A stretch of DNA of 63,993 nt, counting the filler, from Sanchytrium tribonematis (lineage: Eukaryota), in the NCBI GenBank assembly GCA_018985235.1. It is 13 parts of 13 records of this genome, joined end to end, with 100 filler letters (N's around TTAATTAATTAA, not from the genome) between each part and the next. Parts side by side here need not be neighbours in the genome. Positions count along the whole stretch, not along the records: positions 52,761 to 55,067 come from JADGIG010001079.1; 12 more parts are not named here. One strand, 5' to 3'. This document shows positions 1 through 63,993 of this stretch, piece by piece; the stretch's first letter is position 1, and each line of letters starts with the position of its first letter. The position numbers were made by a program, and so were the translations under genes. The notes below the pieces were generated by a model, which was not told the DNA's origin, made no database searches, and saw only the letters and a list, made by a program, of their open reading frames with translations.

Positions 1-108
1 TCCACCCCCAGTCTCATCTTTCGATGCTTCTGCAACTGCATATAATTGCCCAATTTGATATTCTTCGACTGTTAGAGGCAATCTGACTCGATATTCGTTG
101 ATCAGCAT
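1..108 (-). CDS. Phosphatidylinositol transfer protein (START-like class I PITP), N-terminal fragment running off the window
   Basis: Hand translation from ATG at 108: [36 protein letters not shown], matching the PITP-alpha/beta N-terminus. Missing from the ORF track. Confidence 0.93.
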
Positions 109-230
109 TCGGTAAAACGGTGTTTCAAAAAGATAAAAATTATTTTCTATTTTGTTTGTGTGGAAACTGGACAGCTTAGTTGATTTATTGAAATAATAAA
201 CGAAATGTCTAATACTTTAAATCTCGATAT

Positions 231-2282
231 TCACTGCTCAACTACCTTGGCTTGGAAAAAAGATAAATAGTCACTTAAATCCATTGCACGACTGTGATAA
301 AGGTTTGGTGTTATCCAAGATGCAAGATTCTGTAAAATTTGTTGATTGTAATAAGAGTTGGACAAATGAATATTATATCTGGAATCAACCAAAAAAATGT
401 ATGCATAGTCATTCTTGTGGCGCAAACATCTACCAACTGCCTGATTGACTGATCGCATAGCCATAGACAGTCCCATTTCAAATGGTTTCTTGATTCCTAA
501 ACTATCACATCGTTTCTGAAATACAGTTTCTTGCATATTTGGAAATGGAATACCGAAGATAAGTAATGATCTTGCCAAGTTATCTGTAAAGTCAATTCCT
601 TCCGACAACTTGCCACCAAAAACTGCGAATAAAATTGCTTTACCATTCGATACATTAGATTTATGAGTTTTCATTATTTCAGTTACATTTGAACTCATTT
701 TTGATTCGAATTGACACTTGAAGTTTTTCTTATGATCAGTCGAAAGCTTGAAATAAGCTTGTTCTAATTGAAATATCATGCCAAATGAAGGCACAAAAAC
801 CAATGTGCCACTACTGAAAGGTGATTTTTCTAATACATTCAATGTAATTTCTAAAATAAGAACTGCATCAAATTGTTTTGAATCAAATTTCAAGGGTTTT
901 TCTTGGAATTTCCCAATAGTTTGTACCCTAAAATTAGACTTTTCTACCACATGAGGTGCAATGTGTCTAACAACTTTGTCTTCAAGCTGCTCTTCAATCA
1001 TCATTTTTTGATAAAAATCAATTGGTGATAAAGTACCAGCAATAAGTATTAAAGACTTTGAGCCATTATACAAATCACGAACAATGTCGTGAGCAGAAAG
1101 TTTGGTATAAGTGATAGCATTATTGATTGTTAAATAACCAAATGCATCCTCATTCATTAAAAGCTGTAATAAGTGTGATAAATTGTAAAACTCAGATATA
1201 CGAATATCTTCTTCTTTAAATCCTGCCATCATCTTCATCCCTAATCGAGATCTTTCAATATTTGACACAAGTTCTAAAAAATTAAAATTTTCCAATGAGC
1301 AATCTGTCAAGATTTTCGCAATTGATCTACTTTCAGTGCTATTATTCGTACTTAATGTGATAATATTTTTCAAAGCAATTTGTAGCAATTCAATATTTCT
1401 CAAATTTTTAGATCCCAGTCGTAAAATATAATTTGTTTTGTAGGAATTTACACATTTGAGTATTTTAGCAATCTCAGTGAACTGGATGGAAACGAAGTCA
1501 TTTTGCAATGCAGCATCGTAGAAGCTGTGTGCCTCGTCTACCACCACTACACAATTTTTGAGATCAATTCCATTTGATTGCCGTGTGTGCTCTGAGATAA
1601 TGCTTTGAAATGGGGCAATCACAATATCTGCCTCGGGGACTGAACCTTTCGCTAGAAAGTACGGACAAAATTTGCTAGTTTTTCCTTTGGCAATCACATC
1701 CTCAATATCCCAAATTTTTGATTGATATTCGTCTATGAAATAATCCAAATTGTCATTAAAATAGTCACAATGCTTTTCAGCAATAAGGTCTTTGCATTTT
1801 TCATTTTGCAGTAGCGAGTTCAGGTTTTTTAATTTGCCATTTATGCAATATTGCTGTCTACTACCTAATACAGCTACTTTGATAGTTTTTCCAAACTCTG
1901 TCTTCTTTAACTCTTTCAGTATAGATTGAATTTGAGAGTGCGTTCGTGTAACGTATATCAATTTTGGCTTGTATTCTCGCCTTGAACCGGTGTCTTCATA
2001 TTCTGTTTGTAGCATTACTTCAATTTCTTCATCAAATTCTAATTTTTTTAAATAATTGATGGAAAACTTTGAAGTTTTCTTTTTCTTGACCATCCAGGAA
2101 GGTTTTTGTTTAGTATTTTGTTTGAAATGGCTCAAAATTGCGCATAATAGCATCAAAGTCTTGCCAGTTCCGGTAGGTGACTCTATGATAGCAATTTTGT
2201 CTTGATTTATAGCATTGCCAATAATTTTCATAACCTCCAGCTGAGACGGGTATGGCTTGAATGGAAACTGAAAAGCGTGCAT
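231..2282 (-). CDS. CHL1: Chl1/DDX11 Fe-S DNA helicase (XPD/Rad3 family), compact 683 aa
   Basis: FPFKPYPSQ Q-motif, ESPTGTGKT Walker A, RTHSQ, four Fe-S Cys (QYCIN, KCKDL, HCDYF, FCPYF), VVDEAH, GGKLSEGIDF, VNQAVGRCLRHKNDY. Confidence 0.9.
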   Translation of the reverse strand: MHAFQFPFKPYPSQLEVMKIIGNAINQDKIAIIESPTGTGKTLMLLCAILSHFKQNTKQKPSWMVKKKKTSKFSINYLKKLEFDEEIEVMLQTEYEDTGSRREYKPKLIYVTRTHSQIQSILKELKKTEFGKTIKVAVLGSRQQYCINGKLKNLNSLLQNEKCKDLIAEKHCDYFNDNLDYFIDEYQSKIWDIEDVIAKGKTSKFCPYFLAKGSVPEADIVIAPFQSIISEHTRQSNGIDLKNCVVVVDEAHSFYDAALQNDFVSIQFTEIAKILKCVNSYKTNYILRLGSKNLRNIELLQIALKNIITLSTNNSTESRSIAKILTDCSLENFNFLELVSNIERSRLGMKMMAGFKEEDIRISEFYNLSHLLQLLMNEDAFGYLTINNAITYTKLSAHDIVRDLYNGSKSLILIAGTLSPIDFYQKMMIEEQLEDKVVRHIAPHVVEKSNFRVQTIGKFQEKPLKFDSKQFDAVLILEITLNVLEKSPFSSGTLVFVPSFGMIFQLEQAYFKLSTDHKKNFKCQFESKMSSNVTEIMKTHKSNVSNGKAILFAVFGGKLSEGIDFTDNLARSLLIFGIPFPNMQETVFQKRCDSLGIKKPFEMGLSMAMRSVNQAVGRCLRHKNDYAYIFLVDSRYNIHLSNSYYNQQILQNLASWITPNLYHSRAMDLSDYLSFFQAKVVEQ

Positions 2283-2303
2283 TTATTCTAATAAGTGTTT
2301 GGG

Positions 2304-4023
2304 CTAGAAATTCTCCTTGCCATAAAAAAATTGAGTTCCATTAGGATCTGAGCTAGAAAACTTATTGCAGCAAATATGTAAAGCTTGAGATATTGCTAAA
2401 TTAGTTGTAAATACGTTTTGGTCCACAAAACATTACACCGACTTTGGTACTTGGATGATTTTGTTGGGTTTTGTAAAAAATCTGATCAAAGTTTGGTCTC
2501 CCGTAAATTGTCCTAGACTTCAAGTTAGTGACAGGGTCTCTTCCTTCATTCGAGTGCATCAATACGTTTCGCATTTCGTAAGGTTTTAATTCGCCTGTTA
2601 GGTATACAGTAATTATGAGAAAATTATCTAAGTCATCTCTTTCTAAGGTTGCTAACAAATCTTGAAACCACTCAAAGGCTTCCTTGTCTCGACAAATCCA
2701 GTAAAAGTAGACCTTTCTAAGCTTCATCACCCGAGTAGGCTGGCAAACTCTAAACCAGATACTTTTTAATATGCTTGCGAAAGGAGTGACACCAATCCCG
2801 CCACCAAACAGCATTGCTACTTCGTATTGAAATACATCTTCGCTTGCACTTCCAAATGGGCCATCCACTTTAATTGAAGGTAATTTTGCTCTGCAATCTA
2901 CACCCATCAACGGCTCCTTTCCGTCCTTGTCTGTAAAAGTAATTCCCACTTTCTTTGCAAAAGCGTTAGTCCAATCTCCCGCCATTCTCATATGAACCGA
3001 AATAAACGGTTCTTCTGGTGCATTTGTTAAAGTAAATGGGTGATATTGAAACCTATTAACTTCCGGGCAGTTCAAAAAAATCCATTGTCCTGGAGCTGTT
3101 CTACAGCTGGGCTTTTTTATTTGCACTTCGACGACTTTTGAGGGATGAAGTACTATTTTCGAAATAAAAGTGGCCCTTCTCACCCTTATCTCTCTCCATA
3201 GTCTTTCTAAGGTGTAAATCGTACCCGCAAACACAAACCATTTCCAGAATTGCCCGCCAACATTGCATCGCGGAGGTTTGTCACCTTTTATAAAACAAAA
3301 CTGACCATGTAGAATCAGCAGAAAAAAGAATATTGGAAATAGATGGTGAGTATACCAAAATATTTCAAAGTTTGCCCTCCTTACTGGCTCAAAGCTGGAT
3401 GTTATCATTAAAAAGAATACGGCCACAAGCAGCACACCTGTAAATAGACTCGGATTTGTCAAAACCAACACTTCTGGCGTATACCGAGGGTCAAATTGGT
3501 AAAGACGTAATGCATTTATCACGTGAGCAGAAATGTGAGTGGTAGTAAATAATAAAATTGCAATGCCAATAGTTTTGTGCCATTTAATATTCTTGTCAAA
3601 TGGCACCACTGTTTTTAAAAATGTTTTCCTGAGAGCAGAAATCGAATTTCTGCAAACAGGAAATAAGATTATACCGCAATTAAAAAATAATGCCCCAGCG
3701 CTTCCTCTGGCAATGGGCAATGTCTCTTTTAAAATAGTTCGAATTGTAGTAAAGTTAGGATTTGTATTGTAGAACCAAAAATAGTATGAAAACGATGCAA
3801 TCGTCCCTAGAGCATAAGCAACAAAAAAAAGCCGTATTTTGCCGTCATTTATCATATAATTTCTGATAGTCATTTGAAGAGATTTTTTTTGTGAGGGAAC
3901 CACCAAATTTTGCTCTGGTGGGGGGAGATCGACTACGATATGTGGTGAATTAATATCTGTATCTATCTCTTCAAATCTGGGGAGCGGGTCAATATTTTTG
4001 GTTTTTAATATTCTGGTAGACAT
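2304..4023 (-). CDS. NADPH oxidase catalytic subunit (NoxA/gp91phox-like), 2 exons, 19-nt intron at 2396-2414
   Basis: Ferric reductase TM His residues, FWYTHHLF, HPFTLT, DGPFG, GGGIGVTPF. Splicing GTATTTACAACTAATTTAG gives FCGPKPISQALH...FFYGKENF-stop, the canonical Nox C-terminus. Confidence 0.93.
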
Positions 4024-4129
4024 TTTTCTCAAAACAATTGCGACGTCATTTCTACATGTGATGGAAATCTCGGTATCGCCGAATTAGCAGGAAGAATTAC
4101 CGTTGACATGTCTTTTAGAAACCAATTGT

Positions 4130-4708
4130 TTATTTTCTTCTTTCCCAACATTCAAAATGATAAGAAACATCTTTTTCGATAACCGAGCTTGTTTCAGCGT
4201 AATTAACCAATTTTGCAAATTCTTGATCGCTTAGTTTTGTGTAAGACAAAAACGAACTCGGCTTTAAGAATGCGTCTCCATCAACCACATAATTAATTTT
4301 TGTAATAAAGATATATTCACAATCAGGATGATTAAACGCATGCTCATACAATTTCGCACCACCTAAGCAAAATGTGCTCTCTGCCCGTAAATCCAGTGAT
4401 TTTTGAAGTGCTTTATCAAAACTGTCTACAACATAGCTATCAAGTATGTTGCCAACATCTTCTTGAGTCATTTTTGTACTGACTATAATGTTAAATCTAT
4501 TTTTAAGAGGTTGAAAAGGCAATGATTCCCAAGTAAGTCGGCCCATTATCACAGCATTTTTATTAGTTTCCACGACAGTGCTTGTGGTCAACTTATTTAG
4601 CCATTGTAAATCCTTTTTTAAATGAGGCCACGGTAGGGTATTTTGTTTGCCGATACAATAGTTAGACGAGCATGCCACAACTGAGCTAAATTTGACTGGA
4701 TTAGCCAT
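4130..4708 (-). CDS. DFR1: Dihydrofolate reductase
   Basis: IGKQNTLPWPHLKKD, NAVIMGRLTWESL, PLKNRFNII, GGAKLY, GDAF motifs. Confidence 0.95.
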   Translation of the reverse strand: MANPVKFSSVVACSSNYCIGKQNTLPWPHLKKDLQWLNKLTTSTVVETNKNAVIMGRLTWESLPFQPLKNRFNIIVSTKMTQEDVGNILDSYVVDSFDKALQKSLDLRAESTFCLGGAKLYEHAFNHPDCEYIFITKINYVVDGDAFLKPSSFLSYTKLSDQEFAKLVNYAETSSVIEKDVSYHFECWERRK

Positions 4709-4911
4709 TTATTTTAAAGGAGGTTTCAAACATCTCTTTGGTTTCAAAATTTTACACCTAATATAATCCAGGTCTTAGATGATTCATCCAATATCAGTTG
4801 TCACAACTCAATGTTATGGAGCACAAATGTCTTGTTGTGCCCAAATTGCAAATTAGTGCGACTCTGTGTAACGCAATTTTTTGATAAAATTTACAGAGAA
4901 CTTAATTTGAA

Positions 4912-5706
4912 ATGATTCAACAACCTACGCAATGTGTTCAGAAAGCCAGGGAATTTCAAGCTCAATGTATATCACAAGGACTTAATGGGAACTTAAATCC
5001 ACAAATCTTAAGAAGTAATAATTTGATGTCATTGTTCGGGATGAACACCGGAAGTTTGGGACAACCTTCTGGGGTACTTGCACCTTTTATCACATTTGAC
5101 GTCAAGTTTTACCAAACAAGTGAGCAATTAGACCAAGCTCTTGGAACATTTTGTGGTAACTCCTGCGACCAAAGAAGACAAGAATTACTTCAATGCAACC
5201 TTGGAAATGAGTTAATGATTCAAAAACAGGTGTTTTGTCAAAGAACTAGCAACCAATATTGTTACTCTTTTTATTTTGAGAGAATGGGTCCGAGAATGTG
5301 GGAATGGGAGTATAATTTACCCGACCCAGATACAGGAAAGCCTGAAGTAGTTTGTCATCCTTGTACAAGCGGTATATTTGAAGTGCTGAGACAATTTACA
5401 TTAGATCCTGCGGTGCCTAGCACATCCATAAGTAATCCGGTCATGCCAGTGAATATGCCAAATATTCCAAATCCGCAACAGCAAACAATCGGAAGTGTGG
5501 GACCTCAAAATATGTTGGACCGGAGTCAAGCCCGTAATGTTTATTCGCAATTATTTTCTAAATACACAATGGTTTGTCCAAATACACAGGCAGTCAACAC
5601 GATTGCTGCAATGGATCCGACGAATCCAAACAATCAACGAATCAAAAATGATTCTGCAGGGTTTAGTATTCTCTATATATTTTTTGTGATATTCAATTGC
5701 TTATGA
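4912..5706 (+). CDS. Cys/Gln/Pro-rich hypothetical protein with hydrophobic C-terminus (possible GPI-anchored surface protein)
   Basis: 264-aa ORF with about 10 spaced Cys and a C-terminal NDSAGFSILYIFFVIF tail. Confidence 0.6.
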   Translation: MIQQPTQCVQKAREFQAQCISQGLNGNLNPQILRSNNLMSLFGMNTGSLGQPSGVLAPFITFDVKFYQTSEQLDQALGTFCGNSCDQRRQELLQCNLGNELMIQKQVFCQRTSNQYCYSFYFERMGPRMWEWEYNLPDPDTGKPEVVCHPCTSGIFEVLRQFTLDPAVPSTSISNPVMPVNMPNIPNPQQQTIGSVGPQNMLDRSQARNVYSQLFSKYTMVCPNTQAVNTIAAMDPTNPNNQRIKNDSAGFSILYIFFVIFNCL

Positions 5707-5720
5707 GATTAGATAATTTA

Positions 5721-6515
5721 TTAAAATGTATTCATGGCGAATTTGATGTACTCATAAACACTCCAGACTATAGCCGTGGAGGGGACATGAGTAGCAATTC
5801 TCGGAATCGCGCCACGAAAAAAGGTTTTTATGCCATGTGTCTGATATGCTTTTTTGACAATTGAGATTGCATCAAGACGACTCATGTTTGGATTAATTTC
5901 GCCTCGAGTTTGTATAGTGGTCTTCAAAACATCCAACGGATTAGTCACCACACTAGCTACACCACCAGCAAAAGCGCCTCCAATGCAAATTACTGTAGGA
6001 TCATATTCATTGACAGTGTTCCGCCAATGTAGAAGCTTTGGTTTTATTGTTTCATAAATTGAAAAATGAATCATATTGAATGGAACAGTAATTGATAAAC
6101 TTATAGGATATGAAATATAAAATGAACGCAAACCTTCTCTGGAATAAACTTTTTCAATACATTCTCGTATAGACCTATAATTATGTATTTGCATTCTTTG
6201 TTTGACTACATCAAAAGGAGTCTGAAAAGCCTCTCCTACCATTGTTCCCAATGCCGCCGCTATTGTAGGATTAGAAGAGTCTTTAAAAAATTCATACACT
6301 GAAAATTGTAATGCATGTGCTGGTCCGGCACCTATCAATATTGATTGTACACCATTCCAAAGTGAATGCTTTGTCGGCAGTGCAAAAAGAACTTGTTGTC
6401 TAGTTTTCATGGTATCTATTGGGAACACAAGTGAATGCTCGGCTATTCCGGCCAAAGCACCCGCTAGACAATGTAATTGTACTGAGGTTCCTACGGGAAG
6501 TAATTCTTCTTCCAT
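5721..6515 (-). CDS. Mitochondrial carrier, mitoferrin (Mrs3/4)-like
   Basis: AGALAGIAEHSLVFPIDTMKTRQQ, GAGPAHALQFSVYE, three PxDxxK carrier signatures. Confidence 0.9.
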   Translation of the reverse strand: MEEELLPVGTSVQLHCLAGALAGIAEHSLVFPIDTMKTRQQVLFALPTKHSLWNGVQSILIGAGPAHALQFSVYEFFKDSSNPTIAAALGTMVGEAFQTPFDVVKQRMQIHNYRSIRECIEKVYSREGLRSFYISYPISLSITVPFNMIHFSIYETIKPKLLHWRNTVNEYDPTVICIGGAFAGGVASVVTNPLDVLKTTIQTRGEINPNMSRLDAISIVKKAYQTHGIKTFFRGAIPRIATHVPSTAIVWSVYEYIKFAMNTF

Positions 6516-6558
6516 ATCTGATTGGGTTTAAAGGGGGCATTGTACAAAATCAATATTT

Positions 6559-7776
6559 TTATTTTATCATAATAATCATCTCATCGTCGAAATTTGGGGA
6601 GAGGGCTAAGACAGGCTTTTCCAATTTAAACTTTTGAATCTTCATTGACGATTCCGAGAATTCTCTTGACAACTCTTCAGGTTGTTGTTTATCGTAAAAC
6701 GACTGTTGGTTTTCTATATATCGCTGCTGTATTTCATTATGACAATCAACTTCGGATTTGGCTTTGCTTGTGATTTTGTCCCATTTTTCTGATCTATGAT
6801 GATTTCTGAAATGCTCCTCGATTTCCTTTTGACGACTTACGCTCATCAAAGATCCCTCCATGACTTTTCTATATGTCATTAAAATATAGGGCTCGGGAAT
6901 TTTTGTAAGCGATATCATTTCCTTTAAGAAACGTTTTTGATTCCAAAACATTTTCGTGCGTCGCTTGATTTTTTTAGGAAGCCTCAGAATATGAACGTAT
7001 TCCGATTGTACCATAATTCCGGCGTAAACCATAGTATACAGATCATAGGCATCAGTTGTTGTACTTGGGCAATCATGAGCAGAAAAAAGCTCACGATCTT
7101 TCAAATCTATTTCAGGAAACCTCTTGTTATCATGAATATATTTGGCGACAAAGGCCCTCAAAAAAGTGGTCAGTATTTTAGTTCCTTTACCAGGTTGCAT
7201 ATGTCTTATTATTAGAGAAAGGCAGTCCATCGGCATCTGTCCCTTGAAATTAAACATGGAAAGATATCGAGGCAGTACAGTGGGATTGTCAGCAATCCAA
7301 AGACCGAGCTTTAAGGGGTCGATTAAAACTCTATATTCGTAGAATAAACAAGCCAAATCGTCAAATTCAAAAAAGTGAGTCAGTAAATATTCAATTCCAT
7401 AGAATGGCATCGTATTAAAGAGATGCAGACCTTGAGTGGCGAAATAATCCAGTTTGTCTTTTCCGATGCTGTTCTCACTTTGAGAAAATTTGTCAAGGGA
7501 CGATTTCCTCGAAAACGACTTGCCTTCATCCGACGGATGCGAAAGTTCAATTCGAGTCAACGAGGTATGCATAGGTGCCTCAACTGAAACAGTTTTTGTA
7601 TTGGATAAGGGCGAGACAGGCACTGAAATAGTCTCTCGACTAGTTTTCATTTTACTGAGATTATTTTGTCTTTCAACTTCTTTCTCCATAGCATCCAATA
7701 TTTGAGACTCTCTGTTTCTCCAATATTCCATAATTTGCTTTGCCTCGTAATCGTTTTCGCTTGGACTTGTGGTCAT
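6559..7776 (-). CDS. Divergent Sec7-domain (ARF-GEF-like) protein
   Basis: GLHLFNTMPFYGIEYL, LGLWIADN, RYLSMFNFKG, AFVAKY and YTMVYAGIM follow the Sec7 fold; the FRLPGE motif is degenerate. Confidence 0.65.
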   Translation of the reverse strand: MTTSPSENDYEAKQIMEYWRNRESQILDAMEKEVERQNNLSKMKTSRETISVPVSPLSNTKTVSVEAPMHTSLTRIELSHPSDEGKSFSRKSSLDKFSQSENSIGKDKLDYFATQGLHLFNTMPFYGIEYLLTHFFEFDDLACLFYEYRVLIDPLKLGLWIADNPTVLPRYLSMFNFKGQMPMDCLSLIIRHMQPGKGTKILTTFLRAFVAKYIHDNKRFPEIDLKDRELFSAHDCPSTTTDAYDLYTMVYAGIMVQSEYVHILRLPKKIKRRTKMFWNQKRFLKEMISLTKIPEPYILMTYRKVMEGSLMSVSRQKEIEEHFRNHHRSEKWDKITSKAKSEVDCHNEIQQRYIENQQSFYDKQQPEELSREFSESSMKIQKFKLEKPVLALSPNFDDEMIIMIK

Positions 7777-7862
7777 TTGCAACAATGCAACAAAAAGTCT
7801 TAGAAACTATATAAAGCAAGCAAGATGAGCATCGCACCAATCATAATCTTTTATTTGATTGA

Positions 7863-8036
7863 TCACTTATTCGTTGCAACCACTTCCAATAAATGCGCTC
7901 TCTCCAGATTCATTAACTTGATCATTCTTCTTAGTCTTATTAATTTTAAATATATTCTGTCATTTTCTTCTTCCATTTCCGTTATACGTGATTTAAGTTC
8001 AGAGTATTTAATGGAATAATCTTGAGTGCTGCTCAT
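7863..8036 (-). CDS. 57-aa coiled-coil protein resembling the INO80E/TFPT/Nhp10 N-terminal coiled coil
   Basis: Hand translation MSSTQDYSIKYSELKSRITEMEEENDRIYLKLIRLRRMIKLMNLERAHLLEVVATNK; KY..LK....EEEN and LERA.LLE pattern. Below the ORF-track size cutoff. Confidence 0.7.
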   Translation of the reverse strand: MSSTQDYSIKYSELKSRITEMEEENDRIYLKLIRLRRMIKLMNLERAHLLEVVATNK

Positions 8037-8184
8037 TTTCAATTCAATACAAAAGGAGTAAACGCGCCTATCAACAACATAATAGTAGGGTAGGCATATA
8101 GACTAAATAACCCGGCAGTAAACACGACTTAAAGATTTGTAAAAATTTACGCTTGGCCTAGCTGAAACTCCATCTCAGCGTCAG

Positions 8185-8976
8185 ATGAATAATACTTCTA
8201 CTCTAGCGCTGCTTCTGGCATTGTTATTCACAGTTTGGTCCATTGTGATTTTACAACGAGACTTGAAGAGAGGATTTAGAAGTGAATTGTTTGGAGCTTT
8301 GAGACTAGCTTTATTATTTATTTCAGGATTATTTGTGGGAAGTGCTCGTTTAAATACGTACTCTTATGATCCAATTCAGCAGAGAATGGTCCCCCCACCA
8401 GAAGAAGTTCGAATTGCTTTGAAAACTACAATGTTGTTTTGTTTTGGTGGAGTCTTGGCAGAGATCTATGGGCTTGTACTTAAGAGATTAAAAGCACCTG
8501 ATACTATTGTAAATACTGTTTACAGTGAAATGACTGGCATCCTGGTTGGTGGAACCAATTTAATGGTTGTCGTTTTAGACGTTTTGGGAAGAGATTTTTC
8601 TTTGCTTTGGACTATGATTATGTTGACTATCGACTTTTGCACAGATGTCTACATTGCACGTAGAATGTATATGCTAAAGGAGTATACTACTTCAAGTGAA
8701 CACATGTCCATTTTTAGAAATACCCTAACTTCTATGGTCTTTTACTTTGGATTTATGCTTTCTGCTCTAGTCAATATGTTCTCTCAGAACGCCTATGTAG
8801 CTTTTATTGATCAGATTTTCATTCTCCTATGCTTTGGATCTATTGTCATGTCCAAAGTTGAACTAAGAGGACATTTAGAACAAATCAAAGAAAAAGAAGA
8901 AATGGCTCCAAAACACGAAACTGCAAAACAGGGTCTTTTGTATGAAGAGGATGGATTGCGAATGGATGTGGAATAA
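8185..8976 (+). CDS. Multi-pass (6-7 TM) membrane protein, possibly GPCR-like
   Basis: 263-aa ORF with repeated hydrophobic helices and an N-terminal NNTS sequon. Confidence 0.6.
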   Translation: MNNTSTLALLLALLFTVWSIVILQRDLKRGFRSELFGALRLALLFISGLFVGSARLNTYSYDPIQQRMVPPPEEVRIALKTTMLFCFGGVLAEIYGLVLKRLKAPDTIVNTVYSEMTGILVGGTNLMVVVLDVLGRDFSLLWTMIMLTIDFCTDVYIARRMYMLKEYTTSSEHMSIFRNTLTSMVFYFGFMLSALVNMFSQNAYVAFIDQIFILLCFGSIVMSKVELRGHLEQIKEKEEMAPKHETAKQGLLYEEDGLRMDVE

Positions 8977-8989
8977 ATTGTTGACGTAT

Positions 8990-10019
8990 TTACTTTTCTT
9001 TCCAACTTTGTATTAATTTTGCAAAATCTTTCACGATTACGTTTTCCTCTAAATAAAAAATCTGTACCTTTACCCTTAACCCAAGGGTGACGAAGTAATT
9101 GTTTGGGGTTCCACCTATCTTTTGGCTGCTTTTGTAGGCTTTTATCTAGAAAATCAAACATAAGAGTTTCTGTCGAAGTTGCTGATTTTTGAAATGGCTG
9201 TAAAGTTTTAAGAATATCTTCATGTATTATGACTTGAATTAATTCAAAAACAGACATAGGGGGCGAAGTCTGAAATGGTACAGTCCCAGTAAACAATTCA
9301 ATTACCATTAGTCCAAGAGACCATGAATCAGCTTGAGATGCGTATTCTTTGCCTTGAATTCTTTCCGGAGCCATATACAAAGACGTACCAACAAAAGTAT
9401 TGGCGATAGAATTTACAGCCTCCCCACTCACACCAAAATCGCAAAGTTTAAAATATCCATCTGAATTTAACAATAAATTCGAAGGCTTGATGTCTCTGTG
9501 CATGATTTTAAAGTTATCGTATAAATAAACTAGCCCAAGTAATACGGATACACTTAGAGAATTGAGAATCCCTTCCTGTAATCCCTTCTTAGTATTTGTT
9601 AGAGATAATTTTAAAATTCCATCTAATGAGCCCAGATTCATATATTCAATGCACAAATAAACTTGATTATCATAAATGTAACCTCCATAAAAATCAATAA
9701 TGTGAGTAAACTTAACGGAATGCAAAATATTCAATTCTCTTATAACATGTTTTTCGTTGATTTCATTAGTCATGCTTATGACTTTTCTTGCCATTATAAC
9801 TTCTCCTTTCTTTACTAAGCTGACCACCCCACCACTACCATGTCCGAGTTCTTTAACGAGTTTGAAGTCTTGGTGCTGCAAGGGCGTCGCAGAAGTGGAC
9901 AAATTAGTTAAAGCGCTGCTGATGCTATCAATCGGTTGTGCTGCATTTTCTTCAACGGAGGACGACTCCAAGCTAATTTTTAGTTTCTTGGATTTCTTGA
10001 ACTTGGGCTGGCTACTCAT
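8990..10019 (-). CDS. MAP kinase kinase (Ste7/MEK family), 2 exons, 19-nt intron at 9049-9067
   Basis: Basic N-terminal docking site, LGHGSGGVV, HRDIKPSN, DFGVSG, NSIANTFVGT. Splicing gives HPWVKGKEENVIVKDFAKLIQSWKEK-stop and removes the apparent overlap with the 8185-8976 gene. Confidence 0.92.
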
Positions 10020-10247
10020 TTTTGAAAAAGGTGTTTCAGTTCGATTTATTATTGCAAATTTGAAAATTAACAAGAAATGACACCAATCAATAGCTATTAA
10101 ATTTAATAAAGCAAATCATTGCTGCAAAACGAGGCATTTGTTCTCCAGTAACTCACAAAATTATGTTCTCCTCCACAGATTAATAAATTTAAAATAAAAT
10201 ACAAATTTATTAGATGATATGGTACTATAAATGAATTGACAAGGTTA

Positions 10248-11907
10248 TCACCTTATCGTTTTTTTCCGACTTAATGTGGCAGATTTTTCTTCAGCCTTTT
10301 GCAGCGTTTCACCACTTCCACTGCGTTCTATTGTGGAGAATATTCTCATGAATCCTTCTATATGAAACTGAAATACCTTTTGCTTTATCGCCAATTGCGC
10401 TAGGCCTCCTCAAAGTAGCAGTTTTCGATTTTTTAAAATTATTGTACGAGTTTAAAATACTCGTAAGTTGCTCAAACAGCCTACGTATGGCGTTACTGGT
10501 ATCTGGGTTTTCACTGATTATGAGTTCCAGACCTGGGAGAGAATTTAACAAAAATGTTATAAAATCCTCAGTGATCGGAATTTTGTCATCTTCAATACTT
10601 GAAACTTGTGACAAAGTAAATAAACTCGCACTGGCATCTCTATCTTGCTTTGAAGATACCGATACTTCATGAACAAATTCCTTTATCTTTGCTTTGTTTT
10701 CTGAATTCAATGAAAGTCGTGCCAATGTGGTTGGCTTGTCAGAAGATTTAGCTAGATCTAACTCATTACACATACTTACCAACGCCCTCCCTATTTGAAT
10801 GAGCCCTCTCATTTTATTAGGTGGAATTTCAATAGAAATAATATGCTGCTGTACTGGATTAGTTATGGCAGGTACAAATATGCGAAGAAAAAGAAAGCTG
10901 GCTAGAATAGTATCTACAATAGTATTTGCCACAGCCTTGGATCGCTTCCGATGGGTGTTTTTACCATGAACTTTAGTTCTCCTAAGTGTAGATTGCCTCC
11001 TCTCTTCAAAACTTGCGGACTCTTCTTCCTCTTCTGTTTTTATTTCAGGGGATTTAGGTTCTTCAAAAATTTCGGATTGAGCAGCAAAATTCTTTCTAAC
11101 TGACGTTTTTCTAGCCAACGAAGCTTTCCTTTGTATATTTGGTCCACCTATATCTCCAATTTCCTCCTCAGCTTCCTCTTTTAACAGATCAGTAAGGCCA
11201 CCATCTGAGTTTTTTATACTCTCTCTTCTTTTCAATCCTGAGTGCTGTAAATCTTGTTCAACATCCTCTTCAGACATTTTTGTAAGTGCTGCTGTAATTT
11301 TAATCCTCAAAACGGTACAAACTCTAAGTATTGGCTCTGGCACATTATCGACATTTGAAACAACTGCGTTAACAATTCGATTCACTTCAATTTGTATGAT
11401 TTTTTCGGCTCTTTCTTTACCTTCTTTGTCACCATCATCTACTTGTAATAGATCTAAAGATGGAATCATCTGTTCAATAACGACCCCAAAGACAGATTTG
11501 AAATATTCTTCACAGTTTTCCTTAATATATTGTAAAATCATTAACATTATTAAAGAATTATCTCTAAGAACGTTTTTCATATCCTGAACGCTTTCAATTT
11601 TAGAGTAGTGTGACTGCACCTTTTTTTCTAATAGTTGGAAAATAAAATCTTCCAGTCTTTCTTTGCAAGCAAAATGTATAATGTCCATGAAACTTTTAGA
11701 TGGTTGGGAAGTATCGCTTATTTTTGTATTACTCGCTATGAAAGCTGAGAGACATAAATTGTCTTCCAATAAAACTGTTAAGATTTGGCGTTTGTGGTGA
11801 TTTAACGTGTTTTTTTCCGAGTTCTCCATAGCTTCAATCAGCGTCGCGGAATTATCTCGATGTAATTCTTTTTCTTTACGTCTTAATGTACCGCTTCTTT
11901 GAGACAT
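10248..11907 (-). CDS. RasGAP-domain protein, probable 19-nt intron at 10358-10376
   Basis: LRDNSL arginine-finger region and FLFLRIFVPAITNP RasGAP signature. The consensus intron GTATTTCAGTTTCATATAG gives an alternative end ...LSRKKTIR-stop. Confidence 0.8.
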
Positions 11908-12120
11908 TTTTTAAAAGTGGGTAACTTTGAGTCGAATTTTAAATGCAACACGCGTTAACATAAATAAAGATAGTTGATGAGTTTAACAAGAAAGAATGGA
12001 AGTAAAACCGGACGTGGGTAAATCTTAGTGCAAGTAACTTTGTAATTTTTCAACTACCAATCAGATTTTCTGATTTGACCAATTTCAACTATATCAGAAG
12101 ACGTAGACCAACCAGCCAAA

Positions 12121-12507
12121 ATGTTGCACATTTCAATATTATTCGCTCAGGCCAACTCACAATTGGGTACATCATCGCATCTAGATGTAAATTCAGTTTC
12201 AGAGCTTTTACCAAAAGATGTTAGCTCAAAAATGTCAGCTATTAAAACTGCGATGAACAATAATAATAAGATTTCCCAAGACGACATTGACAAAATTCAG
12301 CAAGAAGAAAGCGACAAAATTCAAGCCCTGATCAAACAAAAGCAAGCTGAAATGGCCCCACCGCCTCCCCAACAACCGTCTCAAGCGGGTACCCCAATGG
12401 AGCCATCACATAAAGATAACGATGGTCCCTCTTATCATTCAATGTTCTCTTCTTCACCTACGATGACTATCTCTTTAATCGTACTCTCTTTGTTGAGTAT
12501 TTTTTGA
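12121..12507 (+). CDS. Small secreted, probably GPI-anchored protein
   Basis: Hydrophobic N-terminus, Pro/Gln-rich linker, Ser cluster followed by a hydrophobic C-terminal tail. Confidence 0.6.
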   Translation: MLHISILFAQANSQLGTSSHLDVNSVSELLPKDVSSKMSAIKTAMNNNNKISQDDIDKIQQEESDKIQALIKQKQAEMAPPPPQQPSQAGTPMEPSHKDNDGPSYHSMFSSSPTMTISLIVLSLLSIF

Positions 12508-12512
12508 GGGCC

Positions 12513-14367
12513 ATGTCAACTTGGAATCAAATAAAAATTCTTCAGCGATTATTCTACAAATTTTCAAGGCACGAAGAAATTGACATGAATAGCCTAGACC
12601 AAATACTTATAAATTTGAGTAGCCCTTTTCCAAAATCCTGGTGTAATGACTATTTTACAAATTACACTATTGGTAAAAATGAATTTATTGATTTTATTTT
12701 AAATGTATATAACCCTAAAAGAAAGGAGTGGATAAAATCACTAAATCAGATATTCCTATTATTCAAAGATGGTAAAATTGCTTCTTCTGAATTTTATAAA
12801 AATATCGCCCATATCTTGTCAATTGGCGAATTTGAGAAAATTGAAAAGCTCATAACTCAAATGAAATTTAATGAGGTATTGGAACTACTTTTGCTAGATG
12901 ATATTTTAAATTTTAACTCGGGCTTGGCAGTTGAATTGGCAAATTCTCCTTGTATTAGTTATGCGTCCCGTCTGTTGAAGAAAATTGTTGAATTTTCTGA
13001 CTTCTCAATTTCAGTAGAAGGAAGCTATACAATAGAAATTACTTTATTGCATGAAAGCAAAGCAACTCACATATTTTCCAAATTCTGTGATTCAAGACTT
13101 CAATTTGAATTTCAATTGTCGCCAGGTATATTAGTTGATATCATTACAAATGCTCTATATCAACAAGCTTCTATTGAAATTTTAGACCTAAATGGTATTG
13201 TATTATTTTTTCAAAATATATCTCTGTCGGAATTTTTTTTTGAAAAATCCATTAAACGAAATCATACATTGATTATGGAATCAAATATAGAGGGGAATTG
13301 TGTGATTCAATTTGAATACCGTGATTACACCCAAGACAAATATTGCTTCGAGCAATTATTCGATGCATTTCAAATCACTTTGAGGCAGTCACAATATTCA
13401 AAATTAAAAAATATCAACAGAAACTTATCAAAAAAATTAGATAGTTTGTATCAGACTTACCCATCAAAAACGTTTCCGGTTCTTTGGATGTTTGAGGAAA
13501 ATCAAACTCTAATTACCGATATAATCACCTGCCATGAAAATGACAGTATTCTTATTCATAAGCAAGCAGAAACTTTCAGTTTCACGCTTTCAAACAAGCT
13601 TGCCTATAGCTTAGATTCCTTGGATATAATTTCAAAATTAAAACATCTGGAATCTAAAAACGTTATGCTTGAAAGGAAAGGTGGTTTTAAGGGTCACCAT
13701 ATTTCTATTTTTATCAGATCGATTCGAGAATGCTATCAGGAGAGGCGCATGTCTGCTTTAGAAAGTGTGATACATGCTTTTGGACACCAAGAATATCGAG
13801 GTTCGGAATTAGTTTTGGGTTGGAAAAACGGCTATCCTATGGGATCAATTGTAAAGCTGGACCAAGTGATTCACTCTGGTATAGTTGAAAATAGAACAAA
13901 CATTGAAAACATTTACGACGAAATATCAATTATTGTAACTGATTCATTACTTTATTTTTTTACAGGAAATTGGTAATACTTGTTAATTTAGTAGCCAATA
14001 CTTGTCACTAAAAACCAAATATCTCATTCCTATCAACGAACACAAAATGAATTTGGGGCGCCATAGCTGCAGCAATTTGCGAATTGTACCGCCTTTAAAT
14101 TCCGAGATTGAAATTATTTTATTGACAAAAATCAAATATTATAGACGATCTCTAGGCTTGGATTTCAAATGGGATAGATCCACGTCAATGGGTATCACTT
14201 GTAGGGGCAGACCTGGACTTGTGGAAATTCATTGTTCCACACTAGATATAGAGCTAATGTTTGAAAGGATTTTAAGATCAAGAATTTTGAATCTTGATGG
14301 AGTATATATATTCAAGGCGCACCTTGTACGTCACTGGTGTGTCATCATTGGTCGGACTGAAAACTGA
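12513..14367 (+). CDS. Hypothetical protein (~610 aa), 2 exons, 19-nt intron at 13973-13991
   Basis: ORFs 12504-13976 and 14002-14367 are joined in frame by removing GTAATACTTGTTAATTTAG. Confidence 0.7.
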
Positions 14368-14487
14368 AATAAAATTTTAAGACTTCCAATCACATGATCC
14401 AATCACCAATTTTCTGGTATTGGCTCATGTCCAATCAAAATCTAACATGAACCCATAAAAAGCGGTATCCCCACAATACAGAACTTA

Positions 14488-15150
14488 ATGACTGCTCAAC
14501 GTTACGAATACTTATACACAGACAGCACTCCAGATAGCGTCAAATGTGCAAAATGTCACGAAATCCCTGAACGTGTCTATCGTGACTGCGAATTGGAATT
14601 ACTTTTCTGCCAAAACTGCAGAAGTCGAACTTCAATGTATGACACTTACCTTCAACACATTTTGGACCAATGCTTAGTCATGTGTCCAAACACAGACTGC
14701 GACCTTATTTGCAAACGTGGAGAATTATTGGTGCACTTGGCTGAACAATGTGAAAAACAAATCATGCCGTGTGAAAATAGTGACGTCGGATGCAAATGGT
14801 TTGGAAAGAGACAAGAACACGAAGATCATGAATGCCAGTTTGATTTCATTGCTTCAACTTTAAGATCTATGAAAGAATCTATATTTGATTCTTCAAGTTT
14901 AACAAGAGAGAATGAGATGCTGAGAAAAAGAATTGAAATTTTGGAATCCAACGCCTACAAGGTTCCTGCAGTTATTGCTGCACCATTTTCCAATGAAGGA
15001 TATGTTGAGGAAACTGTCGAATACTCCCCTCCTTTGATTATCAAGAAAAAAAGAGTTATGACTGAAAAACCTATTCGTGAGGATATGATGACAATTCATG
15101 ATAAGATTTTATCTGAATTGCAACAACGTTTAAAACTTCGAGTTAACTAA
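14488..15150 (+). CDS. RING-like plus TRAF-type zinc-finger protein with coiled coil
   Basis: CAKC...C...FCQNC, then CPNTDC...HLAEQC and CENSDVGCKWFGKRQEHEDHEC. Confidence 0.8.
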   Translation: MTAQRYEYLYTDSTPDSVKCAKCHEIPERVYRDCELELLFCQNCRSRTSMYDTYLQHILDQCLVMCPNTDCDLICKRGELLVHLAEQCEKQIMPCENSDVGCKWFGKRQEHEDHECQFDFIASTLRSMKESIFDSSSLTRENEMLRKRIEILESNAYKVPAVIAAPFSNEGYVEETVEYSPPLIIKKKRVMTEKPIREDMMTIHDKILSELQQRLKLRVN

Positions 15151-15176
15151 ATAAATTTATTTCATTATTTCAAAAC

Positions 15177-15395
15177 TTAATATCCTGAACTGATAATTAA
15201 TAGTATGCTCGTAATTGCATGGTAAGTCATTTCTTCCGAATCAGATACTACATTTCTGTCTGTGTTAGTAGTGTAATTGAAAGCAACTAATATTGGAATT
15301 GAAAGGTCTCGATTGGGGTCAAGCCACCTACTTTCTTCTGCAGTCAAATTAGAACCGAAAATTAGGTAGCAGAATATCAAATTTAGAAATCTCAT
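15177..15395 (-). CDS. Small hypothetical secreted/membrane protein (72 aa)
   Basis: Signal-like N-terminus and hydrophobic C-terminus; fills the gap between two genes. Confidence 0.45.
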   Translation of the reverse strand: MRFLNLIFCYLIFGSNLTAEESRWLDPNRDLSIPILVAFNYTTNTDRNVVSDSEEMTYHAITSILLIISSGY

Positions 15396-15419
15396 CGCGA
15401 CGTGCTTTTAAAAAAAAAT

Positions 15420-16612
15420 TTACTTCGTTGAAGACAAAACAAGAGCAATTCCTTGACCACCTCCAATACAAGCCGATGCTACTGCATATTGAGCATTCCC
15501 TTGAGCAATTTGGTGGCTTAAAAATCCTACAATTCTTCCACCACTAGCACCTAGGGGATGGGCCAAAGCGATTGCACCTCCTGCAATATTTGTTTTTGAC
15601 CTATCTAATTTCAGAACTTTTTCAACTGCCAAGTATTGTGCAGCAAAAGCTTCATTGACTTCAATTAAATCTATCTGGCTAAGATTCAAATTGGCCTTTT
15701 TCAAGGCAATTGGAATAGCTTTGGCAGGGCCAATTCCCATCAATGTTGGCTCAACTCCAACAACAGACCAGCTAAGAATTTTTGCCAATGGCTTAAGTCC
15801 ATGATTTTCCACCATTTCTTTTGAGGCAACTAAAATCGAGGCAGCTCCTAAATTATTTCGAAAATACCATCGCCGATGCCACTCGAACCGCCTGCCGTGA
15901 CCACACCATCTTTCTTGAAAATTGGGCGCAATTTCTTCAAACCTTCTATGGTAGTTTCAGGCCTTGGATGCTCGTCTTTTTCAAAAGAAATTTCGCCTTT
16001 TTTAGTTTTTAATGTAATTGGCACTATTTCATTCTTAAATAAACCTTTTTGATTTGCATTTTTCCATCTTGTTTGAGATTGTAAAGAGTATTCATCACAA
16101 GCATCTCTTGAGATCCCATGCTCCTTTGCAAGATTCTCAGCTGTAACTGCCATTGGTGTTTTTGCATAGGTATCAGTCAAGGCAGACCACAAAGTATCTT
16201 CGAATACATGGTTTTGACCAAGCTGTGTTCCGAATCGTGTTCCTCTAACGGAAAAGGGCGCCTGAGACATTGATTCTGTACCACCAGCAAGCACTAGTTG
16301 TGCATCTTTGGCAGTTATTTCATGACAAGCCTGAATAATCGATTGTATACCACTTCCACACAATCTATTAACTGTAACTGCAGGCACATTAATATTACCA
16401 GTAGCATGTAATGCGAGATGTCGAGCTAGATAAGGCGCATCACCAGATGTTTGCTGAACATTCCCATAAACGCAACTATCAATATGTTTCGCCAACTCTT
16501 TTGTTTTCTTAGAAATCGATTTGACGGCCAAATCGGTTGCAGACAGATTTTTCAAAGAACCACCGAAAGTACCAAATGCTGTTCTAGATGCATCAACGAT
16601 ATACCAGCTCAT
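15420..16612 (-). CDS. 3-ketoacyl-CoA thiolase (ACAA2-like), 2 exons, 20-nt intron at 15848-15867
   Basis: NRLCGSG, GGTESMS, NEAFA, GGAIALAHPLGASG, CIGGGQG. Splicing restores the conserved GIGDGAASILVAS. Confidence 0.95.
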
Positions 16613-16826
16613 GCGAAAACCTCAAACAAATGTCTCCGTTTGACAATATTCTTAATTGACATTGTGGGTGCATCCTTGGTTATAAATTACCCCAAAACAA
16701 AAAAATATGTAAGTCACAGGAATGAAAATGCAGAGCTTGTTCTTGTCACAATAAACAAGCATAATTTATATAATTTTTGGGATCCCCTTGATACTCTGCT
16801 GTTTTTTGATAACTATTATTTTAATA

Positions 16827-17607
16827 ATGGAACTCAGAGCGAATAACATATCATTCAAAACAATCCATGATATGTCTTTAACTATGAACGAGGAGGACAA
16901 ATTTCGAAAATGTCTGAATCTTGCAAAAACTCTAGACTTTAATCAATTATCATTTGCCGTCAATGCCATAGTATTTATATATGTTAGTTATACAAACGAA
17001 CATCCATTTATCCCATTTTTTGATCAGCTTTTGCAAAAGAAATACGAAAATCAAGGAACTATTCATTATTTATTACACATGCTTTCTCTCAAAGACTATC
17101 TATCTCTTTCCACAAAAGATATAATGGGTCATTCCATGAAATTTAAAAAGAAAGATTATGCACACGAAACTACTTCTACCATAGAAAAAATCAAAGAATT
17201 TGAATTAATGTATACTCCTGAAAGGGTGCAACTTGATCAAGATAAAGAACAGAGGTTATTTAACTACTCACAATCCCTTAATACCAACCTCTATATATTA
17301 AACAAATGGACACCATGTTCGCTTCAGCTTGCCGATCACTTAATACAAAATCTAGAATCTCAAAAGATGCCATTTCCCTTTATAAAACAAGTGATATATC
17401 TATGGTGCCAAAATGAACAACCTAACGATGTGATTGTTGTATCTTGTATATCCAGGATTGTCTCTAATTCGAAGTTTCAATATTGGATAGGTATTTCAAA
17501 TTAATTTAGACAGCGAATTTACAAATATAGTTAAACCGTATTTGCTGGCTAGATCGCATATCCCCCAAGCAACAGAGTTGTATAAAGTTATCAGTAAATC
17601 CAACTAG
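16827..17607 (+). CDS. Divergent CNOT11-like CCR4-NOT subunit, 19-nt intron at 17491-17509
   Basis: The spliced end VKPYLLARSHIPQATELYKVI resembles the CNOT11 C-terminus; upstream PFIPFF and VSCISRIV also fit. Start codon uncertain. Confidence 0.6.
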
Positions 17608-17651
17608 ACGCCCCAATCTTGTCGAATATAGGTCTCCTTGAAACAATTTTT

Positions 17652-19060
17652 ATGTCGTTTTTTATTGGTTTGATGGTGGGGGTTCTCTTGGCCTACCTAA
17701 TTCCTGTATTTCTTATTTACAGACTGCCAAAAGATAAAGTTTTAAAATACTCGGAACAAGAAGCTGCTTCTCAAGTTGTATTAAATACAATGACTTGTAG
17801 TTGCATTGTTAATAATACACCATGCACAATCCAATTACATAAAGGAACATTGTTAATGTCATCCATGCACAAATCTTGTGATGTGGCTAATTCTAAAATT
17901 TATTATCATAATGAAATATTAATTATTCAATCCCATGAACTATTTGTTATTAAATTTTTAAGTTACGAAGAAATGTGGGTTTGGTATATGGCATTAATAC
18001 AAAGAACAAATCAGTACAAAAACTCATCGATGCCAAAAGCATTTTTAAAATTTTATGCACATTCTTCAATGGTAGATCCAAATAATGAGAGTAGAGACTC
18101 TATTTTTAATATTATAGCAGCCAGGCAATTTATTGCGTATGTCCATTCTAGGCATTTTAAGGAATCACAGTTAGCCCATTTTAGTGAAAGATTTAATTCA
18201 AAAATGAAGAGTGATTATTTTCAATCTATCAAAATTACACATTTAGAATACGGGGAGCCTCCGAAATTTCACGATATAAAAGTAGTCGGTTTAGAAGAGG
18301 ATGGGACAGTCATGATTGATGGAAATTTTGAGTATTCTGGTCTACAAATGGTTCTGGAAGTATGTGTAAATTTAAAAGTCCCTGGTTTTAATTATTTCAC
18401 TTCTGCATCAGCTTCAAAAGAAATTACGGATGCCTCACATACGTCAGGATTTCTTCTAAACTTATCTTTTAACTTCACATTAAAAAATTTGAAAGGTAAA
18501 ATGCTTTTCAAGTTTCCTTCGCTTCCAATCAATCATTTATTTTATGGTTTTTATGCCGATCCGATTTTTGAAGTTGCAGTAGAACCAAAGGTATCTAATC
18601 GGCAAGTAAAAATTGCAGTATTGGGAGGTCTATTAGAAAAACGCATTATGTATTTTCATACTTATATAGTGAAATATTTAAAGAATCCATGGTGTTGCCG
18701 AAAATGGAGTCTAGATTATTGTATCCTTTAGAGTTTATACATGATTCACCTGCGCCTCTTGAATTGATTGAAAAAATTAATCATATTGGAGATCAAAAGA
18801 CTCCTGACCTTGTTAGAAGGCTATCTGTTGACGATAAGTCTGACAAAAGGCGAAAGAGCATCAATGACAAGAATATATCTCAATCAGTCGGAGCGAATTT
18901 GGGGTCTGAATTTAAACCGGAAGATATACCAGTTCCTTTGATACAAAGAACGCACTCCACAAAGCCAAGTATTGATAGAAAATTAGAACATGATCATATC
19001 CAAGAAGTTCAACGTAGCCCTGAAGTGACCGAAATCATATCAAAAATGTTTGGCGATAAT
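17652..19060 (+). CDS. TM-PH-SMP lipid-transfer protein (Nvj2/TEX2-like), 20-nt intron at 18650-18669, 3' end truncated by linker
   Basis: N-terminal TM, PH-like EEMWVWYMAL, SMP motifs FNIIAARQF, LKGKMLF, LFYGFYADP. Splicing gives KRIIEIFKESMVLPKM. Confidence 0.8.
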
Positions 19061-19160
19061 NNNNNNNNNNNNNNNNNNNNNNNNNNNNNNNNNNNNNNNN
19101 NNNNTTAATTAATTAANNNNNNNNNNNNNNNNNNNNNNNNNNNNNNNNNNNNNNNNNNNN
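19061..19160. other. Artificial contig linker N44-TTAATTAATTAA-N44 (first of 12)
   Basis: Identical 100-nt spacers at 19061, 21484, 23907, 26330, 28749, 31161, 50249, 52661, 55068, 57464, 59857 and 62244; the core gives stops in all six frames. Confidence 0.98.
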
Positions 19161-19426
19161 ACAATATGGAATATTATCTGTACAATGAGATGATCAAAGG
19201 CGGCACCCTAGTAAAACTTGCTGAAATCAATGCCACGGCCATCAAAGACCTGAAGCCACAGATTTCTGTATGGGGAAATGGTCAAAGTGGAAATTCGATG
19301 CAGCCGATATTGGACTTGGCGACAACAACTGTTCCATTGGTGTCTGCTCTTAGCAAACAGACCGGTCTGGATATTTTGCCTCAAATCTTTAAAAAACAGA
19401 ACTCTTTGGAAAATAACGCATCTTAA
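19161..19426 (+). CDS. Flotillin-like (SPFH) protein, C-terminal fragment, copy 1
   Basis: MIKGGTLVKLAEINATAIKDLKPQISVW...QTG matches the fungal/plant flotillin C-terminus. Confidence 0.8.
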
Positions 19427-19450
19427 TAAAATTTAATTGTATTTATTGCT

Positions 19451-21157
19451 TTACATCCTTTCAACTGGAGTCAAACCGATAAGGACCATTCCTTTGTTCA
19501 AAATATTTTTGGCGCAACTAAACACGACCAACATTTTCAATTTTTCTTCCTCTTTAGCATCTCTCACAATCAATTTCGCTAACAACGAACTGGTCATTTG
19601 GCTAAGTTCCATAACATATCGGATGAGCCCAACAGGTTCAAATACGCTTACTAGTCTGACCAAAACATCTGGAAATTTGATCAAGTGCTTAGCCAAATCT
19701 ATGACTCCTTCATCTAAAGTTGTGAAATCCAAATTAACATCAATTTTCTCTGGAATTTTGAAATCAAAATGGCGTTGCAAAGAGCACAATCTAGCATGTG
19801 TGTATTGTAAATATGGTCCAGTGCTTCCTTCAAATGACAACATTCTATCCCAATTAAAAGTATAATTTAAAATACGTCTGGCTGATAGATCCTGTACAAT
19901 AATTGCACTAAGACCAACCTGATCAGCAATTTGTTTAGGATCTGTTATATCCTTAAACTTATGTTCATTTTTTTTCATGACACTCAATGTTTCTTCTTGT
20001 ACCGCATCTAAAATATCAGAAAGGAAGACTACATCACCTTTTCTTGTGCTCATTCCCTGTATAAGACCAAAAGATATATGCTCACATCTATCGGCAAATG
20101 GTAGTTTTAAATCCTTTAAAATTTGAAATAACTGTCGGCAGTGCAAATCTTGCTGACTAGCAATCAAGTAGTACATTTTATCAAATTTGTATTTTTCAAA
20201 TCTGTCAATGGCTGCAGCAACATCTCTAGCAAGATAAGTGGTAGTGCCATCAGACTTGCGAAACACAACCGTGGACAGCTTTGCACTTTCAAACTCAAGC
20301 AATTTTGCACCTTTGTCGTCTTTACATAATGGCAAAATTAATTTTTCGACTTCAGCCATCTTGGACAAATTATAAAACGACTCACCTGAAAAAACATCAA
20401 ATTTAACATTCAATCTTTCGTACATTTTTATATACATTTCAATCGAAGTTTCTCTGAAACGAGACCAAAGTTCCAAAGCAGCTTCATCTCCTTCTTCCAT
20501 TTTCTTAAAATATTGTCTGGCTTCTTCATGAATTGATTCATCACTAGTAGCATCCTTATTAATTTTTACGTAAACCTCAAATAAATGTTGAATTGGATTT
20601 TCTTTTAAATCTTTCTCACTTCCATATTTTTTAAATCCAATTGCCAAAAGTCCAAATTGTTTACCCCAGTCTCCCAGATAATTCATTCGAACCACTTTAA
20701 AATTATGGTTTAAAAGAATGTTACTAAGTATGTTTCCAATAATTGTGCCTCTCATATGGCCAGCATGGAAGGGTTTAGCGATATTTGGGGAAGAAAATTC
20801 AACAATGCAGGTCTTCCCCGAACCAATATCGGTTTTCCCAAAAGTTGGGGTTTGCAAAATATGATTAAAAATGCAACTGGTGTACCATTTTGGATTAATC
20901 TTAAAGTTTAAAAACGGACCTGAAGTATGAGTTGTGACATTTTCAATTGGTTCGGCAGTGTAGAATTGATTTAATTGGTTGCAAATTTCCATAGGTTGTC
21001 CAAGCTTTAACCGTGGACAAGGAAGTGTCAGGTCACCATGTTCTTTCTTTTTCGGCTCCTCTAGTAATTCAATAACAGAATCAACGGATACTGTAGGAAA
21101 TTTCTTTGTGAGATGCACAGCAATTTTGGACTTAATAATATCAAGTGGGGATCCCAT
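19451..21157 (-). CDS. Arginyl-tRNA synthetase (yeast RRS1/MSR1 type)
   Basis: VEFSSPNIAKPFHAGH (HIGH), NYLGDWGKQFG, GMSTRKG, GPYLQYTHARL, terminal ERM. Confidence 0.97.
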   Translation of the reverse strand: MGSPLDIIKSKIAVHLTKKFPTVSVDSVIELLEEPKKKEHGDLTLPCPRLKLGQPMEICNQLNQFYTAEPIENVTTHTSGPFLNFKINPKWYTSCIFNHILQTPTFGKTDIGSGKTCIVEFSSPNIAKPFHAGHMRGTIIGNILSNILLNHNFKVVRMNYLGDWGKQFGLLAIGFKKYGSEKDLKENPIQHLFEVYVKINKDATSDESIHEEARQYFKKMEEGDEAALELWSRFRETSIEMYIKMYERLNVKFDVFSGESFYNLSKMAEVEKLILPLCKDDKGAKLLEFESAKLSTVVFRKSDGTTTYLARDVAAAIDRFEKYKFDKMYYLIASQQDLHCRQLFQILKDLKLPFADRCEHISFGLIQGMSTRKGDVVFLSDILDAVQEETLSVMKKNEHKFKDITDPKQIADQVGLSAIIVQDLSARRILNYTFNWDRMLSFEGSTGPYLQYTHARLCSLQRHFDFKIPEKIDVNLDFTTLDEGVIDLAKHLIKFPDVLVRLVSVFEPVGLIRYVMELSQMTSSLLAKLIVRDAKEEEKLKMLVVFSCAKNILNKGMVLIGLTPVERM

Positions 21158-21204
21158 TGTAACAAGGAGATTTGCCTTCTTGAAATTGAAACAATGAAAA
21201 TTTA

Positions 21205-21483
21205 CTATTTTGAGGCATTAGGATTGGTACTGCCCTCCAAAGAGTTCTGTTTTTTAAAGATTTGAGGCAAAATATCCAGACCGGTCTGTTTGCTAAGAGC
21301 AGAAACTAATGGAACAGTTGTTGTCGCCAAGTCCAATATCGGCTGCATCGAATTTCCACTTTGACCATTTCCCCAAACAGAAATCTGTGGCTTCAGGTCC
21401 TTGATGGCCGTGGCATTGATTTCAGCAAGTTTTACTAGGGTGCCGCCTTTGATCATCTCATTGTACAGATAATATTCCATATT
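21205..21483 (-). CDS. Flotillin-like protein, C-terminal fragment, copy 2 (inverted near-identical duplicate)
   Basis: Same protein sequence as 19161-19426 up to NSLE, then a different tail. Confidence 0.8.
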   Translation of the reverse strand, partial: NMEYYLYNEMIKGGTLVKLAEINATAIKDLKPQISVWGNGQSGNSMQPILDLATTTVPLVSALSKQTGLDILPQIFKKQNSLEGSTNPNASK

Positions 21484-21583
21484 NNNNNNNNNNNNNNNNN
21501 NNNNNNNNNNNNNNNNNNNNNNNNNNNTTAATTAATTAANNNNNNNNNNNNNNNNNNNNNNNNNNNNNNNNNNNNNNNNNNNN

Positions 21584-22412
21584 TTAGCGTATAATTTATT
21601 CACAGGCGCATTGAATTTCAACAAACCCACCTCGTTATTTCTACAAAATAATGGATTTACAAGTTTGACTATTGCAGATACCAGTGCCCTAAGTATATCA
21701 TCGTGTAATCTGACTAGTAATCCATTTGATATGACGACGTATAATGTATTATCGGGCATTTGTTTGATAGATGTATCCATTTTGGGGCAAATCAAAACAT
21801 CTCAAAGTGATTCCAGTACATTTCCTGCACCAGCCAGGACATCAAATGTTGTTACAACAACAACTACAATTAAAACTACGAATACAGCAACAACAACTAC
21901 TAAAATTGTAAAAGTAGTAACAACTTTTCCAATCAAAATAAATCAACCAACTGCAAATAATATCCAAAATACAAGGTATAATTCAGTATCTGCTGGTCCA
22001 ACCAGTCAATCAACTACTTTCAATGCCATAGAGTCCTCGTTGGAATTTGCCTCCGAGTCAGAAAATATTTTCATCAATGAAATAACATCTCATTAAAACA
22101 ATACCACAAAGAATCTTTTACATGGCTATCAATCCAGAAATGTCAATGAATAATTCTGCATCTCTCTATTTAAATGAAACATTAGAAACAAATTTCACTA
22201 CAAATATGACCATTTATTCAAATATATTAAAATTGAGTGCGAATCAGAATCAAATGACCCAAGTGAATTTATTCGCCATTCTTAGATTACTCATTAGTTT
22301 CTTATTTCTATGCTATATCATGTATTATTTGAAATTTAAGCGATTTCAAAAGAAGAAAATGGAAATCACAAGTTGGTCAGTCACATCCACTCTTGATAAG
22401 CAAACTTATTAA
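21584..22412 (+). pseudogene. LRR receptor-like membrane protein, 3' part, with a frameshift near 22090
   Basis: LNFNKPTSLFLQNNGFTSLTIADTS..CNL parallels the 62344-63707 protein. Thr-rich stalk, then TM and basic tail in another frame; no GT-AG intron at the break. Confidence 0.6.
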
Positions 22413-22512
22413 TAAATTTATACACGAACACGTGTTGCACGTTGCATATCGTTAATTGGTATCATAATTGCGACGACTTCATATTAAAACAATTTATTTC
22501 TCTCATTACCAA

Positions 22513-23906
22513 ATGATTCAATCTTTAAGTGTTCTAGTACTCATTCTTGCTGCATTTTATTTTACCCCATCCACTGAGAAACAAAAAAGAGCCCCAGTCA
22601 CATCTGAATTAATTTGCAAATCTGTCCCATTTCTAGAGCATTCATTAGCTGGTCAACAAGATACTTATTTATTTACAACAGGCACACGTAATACTGGTAT
22701 CAAAGCACCTTATTTTATTGAAAATGTCCCACTCACAGAAAATACCCGTATTAAAGTTAACAATTCAGTCCATTACATTTTAAATACCATTTCACAAAAT
22801 AAGTTACCACCATCTCCTGATTCTACGCCATATAGATCATTATTAACCATTCCCAAATCATCCTATTCTAATTTTGGATTTGCAGAACATCCTGGTACTG
22901 TAGAAATTTGTGATACGCCAGAAATCATGAATTTATATCAACCAGTTAATCAGAATATAGTCATTACTCCATCTATTTGTGATGCCAAATCCCAAATACC
23001 ATTTACAATGGGTGAAAATGGCAATTTATACAGATTTTCATTTGATTCACAAACACCCATGATTTTAGATTTAGCATACCATTCCAATGCATATACCACT
23101 ATTTTAATCTATTTCAACAATCAAGTGCATGTCCTAGACCCTAAAAATGCAAAATCAATTACTTTACAAGGTACTGGATTTGTGGATATTGCAGTATCAG
23201 CAAGTGTTGGATTGGGTCATTTTACATTAGATCAAGTTTATGCATGTCCCGCAAACCAATTAATTACACGTACAGATGTATTTAAAAATCATTTGTGTGC
23301 TACCATCCCAACCAGCCAATTTCTATTTTATCCAACTGGTAGAACAGGAAAAGCAGAAATTATCAATACGGTGTATCAATTTCCAATCTCAGATATCATC
23401 ACATTCCCTGTCAATACCATTTTAAGATCTGGTGTATTTCATACTCAAACATCGTTTCAAGTGTATCAAAATGGCATCACTAAACAAATAGGTCAAAATC
23501 AAGTTTCTATTACTAACAAAGCATTCAAAGCATCTTTATTACAAATGAATGTATTTCATGATCCGTCTGATACATTCTCAATTTGTGCAGATGCATCTAC
23601 TTTGAAACAATTTTTAACCAATTATACTGTGAATTCACCTCAAAATTGCAAATCAATGACTGCGAAAGCAGTAGATGTCAGTAATTTTTATACACCATCC
23701 TCACAAAAGTATGTATTAAATGAATTAATAGATATTTCAAGCACTTTTTCAATGATTACCAAATCACCCAATACCTATTATTTTGGAGAAGCATATTCAG
23801 ATTATTTATTATCTAAAGATACAAGACCACCTGTATTGGGCTTTAAGACATCTGTGCAAGTCTATCAAATGAACCATATTTTAGTGAATTCAAATATTGA
23901 TAAATT
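22513..23906 (+). CDS. Hypothetical secreted/signal-anchored protein, 3' end truncated
   Basis: Open frame of >460 aa beginning MIQSLSVLVLILAAFYF. Confidence 0.65.
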
Positions 23907-24006
23907 NNNNNNNNNNNNNNNNNNNNNNNNNNNNNNNNNNNNNNNNNNNNTTAATTAATTAANNNNNNNNNNNNNNNNNNNNNNNNNNNNNNNNNNNNNN
24001 NNNNNN

Positions 24007-24231
24007 GCCAAGAAATTGAATGAAATGATCATATTAGACATCATCCGATTAAGAATTATTCATCCAGATCAATCTATTTATTATAAAAATCAAGTGCAAT
24101 TGGCATTATATGCCTATCAATCTAAATTAAAAGATCAAACAGATTTGCAACACAAATATCAATGCACGAAACAATATGTAGAGCATTTACAGGATATTTA
24201 TAGCCGTGTACATGCTCAACTTATTCAATAA
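24007..24231 (+). CDS. C-terminal fragment of a hypothetical protein
   Basis: Frame open from the contig start to TAA at 24231. Confidence 0.4.
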   Translation, partial: AKKLNEMIILDIIRLRIIHPDQSIYYKNQVQLALYAYQSKLKDQTDLQHKYQCTKQYVEHLQDIYSRVHAQLIQ

Positions 24232-24315
24232 ATGAAGTATAATAGTTTTGGTCTCATTTTGAAAAAATCAAAAAATGATTTCTCCTAATTTGAATACTAT
24301 TAAAAAGGGCCAAAC

Positions 24316-25389
24316 ATGTTTTTTGTCATTGTATTTTCCATCCAACATTGTATTGTAGGTGCTGGTCCTGGAGGCGTCACTATGTCTCGGCAAATACGAC
24401 GAGAATTTACAGAGAAATCCAATGATGAGTATACTCATAAAATTTTGTTAATTGATGATAAATTTGATGGTGGTAATTTGAATAAAGTAAAGGAATGGAA
24501 AAGTAATCTGTGCTTTCAAACTTATGTCGAATACGGCCAGGAAATGGGACTAGATGAGTTTGAAGATAAACTTCCAGTTTATAGATCTTTTAAAACTGCA
24601 TCCGGCCGAGAAAAACCAACAATCAAACAACTAATTGAATTAATCAATGAATTAAGAGAGTATATGATTGAGAGTCAACAAATTACAATCGCCAGAGCAT
24701 TTGTGACATCTATTCATGTCGTATTATCTCAAGAGACTTTTGAAAGAGAATCTTCGAAAAAAGAAATTTATATTTTATATTCAGAAGATTCCAAGATTGC
24801 AGAGTGTGATTATGTTTACTTGGCATTGGGTGGTTCGCCAAAGTCTCACACTCAGTTGGATGTCTACGAGCAATTAGGTATGTATGATTCACTGGAATAT
24901 TTAAAATATTTAAGCGATGACGAAAAAATTCTAATTAAAAAAAAACATATTTTTATTGTAGGAGTGGGAGATACGGCACATTGGTTGAAATCTGTATTGA
25001 TGAATAATTGTATATCATTTACCACGGTCAACTCTAAAAATGAGTATTATTCCATGACATTCAACACAGGTGGAGGTGTCCAATTCAGTGATTGGCAAGG
25101 AGGTGAATTTGAAAATTTTATACAATCCAGGCACAATTTATTAAAGGACAATATCATTGTCTTTTATGCTCACGGTTTGGAGTCAAATGAAGCGCCACCA
25201 GTCATTTACAATAACAACAAAGTAGAATTGTTAGAGAATAAGTCTGCCCGAAAAATTAAAAGCTATAGAGGTAGTATAGAGGGTCAAAACATCGACCTTT
25301 ATACGATTGGTCTTATGAGTGAAAAAGGTGGTTTTATTAGCTACGCTAATCATGCTAATGATTTGATTAAGTTATTAAAAATTAAATAA
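24316..25389 (+). CDS. FAD/NAD(P)-binding oxidoreductase-like protein
   Basis: CIVGAGPGG dinucleotide-binding motif, VYLALGG, second IFIVGVGDTA motif. Confidence 0.7.
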   Translation: MFFVIVFSIQHCIVGAGPGGVTMSRQIRREFTEKSNDEYTHKILLIDDKFDGGNLNKVKEWKSNLCFQTYVEYGQEMGLDEFEDKLPVYRSFKTASGREKPTIKQLIELINELREYMIESQQITIARAFVTSIHVVLSQETFERESSKKEIYILYSEDSKIAECDYVYLALGGSPKSHTQLDVYEQLGMYDSLEYLKYLSDDEKILIKKKHIFIVGVGDTAHWLKSVLMNNCISFTTVNSKNEYYSMTFNTGGGVQFSDWQGGEFENFIQSRHNLLKDNIIVFYAHGLESNEAPPVIYNNNKVELLENKSARKIKSYRGSIEGQNIDLYTIGLMSEKGGFISYANHANDLIKLLKIK

Positions 25390-25413
25390 ATAATACGCAA
25401 TTTATTAAATGGT

Positions 25414-26329
25414 TTATTGATAATCCCTGGGTGTATTATTTGCGAGTCTATTTGGACTTTGTTTTAAATCACCTTTAATTATATCTGTGAATGCATTATT
25501 AATCAATTCAGCTACCACATTCCTTTTACCAATACTAAAATACAAAGCAGCTATCCCACTGACATATGGAGCAGCAAATGAAGTCCCCTGTAATCTTTCA
25601 GCGCCTCTTAAAAATCCTTTTTTAAATACTTGCATGCCACCCGGTGCAAATAAGGCTACTTTTGGACCATAATTTGAGAATGAACTGACAGTATTATCTT
25701 GATCAATAGAACCAACAAGTAACACATTTGACATTCCATTCAATTCGTCTGCAGTATCTCGAGAATACGCCAATTCATTCTCATTTCCAGCTGATTTAAT
25801 CACAACAGCACCCTTTCTGGTGACTTGATTAATCAATGATTTGAGTCGAGGGAAATTGATGGGTTCTTTGGGTTCTGCAGGTTTTGAATTCTTGTTTGAT
25901 TTATCATTTTCGTCATCTTCTGGATCTAATGGCATAGACACATATCCAATGGACATATTAATAACTACTTTCATTTTATGCTTTTTCATGTCATCAAGAA
26001 TGTATTCGAGAGCTTTAATTTCATTATTCTTTTGTTTTCCGCCTAGCACTTTTAATGATTTAATTCTAGCTTTTGGTGCCACACCATGGTTTTTACCAGC
26101 TATAATGGCTGCTACATAAGTACCATGGCCCTGATGATCAACTGGGGATGATTCTGTGAAATCTAATGCTTCTACTGGATATTCAAATTGGTCAAAATTA
26201 GGATTATATCCCGTATCTAATACATACACGACGGTGCCTTCACCGCCTTCTGCTGGAAACTGATAGGTTCGTTGGTCTCCCAAATTGAGATCTTGATGAG
26301 ATATTCTAGAAGGTCCCCAAGTTTGAGCA
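25414..26329 (-). CDS. Subtilisin-like serine protease (S8, proteinase K-like), 5' end truncated
   Basis: Catalytic triad VYVLDTG / HGTYVA / GTSFAAP; SAGN oxyanion Asn; FSNYG; the frame extends upstream through TWGPSRIS. Confidence 0.93.
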
Positions 26330-26429
26330 NNNNNNNNNNNNNNNNNNNNNNNNNNNNNNNNNNNNNNNNNNNNTTAATTAATTAANNNNNNNNNNNNNNN
26401 NNNNNNNNNNNNNNNNNNNNNNNNNNNNN

Positions 26430-27760
26430 CCTTTTTCAGATAATTCATCATAAAATCCAATGGATTCAATTGCAGCTTCCCAAGCGAGTCCAACAATGTA
26501 CATTGAGTACGGTTTAGAAATGAATTTAGCAGCATAAAGCAGTGTATTGACAGGTAACACGGGGTCATTGATTTTCACGATTGAATAGGCATCGTAATTT
26601 TGAAATGCATCAAAATAAGCGGCTTCAATATCAGATGGTGGCTGTGAATATGTATTACTTAATTTAAGTATTTTTTGTTGGGCTGTGACTCGATTTACGA
26701 GTGCGTTTGGCAACCATGCTGTAATTTTTTCATCTCTGTAATCAAATGCACTTTGTTCAAAATATATATCTTGAAATTCCTCTGGTAATTTCTTAATCCA
26801 ATTATCAACTCTTCCAAAAGTGCCATCGTATTTATATTTAGTACAAATCCCCTGAATTGCTTCAATTTGTTCATCTCTAGAACCTGGTCTCTTCATGAAA
26901 AATGCAATTGCAAAATCATATAGTAAATCTGCAAGTATCAAAATATTATGATCTGTTTTTCTCCCCACAAACATGTACAAACTCAACATCACTTTATAAT
27001 ACACACCATTTTGCATTAAACCATCAAATTGATTGAATAATGAAATTATGGAATTAAATGGATCGAATTTGGCAAAAATAGCCATATAATAAAACAAATT
27101 CACCATTGCCACTGGATCATTTAATTCAAAAATGTCAGTTGCAGTAATAGTTGTTTTTTCAAGTAAATTCTCATACTTTTCACGTAATTGTTTTTCATCT
27201 ACCTCGACCAATATTTCTGGGGTAATTGCTGCATTCATTTCAAGGAATCGATTTGTATTTTGAATAGCAAATCTGTCTTCTTCTGCTGCTTTAGCCTGAA
27301 TGTTTGCTTGACGCTGTCTTTTTTCTTGTTCTTCTTTTTCATTTTGTGCTTTCAATTGCTTTAATTTACCTCGTTGTTCCTCAGTCAATTCATTATCATA
27401 AAATGTGAACTCGTTTAATATTTGATAATAACTAGAAGCCAATGACAATAATTTCTCGTTGAATTGCTTTTTAAGATCGGTGATTTTTGCATTTAATGCA
27501 CTATATGACTGCTCATTCATGTCAGATTGATCATCTTCTTGTTCTTCAACAATATTCTCACTTGTTGGTTTGATCATTGCCTTCAATGCACTTTCTTCCA
27601 AATCTTCAACTTGTTGTTTAAGATTTCTCAAAAAAGAGTCTTCAGTGTCCAATCCATAATATGGCTCGTCCATCGATTGGCGGTCAGATGCATATTTACC
27701 GCGTTTTCTTTTAAGACTTTCAGATAATGCCCCAAATACACACAACAATGCAAACAACAT
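26430..27760 (-). CDS. Hypothetical secreted helical/coiled-coil protein, 3' end truncated
   Basis: MLFALLCVFG signal-like start preceded by TTCCCC, followed by a long open frame. Confidence 0.65.
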
Positions 27761-28016
27761 GGGGAAGGTACTGTCTGTCTCTTTTATGACAAATTGGGGA
27801 AGCATGTGGTCACACAAAAACACTCCTGTCGTACAATTTTAGAATCATCAAATGGACTCCCCCAAACAGAATACTTCTACAATGTCCATCTCGATCCCAA
27901 GTTGTCATTTTAATATTTTCATCATTTGATTGGTCATGTTGAATACCAAGCAATTTGTACGCATCTCATTGGCCATAAATCTATTTTAATCAACCATCTC
28001 CCCAGCAACACCAAAA

Positions 28017-28748
28017 ATGCATTTCTTACAAAACAAATTCAAACCTTCTCATTTGACTCAAATCAGCATCATTTTATTGTCATTGGCATTTATGATGATT
28101 GGGACATCTGCTTGTTATATTTATGACAATAACAGTGACAAAGATGATAAAATGGCAGTTTATGGTAGTTTTATCATTATTTCGAGTATTGTGGGGATGG
28201 GATTGGCATTTACGCATCACAGAATTGGGACATTTGCAGGAATTGGATTAAAGAGCGTATTATCATTTATTGCGGTTATTATTGCTATTGTGAGTGTTGC
28301 TAGTGCTGTAAATCCATACAATGACACGAACTCCACGTCAGAGGATCAAATCACTTACAATGCAGTCATCTCACTCATCATTTCCGTGATTTTCTTTGAA
28401 TCCATCATTTTACTCCAATTATGGTTTAAATCCAAACAACATCATTTTGTCCACATTGCCTCTATTGCAACCATCTCCCTCTTTCTATTCTTGGAAAGTA
28501 TGACTCATTTAGCATTCAATCCATCCACCACTGATTTATCATTTGGATTGGGCATTTGTTTGATTTTGATCAGTTTCATCTCCGTACTCGCCATTTTATT
28601 AAAATTCAGATGGATCCGATTCGGATTAATCATTTTAACCATCATGGCCATGATCTGCTATTTATGTGTCTTGATTGCTATAATGGCACATACTGGTGAA
28701 TATGCAGATTCTGGTACTTTATCATCTCAAGTCATTTCATTCTTTGAA
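28017..28748 (+). CDS. Multi-pass membrane protein with an apparent internal repeat, truncated
   Basis: Seven or more hydrophobic segments; HLTQISIILLSL and HIASIATISLFL halves look alike. Confidence 0.6.
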
Positions 28749-28848
28749 NNNNNNNNNNNNNNNNNNNNNNNNNNNNNNNNNNNNNNNNNNNNTTAATTAA
28801 TTAANNNNNNNNNNNNNNNNNNNNNNNNNNNNNNNNNNNNNNNNNNNN

Positions 28849-31160
28849 CATCGTGGAAAGCAGCAAAGTCAATGATGTCGAATGCAGATTTTCGAAATAA
28901 TTTGATGAATTTAGATTTTGATTCACTCACTCATCATCAGATTCATAGCATTGAAAAGATCATGAAATCCTCTGAATTAAGTCCAGAAAAAATGAAAAAG
29001 ACCTCTTCAGCTGGGCACGCTTTGTTGGAGTATGTAATTAGCATTCTGCAATATCATTACATCATGACTGATATGAAACCCAAAATTAAACAAGTCGATG
29101 AATATGACAAGCAATTAGCAAAGCTCATTGAGAGCAAAGAGCAAGTTCTTTTCGATATTGAAGATTTGGAGCAAGACATTGTGAACTTAAAATTGCAGCT
29201 TTTATCTTTGGAAAAAAGTCTCTTGATTGTTGACAAGAATATTGGTCTTTGGCTAGAAATTGAAAATAAGCTGAATTTCTTAAGATGTCAATTTGATATG
29301 ATAACAAAATTGTGTAATGCCAAAATATCTATATTTGATAGAATCTTGCTTTCAGTAGATCAAGTAAGTTTTCATGCAGTATCAAATTTATTAGGTTATG
29401 CGGAGTACGAGATTCCTGAGTTGTTAGAATTGGCATTATTTGATATATTTAATGGTCTGCAAACTAAAAAGGAAATTCAAAAATACATTTTGTGGTTAAA
29501 TGTTCCTCAGAGGTATATTGTTGAAGATCCTTATCTCCAAATATTTTCAGCTTTGCAAAAATCACCGAATCTTACAATTTTGGATGTTTCGGATCGAAAC
29601 TTAAGAAAAAAAGTGGCCTTTTCTTTAGAAAACAATAAGCACGTTGTTATTGTGACGCCTTGTTCCAGTTTGGTTCCACTCGATGTCGTTCCAGACAAAG
29701 GTCATTTTACAATTTACTGTACTAAGAAAGATTCAGAATTTTACAATCTAGCACCTATTATTTTCAAAGAAAAGTGCTTTCCACTTCCTTGCGACAGTTT
29801 TTATAAGGAAAATTTTGAGAAAATGAGTGATTTGAAAATCCAGTTTCAATCTCATACTGTTCAATTTTTCAATTTGATTGGGTCATTTGTCAAAAGCTCG
29901 GAAGGCCATTTGATTGACGAATTTATTGAAGTCATCTCAAATTACGTTTCAACTGCAACTTCCATTCTAAATTGTAAAAATAATCTTTTATGTTTAAAGT
30001 TTCAAGATTTTTACAGAGAAGAGAATAGTTTATTGCAAATTTACCAATTGTTCCACAAAAATTATGTACTTTCGTCCACACTTCTTTCCACTAAATTATA
30101 TTCTTGCGGATTGGAGTCTGTTTTCAAACAAAGCTTACTGCCTATGCATCAGGCGGACTTTTATACAGGCTCCGCTAGTAGCATTTATGATTGCATTCGA
30201 AATTTAAGTCCATTGGGTCCTGTTTTCCTCTTTTCACATGGTGACTCTAGCTATCAAATCGCAAAAGAAGCTATTTCAATTATTAGCAGAGCCTCAGTAA
30301 AATCTTTGGGGACAAATTCGAACTGTATATATTACAACTTGTTAAACTTATCGAAAAATGAGCTAGTTGAAATTTATCTTCAATTTCTAAATGGCGATAT
30401 TTTCGGATTTATCGACATTCCGTATTTAGAATTAGAGACCGCCGATCCTATATTATTCGAAATTTTAAAATTGGGATTCAAATTAAGCACTTTAGTCCCT
30501 CTAGTTCTGGAGAAGGTTATTTCTAAAAATTTGGAGATTTCAATCAATATGCCAAGCAAAGAGAAATTTTTGACATTTCATTCCATTGTGAGCTTTTATA
30601 TCGAGCTCAACTTAATTGTATTGTACCAGCAGTATTGGTTTGACAATTTGATATCAGTGATCGAAAGTTGCAGCAGTATGGAAATTCAATTCAATTTAGA
30701 ATACTTTTACTTCAATAATCTTCGCAATTTGAATGAAAAAATTATTTGCTCCAACTTGTATGCCTATATCTCATCCGTTTGGGATATTTACGACAGCGAG
30801 GAGAGAATCAAGGTAATTTTGGAACAGTTTCAAGAATCAGATCCATTTCCCTTTTTTGAGTCAACGAAGCCTCTGCCACCGCTTGATAAGTTTAAAGAGT
30901 TTTCCAGCTTACAGTTCCTTGAAGATCTGAATCACGCACAAATGTCTTTTTGGTCTACCTCTCATTACATCGATTTAAAAATGCTTCCAATTCCTAGTAA
31001 TTTACTTTACTTTTTTGACCCTGACTTGCTTTATATTGACGGTATACCGGTCTTGAATGTCTCTTTGAATTCAGTGGAACCACAAAAGTCTGTTCTTGTG
31101 CATGGCATCAATTTAAAAAATGGATTTTTGACCAATGCTGGATTATGTTATGCACAATCA
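28849..31160 (+). CDS. Highly divergent axonemal-type dynein heavy chain, C-terminal part (MTBD/stalk, AAA5, AAA6, CTD)
   Basis: SWKAAKSMMSNADFRNNLMNLDFDSL and SSAGHALLEYV (MTBD), coiled coil, YIVEDPYLQ...LDVSDRNLRKKVAFSLENNK (AAA5), SPLGPVFLFSHG (AAA6), LVHGINLKNG (CTD). Confidence 0.75.
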
Positions 31161-31699
31161 NNNNNNNNNNNNNNNNNNNNNNNNNNNNNNNNNNNNNNNN
31201 NNNNTTAATTAATTAANNNNNNNNNNNNNNNNNNNNNNNNNNNNNNNNNNNNNNNNNNNNTTGTCTTGCACTTTTGAAGGAATGTAGAATCCCATGACTC
31301 TTGTCTCATTAATTTGGATCAAAATATAATCAAATCTTAACAAACGTCCAATGTTTCAAATAAATGCCTCATTTCAGAATTTTGTAAAAGTGGGAGAATT
31401 GGCAAGAACGCTCTCAATTTTAGCTTCTTAAATTAAGATGGTTGAAAGTAACGAATACAGCTTATAAAAGTTCATAAATAACAAAGGGAGTATTTAATTT
31501 ACTGAATTAAGTTTTGTAATTTAATTTGATTTAATGACTTAAACACAATCATGTCGTAACCGATTAAGAAAGTTAATAATTTATTGATGTGTCCTTTTAT
31601 AGACTATGCAAGTATATTCTGTTAAATATAAATACAATGGATTCATCCTTGGGGAATCACGGCTTCCTTGTTCAAAGTGAGTTTGCCTTCTTACTTTTC

Positions 31700-32790
31700 T
31701 TCTTTGATCTGCCATGGATTCATTCTGTGAATATTTACCCTTTCTAATAATCCAGGTTTCAATATTGTAATGGTATTGTTGGAAACTACTTCTTTGACAA
31801 TAAATGGACAATCTTAGTGTGGTGACCACTTATTATCTTTTTCAATTCTTGCATATTTTACGTCAATTCAATTCTTGTCCAGTCGCTCTACATCCATTTT
31901 AACCTGCCTCGGGGGCTCACAAATTGAAGATCTAACATATAAGTAATAATTTGGCATAATATTATACAAATTAAGAAGCATTTCGCTTGGTGATTTCTTT
32001 GTACTTGTATGTGGTGTAACTCGTAAAGCAAATGAAATTAAGGCTATTTTGGCGTGCCATTGATCTCAACCTACACAGCGTATCATGCAAAACACCACAA
32101 TTTGAGAATAATTCTTGGCCTTAAAATTTGGCTCTTGATCAGAAATACAATGATTTGGACGAGGGCAGCGACAAAGTCAGTGCTTATCGATCATTTTTGC
32201 GATAGTACTGGAAGATTATTCTGATAATGGAACTAATTCAGTCCATCTGGAGTATGTGTCAATAATCGTAAGTAAATACTTATATTCAACACCATTTTAA
32301 TCAGTAGAAGAAAGGAAAGAGACTTTGAAGATAATCAATTACCTTATAATTTGAAAGATTATTTTGAGTGTCCGTTGGCCTTAATTTGCCATACGGTTAA
32401 GTTAGATGTGACAATATTTGTCATTCTGGATGTGTGTATCCATTCTCATAATTCTAAAGTCATGCTTCTTGGATGTGTTTTAAAATCTTGATATCGTTAA
32501 TGTAATGTTCGTTTTTGTTTCGAATTTAATCCTTCTAGAACAGAAATTACCTTTTTAAGAGAGGATCATTATTTTGATGATTTTAAATATATAAAAATGA
32601 TAAAGGGTATTCTTCCACCTCATTAATTGTCTCAATTGGAAATTAGTCTCGTGTATACTAGACAACCATCCGCAACATAATTATCCAACCCAGCAATTTT
32701 CTTTATTGTAGGTCTATATTCAGATATTTTGTGCGCTAGTCTTTGCATCATTATTCCTTTCATGGAATTTAAATTTATATTGTGAGTGTT
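31700..32790 (-). mobile_element. Degenerate Ty3/gypsy LTR-retrotransposon relic (RNase H end and integrase)
   Basis: Minus-strand translation GVEYKYLLTIIDTYSRWTELVPL...IDKH*LCRCPRPNHCISDQ and KISEYRPTIKKIAGLDNYVAD, with stops and frameshifts; homologous to 50349-52660. Boundaries approximate. Confidence 0.85.
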
Positions 32791-32804
32791 TAAGTAAGAA
32801 TAGT

Positions 32805-32925
32805 GAAGTTATTAAAGTTCCAGCAGGAATATCAGGTTATTGTCAACTTGCAGATGTTGGTTTGATTAAGAGTTTTAAAGCAGGAATTCGAAAATTTTCA
32901 GTTTGGTTTAATGTTGTAAATGCAT
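32805..32925 (+). mobile_element. pogo/Tc1-mariner (DDE_1) transposase fragment
   Basis: KVPAGISGYCQLADVGLIKSFKAGIR resembles the pogo IP...T..LQPLDV....PFK motif. Confidence 0.6.
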
Positions 32926-34217
32926 TTTAAAAATATGGGGAGGGGGGAGTGGAGTATACTGTCGTAATTACTCACTCAAGTCCCCCTGGGGAGTTAGTTA
33001 GACGTGTGACAAATTTAGGATTGGTGAATAATCCACTTGTTGTTGGAACGATAAGTCATTCCTATTGGTAGACGATCTTCAATATTAAAAATAGCCTGTT
33101 TCGAAAATGGAAAACAACAGTTTAAAGTATCTACCGCCGTAAACCCCACAGCAGACGTGTTTTAGCGTTCTGCAGTAAAACGTCAATTTATGTGAACGAA
33201 TGTTGGCATTCCGAATGGGTCGCTGAGGAAAATTATACTCACGATAAACATGCTTATTGGTTGCTCGGCCAAAATGTCTTTTATTGGTCGCAATGACATT
33301 TAGGTGGCTGGATGCAGCATATTATTAGATAGAAAAAAGCTTTTCGAAACTGATTGGTTGTTGAGTCACTTGGTGGCTATAAACTAGAAAGATTTTTTGC
33401 TGCGGAGACAATTTGGTGGCTTTTGAAATTTTTTTTAGGAAGATAAATAGGGTAACCGCTCTTGAGTTTTTGATGCAATCTGAACTATGCACTAAAAATG
33501 CAGCCCATACAATTTATTACTTCGCAATTTGCATTGAGAAACGCTTATCAGATGCCATTCACAACTATGATCGTTTCCAAACCGGCATAACTCCAGAAAG
33601 CGTTGATAAAACAATTTAAAACATTGATGAGTTTCAGATTGATTCACGTGTGTAGCACGTACTTTTCGCTTTTCATATGCCCCCTTGAGACTCTAGTTTA
33701 AATATGAAAGAAATGGAACTAAAAAAATCCATTTTGAACGATGTCAAAGCTCTTATGGCTGTCAATGATCCACGAGGCATTGTTGATCTATTGCAAAATA
33801 TGGGCATCTTTTTCAGACATTTTGGTACAAAATTTAAATCTTTTGTGTAAATTCAATTTTCCCTAATTTGAAGATTTTTAACTTCGAACCACGATTCTTG
33901 CTTTCAACTTCGATAAATTTACAGTTTTAATTTCAAATTCACAAATTGTAAATTAAATGCATCATTTTTAATAATTTAAATTGTCTCTAATGTAATTTTT
34001 GAGTGAAACAAATAAGGATTATTGTATCTCCTTTTTACCCCCTTTATTGTATTCAATAATTTGATAAATGTTTAGTTATTAGTGAAGACAGAAAGAGCAT
34101 AAAAAGCGGAACATGATACGTTAATAAATCTTGTAATTTATTTCTTTTATGGATGTACAATAGTGGATCATTGATAAAACAAGTTCACGGGACATTGAGT
34201 CATTTATTTAAACAAAA

Positions 34218-35603
34218 TTATAATACAAATGAGGAAATTGTACCCAGTATCGAAGCTGGGATGCTTAATGAAATAATCGTGTAGATCAAGTATTTCTCAC
34301 ACATGTTGCAATCACACAACCGGAGATAGAAGATACATGGTAGGATTATACTGACTGCAAATGAAAACAATGAACCTACGATGCTCATCACTTTATCGAA
34401 AGACGGAAATGCCAAAGAGATCACTAAAATAATAAGGCTGGCTGTAGTGCTGCAAAAATACCGCCATAAATTTGTTGAATTATTAAAATATTCTTGAACA
34501 CATGATTCGAGGGTTATCGAAATTGGTCTAACTACAAGCGGAAACTTAGACAACGGACCAAGAATCATCAAAAATACTAAAAAGTTGTTCGCAAATTTGG
34601 AATATTGTGCAATTTGAGACATATTTATGGTAATTTCGCTGACTAAATCACAACCAAACATCAAGTAGCCGCAAAATGCAACACAAAAGTACACAAAACA
34701 AATTAGCCAGTATGAGATATTTAACATGGAATTAAACTCTCTTTTCTCCTTCATGTCGTTGTAGACAGACGGAACACACCCATGCGCAGCGTAGCTCGAC
34801 ATTATCAATCCACTCGCCATCTAGAAACTCCAAAATCCTAATGGTAAAAACCTTGTTTGCATTGGATTGACTAAAGATCCTGGCTGGACTTTGACAGTCA
34901 ATCCTTCAGCAATCAGTAGCACAGATAAGTACACAAAGGTCGCAATTCCCATCAAGGAGGTATAGCTTAAAATTTTCACAGAATTGCTCCACAAAAATGG
35001 AGTAACAATTAAAAAAGCTACAAATTTGGTTACTTTACCATCCAAAGATATAAATACCGACATGCTATCTTCGATCAAAATTAACAAGGCAACTCCAGCC
35101 GCAACTAGTTCTAAAATAAACATGACACTCACTATTTTGCCATACTTCCCCAAAGCTGCGTACGCAACATCACTATAAGTTTTAAGGTTTGAATTACTCA
35201 TACATTTGCCAAGCAATTTGCCGGTATAATTTGTCAAGAGAGAGTACAATATAAATAAGCCAATTCCAAAAATCCAACCACTAAGATACAAAGCATAAGG
35301 AAGTGCCAGAATGCTGATTCCCATTAAAATGTTAACCGTGTTAAATATCGTCTGATACTTAGATGTTCCGTCTTGGTCCACCACTTCAACTGGATTCGGC
35401 AACAGAAGATCACCGGATTCGATAGATGATTCCTCAGATGCAGTAGCTGATATCGGGAATGATTGCGTTTTTAGCATCTGCATTTGGGAATATTCCAAAG
35501 ATCTCCCATAAGATTCTGAAAAGCTTTGCGTCACCTCTGAGAATCTCCTAACATGATCTGTAGCACTGATTGAAATGGCACGAGCGCGGTTGTGTAGGGA
35601 CAT
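34218..35603 (-). CDS. Avt1-like vacuolar amino acid transporter (Aa_trans), interrupted by an in-frame TAG at 34821-34823
   Basis: QTIFNTVNILMGISILALPYA, YTGKLL, TYSDVA, AHGCVPSVYNDM, IILPCIFYL; both ORFs are in the same frame. Confidence 0.85.
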
Positions 35604-35751
35604 AAATATTAACAATTTAAAACAAGGACTATCAAATTTTGAGATAATATCCAAATTTTGATTGGATAATAACAATGACAAGCTCCTTCTCCACTGATTG
35701 GTAACAATTTGATATTTATTTTAATATAAACAATTACCTTCCCCTCATAAC

Positions 35752-36282
35752 ATGTCTGCACAAGTTGAAGCAAATTCTGCTCCTCAAGATGATGACTTTC
35801 AATATTTACATCCCCTTCAAAATCACTGGATCTTATGGTATCAGCCGATGAACGATTTTAAGACTTTACAAAAAGTAGTCGAGGTTACAACCGTTGAAGA
35901 GTTTTGGAGTGTGTTTAATAATTTACGTCAACTTGAAAACATGGAAGACAAAACAACTCTTTATTTTTTTAAGCAAGGTATTGATCCTGCTTGGGAGTGC
36001 AAATTGAACAAAGGTAGATTAAAAGGTAATCTGATCAGAAACAGAGACTGCAATGTTGTATATCAGCAAGTTTTGATGCATTGCATCGGTGAAGCCTATA
36101 AAAGCATGGATGAAATCAATGGTGTTGCTATTTGCGTACGTAAAAATAAGGCTTTTCGACTTGATGTTTGGTTGAAAAGCGATGGCTCTGTTAAAGAGGT
36201 AGAACAGCAATTGGATAAAACTTTAACTGACATGGATATTTTGGATCATTCTTTTACATGGGATGATTTCTCACATCAATAA
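35752..36282 (+). CDS. Translation initiation factor eIF4E family
   Basis: HPLQNHWILWY, TVEEFWSVFN, FKQGIDPAWE, IGE, INGVAICVR, VWLK. Confidence 0.92.
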   Translation: MSAQVEANSAPQDDDFQYLHPLQNHWILWYQPMNDFKTLQKVVEVTTVEEFWSVFNNLRQLENMEDKTTLYFFKQGIDPAWECKLNKGRLKGNLIRNRDCNVVYQQVLMHCIGEAYKSMDEINGVAICVRKNKAFRLDVWLKSDGSVKEVEQQLDKTLTDMDILDHSFTWDDFSHQ

Positions 36283-36297
36283 ATGAAGTATAACACA

Positions 36298-36663
36298 ATG
36301 TTTAGTAAGTTAAAGCTAAAGGGAAAGGAATGTTTGCTTCCTAGTGGCAAAGTAATTGCTGTGAACAATATTCCCACTGAAAAGTATATGAAATCTTTGC
36401 ATAAAGTACTAAATGATGACTCAAAGAACTGCCCTATGCTGCAATCAGAATTACAGTTATCATATTGGGCACCTATTAGAGATTATAGATCACCCTACAT
36501 TCCAAATCGCCTTCCGCCGATCGAAGATATTTTCGGTTTCTGTAGTAGAGATGGACAAGTACAAGTCAACGATTTTCATATATTTTATACTGAAAAAGGA
36601 TTTCCTCAGTTTTCGCCATTTTTGATGGCTAAACTCGAATCCGAAATGGGGAAAGGTGATTAG
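36298..36663 (+). CDS. Conserved-looking small hypothetical protein
   Basis: Motif DYRSP..NRLPPIEDIFG...TEKG...SPFL; start could be 36283 or 36298. Confidence 0.55.
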   Translation: MFSKLKLKGKECLLPSGKVIAVNNIPTEKYMKSLHKVLNDDSKNCPMLQSELQLSYWAPIRDYRSPYIPNRLPPIEDIFGFCSRDGQVQVNDFHIFYTEKGFPQFSPFLMAKLESEMGKGD

Positions 36664-36676
36664 TTTCAAATAAATT

Positions 36677-36685
36677 CACGTGTTT
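36677..36685 (+). promoter_or_regulatory. CACGTGTTT E-box upstream of RPL36 (also at 40605-40613 upstream of RPL9)
   Basis: Same 9-mer starts 46 and 42 nt before the ATGs of the two ribosomal protein genes. Confidence 0.45.
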
Positions 36686-36722
36686 GGAAAACGCTTTTCC
36701 CCTTTTATAAATCAACAAATAT

Positions 36723-36998
36723 ATGTCATACACAACTGTACGCAAGTCTAAAGCAAAGCCAGGCAACCAGCGAACACTAACTAAAAAGGGAAAATTTGTC
36801 AAATCACTAATCAGAGAAGTCGTTGGATTCGCGCCATACGAAAAAAGAATTATGGAACTTTTGAAAAATTCAAAGGATAAGAGAGCTAAGAAATTTGCTA
36901 AGCAGAGATTAGGAACATTGAGACGCGCCAAAAGAAAGGTAGACGAGTTGACTGATATTATCCAAACTCAAAGAAGAAAAGTAGAAAAGCATGAATAA
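36723..36998 (+). CDS. RPL36: 60S ribosomal protein L36 (eL36)
   Basis: [41 protein letters not shown]. Confidence 0.97.
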
Positions 36999-37008
36999 AT
37001 ATGTTTTA

Positions 37009-38434
37009 CTACGGAGTAAATTTGACCATTGTCGATTTTGCATAGTGATCTAAAATACTATACAAGTACGATTGAATATTTTTTTCTTCTTTAATACTTA
37101 GAAAGTAGGTCATTGCTGCAAATGTTAATGATTGGGGGCAATTAGGGAACATCATTAATGAATGATAAAGATCATACAACAAACCACTACACTTCAGGTT
37201 ACAAGGACCTGCCAAATGAAATACGCTTTGCATGTTGCAAAAGATTTCTAATGGCAACTCCTCTTGACTTTGGTGTAACTCTAGCAAAGAAGTCACCTTT
37301 TGAAATTTGAATAGTAATTGAAAATAATCAATCTCATGATACTCGCAATTTTCAAGTAAATGAAGAGCATCCAGTTCATCAAGATTTTCGTCAAAATACC
37401 GGCCTACGATTTTTCCAGCCAATGTGTCACTTTCCAGGTATTTGCCAAGCTTTCTTGATAGTATACAATACTTAATTGCATCATGATATATTCTGCAGTT
37501 CAAATTATAGATCCCATACATCTAAATAAAATTAATTTACGTGGTACCACATTCCAAGCAAATCTTTGAATTTATAAATGTATTTTTCTACAATTTGGAA
37601 ATTTTCGTCGTCTATTTGAATTAAAGGTAGCAGCAAAGACAAACCGTTTAGCTTCCCAATATCATAAGCAATTTCTAAACTTAATTTATATTCTTTATAG
37701 CGAAGTAAATTCCCAATACATCTCCATTCTATGCAAATATCGGAGATAACTTTACCAGCATAGTTGTGCTGCTTTATCAAGTAATTATTCAAATGCTTGC
37801 AAAAAAGTGAATCCGAAGGAGACAGTAAATGTAAAACATGCTCAACATTTTGCTGCATAAATATGCGCTTCAAAACCTCAGCATGGGAAATTCCAAGTGG
37901 TTGTATTCTACCGATTGGCGCTAAAAAATCTGGGAATTGATTAAGCTTCATAAAAATCTGCTCGTGTAAATAATCTTTGTGAAATAATAAGCTTGTAGCA
38001 AATTCTAGCCAGTTATCAGTGTAGGTTTCCAACAATTCTTCATCACCCAATAAAATTCTATAAATCTCTAAATAATCCTGGTTATCATTTGTGTATTCAA
38101 AAAGACCTTGAAGCAATTGCAAGTCTTTCTGATGTGGCAAATTTTCGCAATATTTTGAAACAATATTAAGAAATGCTCCTTGATCGTCAAATTTAACCAG
38201 ATGCGGCAAGCATGCAATTCTGCGCTTTAAATCTCTCGTCGTATTCGATTTGCCACTGTCTATAACTTCACAAAGACACATTATGTCATTCGTAACTTTA
38301 AATTTAAATATTGCAAACAATTTCGACGTACCATGTGATAATAAATAGTCAGGATATTTGTAGTATTTTAGAAGGTTTGAGGGGATATCTTCCCTTTGCA
38401 ATTGATATACTTTCTCTGATTCAAGAAAATTCAT
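37009..38434 (-). CDS. Probable divergent nucleoporin Nup85-like alpha-solenoid, 2 exons, 19-nt intron at 37522-37540
   Basis: Intron GTAAATTAATTTTATTTAG fuses two ORFs in frame; IYRILLGDEELL...NWLEFATSLLF recalls Nup85. Confidence 0.55.
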
Positions 38435-38516
38435 TTGCACTTAGGTTTGAAAAAGTCTTTGATTGGTACAAAAGGAGAACTGCAAGTTATTAGAAAAACG
38501 AACCCCCAGATACTAA

Positions 38517-39389
38517 ATGGTAAAAATTGACCCAGACGATATACTTAACAATGACGCATTTACCTATATTGGATTTGCGCTGAACTCTTTGTGTCTCATC
38601 ATAGGAATCGTAACAGTAGTGAAGTTTGTAAGGGAAACTACGCGAAAAAAGACGTATTTTTACTACGCTATGGTGGCTATTGTTATCGGAAGTGTTCTGA
38701 CTAGTATTATTTTCTTCTTTCAAGTTATTTGTGACTCTAGAAGCCTTAAGGAAAATGTGTGTCAGCAGTGGATGTTGGATTTGACAAATGCTATGTGGCA
38801 GATTGCGTATCTCATGATGTTTGCTTTGGTGATTAGTTCTACATTTAAATATACTGTGCTTAGAACTATGAATCATTGGAAATGGGATCTGCAACCATTT
38901 TTATTACTAATTGGCCTATTTCTTTATTTGAGCACGTCAATACTAAGAATTCTCGCCACAATTTCATACAATAATTCCTACAAATATTCAATCATTGCAT
39001 TGCTTTTATACACTGTTATCGTGGACGTCATAATTTTAGGATATTTATTAAAAAAACTAAGGGACACTCGTAAAATATGTGTCAATATTCCAAAAAACAT
39101 CGATTTGGCTTATTATAGCACCAGGAATGCATTAGTCTTCATATTAGTTGGATTTCCGCTACTTTTGGTATTGTTTGTTTTGAACTCGATTTTGTGGAAG
39201 GATAATTCAAATATGTTTAACTTTTTAAAATATCTCATTCATTTTGCAGTAGTCGTATACTTTTCTTTGAATGTCGTTTCTATGATCTTGATCAAAACTT
39301 TGGCAGAGGTTCAAGATTGTTCCTCTTCATTTTTTGGGTTAGATTCAACTCTCGTGAATGAGTCCAAACAAATGCGTAGTCTCGATTAG
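38517..39389 (+). CDS. Seven-TM membrane protein, GPCR-like
   Basis: About seven hydrophobic helices and a Cys pair in a loop (ICDSRSLKENVC). Confidence 0.6.
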   Translation: MVKIDPDDILNNDAFTYIGFALNSLCLIIGIVTVVKFVRETTRKKTYFYYAMVAIVIGSVLTSIIFFFQVICDSRSLKENVCQQWMLDLTNAMWQIAYLMMFALVISSTFKYTVLRTMNHWKWDLQPFLLLIGLFLYLSTSILRILATISYNNSYKYSIIALLLYTVIVDVIILGYLLKKLRDTRKICVNIPKNIDLAYYSTRNALVFILVGFPLLLVLFVLNSILWKDNSNMFNFLKYLIHFAVVVYFSLNVVSMILIKTLAEVQDCSSSFFGLDSTLVNESKQMRSLD

Positions 39390-39487
39390 CGGATGATTGA
39401 AATTTTAATAAAAAATTAATTTTTAAAAAAATTTCAACTTAGCCCTGATGTGATCAAAAACTGTCTAATTCCCATTTAAAATTTGAA

Positions 39488-40594
39488 ATGTACTCTTTGA
39501 TCACAATGGAGCAAGTTTTGGGCCCAAACCCTTATCTAAATGTCAAGGCACCTTCATTAATCATGCCCGTTCCAAAAAAATGCACACACCATTGCGTTAG
39601 AAAAGAATTTCACAAAGCGACTAAAGAAGAGCGAATCAAATTTTTGTGGGCTATGAGGAAGCTAATGGAAAATAACGGGAATGATTATTCACCATGGGAG
39701 CAATTGGCCAGGGAGCATTTCTACTACGCTTCTTTAAATCACAATTCAAAAAGCTTTTTTCCTTGGCACAGATTGTTTACGGCCAGATTGGAATTCACCT
39801 TGCAACAGATTGACCCTTCTGTGTGCTTGTTATATTGGGATTGGAGTTACGAAAGTCAAAATTGGAAGTCGTCCCAATTATTTGCAAGTGATATGTTAGG
39901 AATGGGTGGTATTGGTACCACACAATGCATCAATGGTCCATTTGCAGATGTAAAGCTAAAGACAGCTACACATCCAACAGGGTGTATATCTCGTGGCTTT
40001 GGAACTTCAGTATTTTACGCAAATGCATTTCTCGTTCAAGCCGAGAACCAATATAACACTTATAAAGATTGGGCCGAATATTGGGAAGTCAATCCGCACG
40101 CAGTCATTCATCGATATATTGGAGGAGATATGAGTACTCAATATTCTCCAAATGACCCAATATTTTACATGCACCATGGGACTGTTGATTTATACTATTG
40201 GAAATTTCAAGGCAAACTCGCCAAAAATGGCCAACCACAGTATGATGGAATGACAAATGGCCAGCCGGTCTCTCTAGAAGATGTTTTAGTGCCATATCCA
40301 CATAAAGTGAAAGATGTCATGTCAATAGCGGATTTTTGCTATTCATATGATGTGTTTGAAAAAGAGCCAGAAAAAAATATCACTCAGCCAGATATTCCAA
40401 CCGATTTTCTAAAAGCTAACGGTTTCAATGACAATCAAATTCAGAATCTTGCAACGAATAACATGATGCATTCACAAGTTATTAATAGGGTAAATGGTAA
40501 TAGCAACAGTCAATCTAGAACATCTAATGCAGATTGTCTAGGAAACGGGCTTCTTATTTATGCTACTTTTCTTGTATTATACTTCTTAAGATGA
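39488..40594 (+). CDS. Tyrosinase (type-3 di-copper) with hydrophobic C-terminus
   Basis: CuA: EHF...HNSKSFFPWHR; YWDWS; CuB: PHAVIHRYIGGDM...SPNDPIFYMHH. Confidence 0.93.
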   Translation: MYSLITMEQVLGPNPYLNVKAPSLIMPVPKKCTHHCVRKEFHKATKEERIKFLWAMRKLMENNGNDYSPWEQLAREHFYYASLNHNSKSFFPWHRLFTARLEFTLQQIDPSVCLLYWDWSYESQNWKSSQLFASDMLGMGGIGTTQCINGPFADVKLKTATHPTGCISRGFGTSVFYANAFLVQAENQYNTYKDWAEYWEVNPHAVIHRYIGGDMSTQYSPNDPIFYMHHGTVDLYYWKFQGKLAKNGQPQYDGMTNGQPVSLEDVLVPYPHKVKDVMSIADFCYSYDVFEKEPEKNITQPDIPTDFLKANGFNDNQIQNLATNNMMHSQVINRVNGNSNSQSRTSNADCLGNGLLIYATFLVLYFLR

Positions 40595-40646
40595 TTGGTT
40601 GTTACACGTGTTTATTAAAGGGACCGAAAGTTTCACTAACAATTCA

Positions 40647-41219
40647 ATGCGCTTAGTTGTAGGTTTTAGAGATATTGTTATTCCTGAAGAAGTTACAGTT
40701 AGCGTCAAAGCTCGATCTGTAGTAGTTAAAGGTCCTAGAGGAGAATTAAAAAAAGAATTTAAGCATATTCCTTGCGAAATCATTAAGCATAATTCTAAAA
40801 CTATAAGAGTCCGAGTTTGGCATGGTCAACGTAAGCATCTTGCATGTGTAAGAACTCTGTGCTCTCATATTGAAAATCTTATTACGGGTGTCACTAAGGG
40901 ATTTTTGTACAAGATGAGACTAGTTTACGCGCATTTTCCAATTAATGCTAGTGTTGTTGATGGCGGTAAAACTATAGAAATTAGAAATTTTTTGGGTGAA
41001 AAGATTACAAGAGTTGTACCAATGGCACCAGGAGTCAAGGTTGAATTAAGCAAAGACCAAAAAGATGAATTAATTCTTCAAGGTAATGATGTTGAAGCCG
41101 TTTCGCAATCTGCCGCGTCTATCAGACAATCTGTTTTGGTTAGAAACAAAGATATTAGAAAGTTTTTGGACGGTATCTTTGTTTCTCAAAAAACAAACGT
41201 AGTTGTTGATCAGGAATAA
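40647..41219 (+). CDS. RPL9: 60S ribosomal protein L9 (uL6)
   Basis: VKGPRGEL, GVTKGFLYKMRLVYAHFPIN, IRNFLGEK, KDIRKFLDGIFVS. Confidence 0.97.
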   Translation: MRLVVGFRDIVIPEEVTVSVKARSVVVKGPRGELKKEFKHIPCEIIKHNSKTIRVRVWHGQRKHLACVRTLCSHIENLITGVTKGFLYKMRLVYAHFPINASVVDGGKTIEIRNFLGEKITRVVPMAPGVKVELSKDQKDELILQGNDVEAVSQSAASIRQSVLVRNKDIRKFLDGIFVSQKTNVVVDQE

Positions 41220-41261
41220 ATATCAGTTTTATTTTCAGCTTCCCAGTTTAATTTTGATACC

Positions 41262-43281
41262 ATGTCTCAAGTGAAAGAAGTTAAAGCTTCAAGCGCCTCT
41301 CAAGAGCAGTCGGATTTTGTCTTGCCGCTCCCAAAGCAAATGCTAGCACCTATGCCCGCAGCAGAAAGAGCCAAGCCGGTGAAAATGGATTACAATTTCA
41401 GAAACCAATTAGTTTATTCTAATAACAAATGTATCTATTTATTGGATGCTAAGACAACCTCGCATATGTCTGCTAATGCCGAGGTTTATGGAGAACATCT
41501 CCACCCAGTGAGCGCGGTCAGCTTTACTCCCTCGGGTTATTATGTGAGCAGTGGTGACCAAAGTGGGCAAGTTAGAATTTGGGATGTCACTCAACCAGAG
41601 CATATCACCAAATACAATTATGAGATTTTCAATGGTGCAGTTCTAGACATTGCTTGGAATGAAAACGATAGACTCATTGTTGGAGGAGATGGCAAGGAAG
41701 AAAAAGTCAAGGGAATATTGTGGCATACAGGCACAACTATTGGTGAATTCCCGGGTCACTCTAAACAGGTCAATGCAGTCGCACATACCAAACAAAGGCC
41801 TTTTAAGGCTTTTACTGCAAGTGATGATATCAGTGTGAATGTTTATAGTAATATTCCATATGTCTTTCAATTAAGCTTGAAAGATCATCAAAGATTTGTT
41901 AGTGATGTCAGCTGTAACAATTCTTTAATGTTAAGTGCTGGATTTGACGGTCTGGTGAACATGTATGACATCAAACAAATTGGCAAGGTGGAAAACAATG
42001 GTAGAACCCCTATACAATGTCACGACGCAGCAATTATGAGCATGGGGGTTCAAGAGGAACAATTTTGTACTGCATCATTGGACAAATCTATCAAAATTTG
42101 GGATATTCAATCTGCCAAAATGATTCACCAATATCAAATCGGGTCCTCTATTGAATTTCAGCAAATGGGTTGTGTCTGGAATCAACATAGTAATGGAATC
42201 TATAGTGTTGGATTGGATGGTACGCTATATTTTATGGACCCTCGACACAAAGACGTTCAAATTAAAAATGTCATTAAGCGTTGGAATGGACATGCAAAGC
42301 CTGTTACAGCATTGAGTAATGAAGTATTAGATGGCAACGAAAGAAGTACTTTATATTGATTTAGCATTTTGGAGTGCTAGTTATGACGGTAGGGTCATTC
42401 AGTGGAAGGGTACTTTTGAAGGCTCAAAATTTTCAAACTTGCATAATAATACATTGTATCAACATACAAATCAAGTTACTGGACTTGTCGCACACAAGAA
42501 TGGCATTTTAAGCGTTGGGATGGATGACCAACTGATTAGTACTGAAAAACTGGTCACTTTGACAGATTCTGTACAAGCAATTCCAAAAACAAGCACAATT
42601 AAAGGCAAAGTGCAAGGATTAGCTAAAGGTCTATCAGTGATTAAAAATACTGCCATCATAGCGTCTACTAATGCATTACAGACTATCAAGATTTCAGATA
42701 TCGGCCTAAATCCTACTACCATTAAAAAAGGAGATTTTAGTTCAGTTGCTTCCTCTGAAAAGTATGTTGTAGTTGGAAGTGGTGCAAATGCGTATGTTTA
42801 TAAAACGGAAAACATTTTGTCTAATGCCAACGTCGAACCTATTGTGACCTTTAAAGTCAAAGGAAATGTCACTTGTGTACTCATTACTCCAGATGATGAG
42901 TACGTTGTGACAGGGTCATCGGAAAGGCAGGTCGCACTGCATCAAATCTCTAGTAAAGAAACTGTCATTGATCAATGGGTCTTTCATAGCAGTAAGGTAA
43001 CTGCAATTAGCTGTAGCCCAGAAAAGATTGATGGTCAGTGGTTTATTGCAAGTGGAGCTGTGGATGGAATTATTCTGATCAATAGACCAGACAAACCTTT
43101 GGAACCCAAAAAAGTCCAGCCTGCACATTTGGAAGGTGTTAATTGTGTCGAATGGCTGAACACATTTAAAAGAGACATTCCTGATCCCAAAGAGAAGGAC
43201 AAAAGCTTAACAGAAACTGTTGCAGTTATCAAAAGTTCAGGTGGTGACGCTTCCGTGAAGTTGTGGGAAATTGTGCTATGA
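41262..43281 (+). CDS. AIP1: Actin-interacting protein 1 (Aip1/WDR1) WD40 protein, 2 exons, 19-nt intron at 42346-42364
   Basis: PSGYYVSSGDQSGQVRIWD, GHSKQVNAV, QRPFKAFTASDD, WVFHSSKV. Splicing gives ERTFWSASYDG. Confidence 0.92.
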
Positions 43282-43305
43282 GTAAAAATAGTTTTTATTA
43301 TTATT

Positions 43306-43611
43306 TTAGTTCTGTATGCGAGTCTGTGGCACTAAGTGACGTAGTTCGTGTTGGACTTGTTCCCTTGTACAAATATTCTTTCTGATCAAGTGCTCTAATC
43401 TTTCAGGAACTTGGTCCAATGGGTAACACGAGAGAAGAAACTTGACTGGGTAATCTTTACATAAAGCATCGATTGTTTTGTTCACCAAAGTTCTTTGTCG
43501 CATATTTTCGCCATGTCTATTAAGCTTAGAATGACTTAATTTTACTATATATTTAACTTGTATTAGATCCATTATCAGTCTAGGTTGCGTGGGAACTGTC
43601 ATATATAACAT
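43306..43611 (-). CDS. Hypothetical protein (101 aa)
   Basis: ATG-initiated ORF filling the intergenic space; no motif recognised. Confidence 0.45.
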   Translation of the reverse strand: MLYMTVPTQPRLIMDLIQVKYIVKLSHSKLNRHGENMRQRTLVNKTIDALCKDYPVKFLLSCYPLDQVPERLEHLIRKNICTREQVQHELRHLVPQTRIQN

Positions 43612-43697
43612 GATTTCAAATTTGTGTGATCTTACTCATAGGATTTGCAGGACTTGGAACCAATAAAAATGTGATACAAGAGATCACAAGATATGCT

Positions 43698-43994
43698 TTA
43701 GATGTCTGGCAGTTTGAGTTGTTCAATAGGCTCATAAACAACATATGAGTCTGATAACAAGAAATGTATTTTTGCGACGACTGCTTTGAAAACTACAATA
43801 TATTGTTTATGCTGATTCAATTCATTAAAGTCTGCCAAAGCTTTGTAGACTATCAAACAGTACTCTTTTGCATGATCAGAATGAATAAGCAATAAATGAT
43901 GTAGCTTTTTCATTTTTTTAAAGTGAATGAAATGTCTCTGATGGCTTTCATATGAGCTGAGTAAGGTTGTGAAGTACCCCAACTCAACATTCAT
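43698..43994 (-). CDS. Hypothetical protein (98 aa)
   Basis: ATG-initiated ORF, divergent from the proteasome gene with a 23-nt gap. Confidence 0.45.
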   Translation of the reverse strand: MNVELGYFTTLLSSYESHQRHFIHFKKMKKLHHLLLIHSDHAKEYCLIVYKALADFNELNQHKQYIVVFKAVVAKIHFLLSDSYVVYEPIEQLKLPDI

Positions 43995-44017
43995 TTTTGT
44001 AACTACTCCTTTTAAAA

Positions 44018-44671
44018 ATGCAACAACCTGTTTCTCTAGGTACTACAATTATGGCTTGTTCCTACAAAAATGGAATTGTGTTAGCAGCTGATAGCAGAAC
44101 TACTACTGGTTCATATATTGCAAACAGAGTTACTGATAAATTGACTCAGTTACATGACAATATCTGGTGTTTGCGTAGTGGAAGCGCTGCCGATACTCAA
44201 GCATTAGCGGACTTGACGAGACGCCAATTAAAGTCTGCAGAATTACACTATGGACATGTTACGGCTAAAATGGCTGCACATATTATGTCCAAAATGGCAT
44301 ATCAATACAGAAGTCAACTGAGTGCAGGCTTGATTGTCGTTGGTTTGGATGATGAAAAAAATAAGGATGACATGGAAACCGATGTTTTGGAGTATTCTAT
44401 TTATGCTATACCTTTAGGCGGGAGCGTTCATAAACAACCATTTACTATTGGTGGAAGTGGATCTACTTTTATTTATGGATATTGCGACTCTCATTTCAAA
44501 TCTGATTTTAACAGGGAAGAGTGCATTGAATTTGTTAAAAACTCTGTCTCTTTGGCAATGCACCGAGATGGAAGTAGTGGAGGGTGCTTGAGATATGCTG
44601 TTCTCGAAAATAACCAAGTTAATAGACACGTCGTCTTGGGAAACGAATTGCCTCAACATGTCATTCATTAA
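44018..44671 (+). CDS. PRE3: 20S proteasome subunit beta-1
   Basis: VSLG/TTIMA processing site, ADSRTTTGSYIANRVTDKLT, RSGSAADTQ, GGSGSTFIYG, RDGSSGG. Confidence 0.96.
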   Translation: MQQPVSLGTTIMACSYKNGIVLAADSRTTTGSYIANRVTDKLTQLHDNIWCLRSGSAADTQALADLTRRQLKSAELHYGHVTAKMAAHIMSKMAYQYRSQLSAGLIVVGLDDEKNKDDMETDVLEYSIYAIPLGGSVHKQPFTIGGSGSTFIYGYCDSHFKSDFNREECIEFVKNSVSLAMHRDGSSGGCLRYAVLENNQVNRHVVLGNELPQHVIH

Positions 44672-44942
44672 ACTTTTTATTGTATTCCTTTTGTGTTAAT
44701 AACTTCATTTGAAGTGCATGAAGTATCTTCATCTCATCTTCCAAAAGCTTGTAAACTTGCCTATGTCTCTTCAACAATGGAATGTCGTCAAAAACGTCAG
44801 AAACTAGAAGTAAATTGAAATGACTCTCAACATTTGGGGAATTTTTCATGGCTTCGTGACGTGCATGTAAATGGCTAACATTTTCTAGCTTCATAACAAC
44901 AGGCTTTAGTAACTCCAACTTTAAATGCAATCGTTGATACAT
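44661..44942 (-). CDS. BolA-like protein
   Basis: ENVSHLHARH, ESHFNLLLVSDVF, LLKRHRQVYKLL, HALQ. Confidence 0.92.
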   Translation of the reverse strand: MYQRLHLKLELLKPVVMKLENVSHLHARHEAMKNSPNVESHFNLLLVSDVFDDIPLLKRHRQVYKLLEDEMKILHALQMKLLTQKEYNKKFNE

Positions 44943-44948
44943 GGAGAT

Positions 44949-45863
44949 TTATTTTTGCTTCTTTCTCAATGCTTTCTTTTGAATATTTAGATGCAATTTA
45001 TAAATATAGTTAATCCAAAATTCTGTTGTCATAAGATTAACAATTCCCCACTTTAATATAGAATGACTGAAATATCCAGTGTATGAATTTGCTGTTTTGC
45101 AGCTTAATTTTCCATCTAAAACGCTCTTTGCAAAGTCATTTGAAGTTGGGCAGAAAAAATTTGGCTTCATTCTAGACATCTTAGTAGATACAAAATAGGT
45201 GTCCAAGTTGATAACATCTAAATGTTCTTCCAAAGCTAAGCAATCCCCAAAGTACTGCAAAAACACTTTCGTTCCGCTGTAAACTCCTAAGAGAGGTGAT
45301 GGACATAGTCCACTAAAGGATCCCATATTAATCACGCAACCACCTTTCAATTTTGATAAAGCTATCTTTGTGGTGGATAACGCTCCCATAATGTTGACAT
45401 TGACCATTTTTTTCATGTTTTCTAGTGATTCTTTCCCGAATTCCATAGGGTATTCATGAGAAATACCTGCATTGTTGATAAGTAAATTAAGATGTGAGAT
45501 CTTATCTAAAGCTAGCTCTATTTCTTGGTGGCAACTATCGATTTGTCCATTTGGCCCAAAAGTGATATCTTTACTATAATCCAATTGCACGATGCAAGTC
45601 TTTACACCAAAACTTTTTATCTCATTATCAAGAGATTCCAGCTTATCCTTATTCCTTCCTACTAGAACCAAATTCCATTTCTTTCCAGCCAAGTATAACG
45701 CCATTGCCATTCCAATTCCATCGGTGCATCCAGTAATTAAACACCATGATTCACCAATTTTCGACGCATATTTGATATACAACGGTTCAGTATGTCTGGG
45801 AAATAGCAGCCAAATCTTATAGAAAATAAAAATTGTGAATACATACCCTAGATAAACAAACAT
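44949..45863 (-). CDS. Very-long-chain 3-oxoacyl-CoA reductase (Ifa38/HSD17B12-like SDR)
   Basis: WCLITGCTDGIG, LINNAG, YSGTK catalytic motif, YFVSTKMS. Confidence 0.9.
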   Translation of the reverse strand: MFVYLGYVFTIFIFYKIWLLFPRHTEPLYIKYASKIGESWCLITGCTDGIGMAMALYLAGKKWNLVLVGRNKDKLESLDNEIKSFGVKTCIVQLDYSKDITFGPNGQIDSCHQEIELALDKISHLNLLINNAGISHEYPMEFGKESLENMKKMVNVNIMGALSTTKIALSKLKGGCVINMGSFSGLCPSPLLGVYSGTKVFLQYFGDCLALEEHLDVINLDTYFVSTKMSRMKPNFFCPTSNDFAKSVLDGKLSCKTANSYTGYFSHSILKWGIVNLMTTEFWINYIYKLHLNIQKKALRKKQK

Positions 45864-45905
45864 CTCCTAGTTAGATAATATCGAAGTCATGAACAAGTAG
45901 GTCAA

Positions 45906-46725
45906 ATGTCACAAATTTTAAATAATGATATCGTGAAGTTAGAAATAAGTAAAAGAAAGTTATCGAAGACCCAATTTGAGGAAATGATCAAATCAGCTCC
46001 AGTTAATTTACAAGATGTAAGTGAAATGGATTTAAAATCTATAACATCAGTAAACGAGTTGAATAAATTTGCTGATGATGAAGCTGATTTGGATGGCCTT
46101 GATTTGGACGAGAAACCATTGAAAATTAATAATAACAAGATTAATCTGAATCAATATGCAGAGAATGACGAATCTTTTAATTTTAGTACCGAATCAATTT
46201 CTAAAAAGAAACCTTTTCTAATTACAAACTATAAGCCCAAAGTAACCATAACAGGTGAAGCCAAAAAGGAAGATTTGGACGATGGTTTAGATTTGAACGA
46301 CTTTGATGGAAATCTCAAAGTTCCAATCAAAAACGATATTTCTATAAAACCTATTTTATTATCAAAGGATATATTGACTTCTCAAAAACCGTATAACGGG
46401 GATAGAATTGAAAATCTGATATTACAAACGGAAGAAATAATAAAGATACACAAATCTCAACAAGAGAACCAACTCAAATATAATGACATTGTAACAAAAC
46501 AGAAAGAGTACTTTATAGGCTGTATTAGACAAGTAGACAAAGACCTTAACATAGCTTTTAGTAAACTGGACGATCTTAAAACAAGAAAAAAAAATTTGGA
46601 AGCTGAGTTGGATAAAAAAAGTAATTTGGAGAAAGCGGAAGACGTAATTTTTACTAAATTAGTCATATTTTTTTGTATTTATTATAATATTTACTGTATT
46701 TACAATAACTTTTTTCACTAAATAA
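45906..46725 (+). CDS. Coiled-coil tail-anchored protein (SNARE-like topology), 19-nt intron at 46644-46662
   Basis: Splicing GTAATTTTTACTAAATTAG gives a clean C-terminal TM, SYFFVFIIIFTVFTITFFTK-stop, after a heptad region. Confidence 0.6.
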
Positions 46726-46829
46726 AGCCGCCATTCAAATTCTTTCTCTAACTTAGCTTTTCTATTTCGTATACAAATGAGTCTTAGTAATTAAACTGAA
46801 ATTCTCCTTGTTTATTATCTTTTCTTCTA

Positions 46830-47123
46830 ATGAATCAACTTGAAGACCTTAAGAAAAAACGACTTGATATAATGAAATACAATAGCGAATTTTTAAAGAA
46901 TTTTAAAAAGCCAATTGATTACAACAGTTCCTTTAGATATAAACGTAAACGCAAAACAAATGAGTCTGAAATCGAATATACTATGCAAGATTATGAGACT
47001 TACAAAAAGAAGATTAGCAGAGGTAAAGCAAAGCCCAAGGAGTATAATGCCGATTTCATTAATTTAAGAAACAAATTATATAATGAAAAGCTTCAGAAAT
47101 ATTATGATAAATATCAAAAATAA
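46830..47123 (+). CDS. SYF2-like pre-mRNA splicing factor (reduced, 97 aa)
   Basis: ADFINLRNKLYNEKLQKYYDKY resembles the SYF2 C-terminal motif. Confidence 0.65.
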   Translation: MNQLEDLKKKRLDIMKYNSEFLKNFKKPIDYNSSFRYKRKRKTNESEIEYTMQDYETYKKKISRGKAKPKEYNADFINLRNKLYNEKLQKYYDKYQK

Positions 47124-47201
47124 ACAGCATATGCACGGCATTTGTATCTGTGCACTGATTAAAACTTTTATATGACACATTGATTTAGATTTTTATTAAA
47201 A

Positions 47202-47888
47202 ATGAGGCTTATGAATATTACTCCAAACAAAGAACTTGACGATCTTTTGAATAGTTTTAAAAGCGATATGGATGTTATCAACCATGGCCAAATCAAAACC
47301 CAAATCAAAGGATATTGTGCAAAATGTAACTTGATGGTACCTGAGGACCAAACACCAATTTATACAACCGATCGACGTGTCTTACACAAAGAATGCTACA
47401 AGTGCCTAAGTTGTAAAAAATATTTACAAGGAATTCAAGTTTATGAGAGTGAGATTGGTTTTCAATGTTGTGAATGTTACATAAACAGTTGTGATACTTG
47501 TCATTCCTGCAAAGAAAAAATAAAAAATGGTCAAGTGGTAAAGGCCCAGGATAAACTGTTTCACCCAGAGTGCTTTAATTGTTCAAAATGCAAGGGTGGA
47601 ATTAAGGGGTCCTTTTTTGTGGATAATGGCAATTTTCTTTGTGATACTTGCTATGAGACTGACTTTCTTCCAATTTGCGCAAGATGCCAAAAAAGAATAA
47701 GTGAAAAGACTGATAAAGATGTAAAGGCTGAATTTTTTGTTGTGGGTGACTTGCAGCTACACAAGCAATGTTTTAACTGTTTTGAATGCAGCGTTGAATT
47801 TCCAGATGGAAAGGCATTCACTAATAGTAATAAGCTATATTGCCATGACCATTATAAAGTAGTCAAACAGCAAAGCCAAAGATCTTGA
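47202..47888 (+). CDS. Three-LIM-domain protein (paxillin-like)
   Basis: Three CxxC...HxxCxxCxxC...CxxC/H repeats. Confidence 0.9.
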   Translation: MRLMNITPNKELDDLLNSFKSDMDVINHGQIKTQIKGYCAKCNLMVPEDQTPIYTTDRRVLHKECYKCLSCKKYLQGIQVYESEIGFQCCECYINSCDTCHSCKEKIKNGQVVKAQDKLFHPECFNCSKCKGGIKGSFFVDNGNFLCDTCYETDFLPICARCQKRISEKTDKDVKAEFFVVGDLQLHKQCFNCFECSVEFPDGKAFTNSNKLYCHDHYKVVKQQSQRS

Positions 47889-47977
47889 TTTCAAATAAAT
47901 TTGTGGAACTTGATTCCTTTTGTGCTCGTAAAATTTGAAATTGATTGGGTAATAGAATTTAAGGGGTTATTAAAGTG

Positions 47978-48469
47978 ATGATGCTTCCTTTCATTATGAT
48001 TTTCATTGCGCTTCAAGTTTTCGCAAAAACCTATGCTGGTGTGCCAGTTGACCGTTTAGAAATGAGTCCACCATCTGTCTCTCCCAAACCATCGGAAAGC
48101 CATGAAGTTATGGCTAAAGAAGTTAACCTCGGTCCTGGTCCAGTTCCTTCATCCGAACCAATCCCAGTCGCAGAACCTGAAAACGTTTATGAGGAAGAAT
48201 GTGAAGAAGAAATCATTGATACTTGTGCTGACGAATCACAGTATCCAATTGATGAAGACTGCATAGAAGATGTTTATGAGGATTGTGAAGGAGACGTTGG
48301 TGAATGGCAATGCGAGGAGGAGGAATATATCGAATGCGACGATGTTGTCGAACCTATTGGAGAATACGAGGAAGATTGCGAAGAAGAAGTAATAGTTGAT
48401 GAATGCGGACCAGAACCTGTTCCAGAATTTGGTCAGAACATGGAATCTGGTAGAACTGATGAACTATAA
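47978..48469 (+). CDS. Secreted, highly acidic protein with periodic Cys
   Basis: Signal peptide, Pro-rich linker, repeated EEECEEE / EDC / DEC units. Confidence 0.7.
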   Translation: MMLPFIMIFIALQVFAKTYAGVPVDRLEMSPPSVSPKPSESHEVMAKEVNLGPGPVPSSEPIPVAEPENVYEEECEEEIIDTCADESQYPIDEDCIEDVYEDCEGDVGEWQCEEEEYIECDDVVEPIGEYEEDCEEEVIVDECGPEPVPEFGQNMESGRTDEL

Positions 48470-48544
48470 ATAAACAATTCATACTTTAAGAATCTAATGT
48501 ATATTTATAATCTTAATTATAACTCACCATCTCGCATGATGTGC

Positions 48545-49048
48545 TTAAGAAGATTGATCTCTGCTACTTAAAAACTCTAGAATTTGCATGGCTGTTAGTA
48601 ATTCCACTTCTGTCGGCAACTTTTTGAAAATACAATTTGTTTTCGCTTTATAAATTTTTTTCTGTGTTAGATCAACTTCATTCCAGTTGATTTCTTGGTA
48701 AAGTCTTTGAAGATACACAATATCAATTTGTTCAATTGTAGGAGGTTTTGTCCATTGAATGAATTGTCTTGTTTGCAGATTTGTCTCTATTTCATATTTG
48801 CCATTGATTTGTAAATCAAAGCTCGGAATCTTGGACATAGTATTGTAGCTATTGACAAATCTTATACATCCAAGAAATAGAGCAGATATAATAACAATAC
48901 CATACAAGAAGATTAGGATAATTTGATAAGCGTATTTTGTGGGTCTTTTTTCTATCTGCACATAGAGATCAACTATTGTGCCTACAATTGTCATAAGTAG
49001 AGTCAAGAGGACCATCGTGTATATAAAACGAGTTACCCAGTTCAGCAT
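48545..49048 (-). CDS. Two-TM membrane protein, possibly Dlt1-like
   Basis: Two N-terminal TM helices followed by IRFVNSYNTMSKIP. Confidence 0.5.
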   Translation of the reverse strand: MLNWVTRFIYTMVLLTLLMTIVGTIVDLYVQIEKRPTKYAYQIILIFLYGIVIISALFLGCIRFVNSYNTMSKIPSFDLQINGKYEIETNLQTRQFIQWTKPPTIEQIDIVYLQRLYQEINWNEVDLTQKKIYKAKTNCIFKKLPTEVELLTAMQILEFLSSRDQSS

Positions 49049-49670
49049 TTCAATTTTGTTTTAAAATTATTTTCAATCACAATTTTAGCAATGCTTGATC
49101 AAGCAAGCATTTATCGAATTAAAAATGTTTATTAAATCAATTAAAGCAAAATATGTACTTCCAGGAAAATTTTAGTTTTTGGGCCTACTTGATTTGTTTA
49201 ACAATCCACAATTTTCGTGTGATTGTTCGTATTTCAAATTCACAAAAGACAATTTGGTCTGTAGCACAATGCATAATTTCTCTTCTTTCATATTTATCAA
49301 ATATAGAAGATCGTCATGAAAAATTTGTGGAATCGCCTCAGCATTTTTTAAATTTTCGTCAGCCAGATTGTCCAATTGATCCCCGAAGCTGCCCGTCAAA
49401 ATGTCGTCGTACTTAATTTTAAGGTTGTTCTTAATTTGGTCCATTTCTGATTGCAAAATAGTCTCGATGTACTCATCAACATTAGGAGCAACTACTTTAT
49501 AATTTTTTTAATGAAGAGGTTACATTACTGCTCGAATTCTTGATCGAGCAAATTAAGATTGACTGCGCTCCAAAATTGTAACATTTGGCCAACTATCAAT
49601 AAACTTTTCCTGAATCATGGATGATCTTTTTTAAAATTAGTAATTTTAAAAGGAGAAATGTTGATACCAG

Positions 49671-50248
49671 ATGTCCAAATTTGATGTTGTTGTATTTGGT
49701 GCTACTGGTTTTACGGGCCAAAGAGTGGTTAAGTATTTAAGAGACCGAAATGTTAAATACAGTGTCGCTATTGCAGGAAGAAATGAAGAGAAGTTGAAAG
49801 AATTGCAAAATGATTTGGGGACCAAATTTGGAATTATTGTAGCTGATTGTGGTAATGTAGAATCCTTGAAAGAGATGGCAAAGTCTGCGAAAGTATTATT
49901 GAACTGTACCGGACCATTTAGATTTTATGGCGAAGTAGTGGTTAAGGCTTGTATCGATGCCAAGGCACATTATGCTGATATTACTGGTGAACCGCAATTT
50001 ATTGAAGGTATGTATGAAAAGTACGACGACCTGGCTCAAAAAAATGGAGTAACTGTGATTCCTGCTTGTGGATTTGATTCCATTCCGGCAGAATTGGGAA
50101 CTATGACAGCCAAGGAAGAATACAAAAAATTAGGAGGCACTGTTCACAATATTGAGATGTTTTTGAGCTCCAAATCTGGACCTGCTGGATCTGTGGGTAA
50201 TTTTACTACATATGAATCGGCTGTCTATGGAATAAGCGATGTCTCGAA
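49671..50248 (+). CDS. Saccharopine dehydrogenase-like oxidoreductase (SCCPDH-like), 3' end truncated
   Basis: VVFGATGFTG, AIAGRN, NCTGPFRFYGEVVV, YADITGEP, ACGFDSIP. Confidence 0.92.
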
Positions 50249-50348
50249 NNNNNNNNNNNNNNNNNNNNNNNNNNNNNNNNNNNNNNNNNNNNTTAATTAA
50301 TTAANNNNNNNNNNNNNNNNNNNNNNNNNNNNNNNNNNNNNNNNNNNN

Positions 50349-52660
50349 GATTAATTTGTCTTGGAATGTATGGAAAAATCATATCTTTACCAAAAACCGA
50401 ATGTCCGGGACTGGTTCCTAAACTGGAATGATAATTTGCACGCATAAACCAAGCAATTGCAGGTAATTTATGATGCCAATTATTTGATACTCCACCGGAT
50501 GTTCTTATGTGTTCTTTAATTGTGGAATGAGATCTTTCTATGATGGAATTTGACTGCGGATTGTAGACAGTTGTATATTTGTGCTGTATTCCATAACTTG
50601 CCAATATTCTTCCATTTCAAGGCCAATCAGATTCTTTCCTTGATCTGTCAACACATATTGTGGTCGAGGATATCTACAAAGCCATGTTTCATCAAACATT
50701 GTTGCAATAGTCTTTCCACTTGTGTTGTTTAATGGAATAATTTCAATATACCTGGATTTAATATCAATCATGGTCAATATATGGGAATATTCCACACCAT
50801 GCTCTTCAGAAATTTCACTCATTGGTCCAACAATATCAAGTGCCACAATTTGGAAGTTATTAATGTCTTTATCAATGGTAGTAGGGTTTAATTTACCATA
50901 ATTTTTCTTATTCTGTTTATCAATTTGACAGGTGTGACATCTTTTAATAAAATCAGCTACATCGGATTGCATTTTGTTCCAGTAAACGTATGCCTTGATA
51001 GTATTGTACATACGATTCCATCCTGGATGTCCTAGAAAATCATGCGCCCAAACCAGTAGATGTTTTTTAATTGCGCTTGGTATAATGATTTGATATGTGT
51101 CTTTCTTGCAAAGTAATTTCACATTTTCAATTTGTTTAATACAATATTTAATTGAATCATTTGGTGATTCTAATTCCTGACCAGACAAAAGAGAACTTAA
51201 AAATGGGGCCAACTGAGGGTCTTTTTGCTGTACATCCTGTAAATAATGCACAGAAAGTGGAAAGTCGTCAATTGCCATGGTTTCTAAATATGATTTGTTG
51301 AAATTCATACGGGATAGAAAATCTGCAACAACATTTGTAGCACCAGCAATATGCTTAATGGTTGGGTGGAAATCAACAATTTCCATATAATATCGTTGCA
51401 ACTTCATACTGTGGGAGGATTGTAAGTATGAAAGATTTAAACTGTCAGTATAAATGATTAATTCACAACCATAAAGTAATTTGCGTAAATGTTGAAGTAT
51501 AGAAATAACTGCCAGTGCTTCTTTATGCACTACCGTATATTTCAATTGAGTGGGATTAAATTTACGAGAATAAAAATAAATTGGATTTGGGATGTTTGCA
51601 TCGTCATATTGGAAGACGCAAACACCTAAACCGTAATCACTAGCGTCACAATACAAATGAAAAACCTTTTTGAAATCCGGGTAGACCAAAAGGGTCTTTG
51701 TTGCTAATAATTTTTTACATTCATCGAGTCGATCCTGCAATTCGTTTGTCCAATTGAAACCGTTTCTTTTGCGTGTCAATTGTGAAAGGGGAGCAAGTAA
51801 CGAAGCACACTGTGGAATGAATCTACGAAAGAAATTTAGCATGCCTAATTGGCTACGGAGATCGGAAACATTGGCTGGCCGTGGTAATGCTAAAATATTA
51901 GAGATTTTAGCGGGATTTGGCTTAATTCCTGACTGAGTTAAAATAAATCCAAGATATTTTAGCTCCATTTTCCCAAAATTTGATTTTTTTATATTAATTC
52001 GGATGTAATTATCCTCTAAAATCGTAAAAACTTCTGCTAAATGTGTAATATGTTCTTCTTCAGTGCGGCTGAGTATTAGAATATCATCCAGATATATTAA
52101 TACAAATGGCAAATGTCCGAAAAGGCCTATCATCACTCCCTGAAACGCCTCAACGGATGTTTTAAGTCCTTGTGGCATGCGATTATATTTGTAAGTACCC
52201 CAGGGGAATACTACACATACATATTTCGCAAAATCAGGGTCTAGCCTTAACTGGTTGTACGCACCAGTCTGATCCAATGCTGTAAAAAACATATTTTTGC
52301 AAACCTTATAAAGTAGTTCATCAATGCTCGGTATGTAAACTGCTCTTCGGGACAAAAATTGGTTGAGGTAAACTGCATTTATAAGCAACCGTAAATCACC
52401 ATTTGGTTTGACTGCAAAGAAACCAGGGTGTGTATAAGATGCACTTGAAACTTTTGTCAAAATTCCCTCTTTTACCATTTTTGCGATCTTTTCCTGAGCT
52501 TTTTGGAGTAATTTATAGGGCACCGGGTAAGGTTTAACAATTTTGGGTACGACAGGCTTAATTAAATCGGTTTTAAAGAAGTACCCCTTGATATAATTGG
52601 GTTTCGATTTTATGGATTTTAAATAAAATTTCAAAATATTCATTAATTCTTTCTTTCCTT
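50349..52660 (-). mobile_element. Ty3/gypsy LTR retrotransposon pol (RT, RNase H, integrase), one frameshift near 50605, truncated at both ends
   Basis: RMPQGL, YLDD, YCDASDYGLG, NVVADFLSR, His/Cys zinc finger (HDFLGHPG...CHTC), DDE residues LDIVG / TDQG / IERSH. Confidence 0.95.
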
Positions 52661-53247
52661 NNNNNNNNNNNNNNNNNNNNNNNNNNNNNNNNNNNNNNNN
52701 NNNNTTAATTAATTAANNNNNNNNNNNNNNNNNNNNNNNNNNNNNNNNNNNNNNNNNNNNTGAAGCAAAAATGAATCATTGTTCATTTAATTTGTTGTTA
52801 TTTTAATTGATTGGCAGAAAATTAATGTGCCACGACATTGCTTGCCAGCGAGCAAGCGAAAGTTTCAAGACAGCTGTTTGGTTGAAAAAGACTTATTTTT
52901 TATGTTACCGATCCATAAAATAAGAAAGCGCTTCCTTTTAGTACCAATTCTGATAATTCGAGTGCTAAAAAAATCATTTAGAACAAAGGATAATGTTTGC
53001 CCAACATGATCTATGGCAGTTAATTTGGCTTTTGATTTTTTTTGGACTAGTTTGTTACTGATTTATTGATTTTCAACCTACAATCCATCAGTCCTACTAA
53101 ACAAGCTCAACGGTATGTAATAATGGAACGTATAAAAAACTTGTTATTTACAAAAGTACTCTGTGGAGCAGCTAATAGTTTCAACATTTTGATTGGATTG
53201 GGATTCATCAAATTCAAACAAAACCAGTCAATTTCCCCTTTGAACAA

Positions 53248-53940
53248 ATGGCAAATGTTGAGGAAAGACTACAACCAAATCAAGATCAAGAAACCTTTTT
53301 AATCTATATGGGAGTGTGTGTAGTTGTAATTGGTATTTTATGGCATTTACCGTTTGTCAAACACATTCTAGACCCTTTCAAATTGATTGTAGTTGCTCTA
53401 CATGAAGTAAGTCACGCCATAGCTGGTCTTGCTACTTGTGCTCATATTGTTAGTATCGAAGTCACTGCAGATCAAGGTGGGGTCACAAAAATGAGGGGCG
53501 GAATTGCTTGGATCACTTTACCAGCTGGTTACATTGGAAGTGCATTTTTTGGTGCGCTCATGGTGTTCAGCACATTTAATACTACCGCGTTGTATGTGGT
53601 TAGTGGTTTCATTATTTTATGTTTAGTTTTTGTCCTTATTAAGGCAAGTAACTGGTTGAGTCGAGGGCTCACAGTTTTGTTCATTACAATTATTATATTG
53701 ATATGGGTTTTTGCGGCTTACTATTTAAGATATTTTATTGGGTTTCTAGGCGTTATGAGTGGATCTTATTCTTTGTGGGATATGATTGATGATTTAGTTG
53801 CAAATGATAAACACCAGTCTGATGCAACCGTATTTGCGCAAAGATATGGAGGAAGTTCGAAATGCTGGGGATTTATCTGGTTTATTTTGGGATTAGCGTT
53901 GATGATTGGAAGTGCTGTCTTGGGACTTTATGCTTTTTGA
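53248..53940 (+). CDS. Peptidase M50B-like membrane metalloprotease
   Basis: HEVSH (HExxH), GGVT, LPAGYIGS, SDA motif, multiple TMs; CCCCTTT just upstream of the ATG. Confidence 0.88.
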   Translation: MANVEERLQPNQDQETFLIYMGVCVVVIGILWHLPFVKHILDPFKLIVVALHEVSHAIAGLATCAHIVSIEVTADQGGVTKMRGGIAWITLPAGYIGSAFFGALMVFSTFNTTALYVVSGFIILCLVFVLIKASNWLSRGLTVLFITIIILIWVFAAYYLRYFIGFLGVMSGSYSLWDMIDDLVANDKHQSDATVFAQRYGGSSKCWGFIWFILGLALMIGSAVLGLYAF

Positions 53941-54173
53941 ATCATTGAAATTATAAATTTATTTACGCACAGTCGATTTCTTTTCTATTTAGTGTTTGCA
54001 CCCTTAGACTGGCCAATTAATGGTTGTCATGGTCTTACTAAAGTTAGCTCGGCTTGGAATGTTCGATTTTCCTCTGATTTACTGACTGATATTGGTACAA
54101 ATTTTTAGAGGGTATTGAGCAACAATATCGTTCCTTTTTTACTTAAGTAAACAATCCACTAATTTGAATCTTC

Positions 54174-55067
54174 ATGGAGGCGGAAATTTTTAAGAACGAT
54201 ACGCAATTTCAAACATACAATTTACAAATGAAGAATGCTAAAAAATTCAATTTCGATCAATGCTCTTTTTTTCCAAACAAGCTGCCCAAAATATTTCATG
54301 ACAAAGATTTTCTCAAAAATGTAAAACATGCTTGTAAAACAACTAGCCAACAATTTGAGAGTGGTACAATTTTATGGCTTAAAGACAGCTTGAATCCAAC
54401 GCGAATGGAAGTGATTCATCCTCAAGGTTTGGAAAAATTAATTGAGAAATGTTTTGAAACTTCAAAGTATGAATTTCTGAAGGTTCTGAAAGACAACGGG
54501 AATAACACAGGAAACATTTATATAGCAAACGATGTGAATGTGCTCGACGATTTGCGCAAAAAATTAACGATAGGAAAATATGTGATGACTTTCCACATCA
54601 AGGATTTTTACGAGCAAATTTACACTTATATACTTATCTGGATGGAAAACGGTGCAATAAGTGAGGGGAAAGACGTCTGGAAATTATGGGACAGCTTATG
54701 CAACATTCAAGATAGTAAGAAAAAGATGTGGTTGGCATCGCTAGAAGAATCTATAGTGGTTTTACAATATCGTCAAAGTATTGGGTTGCCAACAGGGTCG
54801 GAATTGATCAACGAAATAGCTGAAAGTTGGTTGGTTTGCTTAGACTTCCAAATTAGAAACGAGATTCTCAACATCACAAAACAAAAGAAATCGACACGCA
54901 TCATACGAAGCCATGACAATTACGATGTAATAAGTGATAGTATAGACGATTGCACTAGAGTAACTAGCTTCATTATTCATAAAATTAGAGAATACATCCT
55001 GACTGTCAATCTATCATCCGCTACATGTAGTTATGAAGAAAAACCGCTTAAACTGAAAGATTTTGTT
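54174..55067 (+). CDS. Non-retroelement reverse-transcriptase-like protein resembling bacterial Abi/UG (DRT) RTs; catalytic motifs altered; 3' end truncated
   Basis: Ordered motifs FFPNKLPKIF, RMEVIHP, KYVMTFHIKDFYEQIYTYILIW, QSIGLPTGSELINEIAE...CLD, IRSHDNY, IREYILTVN. Confidence 0.75.
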
Positions 55068-55220
55068 NNNNNNNNNNNNNNNNNNNNNNNNNNNNNNNNN
55101 NNNNNNNNNNNTTAATTAATTAANNNNNNNNNNNNNNNNNNNNNNNNNNNNNNNNNNNNNNNNNNNNAAGTGTTGATTACGGTAGATTAACAAAAACACA
55201 AAAATTGAATTCAATCCCGT

Positions 55221-56147
55221 TTATTTGTAAAATGGAAGTGCATCCAAGTCATTAAATATTAAATCTTTGTTTTCATTCAGCAATTTTAAATCTTTGTAGT
55301 TGCAGTCTGTTCCAATAAAATTGAGTAATTTTAAAGAAGGAATTTGGATAATCAATCTTAAAGATTCTAAAGTGATTCTGGCACACCAATTCACACTTAG
55401 GTATTCTAATGGGCATGTCATTGCTATAGCTTTTAATCCATCATCACTCATGTCCACGCAATGGCTCAAATCCAATGATTTCAACATTTTGCAATTTTGT
55501 GATAAACTAAATAATGTCAAATCGCTTAAATGGATGTTCCATGCCAATGATAGTCTCTCTAAATTCAAGCAATAACTTGCTAACGAGTTCATGACTCTGT
55601 CATTTCTTCCCCCGCCACTCAAATTCAAATTAATTATTTTTGTTAAATATCGCTTTGCAGCACATATTTCATCATTTTTGACTGCTTTACAGAATCCTAA
55701 ATCTAAGTATCGAATCTGTCCAACAGTAACTGTCTTTGCTCTCTCAATAATCATTAAATCCATTTTAGAATCCAAATTCATATTTCTAGTCATTTTGATA
55801 ATTTGAATAATCCATTCTCCAACGACTTTTGAGGATCTTCCACTATCTTCTAATCCGCTTAAATCAATTCCACGTATCATAGAATGATATGCAAGTGTCG
55901 TAAATCCATCTAATGATAAATCAATGACTCGCTTCAATTTCTTGACTTGATTCACCGTCATTAATTGCGGATTATAGTAAATCAGTTGAGATGCACTGTA
56001 ATGCCAATTCGTATTCATCATTTGAGCACTCTTTAGAGTATTCGTATCCACGTATTTCAATATTTTAGTGATGATTTCTGTCGGAAGTGGTTTTAAGTAT
56101 TCTGTCGTCGTCATTCCATGAAGTACTGCGAGACCATTTAATATCAT
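55221..56147 (-). CDS. F-box/LRR protein
   Basis: LPTEIITKILKYV F-box, followed by Cys-containing LRRs (LDLGFC, LDLSHC, LSVNWC). Confidence 0.9.
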   Translation of the reverse strand: MILNGLAVLHGMTTTEYLKPLPTEIITKILKYVDTNTLKSAQMMNTNWHYSASQLIYYNPQLMTVNQVKKLKRVIDLSLDGFTTLAYHSMIRGIDLSGLEDSGRSSKVVGEWIIQIIKMTRNMNLDSKMDLMIIERAKTVTVGQIRYLDLGFCKAVKNDEICAAKRYLTKIINLNLSGGGRNDRVMNSLASYCLNLERLSLAWNIHLSDLTLFSLSQNCKMLKSLDLSHCVDMSDDGLKAIAMTCPLEYLSVNWCARITLESLRLIIQIPSLKLLNFIGTDCNYKDLKLLNENKDLIFNDLDALPFYK

Positions 56148-56508
56148 GACGTATGCGTCACAGCAGACATCATCCGATCACTTGATTGGTATCAGATATC
56201 ACATCAGATGTTTGTAAGATTATTTACTAATTTGACTCAAATAATTGGCTAGTGTTCCCTGCTCTTCCTTCAATCGATTATATTGTTTACCGTATTCATG
56301 ATGTTGTTTTAATGCTTCTTTCAATGCATGTTGCTTATCAAATATTGATTTTATTAAATCAGAAGCCATTTCACGGAGGATGTTTTAAAAACCATGTGCG
56401 AGTTAATGTGATTTCAAGTATTACTATGAGTTACAAGTGCCAGCTACATTATAAGTTGAAATGCGTGAGTTAATCAATTTAGCGATAAACAAAACCGGTG
56501 ACTCGCAA

Positions 56509-57463
56509 ATGTTTAAAAGGGGAAATACTAAAAATACAACTCAAAAATCAGGTCATTTTACTCATATCCACATTAATCATGATTAATTTGGTACTATGGA
56601 CCATCACACTATTAATCTCCACTCCCAAATTTATCAGTTTGTGCATAGTGGCATATGTTTTGGGACTTAAACACGCAATGGACGCAGATCATATTTGTGC
56701 CATTGATAATATCACCCGTAAATTAATTTCAAGTAAACCTATATCTATTGGATTTTATTTCTCATTGGGGCATTCCACAATTGTGATTATTGCAAGTTTG
56801 TTGGTGATGTTAGCGAATGTATTTGCGAGTGAATCTGTACAAAATATATTTGGATTGGTTGGGACCATTGTCAGTAGTGTATTCTTGATATTTATTGGGT
56901 TGATTAATCTTCACAATGGATATAAAATGATAAAATCAAGAAATCAACCAAATCATGAAAATGTGATTTATGGTCCATTGGCTACTATTTTCAAAAGGGC
57001 ATTCAAACTAATACAATATCCGTATCAATGCTATCCATTGGGACTATTATTTGGACTCGGATTTGACACTGCGAGTGAAATTATTATTTTAACATTAATT
57101 GATAAATCATCCAATACAATCTTGATTGCATTATTATTTACAGCCGTGATGTGTTTGGTGGATACTATTGATGGTATCATGATGTTGAATATCTATGATC
57201 AGCTGAATTCACTGGTTAAAATGGTATTTAGTTAGTGACAATTTTAGGCGTTTTATTTTGCTTGTTTTTGAGTATATTGCAGATATTGCAACTGATTAAT
57301 GATGAGTATGAGATGCATTGGGATGATGTGGAAGCATTAAGTGACTCGTATTTGGTAATTGGAATAGTTATGATGATTTCATTTATTTTGACTTGGATAG
57401 TCGCATTTCTAATTGGTAGAAAACAAAGATTGAACAATAGATTACCTGACAATGATCTACAAA
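56509..57463 (+). pseudogene. High-affinity nickel/cobalt transporter (NiCoT/HoxN/Nic1 family), apparently frameshifted
   Basis: LGLKHAMDADHICAIDN, FSLGHSTIV, GLLFGLGFDTASE. Frame break at ~57233, and the ATG at 56509 is 1 nt out of frame. Confidence 0.75.
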
Positions 57464-57597
57464 NNNNNNNNNNNNNNNNNNNNNNNNNNNNNNNNNNNNN
57501 NNNNNNNTTAATTAATTAANNNNNNNNNNNNNNNNNNNNNNNNNNNNNNNNNNNNNNNNNNNNATAGGTATATTTAAATTGACTCCAGCTAGCGACT

Positions 57598-57672
57598 AAG
57601 TCAAGTCAAGTCAAGTCGAAAATTTAAGAGTCTGCCTTAAGTCGAGAAAGACTTGACTTGACTTTTGACTTT
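57598..57672. repeat. (AAGTC)n ... (GACTT)n inverted pentamer arrays
   Basis: aagtcaagtcaagtcaagtc at ~57598-57617 and gacttgacttgacttttgactt at ~57650-57671. Confidence 0.7.
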
Positions 57673-57771
57673 TTTAGTCTAGACCGTCATGCTTACATCC
57701 TGACAAAAACACCTTGGTTTAAAAATGTCTCAAAGTCAAATAAACTTTCAATTTGAGAATTTAAAATAATT

Positions 57772-59007
57772 TTATTGATTCTTGTACTTGTACCCTCTTC
57801 TATAACCATATCCTTTCATAGCTGCCTGTTTATGATCCTTTGAATGTGCTGGATGACTAGACTGTTTCTGTTTCTTCTTCAATGCTTGTTCTTTCGCAAT
57901 TGCAGCATCTATTTCCTCATTTGTTTTTTTTAAAACAATTTTATGCTCCGGTAAATTTGGATCATTATTCCATGGTCCAGTTTCCTCACTCTCTAAATGA
58001 TTCTGAATGTAATAATATTGATAATTCTTGCGTTGCTTGTTCATATTTTCATAATAATCCAAATCTTGATGAATCCAATTTAAAATGTCTTCTAAAGCAG
58101 CAGATTCAATTTGAGGATACATTTTAGGAAATAATTGCATGTAATCGTGTTTTAATGCCTCTGTGGGTGTCATTCTTTTACTCGGATCACATTGCAATAA
58201 ATTTTGAAAGAAACTTTGAAATGTTTCCGAGTGACTAAATGACACATTTGGAAGATGCACTTTATAAGTTGTGTTGTAACATGCTAAGAAATCACTATTT
58301 TGACCATGAATTGCGAATAATGCAGTACTTGCAACACTAAACATTTCTGCCTTCAAACTGTCATACGTCACTTGAATATTCTTGTTTCCAGCATCTAATA
58401 TCTCGGGTGCTTGCCACATACTCTTTCCTACATTCTGATTACTCGTATTTCTTTGTAAATTGACTGTATTAAAATCAATTAATTTAAATGCGCCTGGAAA
58501 TGTAGAATGCATGATATTCTGTGGTGTAATATCCATATGATAAATACTTTTAGTATCTAAATACTCTAATGCACTCAATATATCTTTAAAATAAACATGT
58601 AATTGTTTTTGTAAGTTGGAATACATGGAAATCAATTCTGTTTGATTTTTAGAATCTTTTTCAATGAATTCCTTCATTGCGGATAATGAGAATTGTCCAA
58701 AATACCCTCTAAAATTATCATCTAATGGTTCTAACACCAAATAATGATCAGTTTCATTCCCATATTGTGCAAATGTTTTGACAATATTTGGGAAATCGCA
58801 TTTTGAAAGTGTATTGAATTCTAAAAATCCTTCATTTGGTTGATGGCTATGTTTAATGACTGCTTTGGTGCCATTTAATGATACGGAATGAACATCTGCT
58901 ACCCATCCATCTCCCAAATGCTGTGTTTGGAATTCATTTGTTCGTGTAGCTGGTTGGATAAACATAGTGAGCATTAATGAATATGGGTTAATGACATTTG
59001 GGACCAT
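57772..59007 (-). CDS. Divergent Ser/Thr protein kinase
   Basis: LGDGWVADV, AVIK, IYHMDITPQNI, LIDFN, WQAPE, DPSKRMTPTEALKH. Confidence 0.88.
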   Translation of the reverse strand: MVPNVINPYSLMLTMFIQPATRTNEFQTQHLGDGWVADVHSVSLNGTKAVIKHSHQPNEGFLEFNTLSKCDFPNIVKTFAQYGNETDHYLVLEPLDDNFRGYFGQFSLSAMKEFIEKDSKNQTELISMYSNLQKQLHVYFKDILSALEYLDTKSIYHMDITPQNIMHSTFPGAFKLIDFNTVNLQRNTSNQNVGKSMWQAPEILDAGNKNIQVTYDSLKAEMFSVASTALFAIHGQNSDFLACYNTTYKVHLPNVSFSHSETFQSFFQNLLQCDPSKRMTPTEALKHDYMQLFPKMYPQIESAALEDILNWIHQDLDYYENMNKQRKNYQYYYIQNHLESEETGPWNNDPNLPEHKIVLKKTNEEIDAAIAKEQALKKKQKQSSHPAHSKDHKQAAMKGYGYRRGYKYKNQ

Positions 59008-59252
59008 TTGAAGGGGAAATAACAGACAAATTGAATTGAAGAGATTGGGGAAATTTGTACAACTTGATGTTTCACAGTGATTTTAATTTTGATTTATTAA
59101 TGCGGTATTAATGAGGTTGCATCATATTTGCACTTTGTAGCACTCCTAGAGGCGCAAATATAACTGGAACCTAATTTGTGTGACAAATAATTTGCGATCT
59201 ATCTCTGCTTTGCATCAAATCACACATAAATAAGATGAATTTTATTGAAAAT

Positions 59253-59483
59253 TTAGTGTCTTAAAACTACTCCTAAACATTTGTAAACTGCTGCGAGATT
59301 AAGACACTCTCTTGGTCTGCACACGTTACCATAAAATTTATCGCACTCAATGTTTTTACCAGCCCTTGCATTGCGTTGTTTACAATTGCTAAAACTTTGA
59401 GTCAAACAAGCAGTCACTTGGTCCATTGGTGTTTTATTGGCTGATGGAGATGCGAAGATTGTAAATGTCATCAAAAAAATCAT
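59253..59483 (-). CDS. Small secreted cysteine-rich protein (76 aa, 6 Cys)
   Basis: MIFLMTFTIFA signal-like start; six Cys. Confidence 0.65.
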   Translation of the reverse strand: MIFLMTFTIFASPSANKTPMDQVTACLTQSFSNCKQRNARAGKNIECDKFYGNVCRPRECLNLAAVYKCLGVVLRH

Positions 59484-59956
59484 GTTAAAATAACAGGTAT
59501 TGTGTCAATTTATGTATTTTTAGCGGTAAATTGTAATAAAACACAGACTTGCAAATTGATTGCAAAGTATTTTGATTGGTAAAACAAGTATGTGGGTAAA
59601 TTATTTGTTAAATGAATGAAAGGGTCTATGCGGTCCCTTTTTCATTTCGCTTTAATTAAATCATTTTATTTGATTAATGATTTTTTTTAAATCGGGATGA
59701 GCCAGGTAATTTCTTATCATCACACGTAATCTTAATTTGGTTTAAGCATTTCTGATATCCTTTAGGGTCTTTTAATGGTGGGCAGATTGAACCTGGTCTC
59801 CAACAAATATCTGGGGGATACGGGTAAAATAATTTGTCGCATTTAGTTTGCTCATGNNNNNNNNNNNNNNNNNNNNNNNNNNNNNNNNNNNNNNNNNNNN
59901 TTAATTAATTAANNNNNNNNNNNNNNNNNNNNNNNNNNNNNNNNNNNNNNNNNNNN

Positions 59957-60745
59957 TGGCTCATCATCTTCAGAAAACTCGGCCTGATCAATAGATTCTC
60001 TAGCAGCCTTGTATTTGGCGTTAATAGCATCCTTTAAATCCTGTTTTTTCATTCTCAAAGCATCACCTGACAAATTTGCAATGATTTTAAAAGAATTTAA
60101 ATAAAACAAAATGAAATTGTTAAAATGATAACCAGTACTCACTTTATGCAAGTATCCCATCGTAGTCATTCTATCATCTAATCTTTTTAATTCATTTTCT
60201 TTTAATTGTTTATCCTGTGAATTGGCTAGATGCCAATGTTTTTCGCTATAGCAAATACTAGAGCCAAATTCTGCAGAATAATCTACTTTAAGTGCTACAA
60301 ATGCTTGTTTTAAATGTATTTGGAAATAAACTGGCACAATCACCTCTACAAAGCGATGATCGGCAACAAACTCAACATTTTTAATCTGGTTTACTCGAAT
60401 ATTCATAAGAGGAGTGAAATTTTTGGTTTCAGAGTTCTTTTTGTTAAAGAGGAATATCTCATTATTGATTAATTTAAATAAGATATTCTTAATGGATGAC
60501 ATGTCGGTAATTAGATTTCCCTTCACATCATATGGATCTACGCCTCCAATAAAATATCGGCAAAATTCATTCATTTTTTCATTTTTGGGCTTCTTTTCTG
60601 TCTGCATTCGAAAATCTTTCAATCTAGCATTGACCTCATTCTTTAATTGATTATTGCGGTCGTTTGGAATACTATTTTTCGTATTTGGACCCACAGATTG
60701 GGTTTGCGCTCTAGCGTCTTTGCCATGCAAAACTCCGTGTGTCAT
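59957..60745 (-). CDS. Hypothetical protein, 3' end truncated
   Basis: Open frame of >260 aa; no family recognised. Confidence 0.55.
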
Positions 60746-60746
60746 T

Positions 60747-61483
60747 ATTTCTGCTCAACTAGATTTATCAATTTGTAAATAAATAAGTTATTTGCATCTT
60801 TATCGGAAAAATAGTAGCAAACTAAGGTAGAGCGCACTTAAAGTTTCTTTATTCTTGATTTATTAATTTATTTCGAATGATTTTGAGGCCAGTAAGGTGG
60901 ACTGATAATTTCTTGATTTCAAAATAATCAGGTTTGACTTGGTTTTCAATCGATGTTTAGTCTACCCGATGATCTATCTGTGTAATATATTCAATTTACA
61001 GTGATTTCAATTGTGATCTGTCTTTCGATTCCGAATCGGCTATCTGCTTCAACAAATCTGTCGCTCAAACACGGATTTATTTGTTACTTTACATTGCCAG
61101 TCATTATCCGAGTCACTAAATACTTGCTGCAGTACTTTTAACTCTACAAATCTACCAGCATCTACCAACTCTGAACATGGATGCTCTCCGCGAATCACAA
61201 AAATATCATAAATATCCATTTATTGCATCAAATCATGTGAAATAGCATCAAAATCACCAGAAGGGGAAGTAATCATTATTGCTGAAGAAAAAGAGCAGCC
61301 ACAACTAGGATCTATTGAATTTCTGCTCAACTAGATTTATCAATTTGTGAATAAATAAGTTATTTGCATCTTTATTGGAAAAATACTAGCAAACTAAAGT
61401 AGAGCGCACTTAAAGTTACTTTATTTTTGATTCAGAAATCTAGTTTGAGTGATTTTGTGGCCAGTAAGGTGGACTGATAATTT
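60747..61483. repeat. ~165-bp imperfect direct repeat (60747-60911 and 61319-61483)
   Basis: Shared atttctgctcaactagatttatcaatttgt...agagcgcacttaaagtt...ggccagtaaggtggactgataattt at an offset of 572 nt. Confidence 0.9.
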
Positions 61484-61810
61484 TACAATTACACTGGTCA
61501 ATTTTATGGATGCCTTACTGTGTTTATAATCTCCACACATAAAATATATGGTCTATTTTGCATCTACTGGCTATACTATGGTTCATCTAATGCCATCATC
61601 TATACTAAAAACCAACTTTCCAAATTTCAGATCCACTTTCAAACACGGAAAATTCTGGAAATTACTCATCTCATCATTATTCGTCCCATCCAGCCCCAAA
61701 TACCATCAATTAATGCCTATTTTGAACTGTTATCCTACCACCTTCTCAAACAAGCAGGCTCCGCATTTGTTTCAAAAAATATTAATTAAACTCCATATTT
61801 TATTATTAAA

Positions 61811-62243
61811 TCACAATACAGTCCCAAATACATGATCCCACAATGTACTTGTAATCCCAAATCCCATATCTGGTGATTTATAATGATGTTTCAAATGCAA
61901 TTGTTTCATCTTCCCCACATGTCCCACGCCCGCATAATGATGCAGCGCATAATGAAATACATCATAGCACACATATCCCATCTTCGTACCCGCATATAAT
62001 CCATATAATAGTGGTTCTGGAATAATCAAACTCGCTAATCCCAATAAAATACCAGTATAAATTAATGCTAAAATGGGAGGCATTACCAGTCTATACGGGT
62101 CCATGGGTGACAAATGATGAATACCATGTAACAAATAATGGGTCAAAATTGCATATGGATGGTCAATTAAAGATTCATCCGAGTGAAATACAAATCTGTG
62201 TAAACAATATTCGATAAATGACCATAAAAATAGCCCAATTCCA
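61811..62243 (-). CDS. Sphingolipid fatty acid 2-hydroxylase (Scs7/FA2H), C-terminal fragment
   Basis: EYCLHRFVFH, LLHGIHHLSPMDPYRLVMPP, YDVFHYALHH, HLKHHYK...GFGITS. Confidence 0.92.
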
Positions 62244-62343
62244 NNNNNNNNNNNNNNNNNNNNNNNNNNNNNNNNNNNNNNNNNNNNTTAATTAATTAAN
62301 NNNNNNNNNNNNNNNNNNNNNNNNNNNNNNNNNNNNNNNNNNN

Positions 62344-63707
62344 GATGCTTTATGATTAATAGTCATTTCATCCCCTAATCTTTTCAATTTCAAAGTCACT
62401 TTTGGATGCTTATATTTCCATCCAGCAAAAATCAAAATCACACAAATAATCAATAAAATGGCAACTAAGGAAGCAATGATCCACGGATTAGAAATATCAA
62501 TTGTAGGTGGAATAATAGTAATCTGAGTTTGCAACGGCATCAATTCTGTTGATAAATGATTCAAGACGGTTGATTTATCATTATTTGCATTCGATGAAGT
62601 CATTTTGTAATATACTCGAGTTGGAATAGTATTATCTATGTCATAAAAGGTTTGAGGATCTAATGATGTAGTTGAATTGGCAAAATCTGCTAAAATATTT
62701 GAAGTGGCGATATTCTGCACACAAATTGTTAAATTGGCAATATTGGGATTTCCGATTAAAGACGTATAGCTGATATCGCATTTAATAAGACTAGAAGTAT
62801 TGTAAATGATCAGGTTCGTAATATTTGAATCTGCAATAAAAATAGATATTGGATTGTTTAAAGTTAAAGTGCCTTGAAGATTTGTTTTACCAGCATATAA
62901 CTGAAGCAGATTTGACGGGATGACTGAGAAATCACCGGTGACATTTGTAGATTGACAACCGAGCTGCTTCAATGAAGGGGGAAATGTTTGCGACGTTATT
63001 TTTCCAAAGATTTGATTATTGCCAAAGAAAAGAACTGTCAAGTTCCCTGGAAAAATTGGCAGTTGACCAACGAGATCATTGTTGTTGATGGTCAACGCCT
63101 TGCATGAAATTGGGATATATGGAAATGGGCCCGTAAATTGATTGTTTTGCAAACTAAGTCTTTGAACCTGGTCTGGGAATCTGGGAATGCTTCCATATAA
63201 TAAATTGGTAACAGCGCCAAATTCTCTCAAATTTGTAGCTTGTATAAAATCGAAGCGCGTTAAATTGTCCCAAAAACTGTTTTGATAAATTCTGAATGTT
63301 TGAATATTTATAGGGATATTTGGTATTGGTCCACTAAATGCACTAAATGACACATCCAAAAGTGTCATACTATTCGGCAAAAGTGGCAGGGTCCCATTCA
63401 ATTTGGTATAAGTGGCCACAAAACTGATTTTTGGAATGTATCCTCTAATTTGACCCGTTATCAAATTTTTCGATACATCCAGGTTAGTAATGCTTGTAGG
63501 AATAGTTATCAAAGTACCATTTAGACCCATATTTGACCAATCTACATTGGTTGGATTTCCTGCAGAACATTTGATTCCATTAACATTACAGCAATTCGCG
63601 AGTGAATTAAAGTATGTTTGATTAACAATATGCATATTCAAATCTAAAGCCAGTTGTTGGATTGACGTGCAATTTGTAATAGCAGAAATGCAGATTGGAA
63701 AAATCAT
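62344..63707 (-). CDS. LRR receptor-like single-pass membrane protein
   Basis: Signal-like start, CC...GIKC LRR N-cap, plant-like LxLxxNxLxGxIP repeats, Ser/Thr stalk, TM, basic tail. Confidence 0.85.
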
Positions 63708-63757
63708 TTTAAAAAGTGGCTTGCAATGTTGACGTGATTTTATTAAATAGAAATAGA

Positions 63758-63993
63758 TTATTCTTTGATCATATACAACAAGCTAAGTAGAATCATTTCG
63801 TGCGAGTCGATCTCATCAACATGTTCATTTTCCATAAAATTATTTAAATGTGCCAATTCTTTCAGTGGCATTTCTGGATTCCGATTCATAATATTGTTCT
63901 CCAATCCTTTTATATATGTATGTAATGGTTTAATTTCTTGTTGGTCTTTCTCCAAATGCTGTTTTAAAAGTAATTCATGCACTTCATCATACA
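63758..63993 (-). CDS. C-terminal fragment of a hypothetical protein
   Basis: Frame open from the window end to TAA at 63758. Confidence 0.4.
   Translation of the reverse strand, partial: YDEVHELLLKQHLEKDQQEIKPLHTYIKGLENNIMNRNPEMPLKELAHLNNFMENEHVDEIDSHEMILLSLLYMIKE

Follow-up and report, generated by a model that had tools for sequence, protein, structure and literature searches.

A multi-copy family of class 1 UG/Abi-type reverse transcriptase homologues with an altered motif C in sanchytrid fungi, and a probably inactive copy in Sanchytrium tribonematis

Introduction

The closest described systems to the gene reported here are the bacterial class 1 UG/Abi reverse transcriptases (RTs) Abi-P2, AbiK, DRT4 and DRT6. 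The active site of AbiK consists of D163, D247 and D248, and its D247N mutant is dead (PMC9508834). DRT4 is described as a hexamer that makes purine-rich single-stranded DNA (ssDNA) primed from Tyr125 and senses NrdAB and an SSB (10.64898/2026.10.27.754916), and a role for its Q23, the binding of the nucleotide metal by D149 and an RNase site of H160 and D192 are reported as well (10.64898/2026.10.21.760695). In the Ty1 RT, substitution of D129 or D210 abolishes polymerase activity, while the D211N enzyme still polymerises, 223-fold slower, with a preference for Mn2+ and with transposition blocked; retroviral RTs need each of the three Asp residues (PMC2148107).

Eukaryotic hits were removed from the UG/Abi survey of PMC9226505, and the available parts of PMC12632851, PMC11249213 and PMC8632793 mention no eukaryotic class 1 UG/Abi case. 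The openly accessible literature searched, bioRxiv supplements aside, yielded no paper on eukaryotic class 1 UG/Abi RTs and nothing pairing Sanchytrium with reverse transcriptase, and the words 'HGT', 'horizontal', 'transcriptase' and 'retro' do not occur in the available main text of PMC8371127. Large supplementary RT datasets (e.g. that of PMC12632851) may include sanchytrid sequences. In this study, we analyzed a class 1 UG/Abi RT homologue from Sanchytrium tribonematis together with its relatives, active site, phylogeny and genomic surroundings.

Results

The RT gene and its window

The window is the whole stretch of DNA analyzed, 63,993 nucleotides long, in which 13 contigs are joined end to end by N/TTAATTAATTAA linkers. 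The RT contig occupies positions 52761-55067 (2,307 bp, GC 0.348) and carries two genes, both on the plus strand, namely a Peptidase_M50B gene at 53248..53940 (PF13398, 3.5e-45), which an earlier note on this DNA had already placed on the contig, and downstream of it the RT ORF at 54174..55067. The ORF starts with an ATG and is free of stops over 298 codons up to the contig end, a run whose chance probability at this base composition is about 6e-11. Its 5' end is complete and its 3' end is cut at the contig end, so that the expected C-terminal helical domain is absent from the window, and what is encoded at 54174..55067 is the fingers and palm of a class 1 UG/Abi-type RT domain, placed by profiles, relatives and fold in a sanchytrid family which we call the 'DN' family. 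The contig had no match in Rfam, and its repeats are short two-copy ones at chance level. In a soil metagenome run (X2), a 218-base contig with a depth of 2.4 is identical to positions 54289-54506, a part of the RT.

The RT motifs follow each other in class 1 order, with FPNKLP at residue 33, VIHP at 80, FHIKDFY at 140, GLPTG at 204, IAE at 215, RSHDNY at 245 and YILTVN at 274, and the motif series described in the earlier note is thus in order, although its catalytic motifs differ from those claimed, motif A reading MTFHIKDFY and motif C RSHDNY. The N-terminal motif FPNKLPKIF (residue 33; 54270..54296, plus strand, as are all RT features below) matches the YFP.[QE]LP..F of DRT4/DRT6-type RTs. 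Motif A, FHIKDFY (residue 140; 54591..54611), has His141 in place of the metal-binding Asp (AbiK D163, DRT4 D149), while Tyr152 (54627..54629; residue number derived from the alignment) stands where the YTH motif has its His, the RNase residue H160 in DRT4. Glu191 (54744..54746) stands at the position of DRT4 D192, the second residue of the RNase HD pair, and the motif B region reads Q..Q..GLPTG....IAE (54765..54824). Motif C, RSHDNY (residue 245; 54906..54923), reads xxDN where YxDD is expected and retains Asp248. The YxDD loop that had been claimed for this ORF is therefore absent; the loop is S-H-D-N, the motif A Asp is a His, and only one of the three catalytic Asp residues is left.

Several other genes were observed in the window. 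A NicO/HoxN nickel transporter gene (56489-57463, plus strand; PF03824, 8.7e-41) shows a frame change near 57232, which might be a short intron, a frameshift or an assembly error, and two WD40 ORFs at 41262-43278 (plus strand) overlap by 26 bases in different frames, representing either one split gene or two tightly packed ones. A fragment at 28872-31160 (plus strand) has a weak dynein stalk match (PF12777, 3.5e-5), which would be of interest if the flagellum of the host is reduced.

Homology to class 1 UG/Abi RTs

The window ORF is a homologue of class 1 UG/Abi RTs of the AbiP2/DRT4/DRT6/AbiK type, as the earlier note had proposed, and PADLOC, the family profile and the Foldseek and structure rankings all agree on this. 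With PADLOC, the window protein matched AbiP2 (2.3e-13), Drt6 (1.1e-12), Drt4 (2.6e-9) and AbiK (2.5e-8), and the 11 families matched at E<=10 were all of DRT/Abi types. Class 1 models matched all 13 members of the family described below, with Drt6 as the top model for most of them. A profile of the 13 sequences searched against the PDB found Abi-P2 at 2.5e-23, DRT4/UG15 at about 1e-15, DRT6 at 2e-13 and AbiK at 6e-9, with a group II intron RT reached at 0.04 only, and a profile of the 12 relatives that excluded the window protein recovered the window RT ORF at 7.5e-69, the rest of the window scoring no better than E 0.33. The window RT protein had zero matches in Pfam and NCBIfam, Pfam RVT_1 likewise left all 10 scanned family members unmatched, phmmer with the window protein against the PDB gave chance matches only, and the ESM Atlas returned bacterial RVT_1 clusters only.

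A structural model of the window protein obtained from a 19-row alignment, bacterial class 1 rows included, has a pLDDT of 63.5, and the single-sequence model a pLDDT of 37. With the window model, Foldseek placed Abi-P2, UG15, DRT6, DRT4 and AbiK at the top ranks, and VIA-align superposed it on Abi-P2 over 196 residues (Z 14.9, rmsd 3.9), the best chain outside class 1 having a Z of 11.3. The RT motifs of the family members begin at about residues 30-55, and the full-length relatives share a conserved extension of 150-200 aa; the family profile aligns weakly to residues 161-522 of 7r08, a match that reaches into its helical domain.

Two other identities were tried and rejected. For an LTR/Ty3 RT, there was no Pfam match, the contig repeats are only short two-copy ones, and hhalign of the family profile gave 0.4% against the Ty3 RT of the window as opposed to 99% against AbiP2, in line with the unlikeness to that RT stated in the earlier note. 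For rvt (UG37), a resemblance had been suggested from the R.HD loop and L.CLDF, which the profiles do not bear out: RT_UG37 (PDLC03776) matches neither the window protein nor any member, lying outside the 11 families matched by the former (E<=10) and the 21 matched by the 13 members (E<=0.01). The Ty3-type gene itself (50349-52660, minus strand) encodes RT-RNase H-integrase with an intact YLDD, and its integrase resumes in another frame near 50540-50616, indicating that the copy or the assembly is frameshifted.

A multi-copy family in sanchytrids

An unfiltered phmmer search with the window protein against 1.84 billion representatives produced 19 hits at E<=0.001, of which the tenth (P0010), a repeat protein unrelated to RTs, was removed before all counts. 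The top nine hits (E 5e-53 to 5e-14, 29-43% identity) comprise four proteins from Amoeboradix gromovi and two from Sanchytrium tribonematis (both EukProt), along with three metagenome proteins, and P0012, P0013 and P0017 (ENA) carry the same family signature; together with the window protein, these make up the 13-member family. The remaining six hits, from 5.7e-7, are bacterial-type RTs with an intact RY.DD, five of which were assigned by PADLOC to AbiP2 and one as DRT4/6-like. Identity is 25-50% between paralogues and 18-50% over the family. Metagenome contigs are the source of six of the 13 members, among them those on the three deepest branches of the tree.

In the available eggNOG supplement of PMC8371127, at least 10 proteins of Amoeboradix, encoded on eight contigs, are assigned to a single bacterial RT group (08SK8), and P0001, P0002, P0005 and P0009 are four of these. 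All three Amoeboradix contigs examined (NODE_11, NODE_61 and NODE_154) have eukaryotic housekeeping neighbours in that supplement. NODE_11 (47 kb) holds two RT copies amid importin-5, LIG4, PHO91, a DDX11-type helicase, NADPH oxidase, a SUN protein, STE7 and MRS3/4, NODE_61 holds two amid Arf-GEF, TBC proteins, RCC1 and SNRPA, and NODE_154 has fungal neighbours and one bacterial-like hisC. Sanchytrid genomes hold several copies each of this RT family, located among housekeeping genes. The earlier note was right about the RT class and the early-diverging fungus, but it overlooked the multi-copy sanchytrid family with an xxDN motif throughout, and also the loss of the motif A Asp from the window copy, which is for that reason probably no active polymerase.

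Three side observations concern these surroundings. The hisC of NODE_154, which carries the closest homologue (P0001), has a bacterial best match in the available supplement and is possibly a second transferred gene. The first contig of the window (234-15147) encodes a DEAD_2 helicase, a ferric reductase/NADPH oxidase, a mitochondrial carrier, a kinase and a TRAF zinc finger protein, the same kinds of genes as NODE_11 with its two RT copies, and no RT remnant was detected in this part of the window. The Amoeboradix paralogue P0002 has a ubiquitin-like domain at residues 481-544 (PF00240, 6.7e-9) behind the helical region, a eukaryotic add-on to a bacterial-type RT.

Pattern scans, a method which reaches close relatives only, confirmed none of the candidates from IMG/VR (0/251 and 0/82), JGI metagenomes (0/367 and 0/254) or GTDB (0/23), and the family profile matched none of 19 genomes from one small bacterial phylum. 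Word-index protein searches with the window protein found no relative at near or longer lengths. The profile search for relatives returned just four proteins, and the range of the family is therefore under-sampled.

The active site

The active site was compared in an alignment of the 13 family members and 15 bacterial class 1 references. At the second Asp of motif C, every one of the 13 family members has Asn and every one of the 15 bacterial rows has Asp, while the first Asp of this motif is invariant over the 28 rows. The motif A Asp is kept in the 27 rows other than that of the window copy (His141), and so is the His matching DRT4 H160, for which the window copy has Tyr152. At the position of DRT4 D192, eight of the 13 members have Asp and five have Glu. 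The H..D pair is found across the class, including the AbiP2 and AbiK rows, and its presence is therefore no proof of RNase activity. In AbiK and DRT4, the aromatic residue of YxDD stacks against the product; three family members retain this residue and ten have lost it, and no invariant priming Tyr exists across the family in the loop that holds Y125 in DRT4. Two family members carry YFPNQ as in DRT4, and the window copy has a Lys at the place of DRT4 Q23.

The window copy breaks eight of 36 family-conserved columns, compared with 0-3 in eight of the nine other core members and six of 39 in P0008. In run X1, Asp248 is Glu (D248E), and no difference from the window is listed for motif A. A total of six differences were found in the RT ORF, four of them non-synonymous (D248E included), and none is listed for M50B; the non-synonymous share in host genes is 11/33 (Fisher p 0.18). 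Since the motif A Asp and the H160-equivalent His, kept in 27 of 27 rows elsewhere, are both lost, the window copy is, judging from these residues, very probably a dead paralogue. Both assemblies leave the ORF without a stop throughout its 298 codons, which fits some constraint on this 'dead' copy.

Phylogeny

Trees were inferred under LG+C20 from RT domains, 13 of them from the family and 15 from bacterial class 1 RTs, with outgroups added. The outgroup was made up of two or three bacterial RTs from outside class 1, free of rvt, PLE and TERT sequences, and the second tree was built without Ty3 and a further long-branched outgroup. In both trees, the DN family forms one side of a branch supported at 100/98, outside AbiP2 (100/99) and DRT4/6 (92/96), with its sister group among class 1 RTs supported at 65/61 only. 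Membership of the AbiP2, AbiK, DRT4 or DRT6 subfamily was rejected, given this separate clade (100/98) and bit scores 5-10 times lower than those of members.

Within the family, P0001 and P0004 are the closest partners of the window protein (97/91), and its branch of 1.40 is long compared with 0.44 for P0001 and 0.74 for P0004. Amoeboradix and Sanchytrium sequences group across genera as P0009-P0007 (99/95) and P0005-P0008-P0006 (97/93), which indicates that the duplications are older than the split between the two genera. With six metagenomic members, which include the three deepest branches, the clade may be partly non-eukaryotic, and the change from D to N may be older than the transfer. 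The Ty3 branch has a length of 6.3, and a tree joining Ty3 with the DN clade was not rejected (p-AU 0.32); this outgroup is too long-branched to inform, so the case against a retrotransposon origin rests on the profiles and the fold.

Host gene or contaminant

In run X1, a single 2,878-base record spans the M50B and RT genes (53073-55067) with nine differences, at a depth of 122.8. It adjoins a bubble of two half-depth records and continues about 880 bases beyond the contig end. A host contig is represented in X1 by main records with depths of 43-153, and by half-depth bubbles too. X1 may be the sample from which the window derives, but its differences occur at full depth with no bubbles, which suggests a different individual. 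Because this second assembly links the RT to M50B at host depth, contamination is unlikely.

The GC3 of the RT gene is 0.37, within the host range of 0.20-0.42, and its codon-usage score is the third lowest of 38 ORFs, yet inside the host range. The GC content of the first contig of the window is like that of sanchytrids (34.6-36.3%; PMC8371127), and this, with the kinds of genes on that contig, points to a sanchytrid or a close relative as the host. M50B belongs to a family also found in bacteria (32% identity match), and no 'M50B' appears among the available supplement entries of PMC8371127 that would show synteny with Amoeboradix. The earlier note had argued against contamination from a CCCCTTT motif before the start codon, an argument which proved weak, as M50B and the mitochondrial carrier are the only ones among 38 long ORFs to have the exact motif in the 40 bp before their start, and the RT itself lacks it there. 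Its conclusion of a host gene nevertheless stands on other grounds, namely the X1 linkage of RT and M50B at host depth and the location of the relatives on eukaryotic contigs.

Discussion

Taken as a whole, the explanation that we favour, with slightly more confidence than doubt, is that the ORF is a fungal nuclear gene, likely an inactive copy, of a family derived from a bacterial class 1 RT, the intact members of which are predicted to make ssDNA. Its steps differ in strength. A single transfer of a bacterial class 1 defence RT before the Amoeboradix/Sanchytrium split, followed by duplication, is highly probable. The intact members would probably still be slow two-aspartate polymerases, because the two Asp residues essential in the Ty1 RT are kept and the same D-to-N exchange leaves Ty1 active in vitro; the whole family may nevertheless be poorly active or inactive, since Ty1 D211N is so much slower, prefers Mn2+ and is blocked in transposition. 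More tentatively, by analogy with DRT4 and AbiK, intact members may form an oligomer, make Tyr-primed untemplated ssDNA in a channel between the RT and helical domains, sense a signal and respond through RNase activity or growth arrest. The proposed sensing target would be raised dNTPs or a foreign ssDNA-binding protein, making the protein a possible antiviral sensor, and defence would be the weakest step of the explanation, to be regarded as doubtful rather than probable. The window copy, in all likelihood unable to bind the catalytic metal, would be a product of birth-and-death turnover, somewhat more probably decaying than kept as a regulatory subunit.

The alternative that survives best, unlikely as we consider it, shares this origin and holds that the RT was domesticated for a non-defence job (terminal-transferase-like or nucleic-acid-binding, in repair, at chromosome ends or in the parasitic life cycle), with the window copy dispensable or regulatory. 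It would suit the orthologous paralogue pairs kept across two genera, the scattering of copies amid housekeeping genes rather than in clusters, the family-wide change of the active site and the ubiquitin-like fusion, and telomerase has been proposed as such a case from a class 2 UG RT (PMC12632851). The family with its at least 10 divergent copies, 25-50% paralogue identity and a degenerate copy has, however, the look of birth-and-death turnover. Genes involved in conflict show such turnover more typically than housekeeping enzymes do. In addition, the characterised class 1 relatives are antiphage (10.64898/2026.10.27.754916, PMC9226505).

Less likely still, all members of the DN family would be without catalytic activity and act as an oligomeric scaffold or a sensor of nucleic acids, in which case the further losses of the window copy would be nearly neutral. 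The second motif C Asp is lost in 13/13 members and the stacking aromatic in 10/13, neither the 10 members scanned nor the window protein match Pfam RVT_1, and retroviral RTs tolerate the loss of none of their three Asp (PMC2148107). Against this stands the invariance, at 18-50% identity, of the motif A Asp (12/12 other members), the first motif C Asp (13/13) and the Asn (13/13), which is hard to explain without metal binding, and the kept Asp pair is precisely the one that Ty1 RT cannot lose (PMC2148107).

A bacterial or viral contaminant or an amplification chimera is very improbable: the contig is only 2.3 kb long with M50B, of a family also found in bacteria, as its single neighbour, and the samples behind the reference sanchytrid assemblies had been amplified and were heavily contaminated (PMC8371127), but the closest relatives lie on eukaryotic Amoeboradix contigs of 17-47 kb in the available data and are found in two genera, X1 likewise joins M50B to the RT, at host depth and next to a half-depth bubble, GC (0.348) and GC3 fall inside the host range, and the GTDB, IMG/VR and JGI metagenome pattern scans, sensitive to close relatives only, confirmed no relative. 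A divergent rvt gene or retrotransposon-derived RT with an Abi likeness arisen by convergence is just as improbable, for although rvt is a known non-mobile, protein-primed RT of fungi (PMC9226505) and a grouping of the clade with Ty3 withstood the AU test, RT_UG37 is absent from the families matched, hhalign sets Ty3 far below AbiP2, and rvt is described as single-copy with an N-terminal coiled coil, while the sanchytrid genes come in several copies and begin only a little ahead of their RT motifs.

Returning to the favoured reading of a bacterial class 1 RT-derived fungal family, the weight of the finding rests on the family more than on the window copy. If vertically kept and expanded in a fungal phylum, the family would bring DNA synthesis without a template into the set of immune modules that eukaryotes have taken over from bacteria, next to rvt and the proposed link between DRTs and telomerase, and its fixed xxDN site is a natural test of the role of the third RT aspartate. 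The intact P0001 and P0007 suit the published AbiK and DRT4 assays, while the window copy is probably the least useful. A bolder version, which we regard as somewhat unlikely, would make this the first immune family of eukaryotes to be built from class 1 defence RTs of bacteria, with expanded protein-primed, template-free xxDN polymerases that keep the RNase pair and sense viral replication, and with dead paralogues as decoys or regulatory subunits.

Compared with known systems, the sanchytrid family shares with Abi-P2 (7r08) and AbiK (7r06/7r07; PMC9508834) the class 1 fingers and palm fold and the motifs DI..FY..IYTH, G[IL]P.GS and AE...LD, and Abi-P2 is the best structural match of the window RT. 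The full-length relatives (450-660 aa) are similar in size to these two enzymes and, like them, the gene stands alone without an ncRNA match. Unlike them, the family is eukaryotic, nuclear and multi-copy and has xxDN for YxDD, with the window copy also lacking the Asp equivalent to AbiK D163, and its PADLOC scores are 48-90 bits as against about 460-710 for true members. With DRT4 (UG15; 9vdo, 9ltm) and DRT6 (UG12; 9wy8) it has in common the N-terminal YFP.[QE]LP..F motif and, at the positions of DRT4 H160 and D192, H and D/E in 12 of the 13 members; it differs from both in not being nested there, in having Asn for D241, in the loss of Y238 from most members and in having no phage context. The rvt genes (UG37; PMC9226505) are likewise non-mobile, chromosomal, RT-related fungal genes, proposed to be protein-primed, but the sanchytrid family has no rvt profile match, is multi-copy, lacks the long N-terminal region and carries class 1 motifs. 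In Ty1 D211N (PMC2148107), the same second motif C Asp is changed to Asn in an enzyme that polymerises in vitro; that is an engineered mutant of an LTR retrotransposon, whereas the change in this family is natural and fixed. Telomerase, as a proposed eukaryotic offshoot of class 2 UG RTs (PMC12632851), is an earlier instance of a eukaryote that took up an RT of the bacterial defence type, but it is class 2, RNA-templated and near-universal, whereas the sanchytrid family is class 1-like, predicted to be template-free and lineage-restricted.
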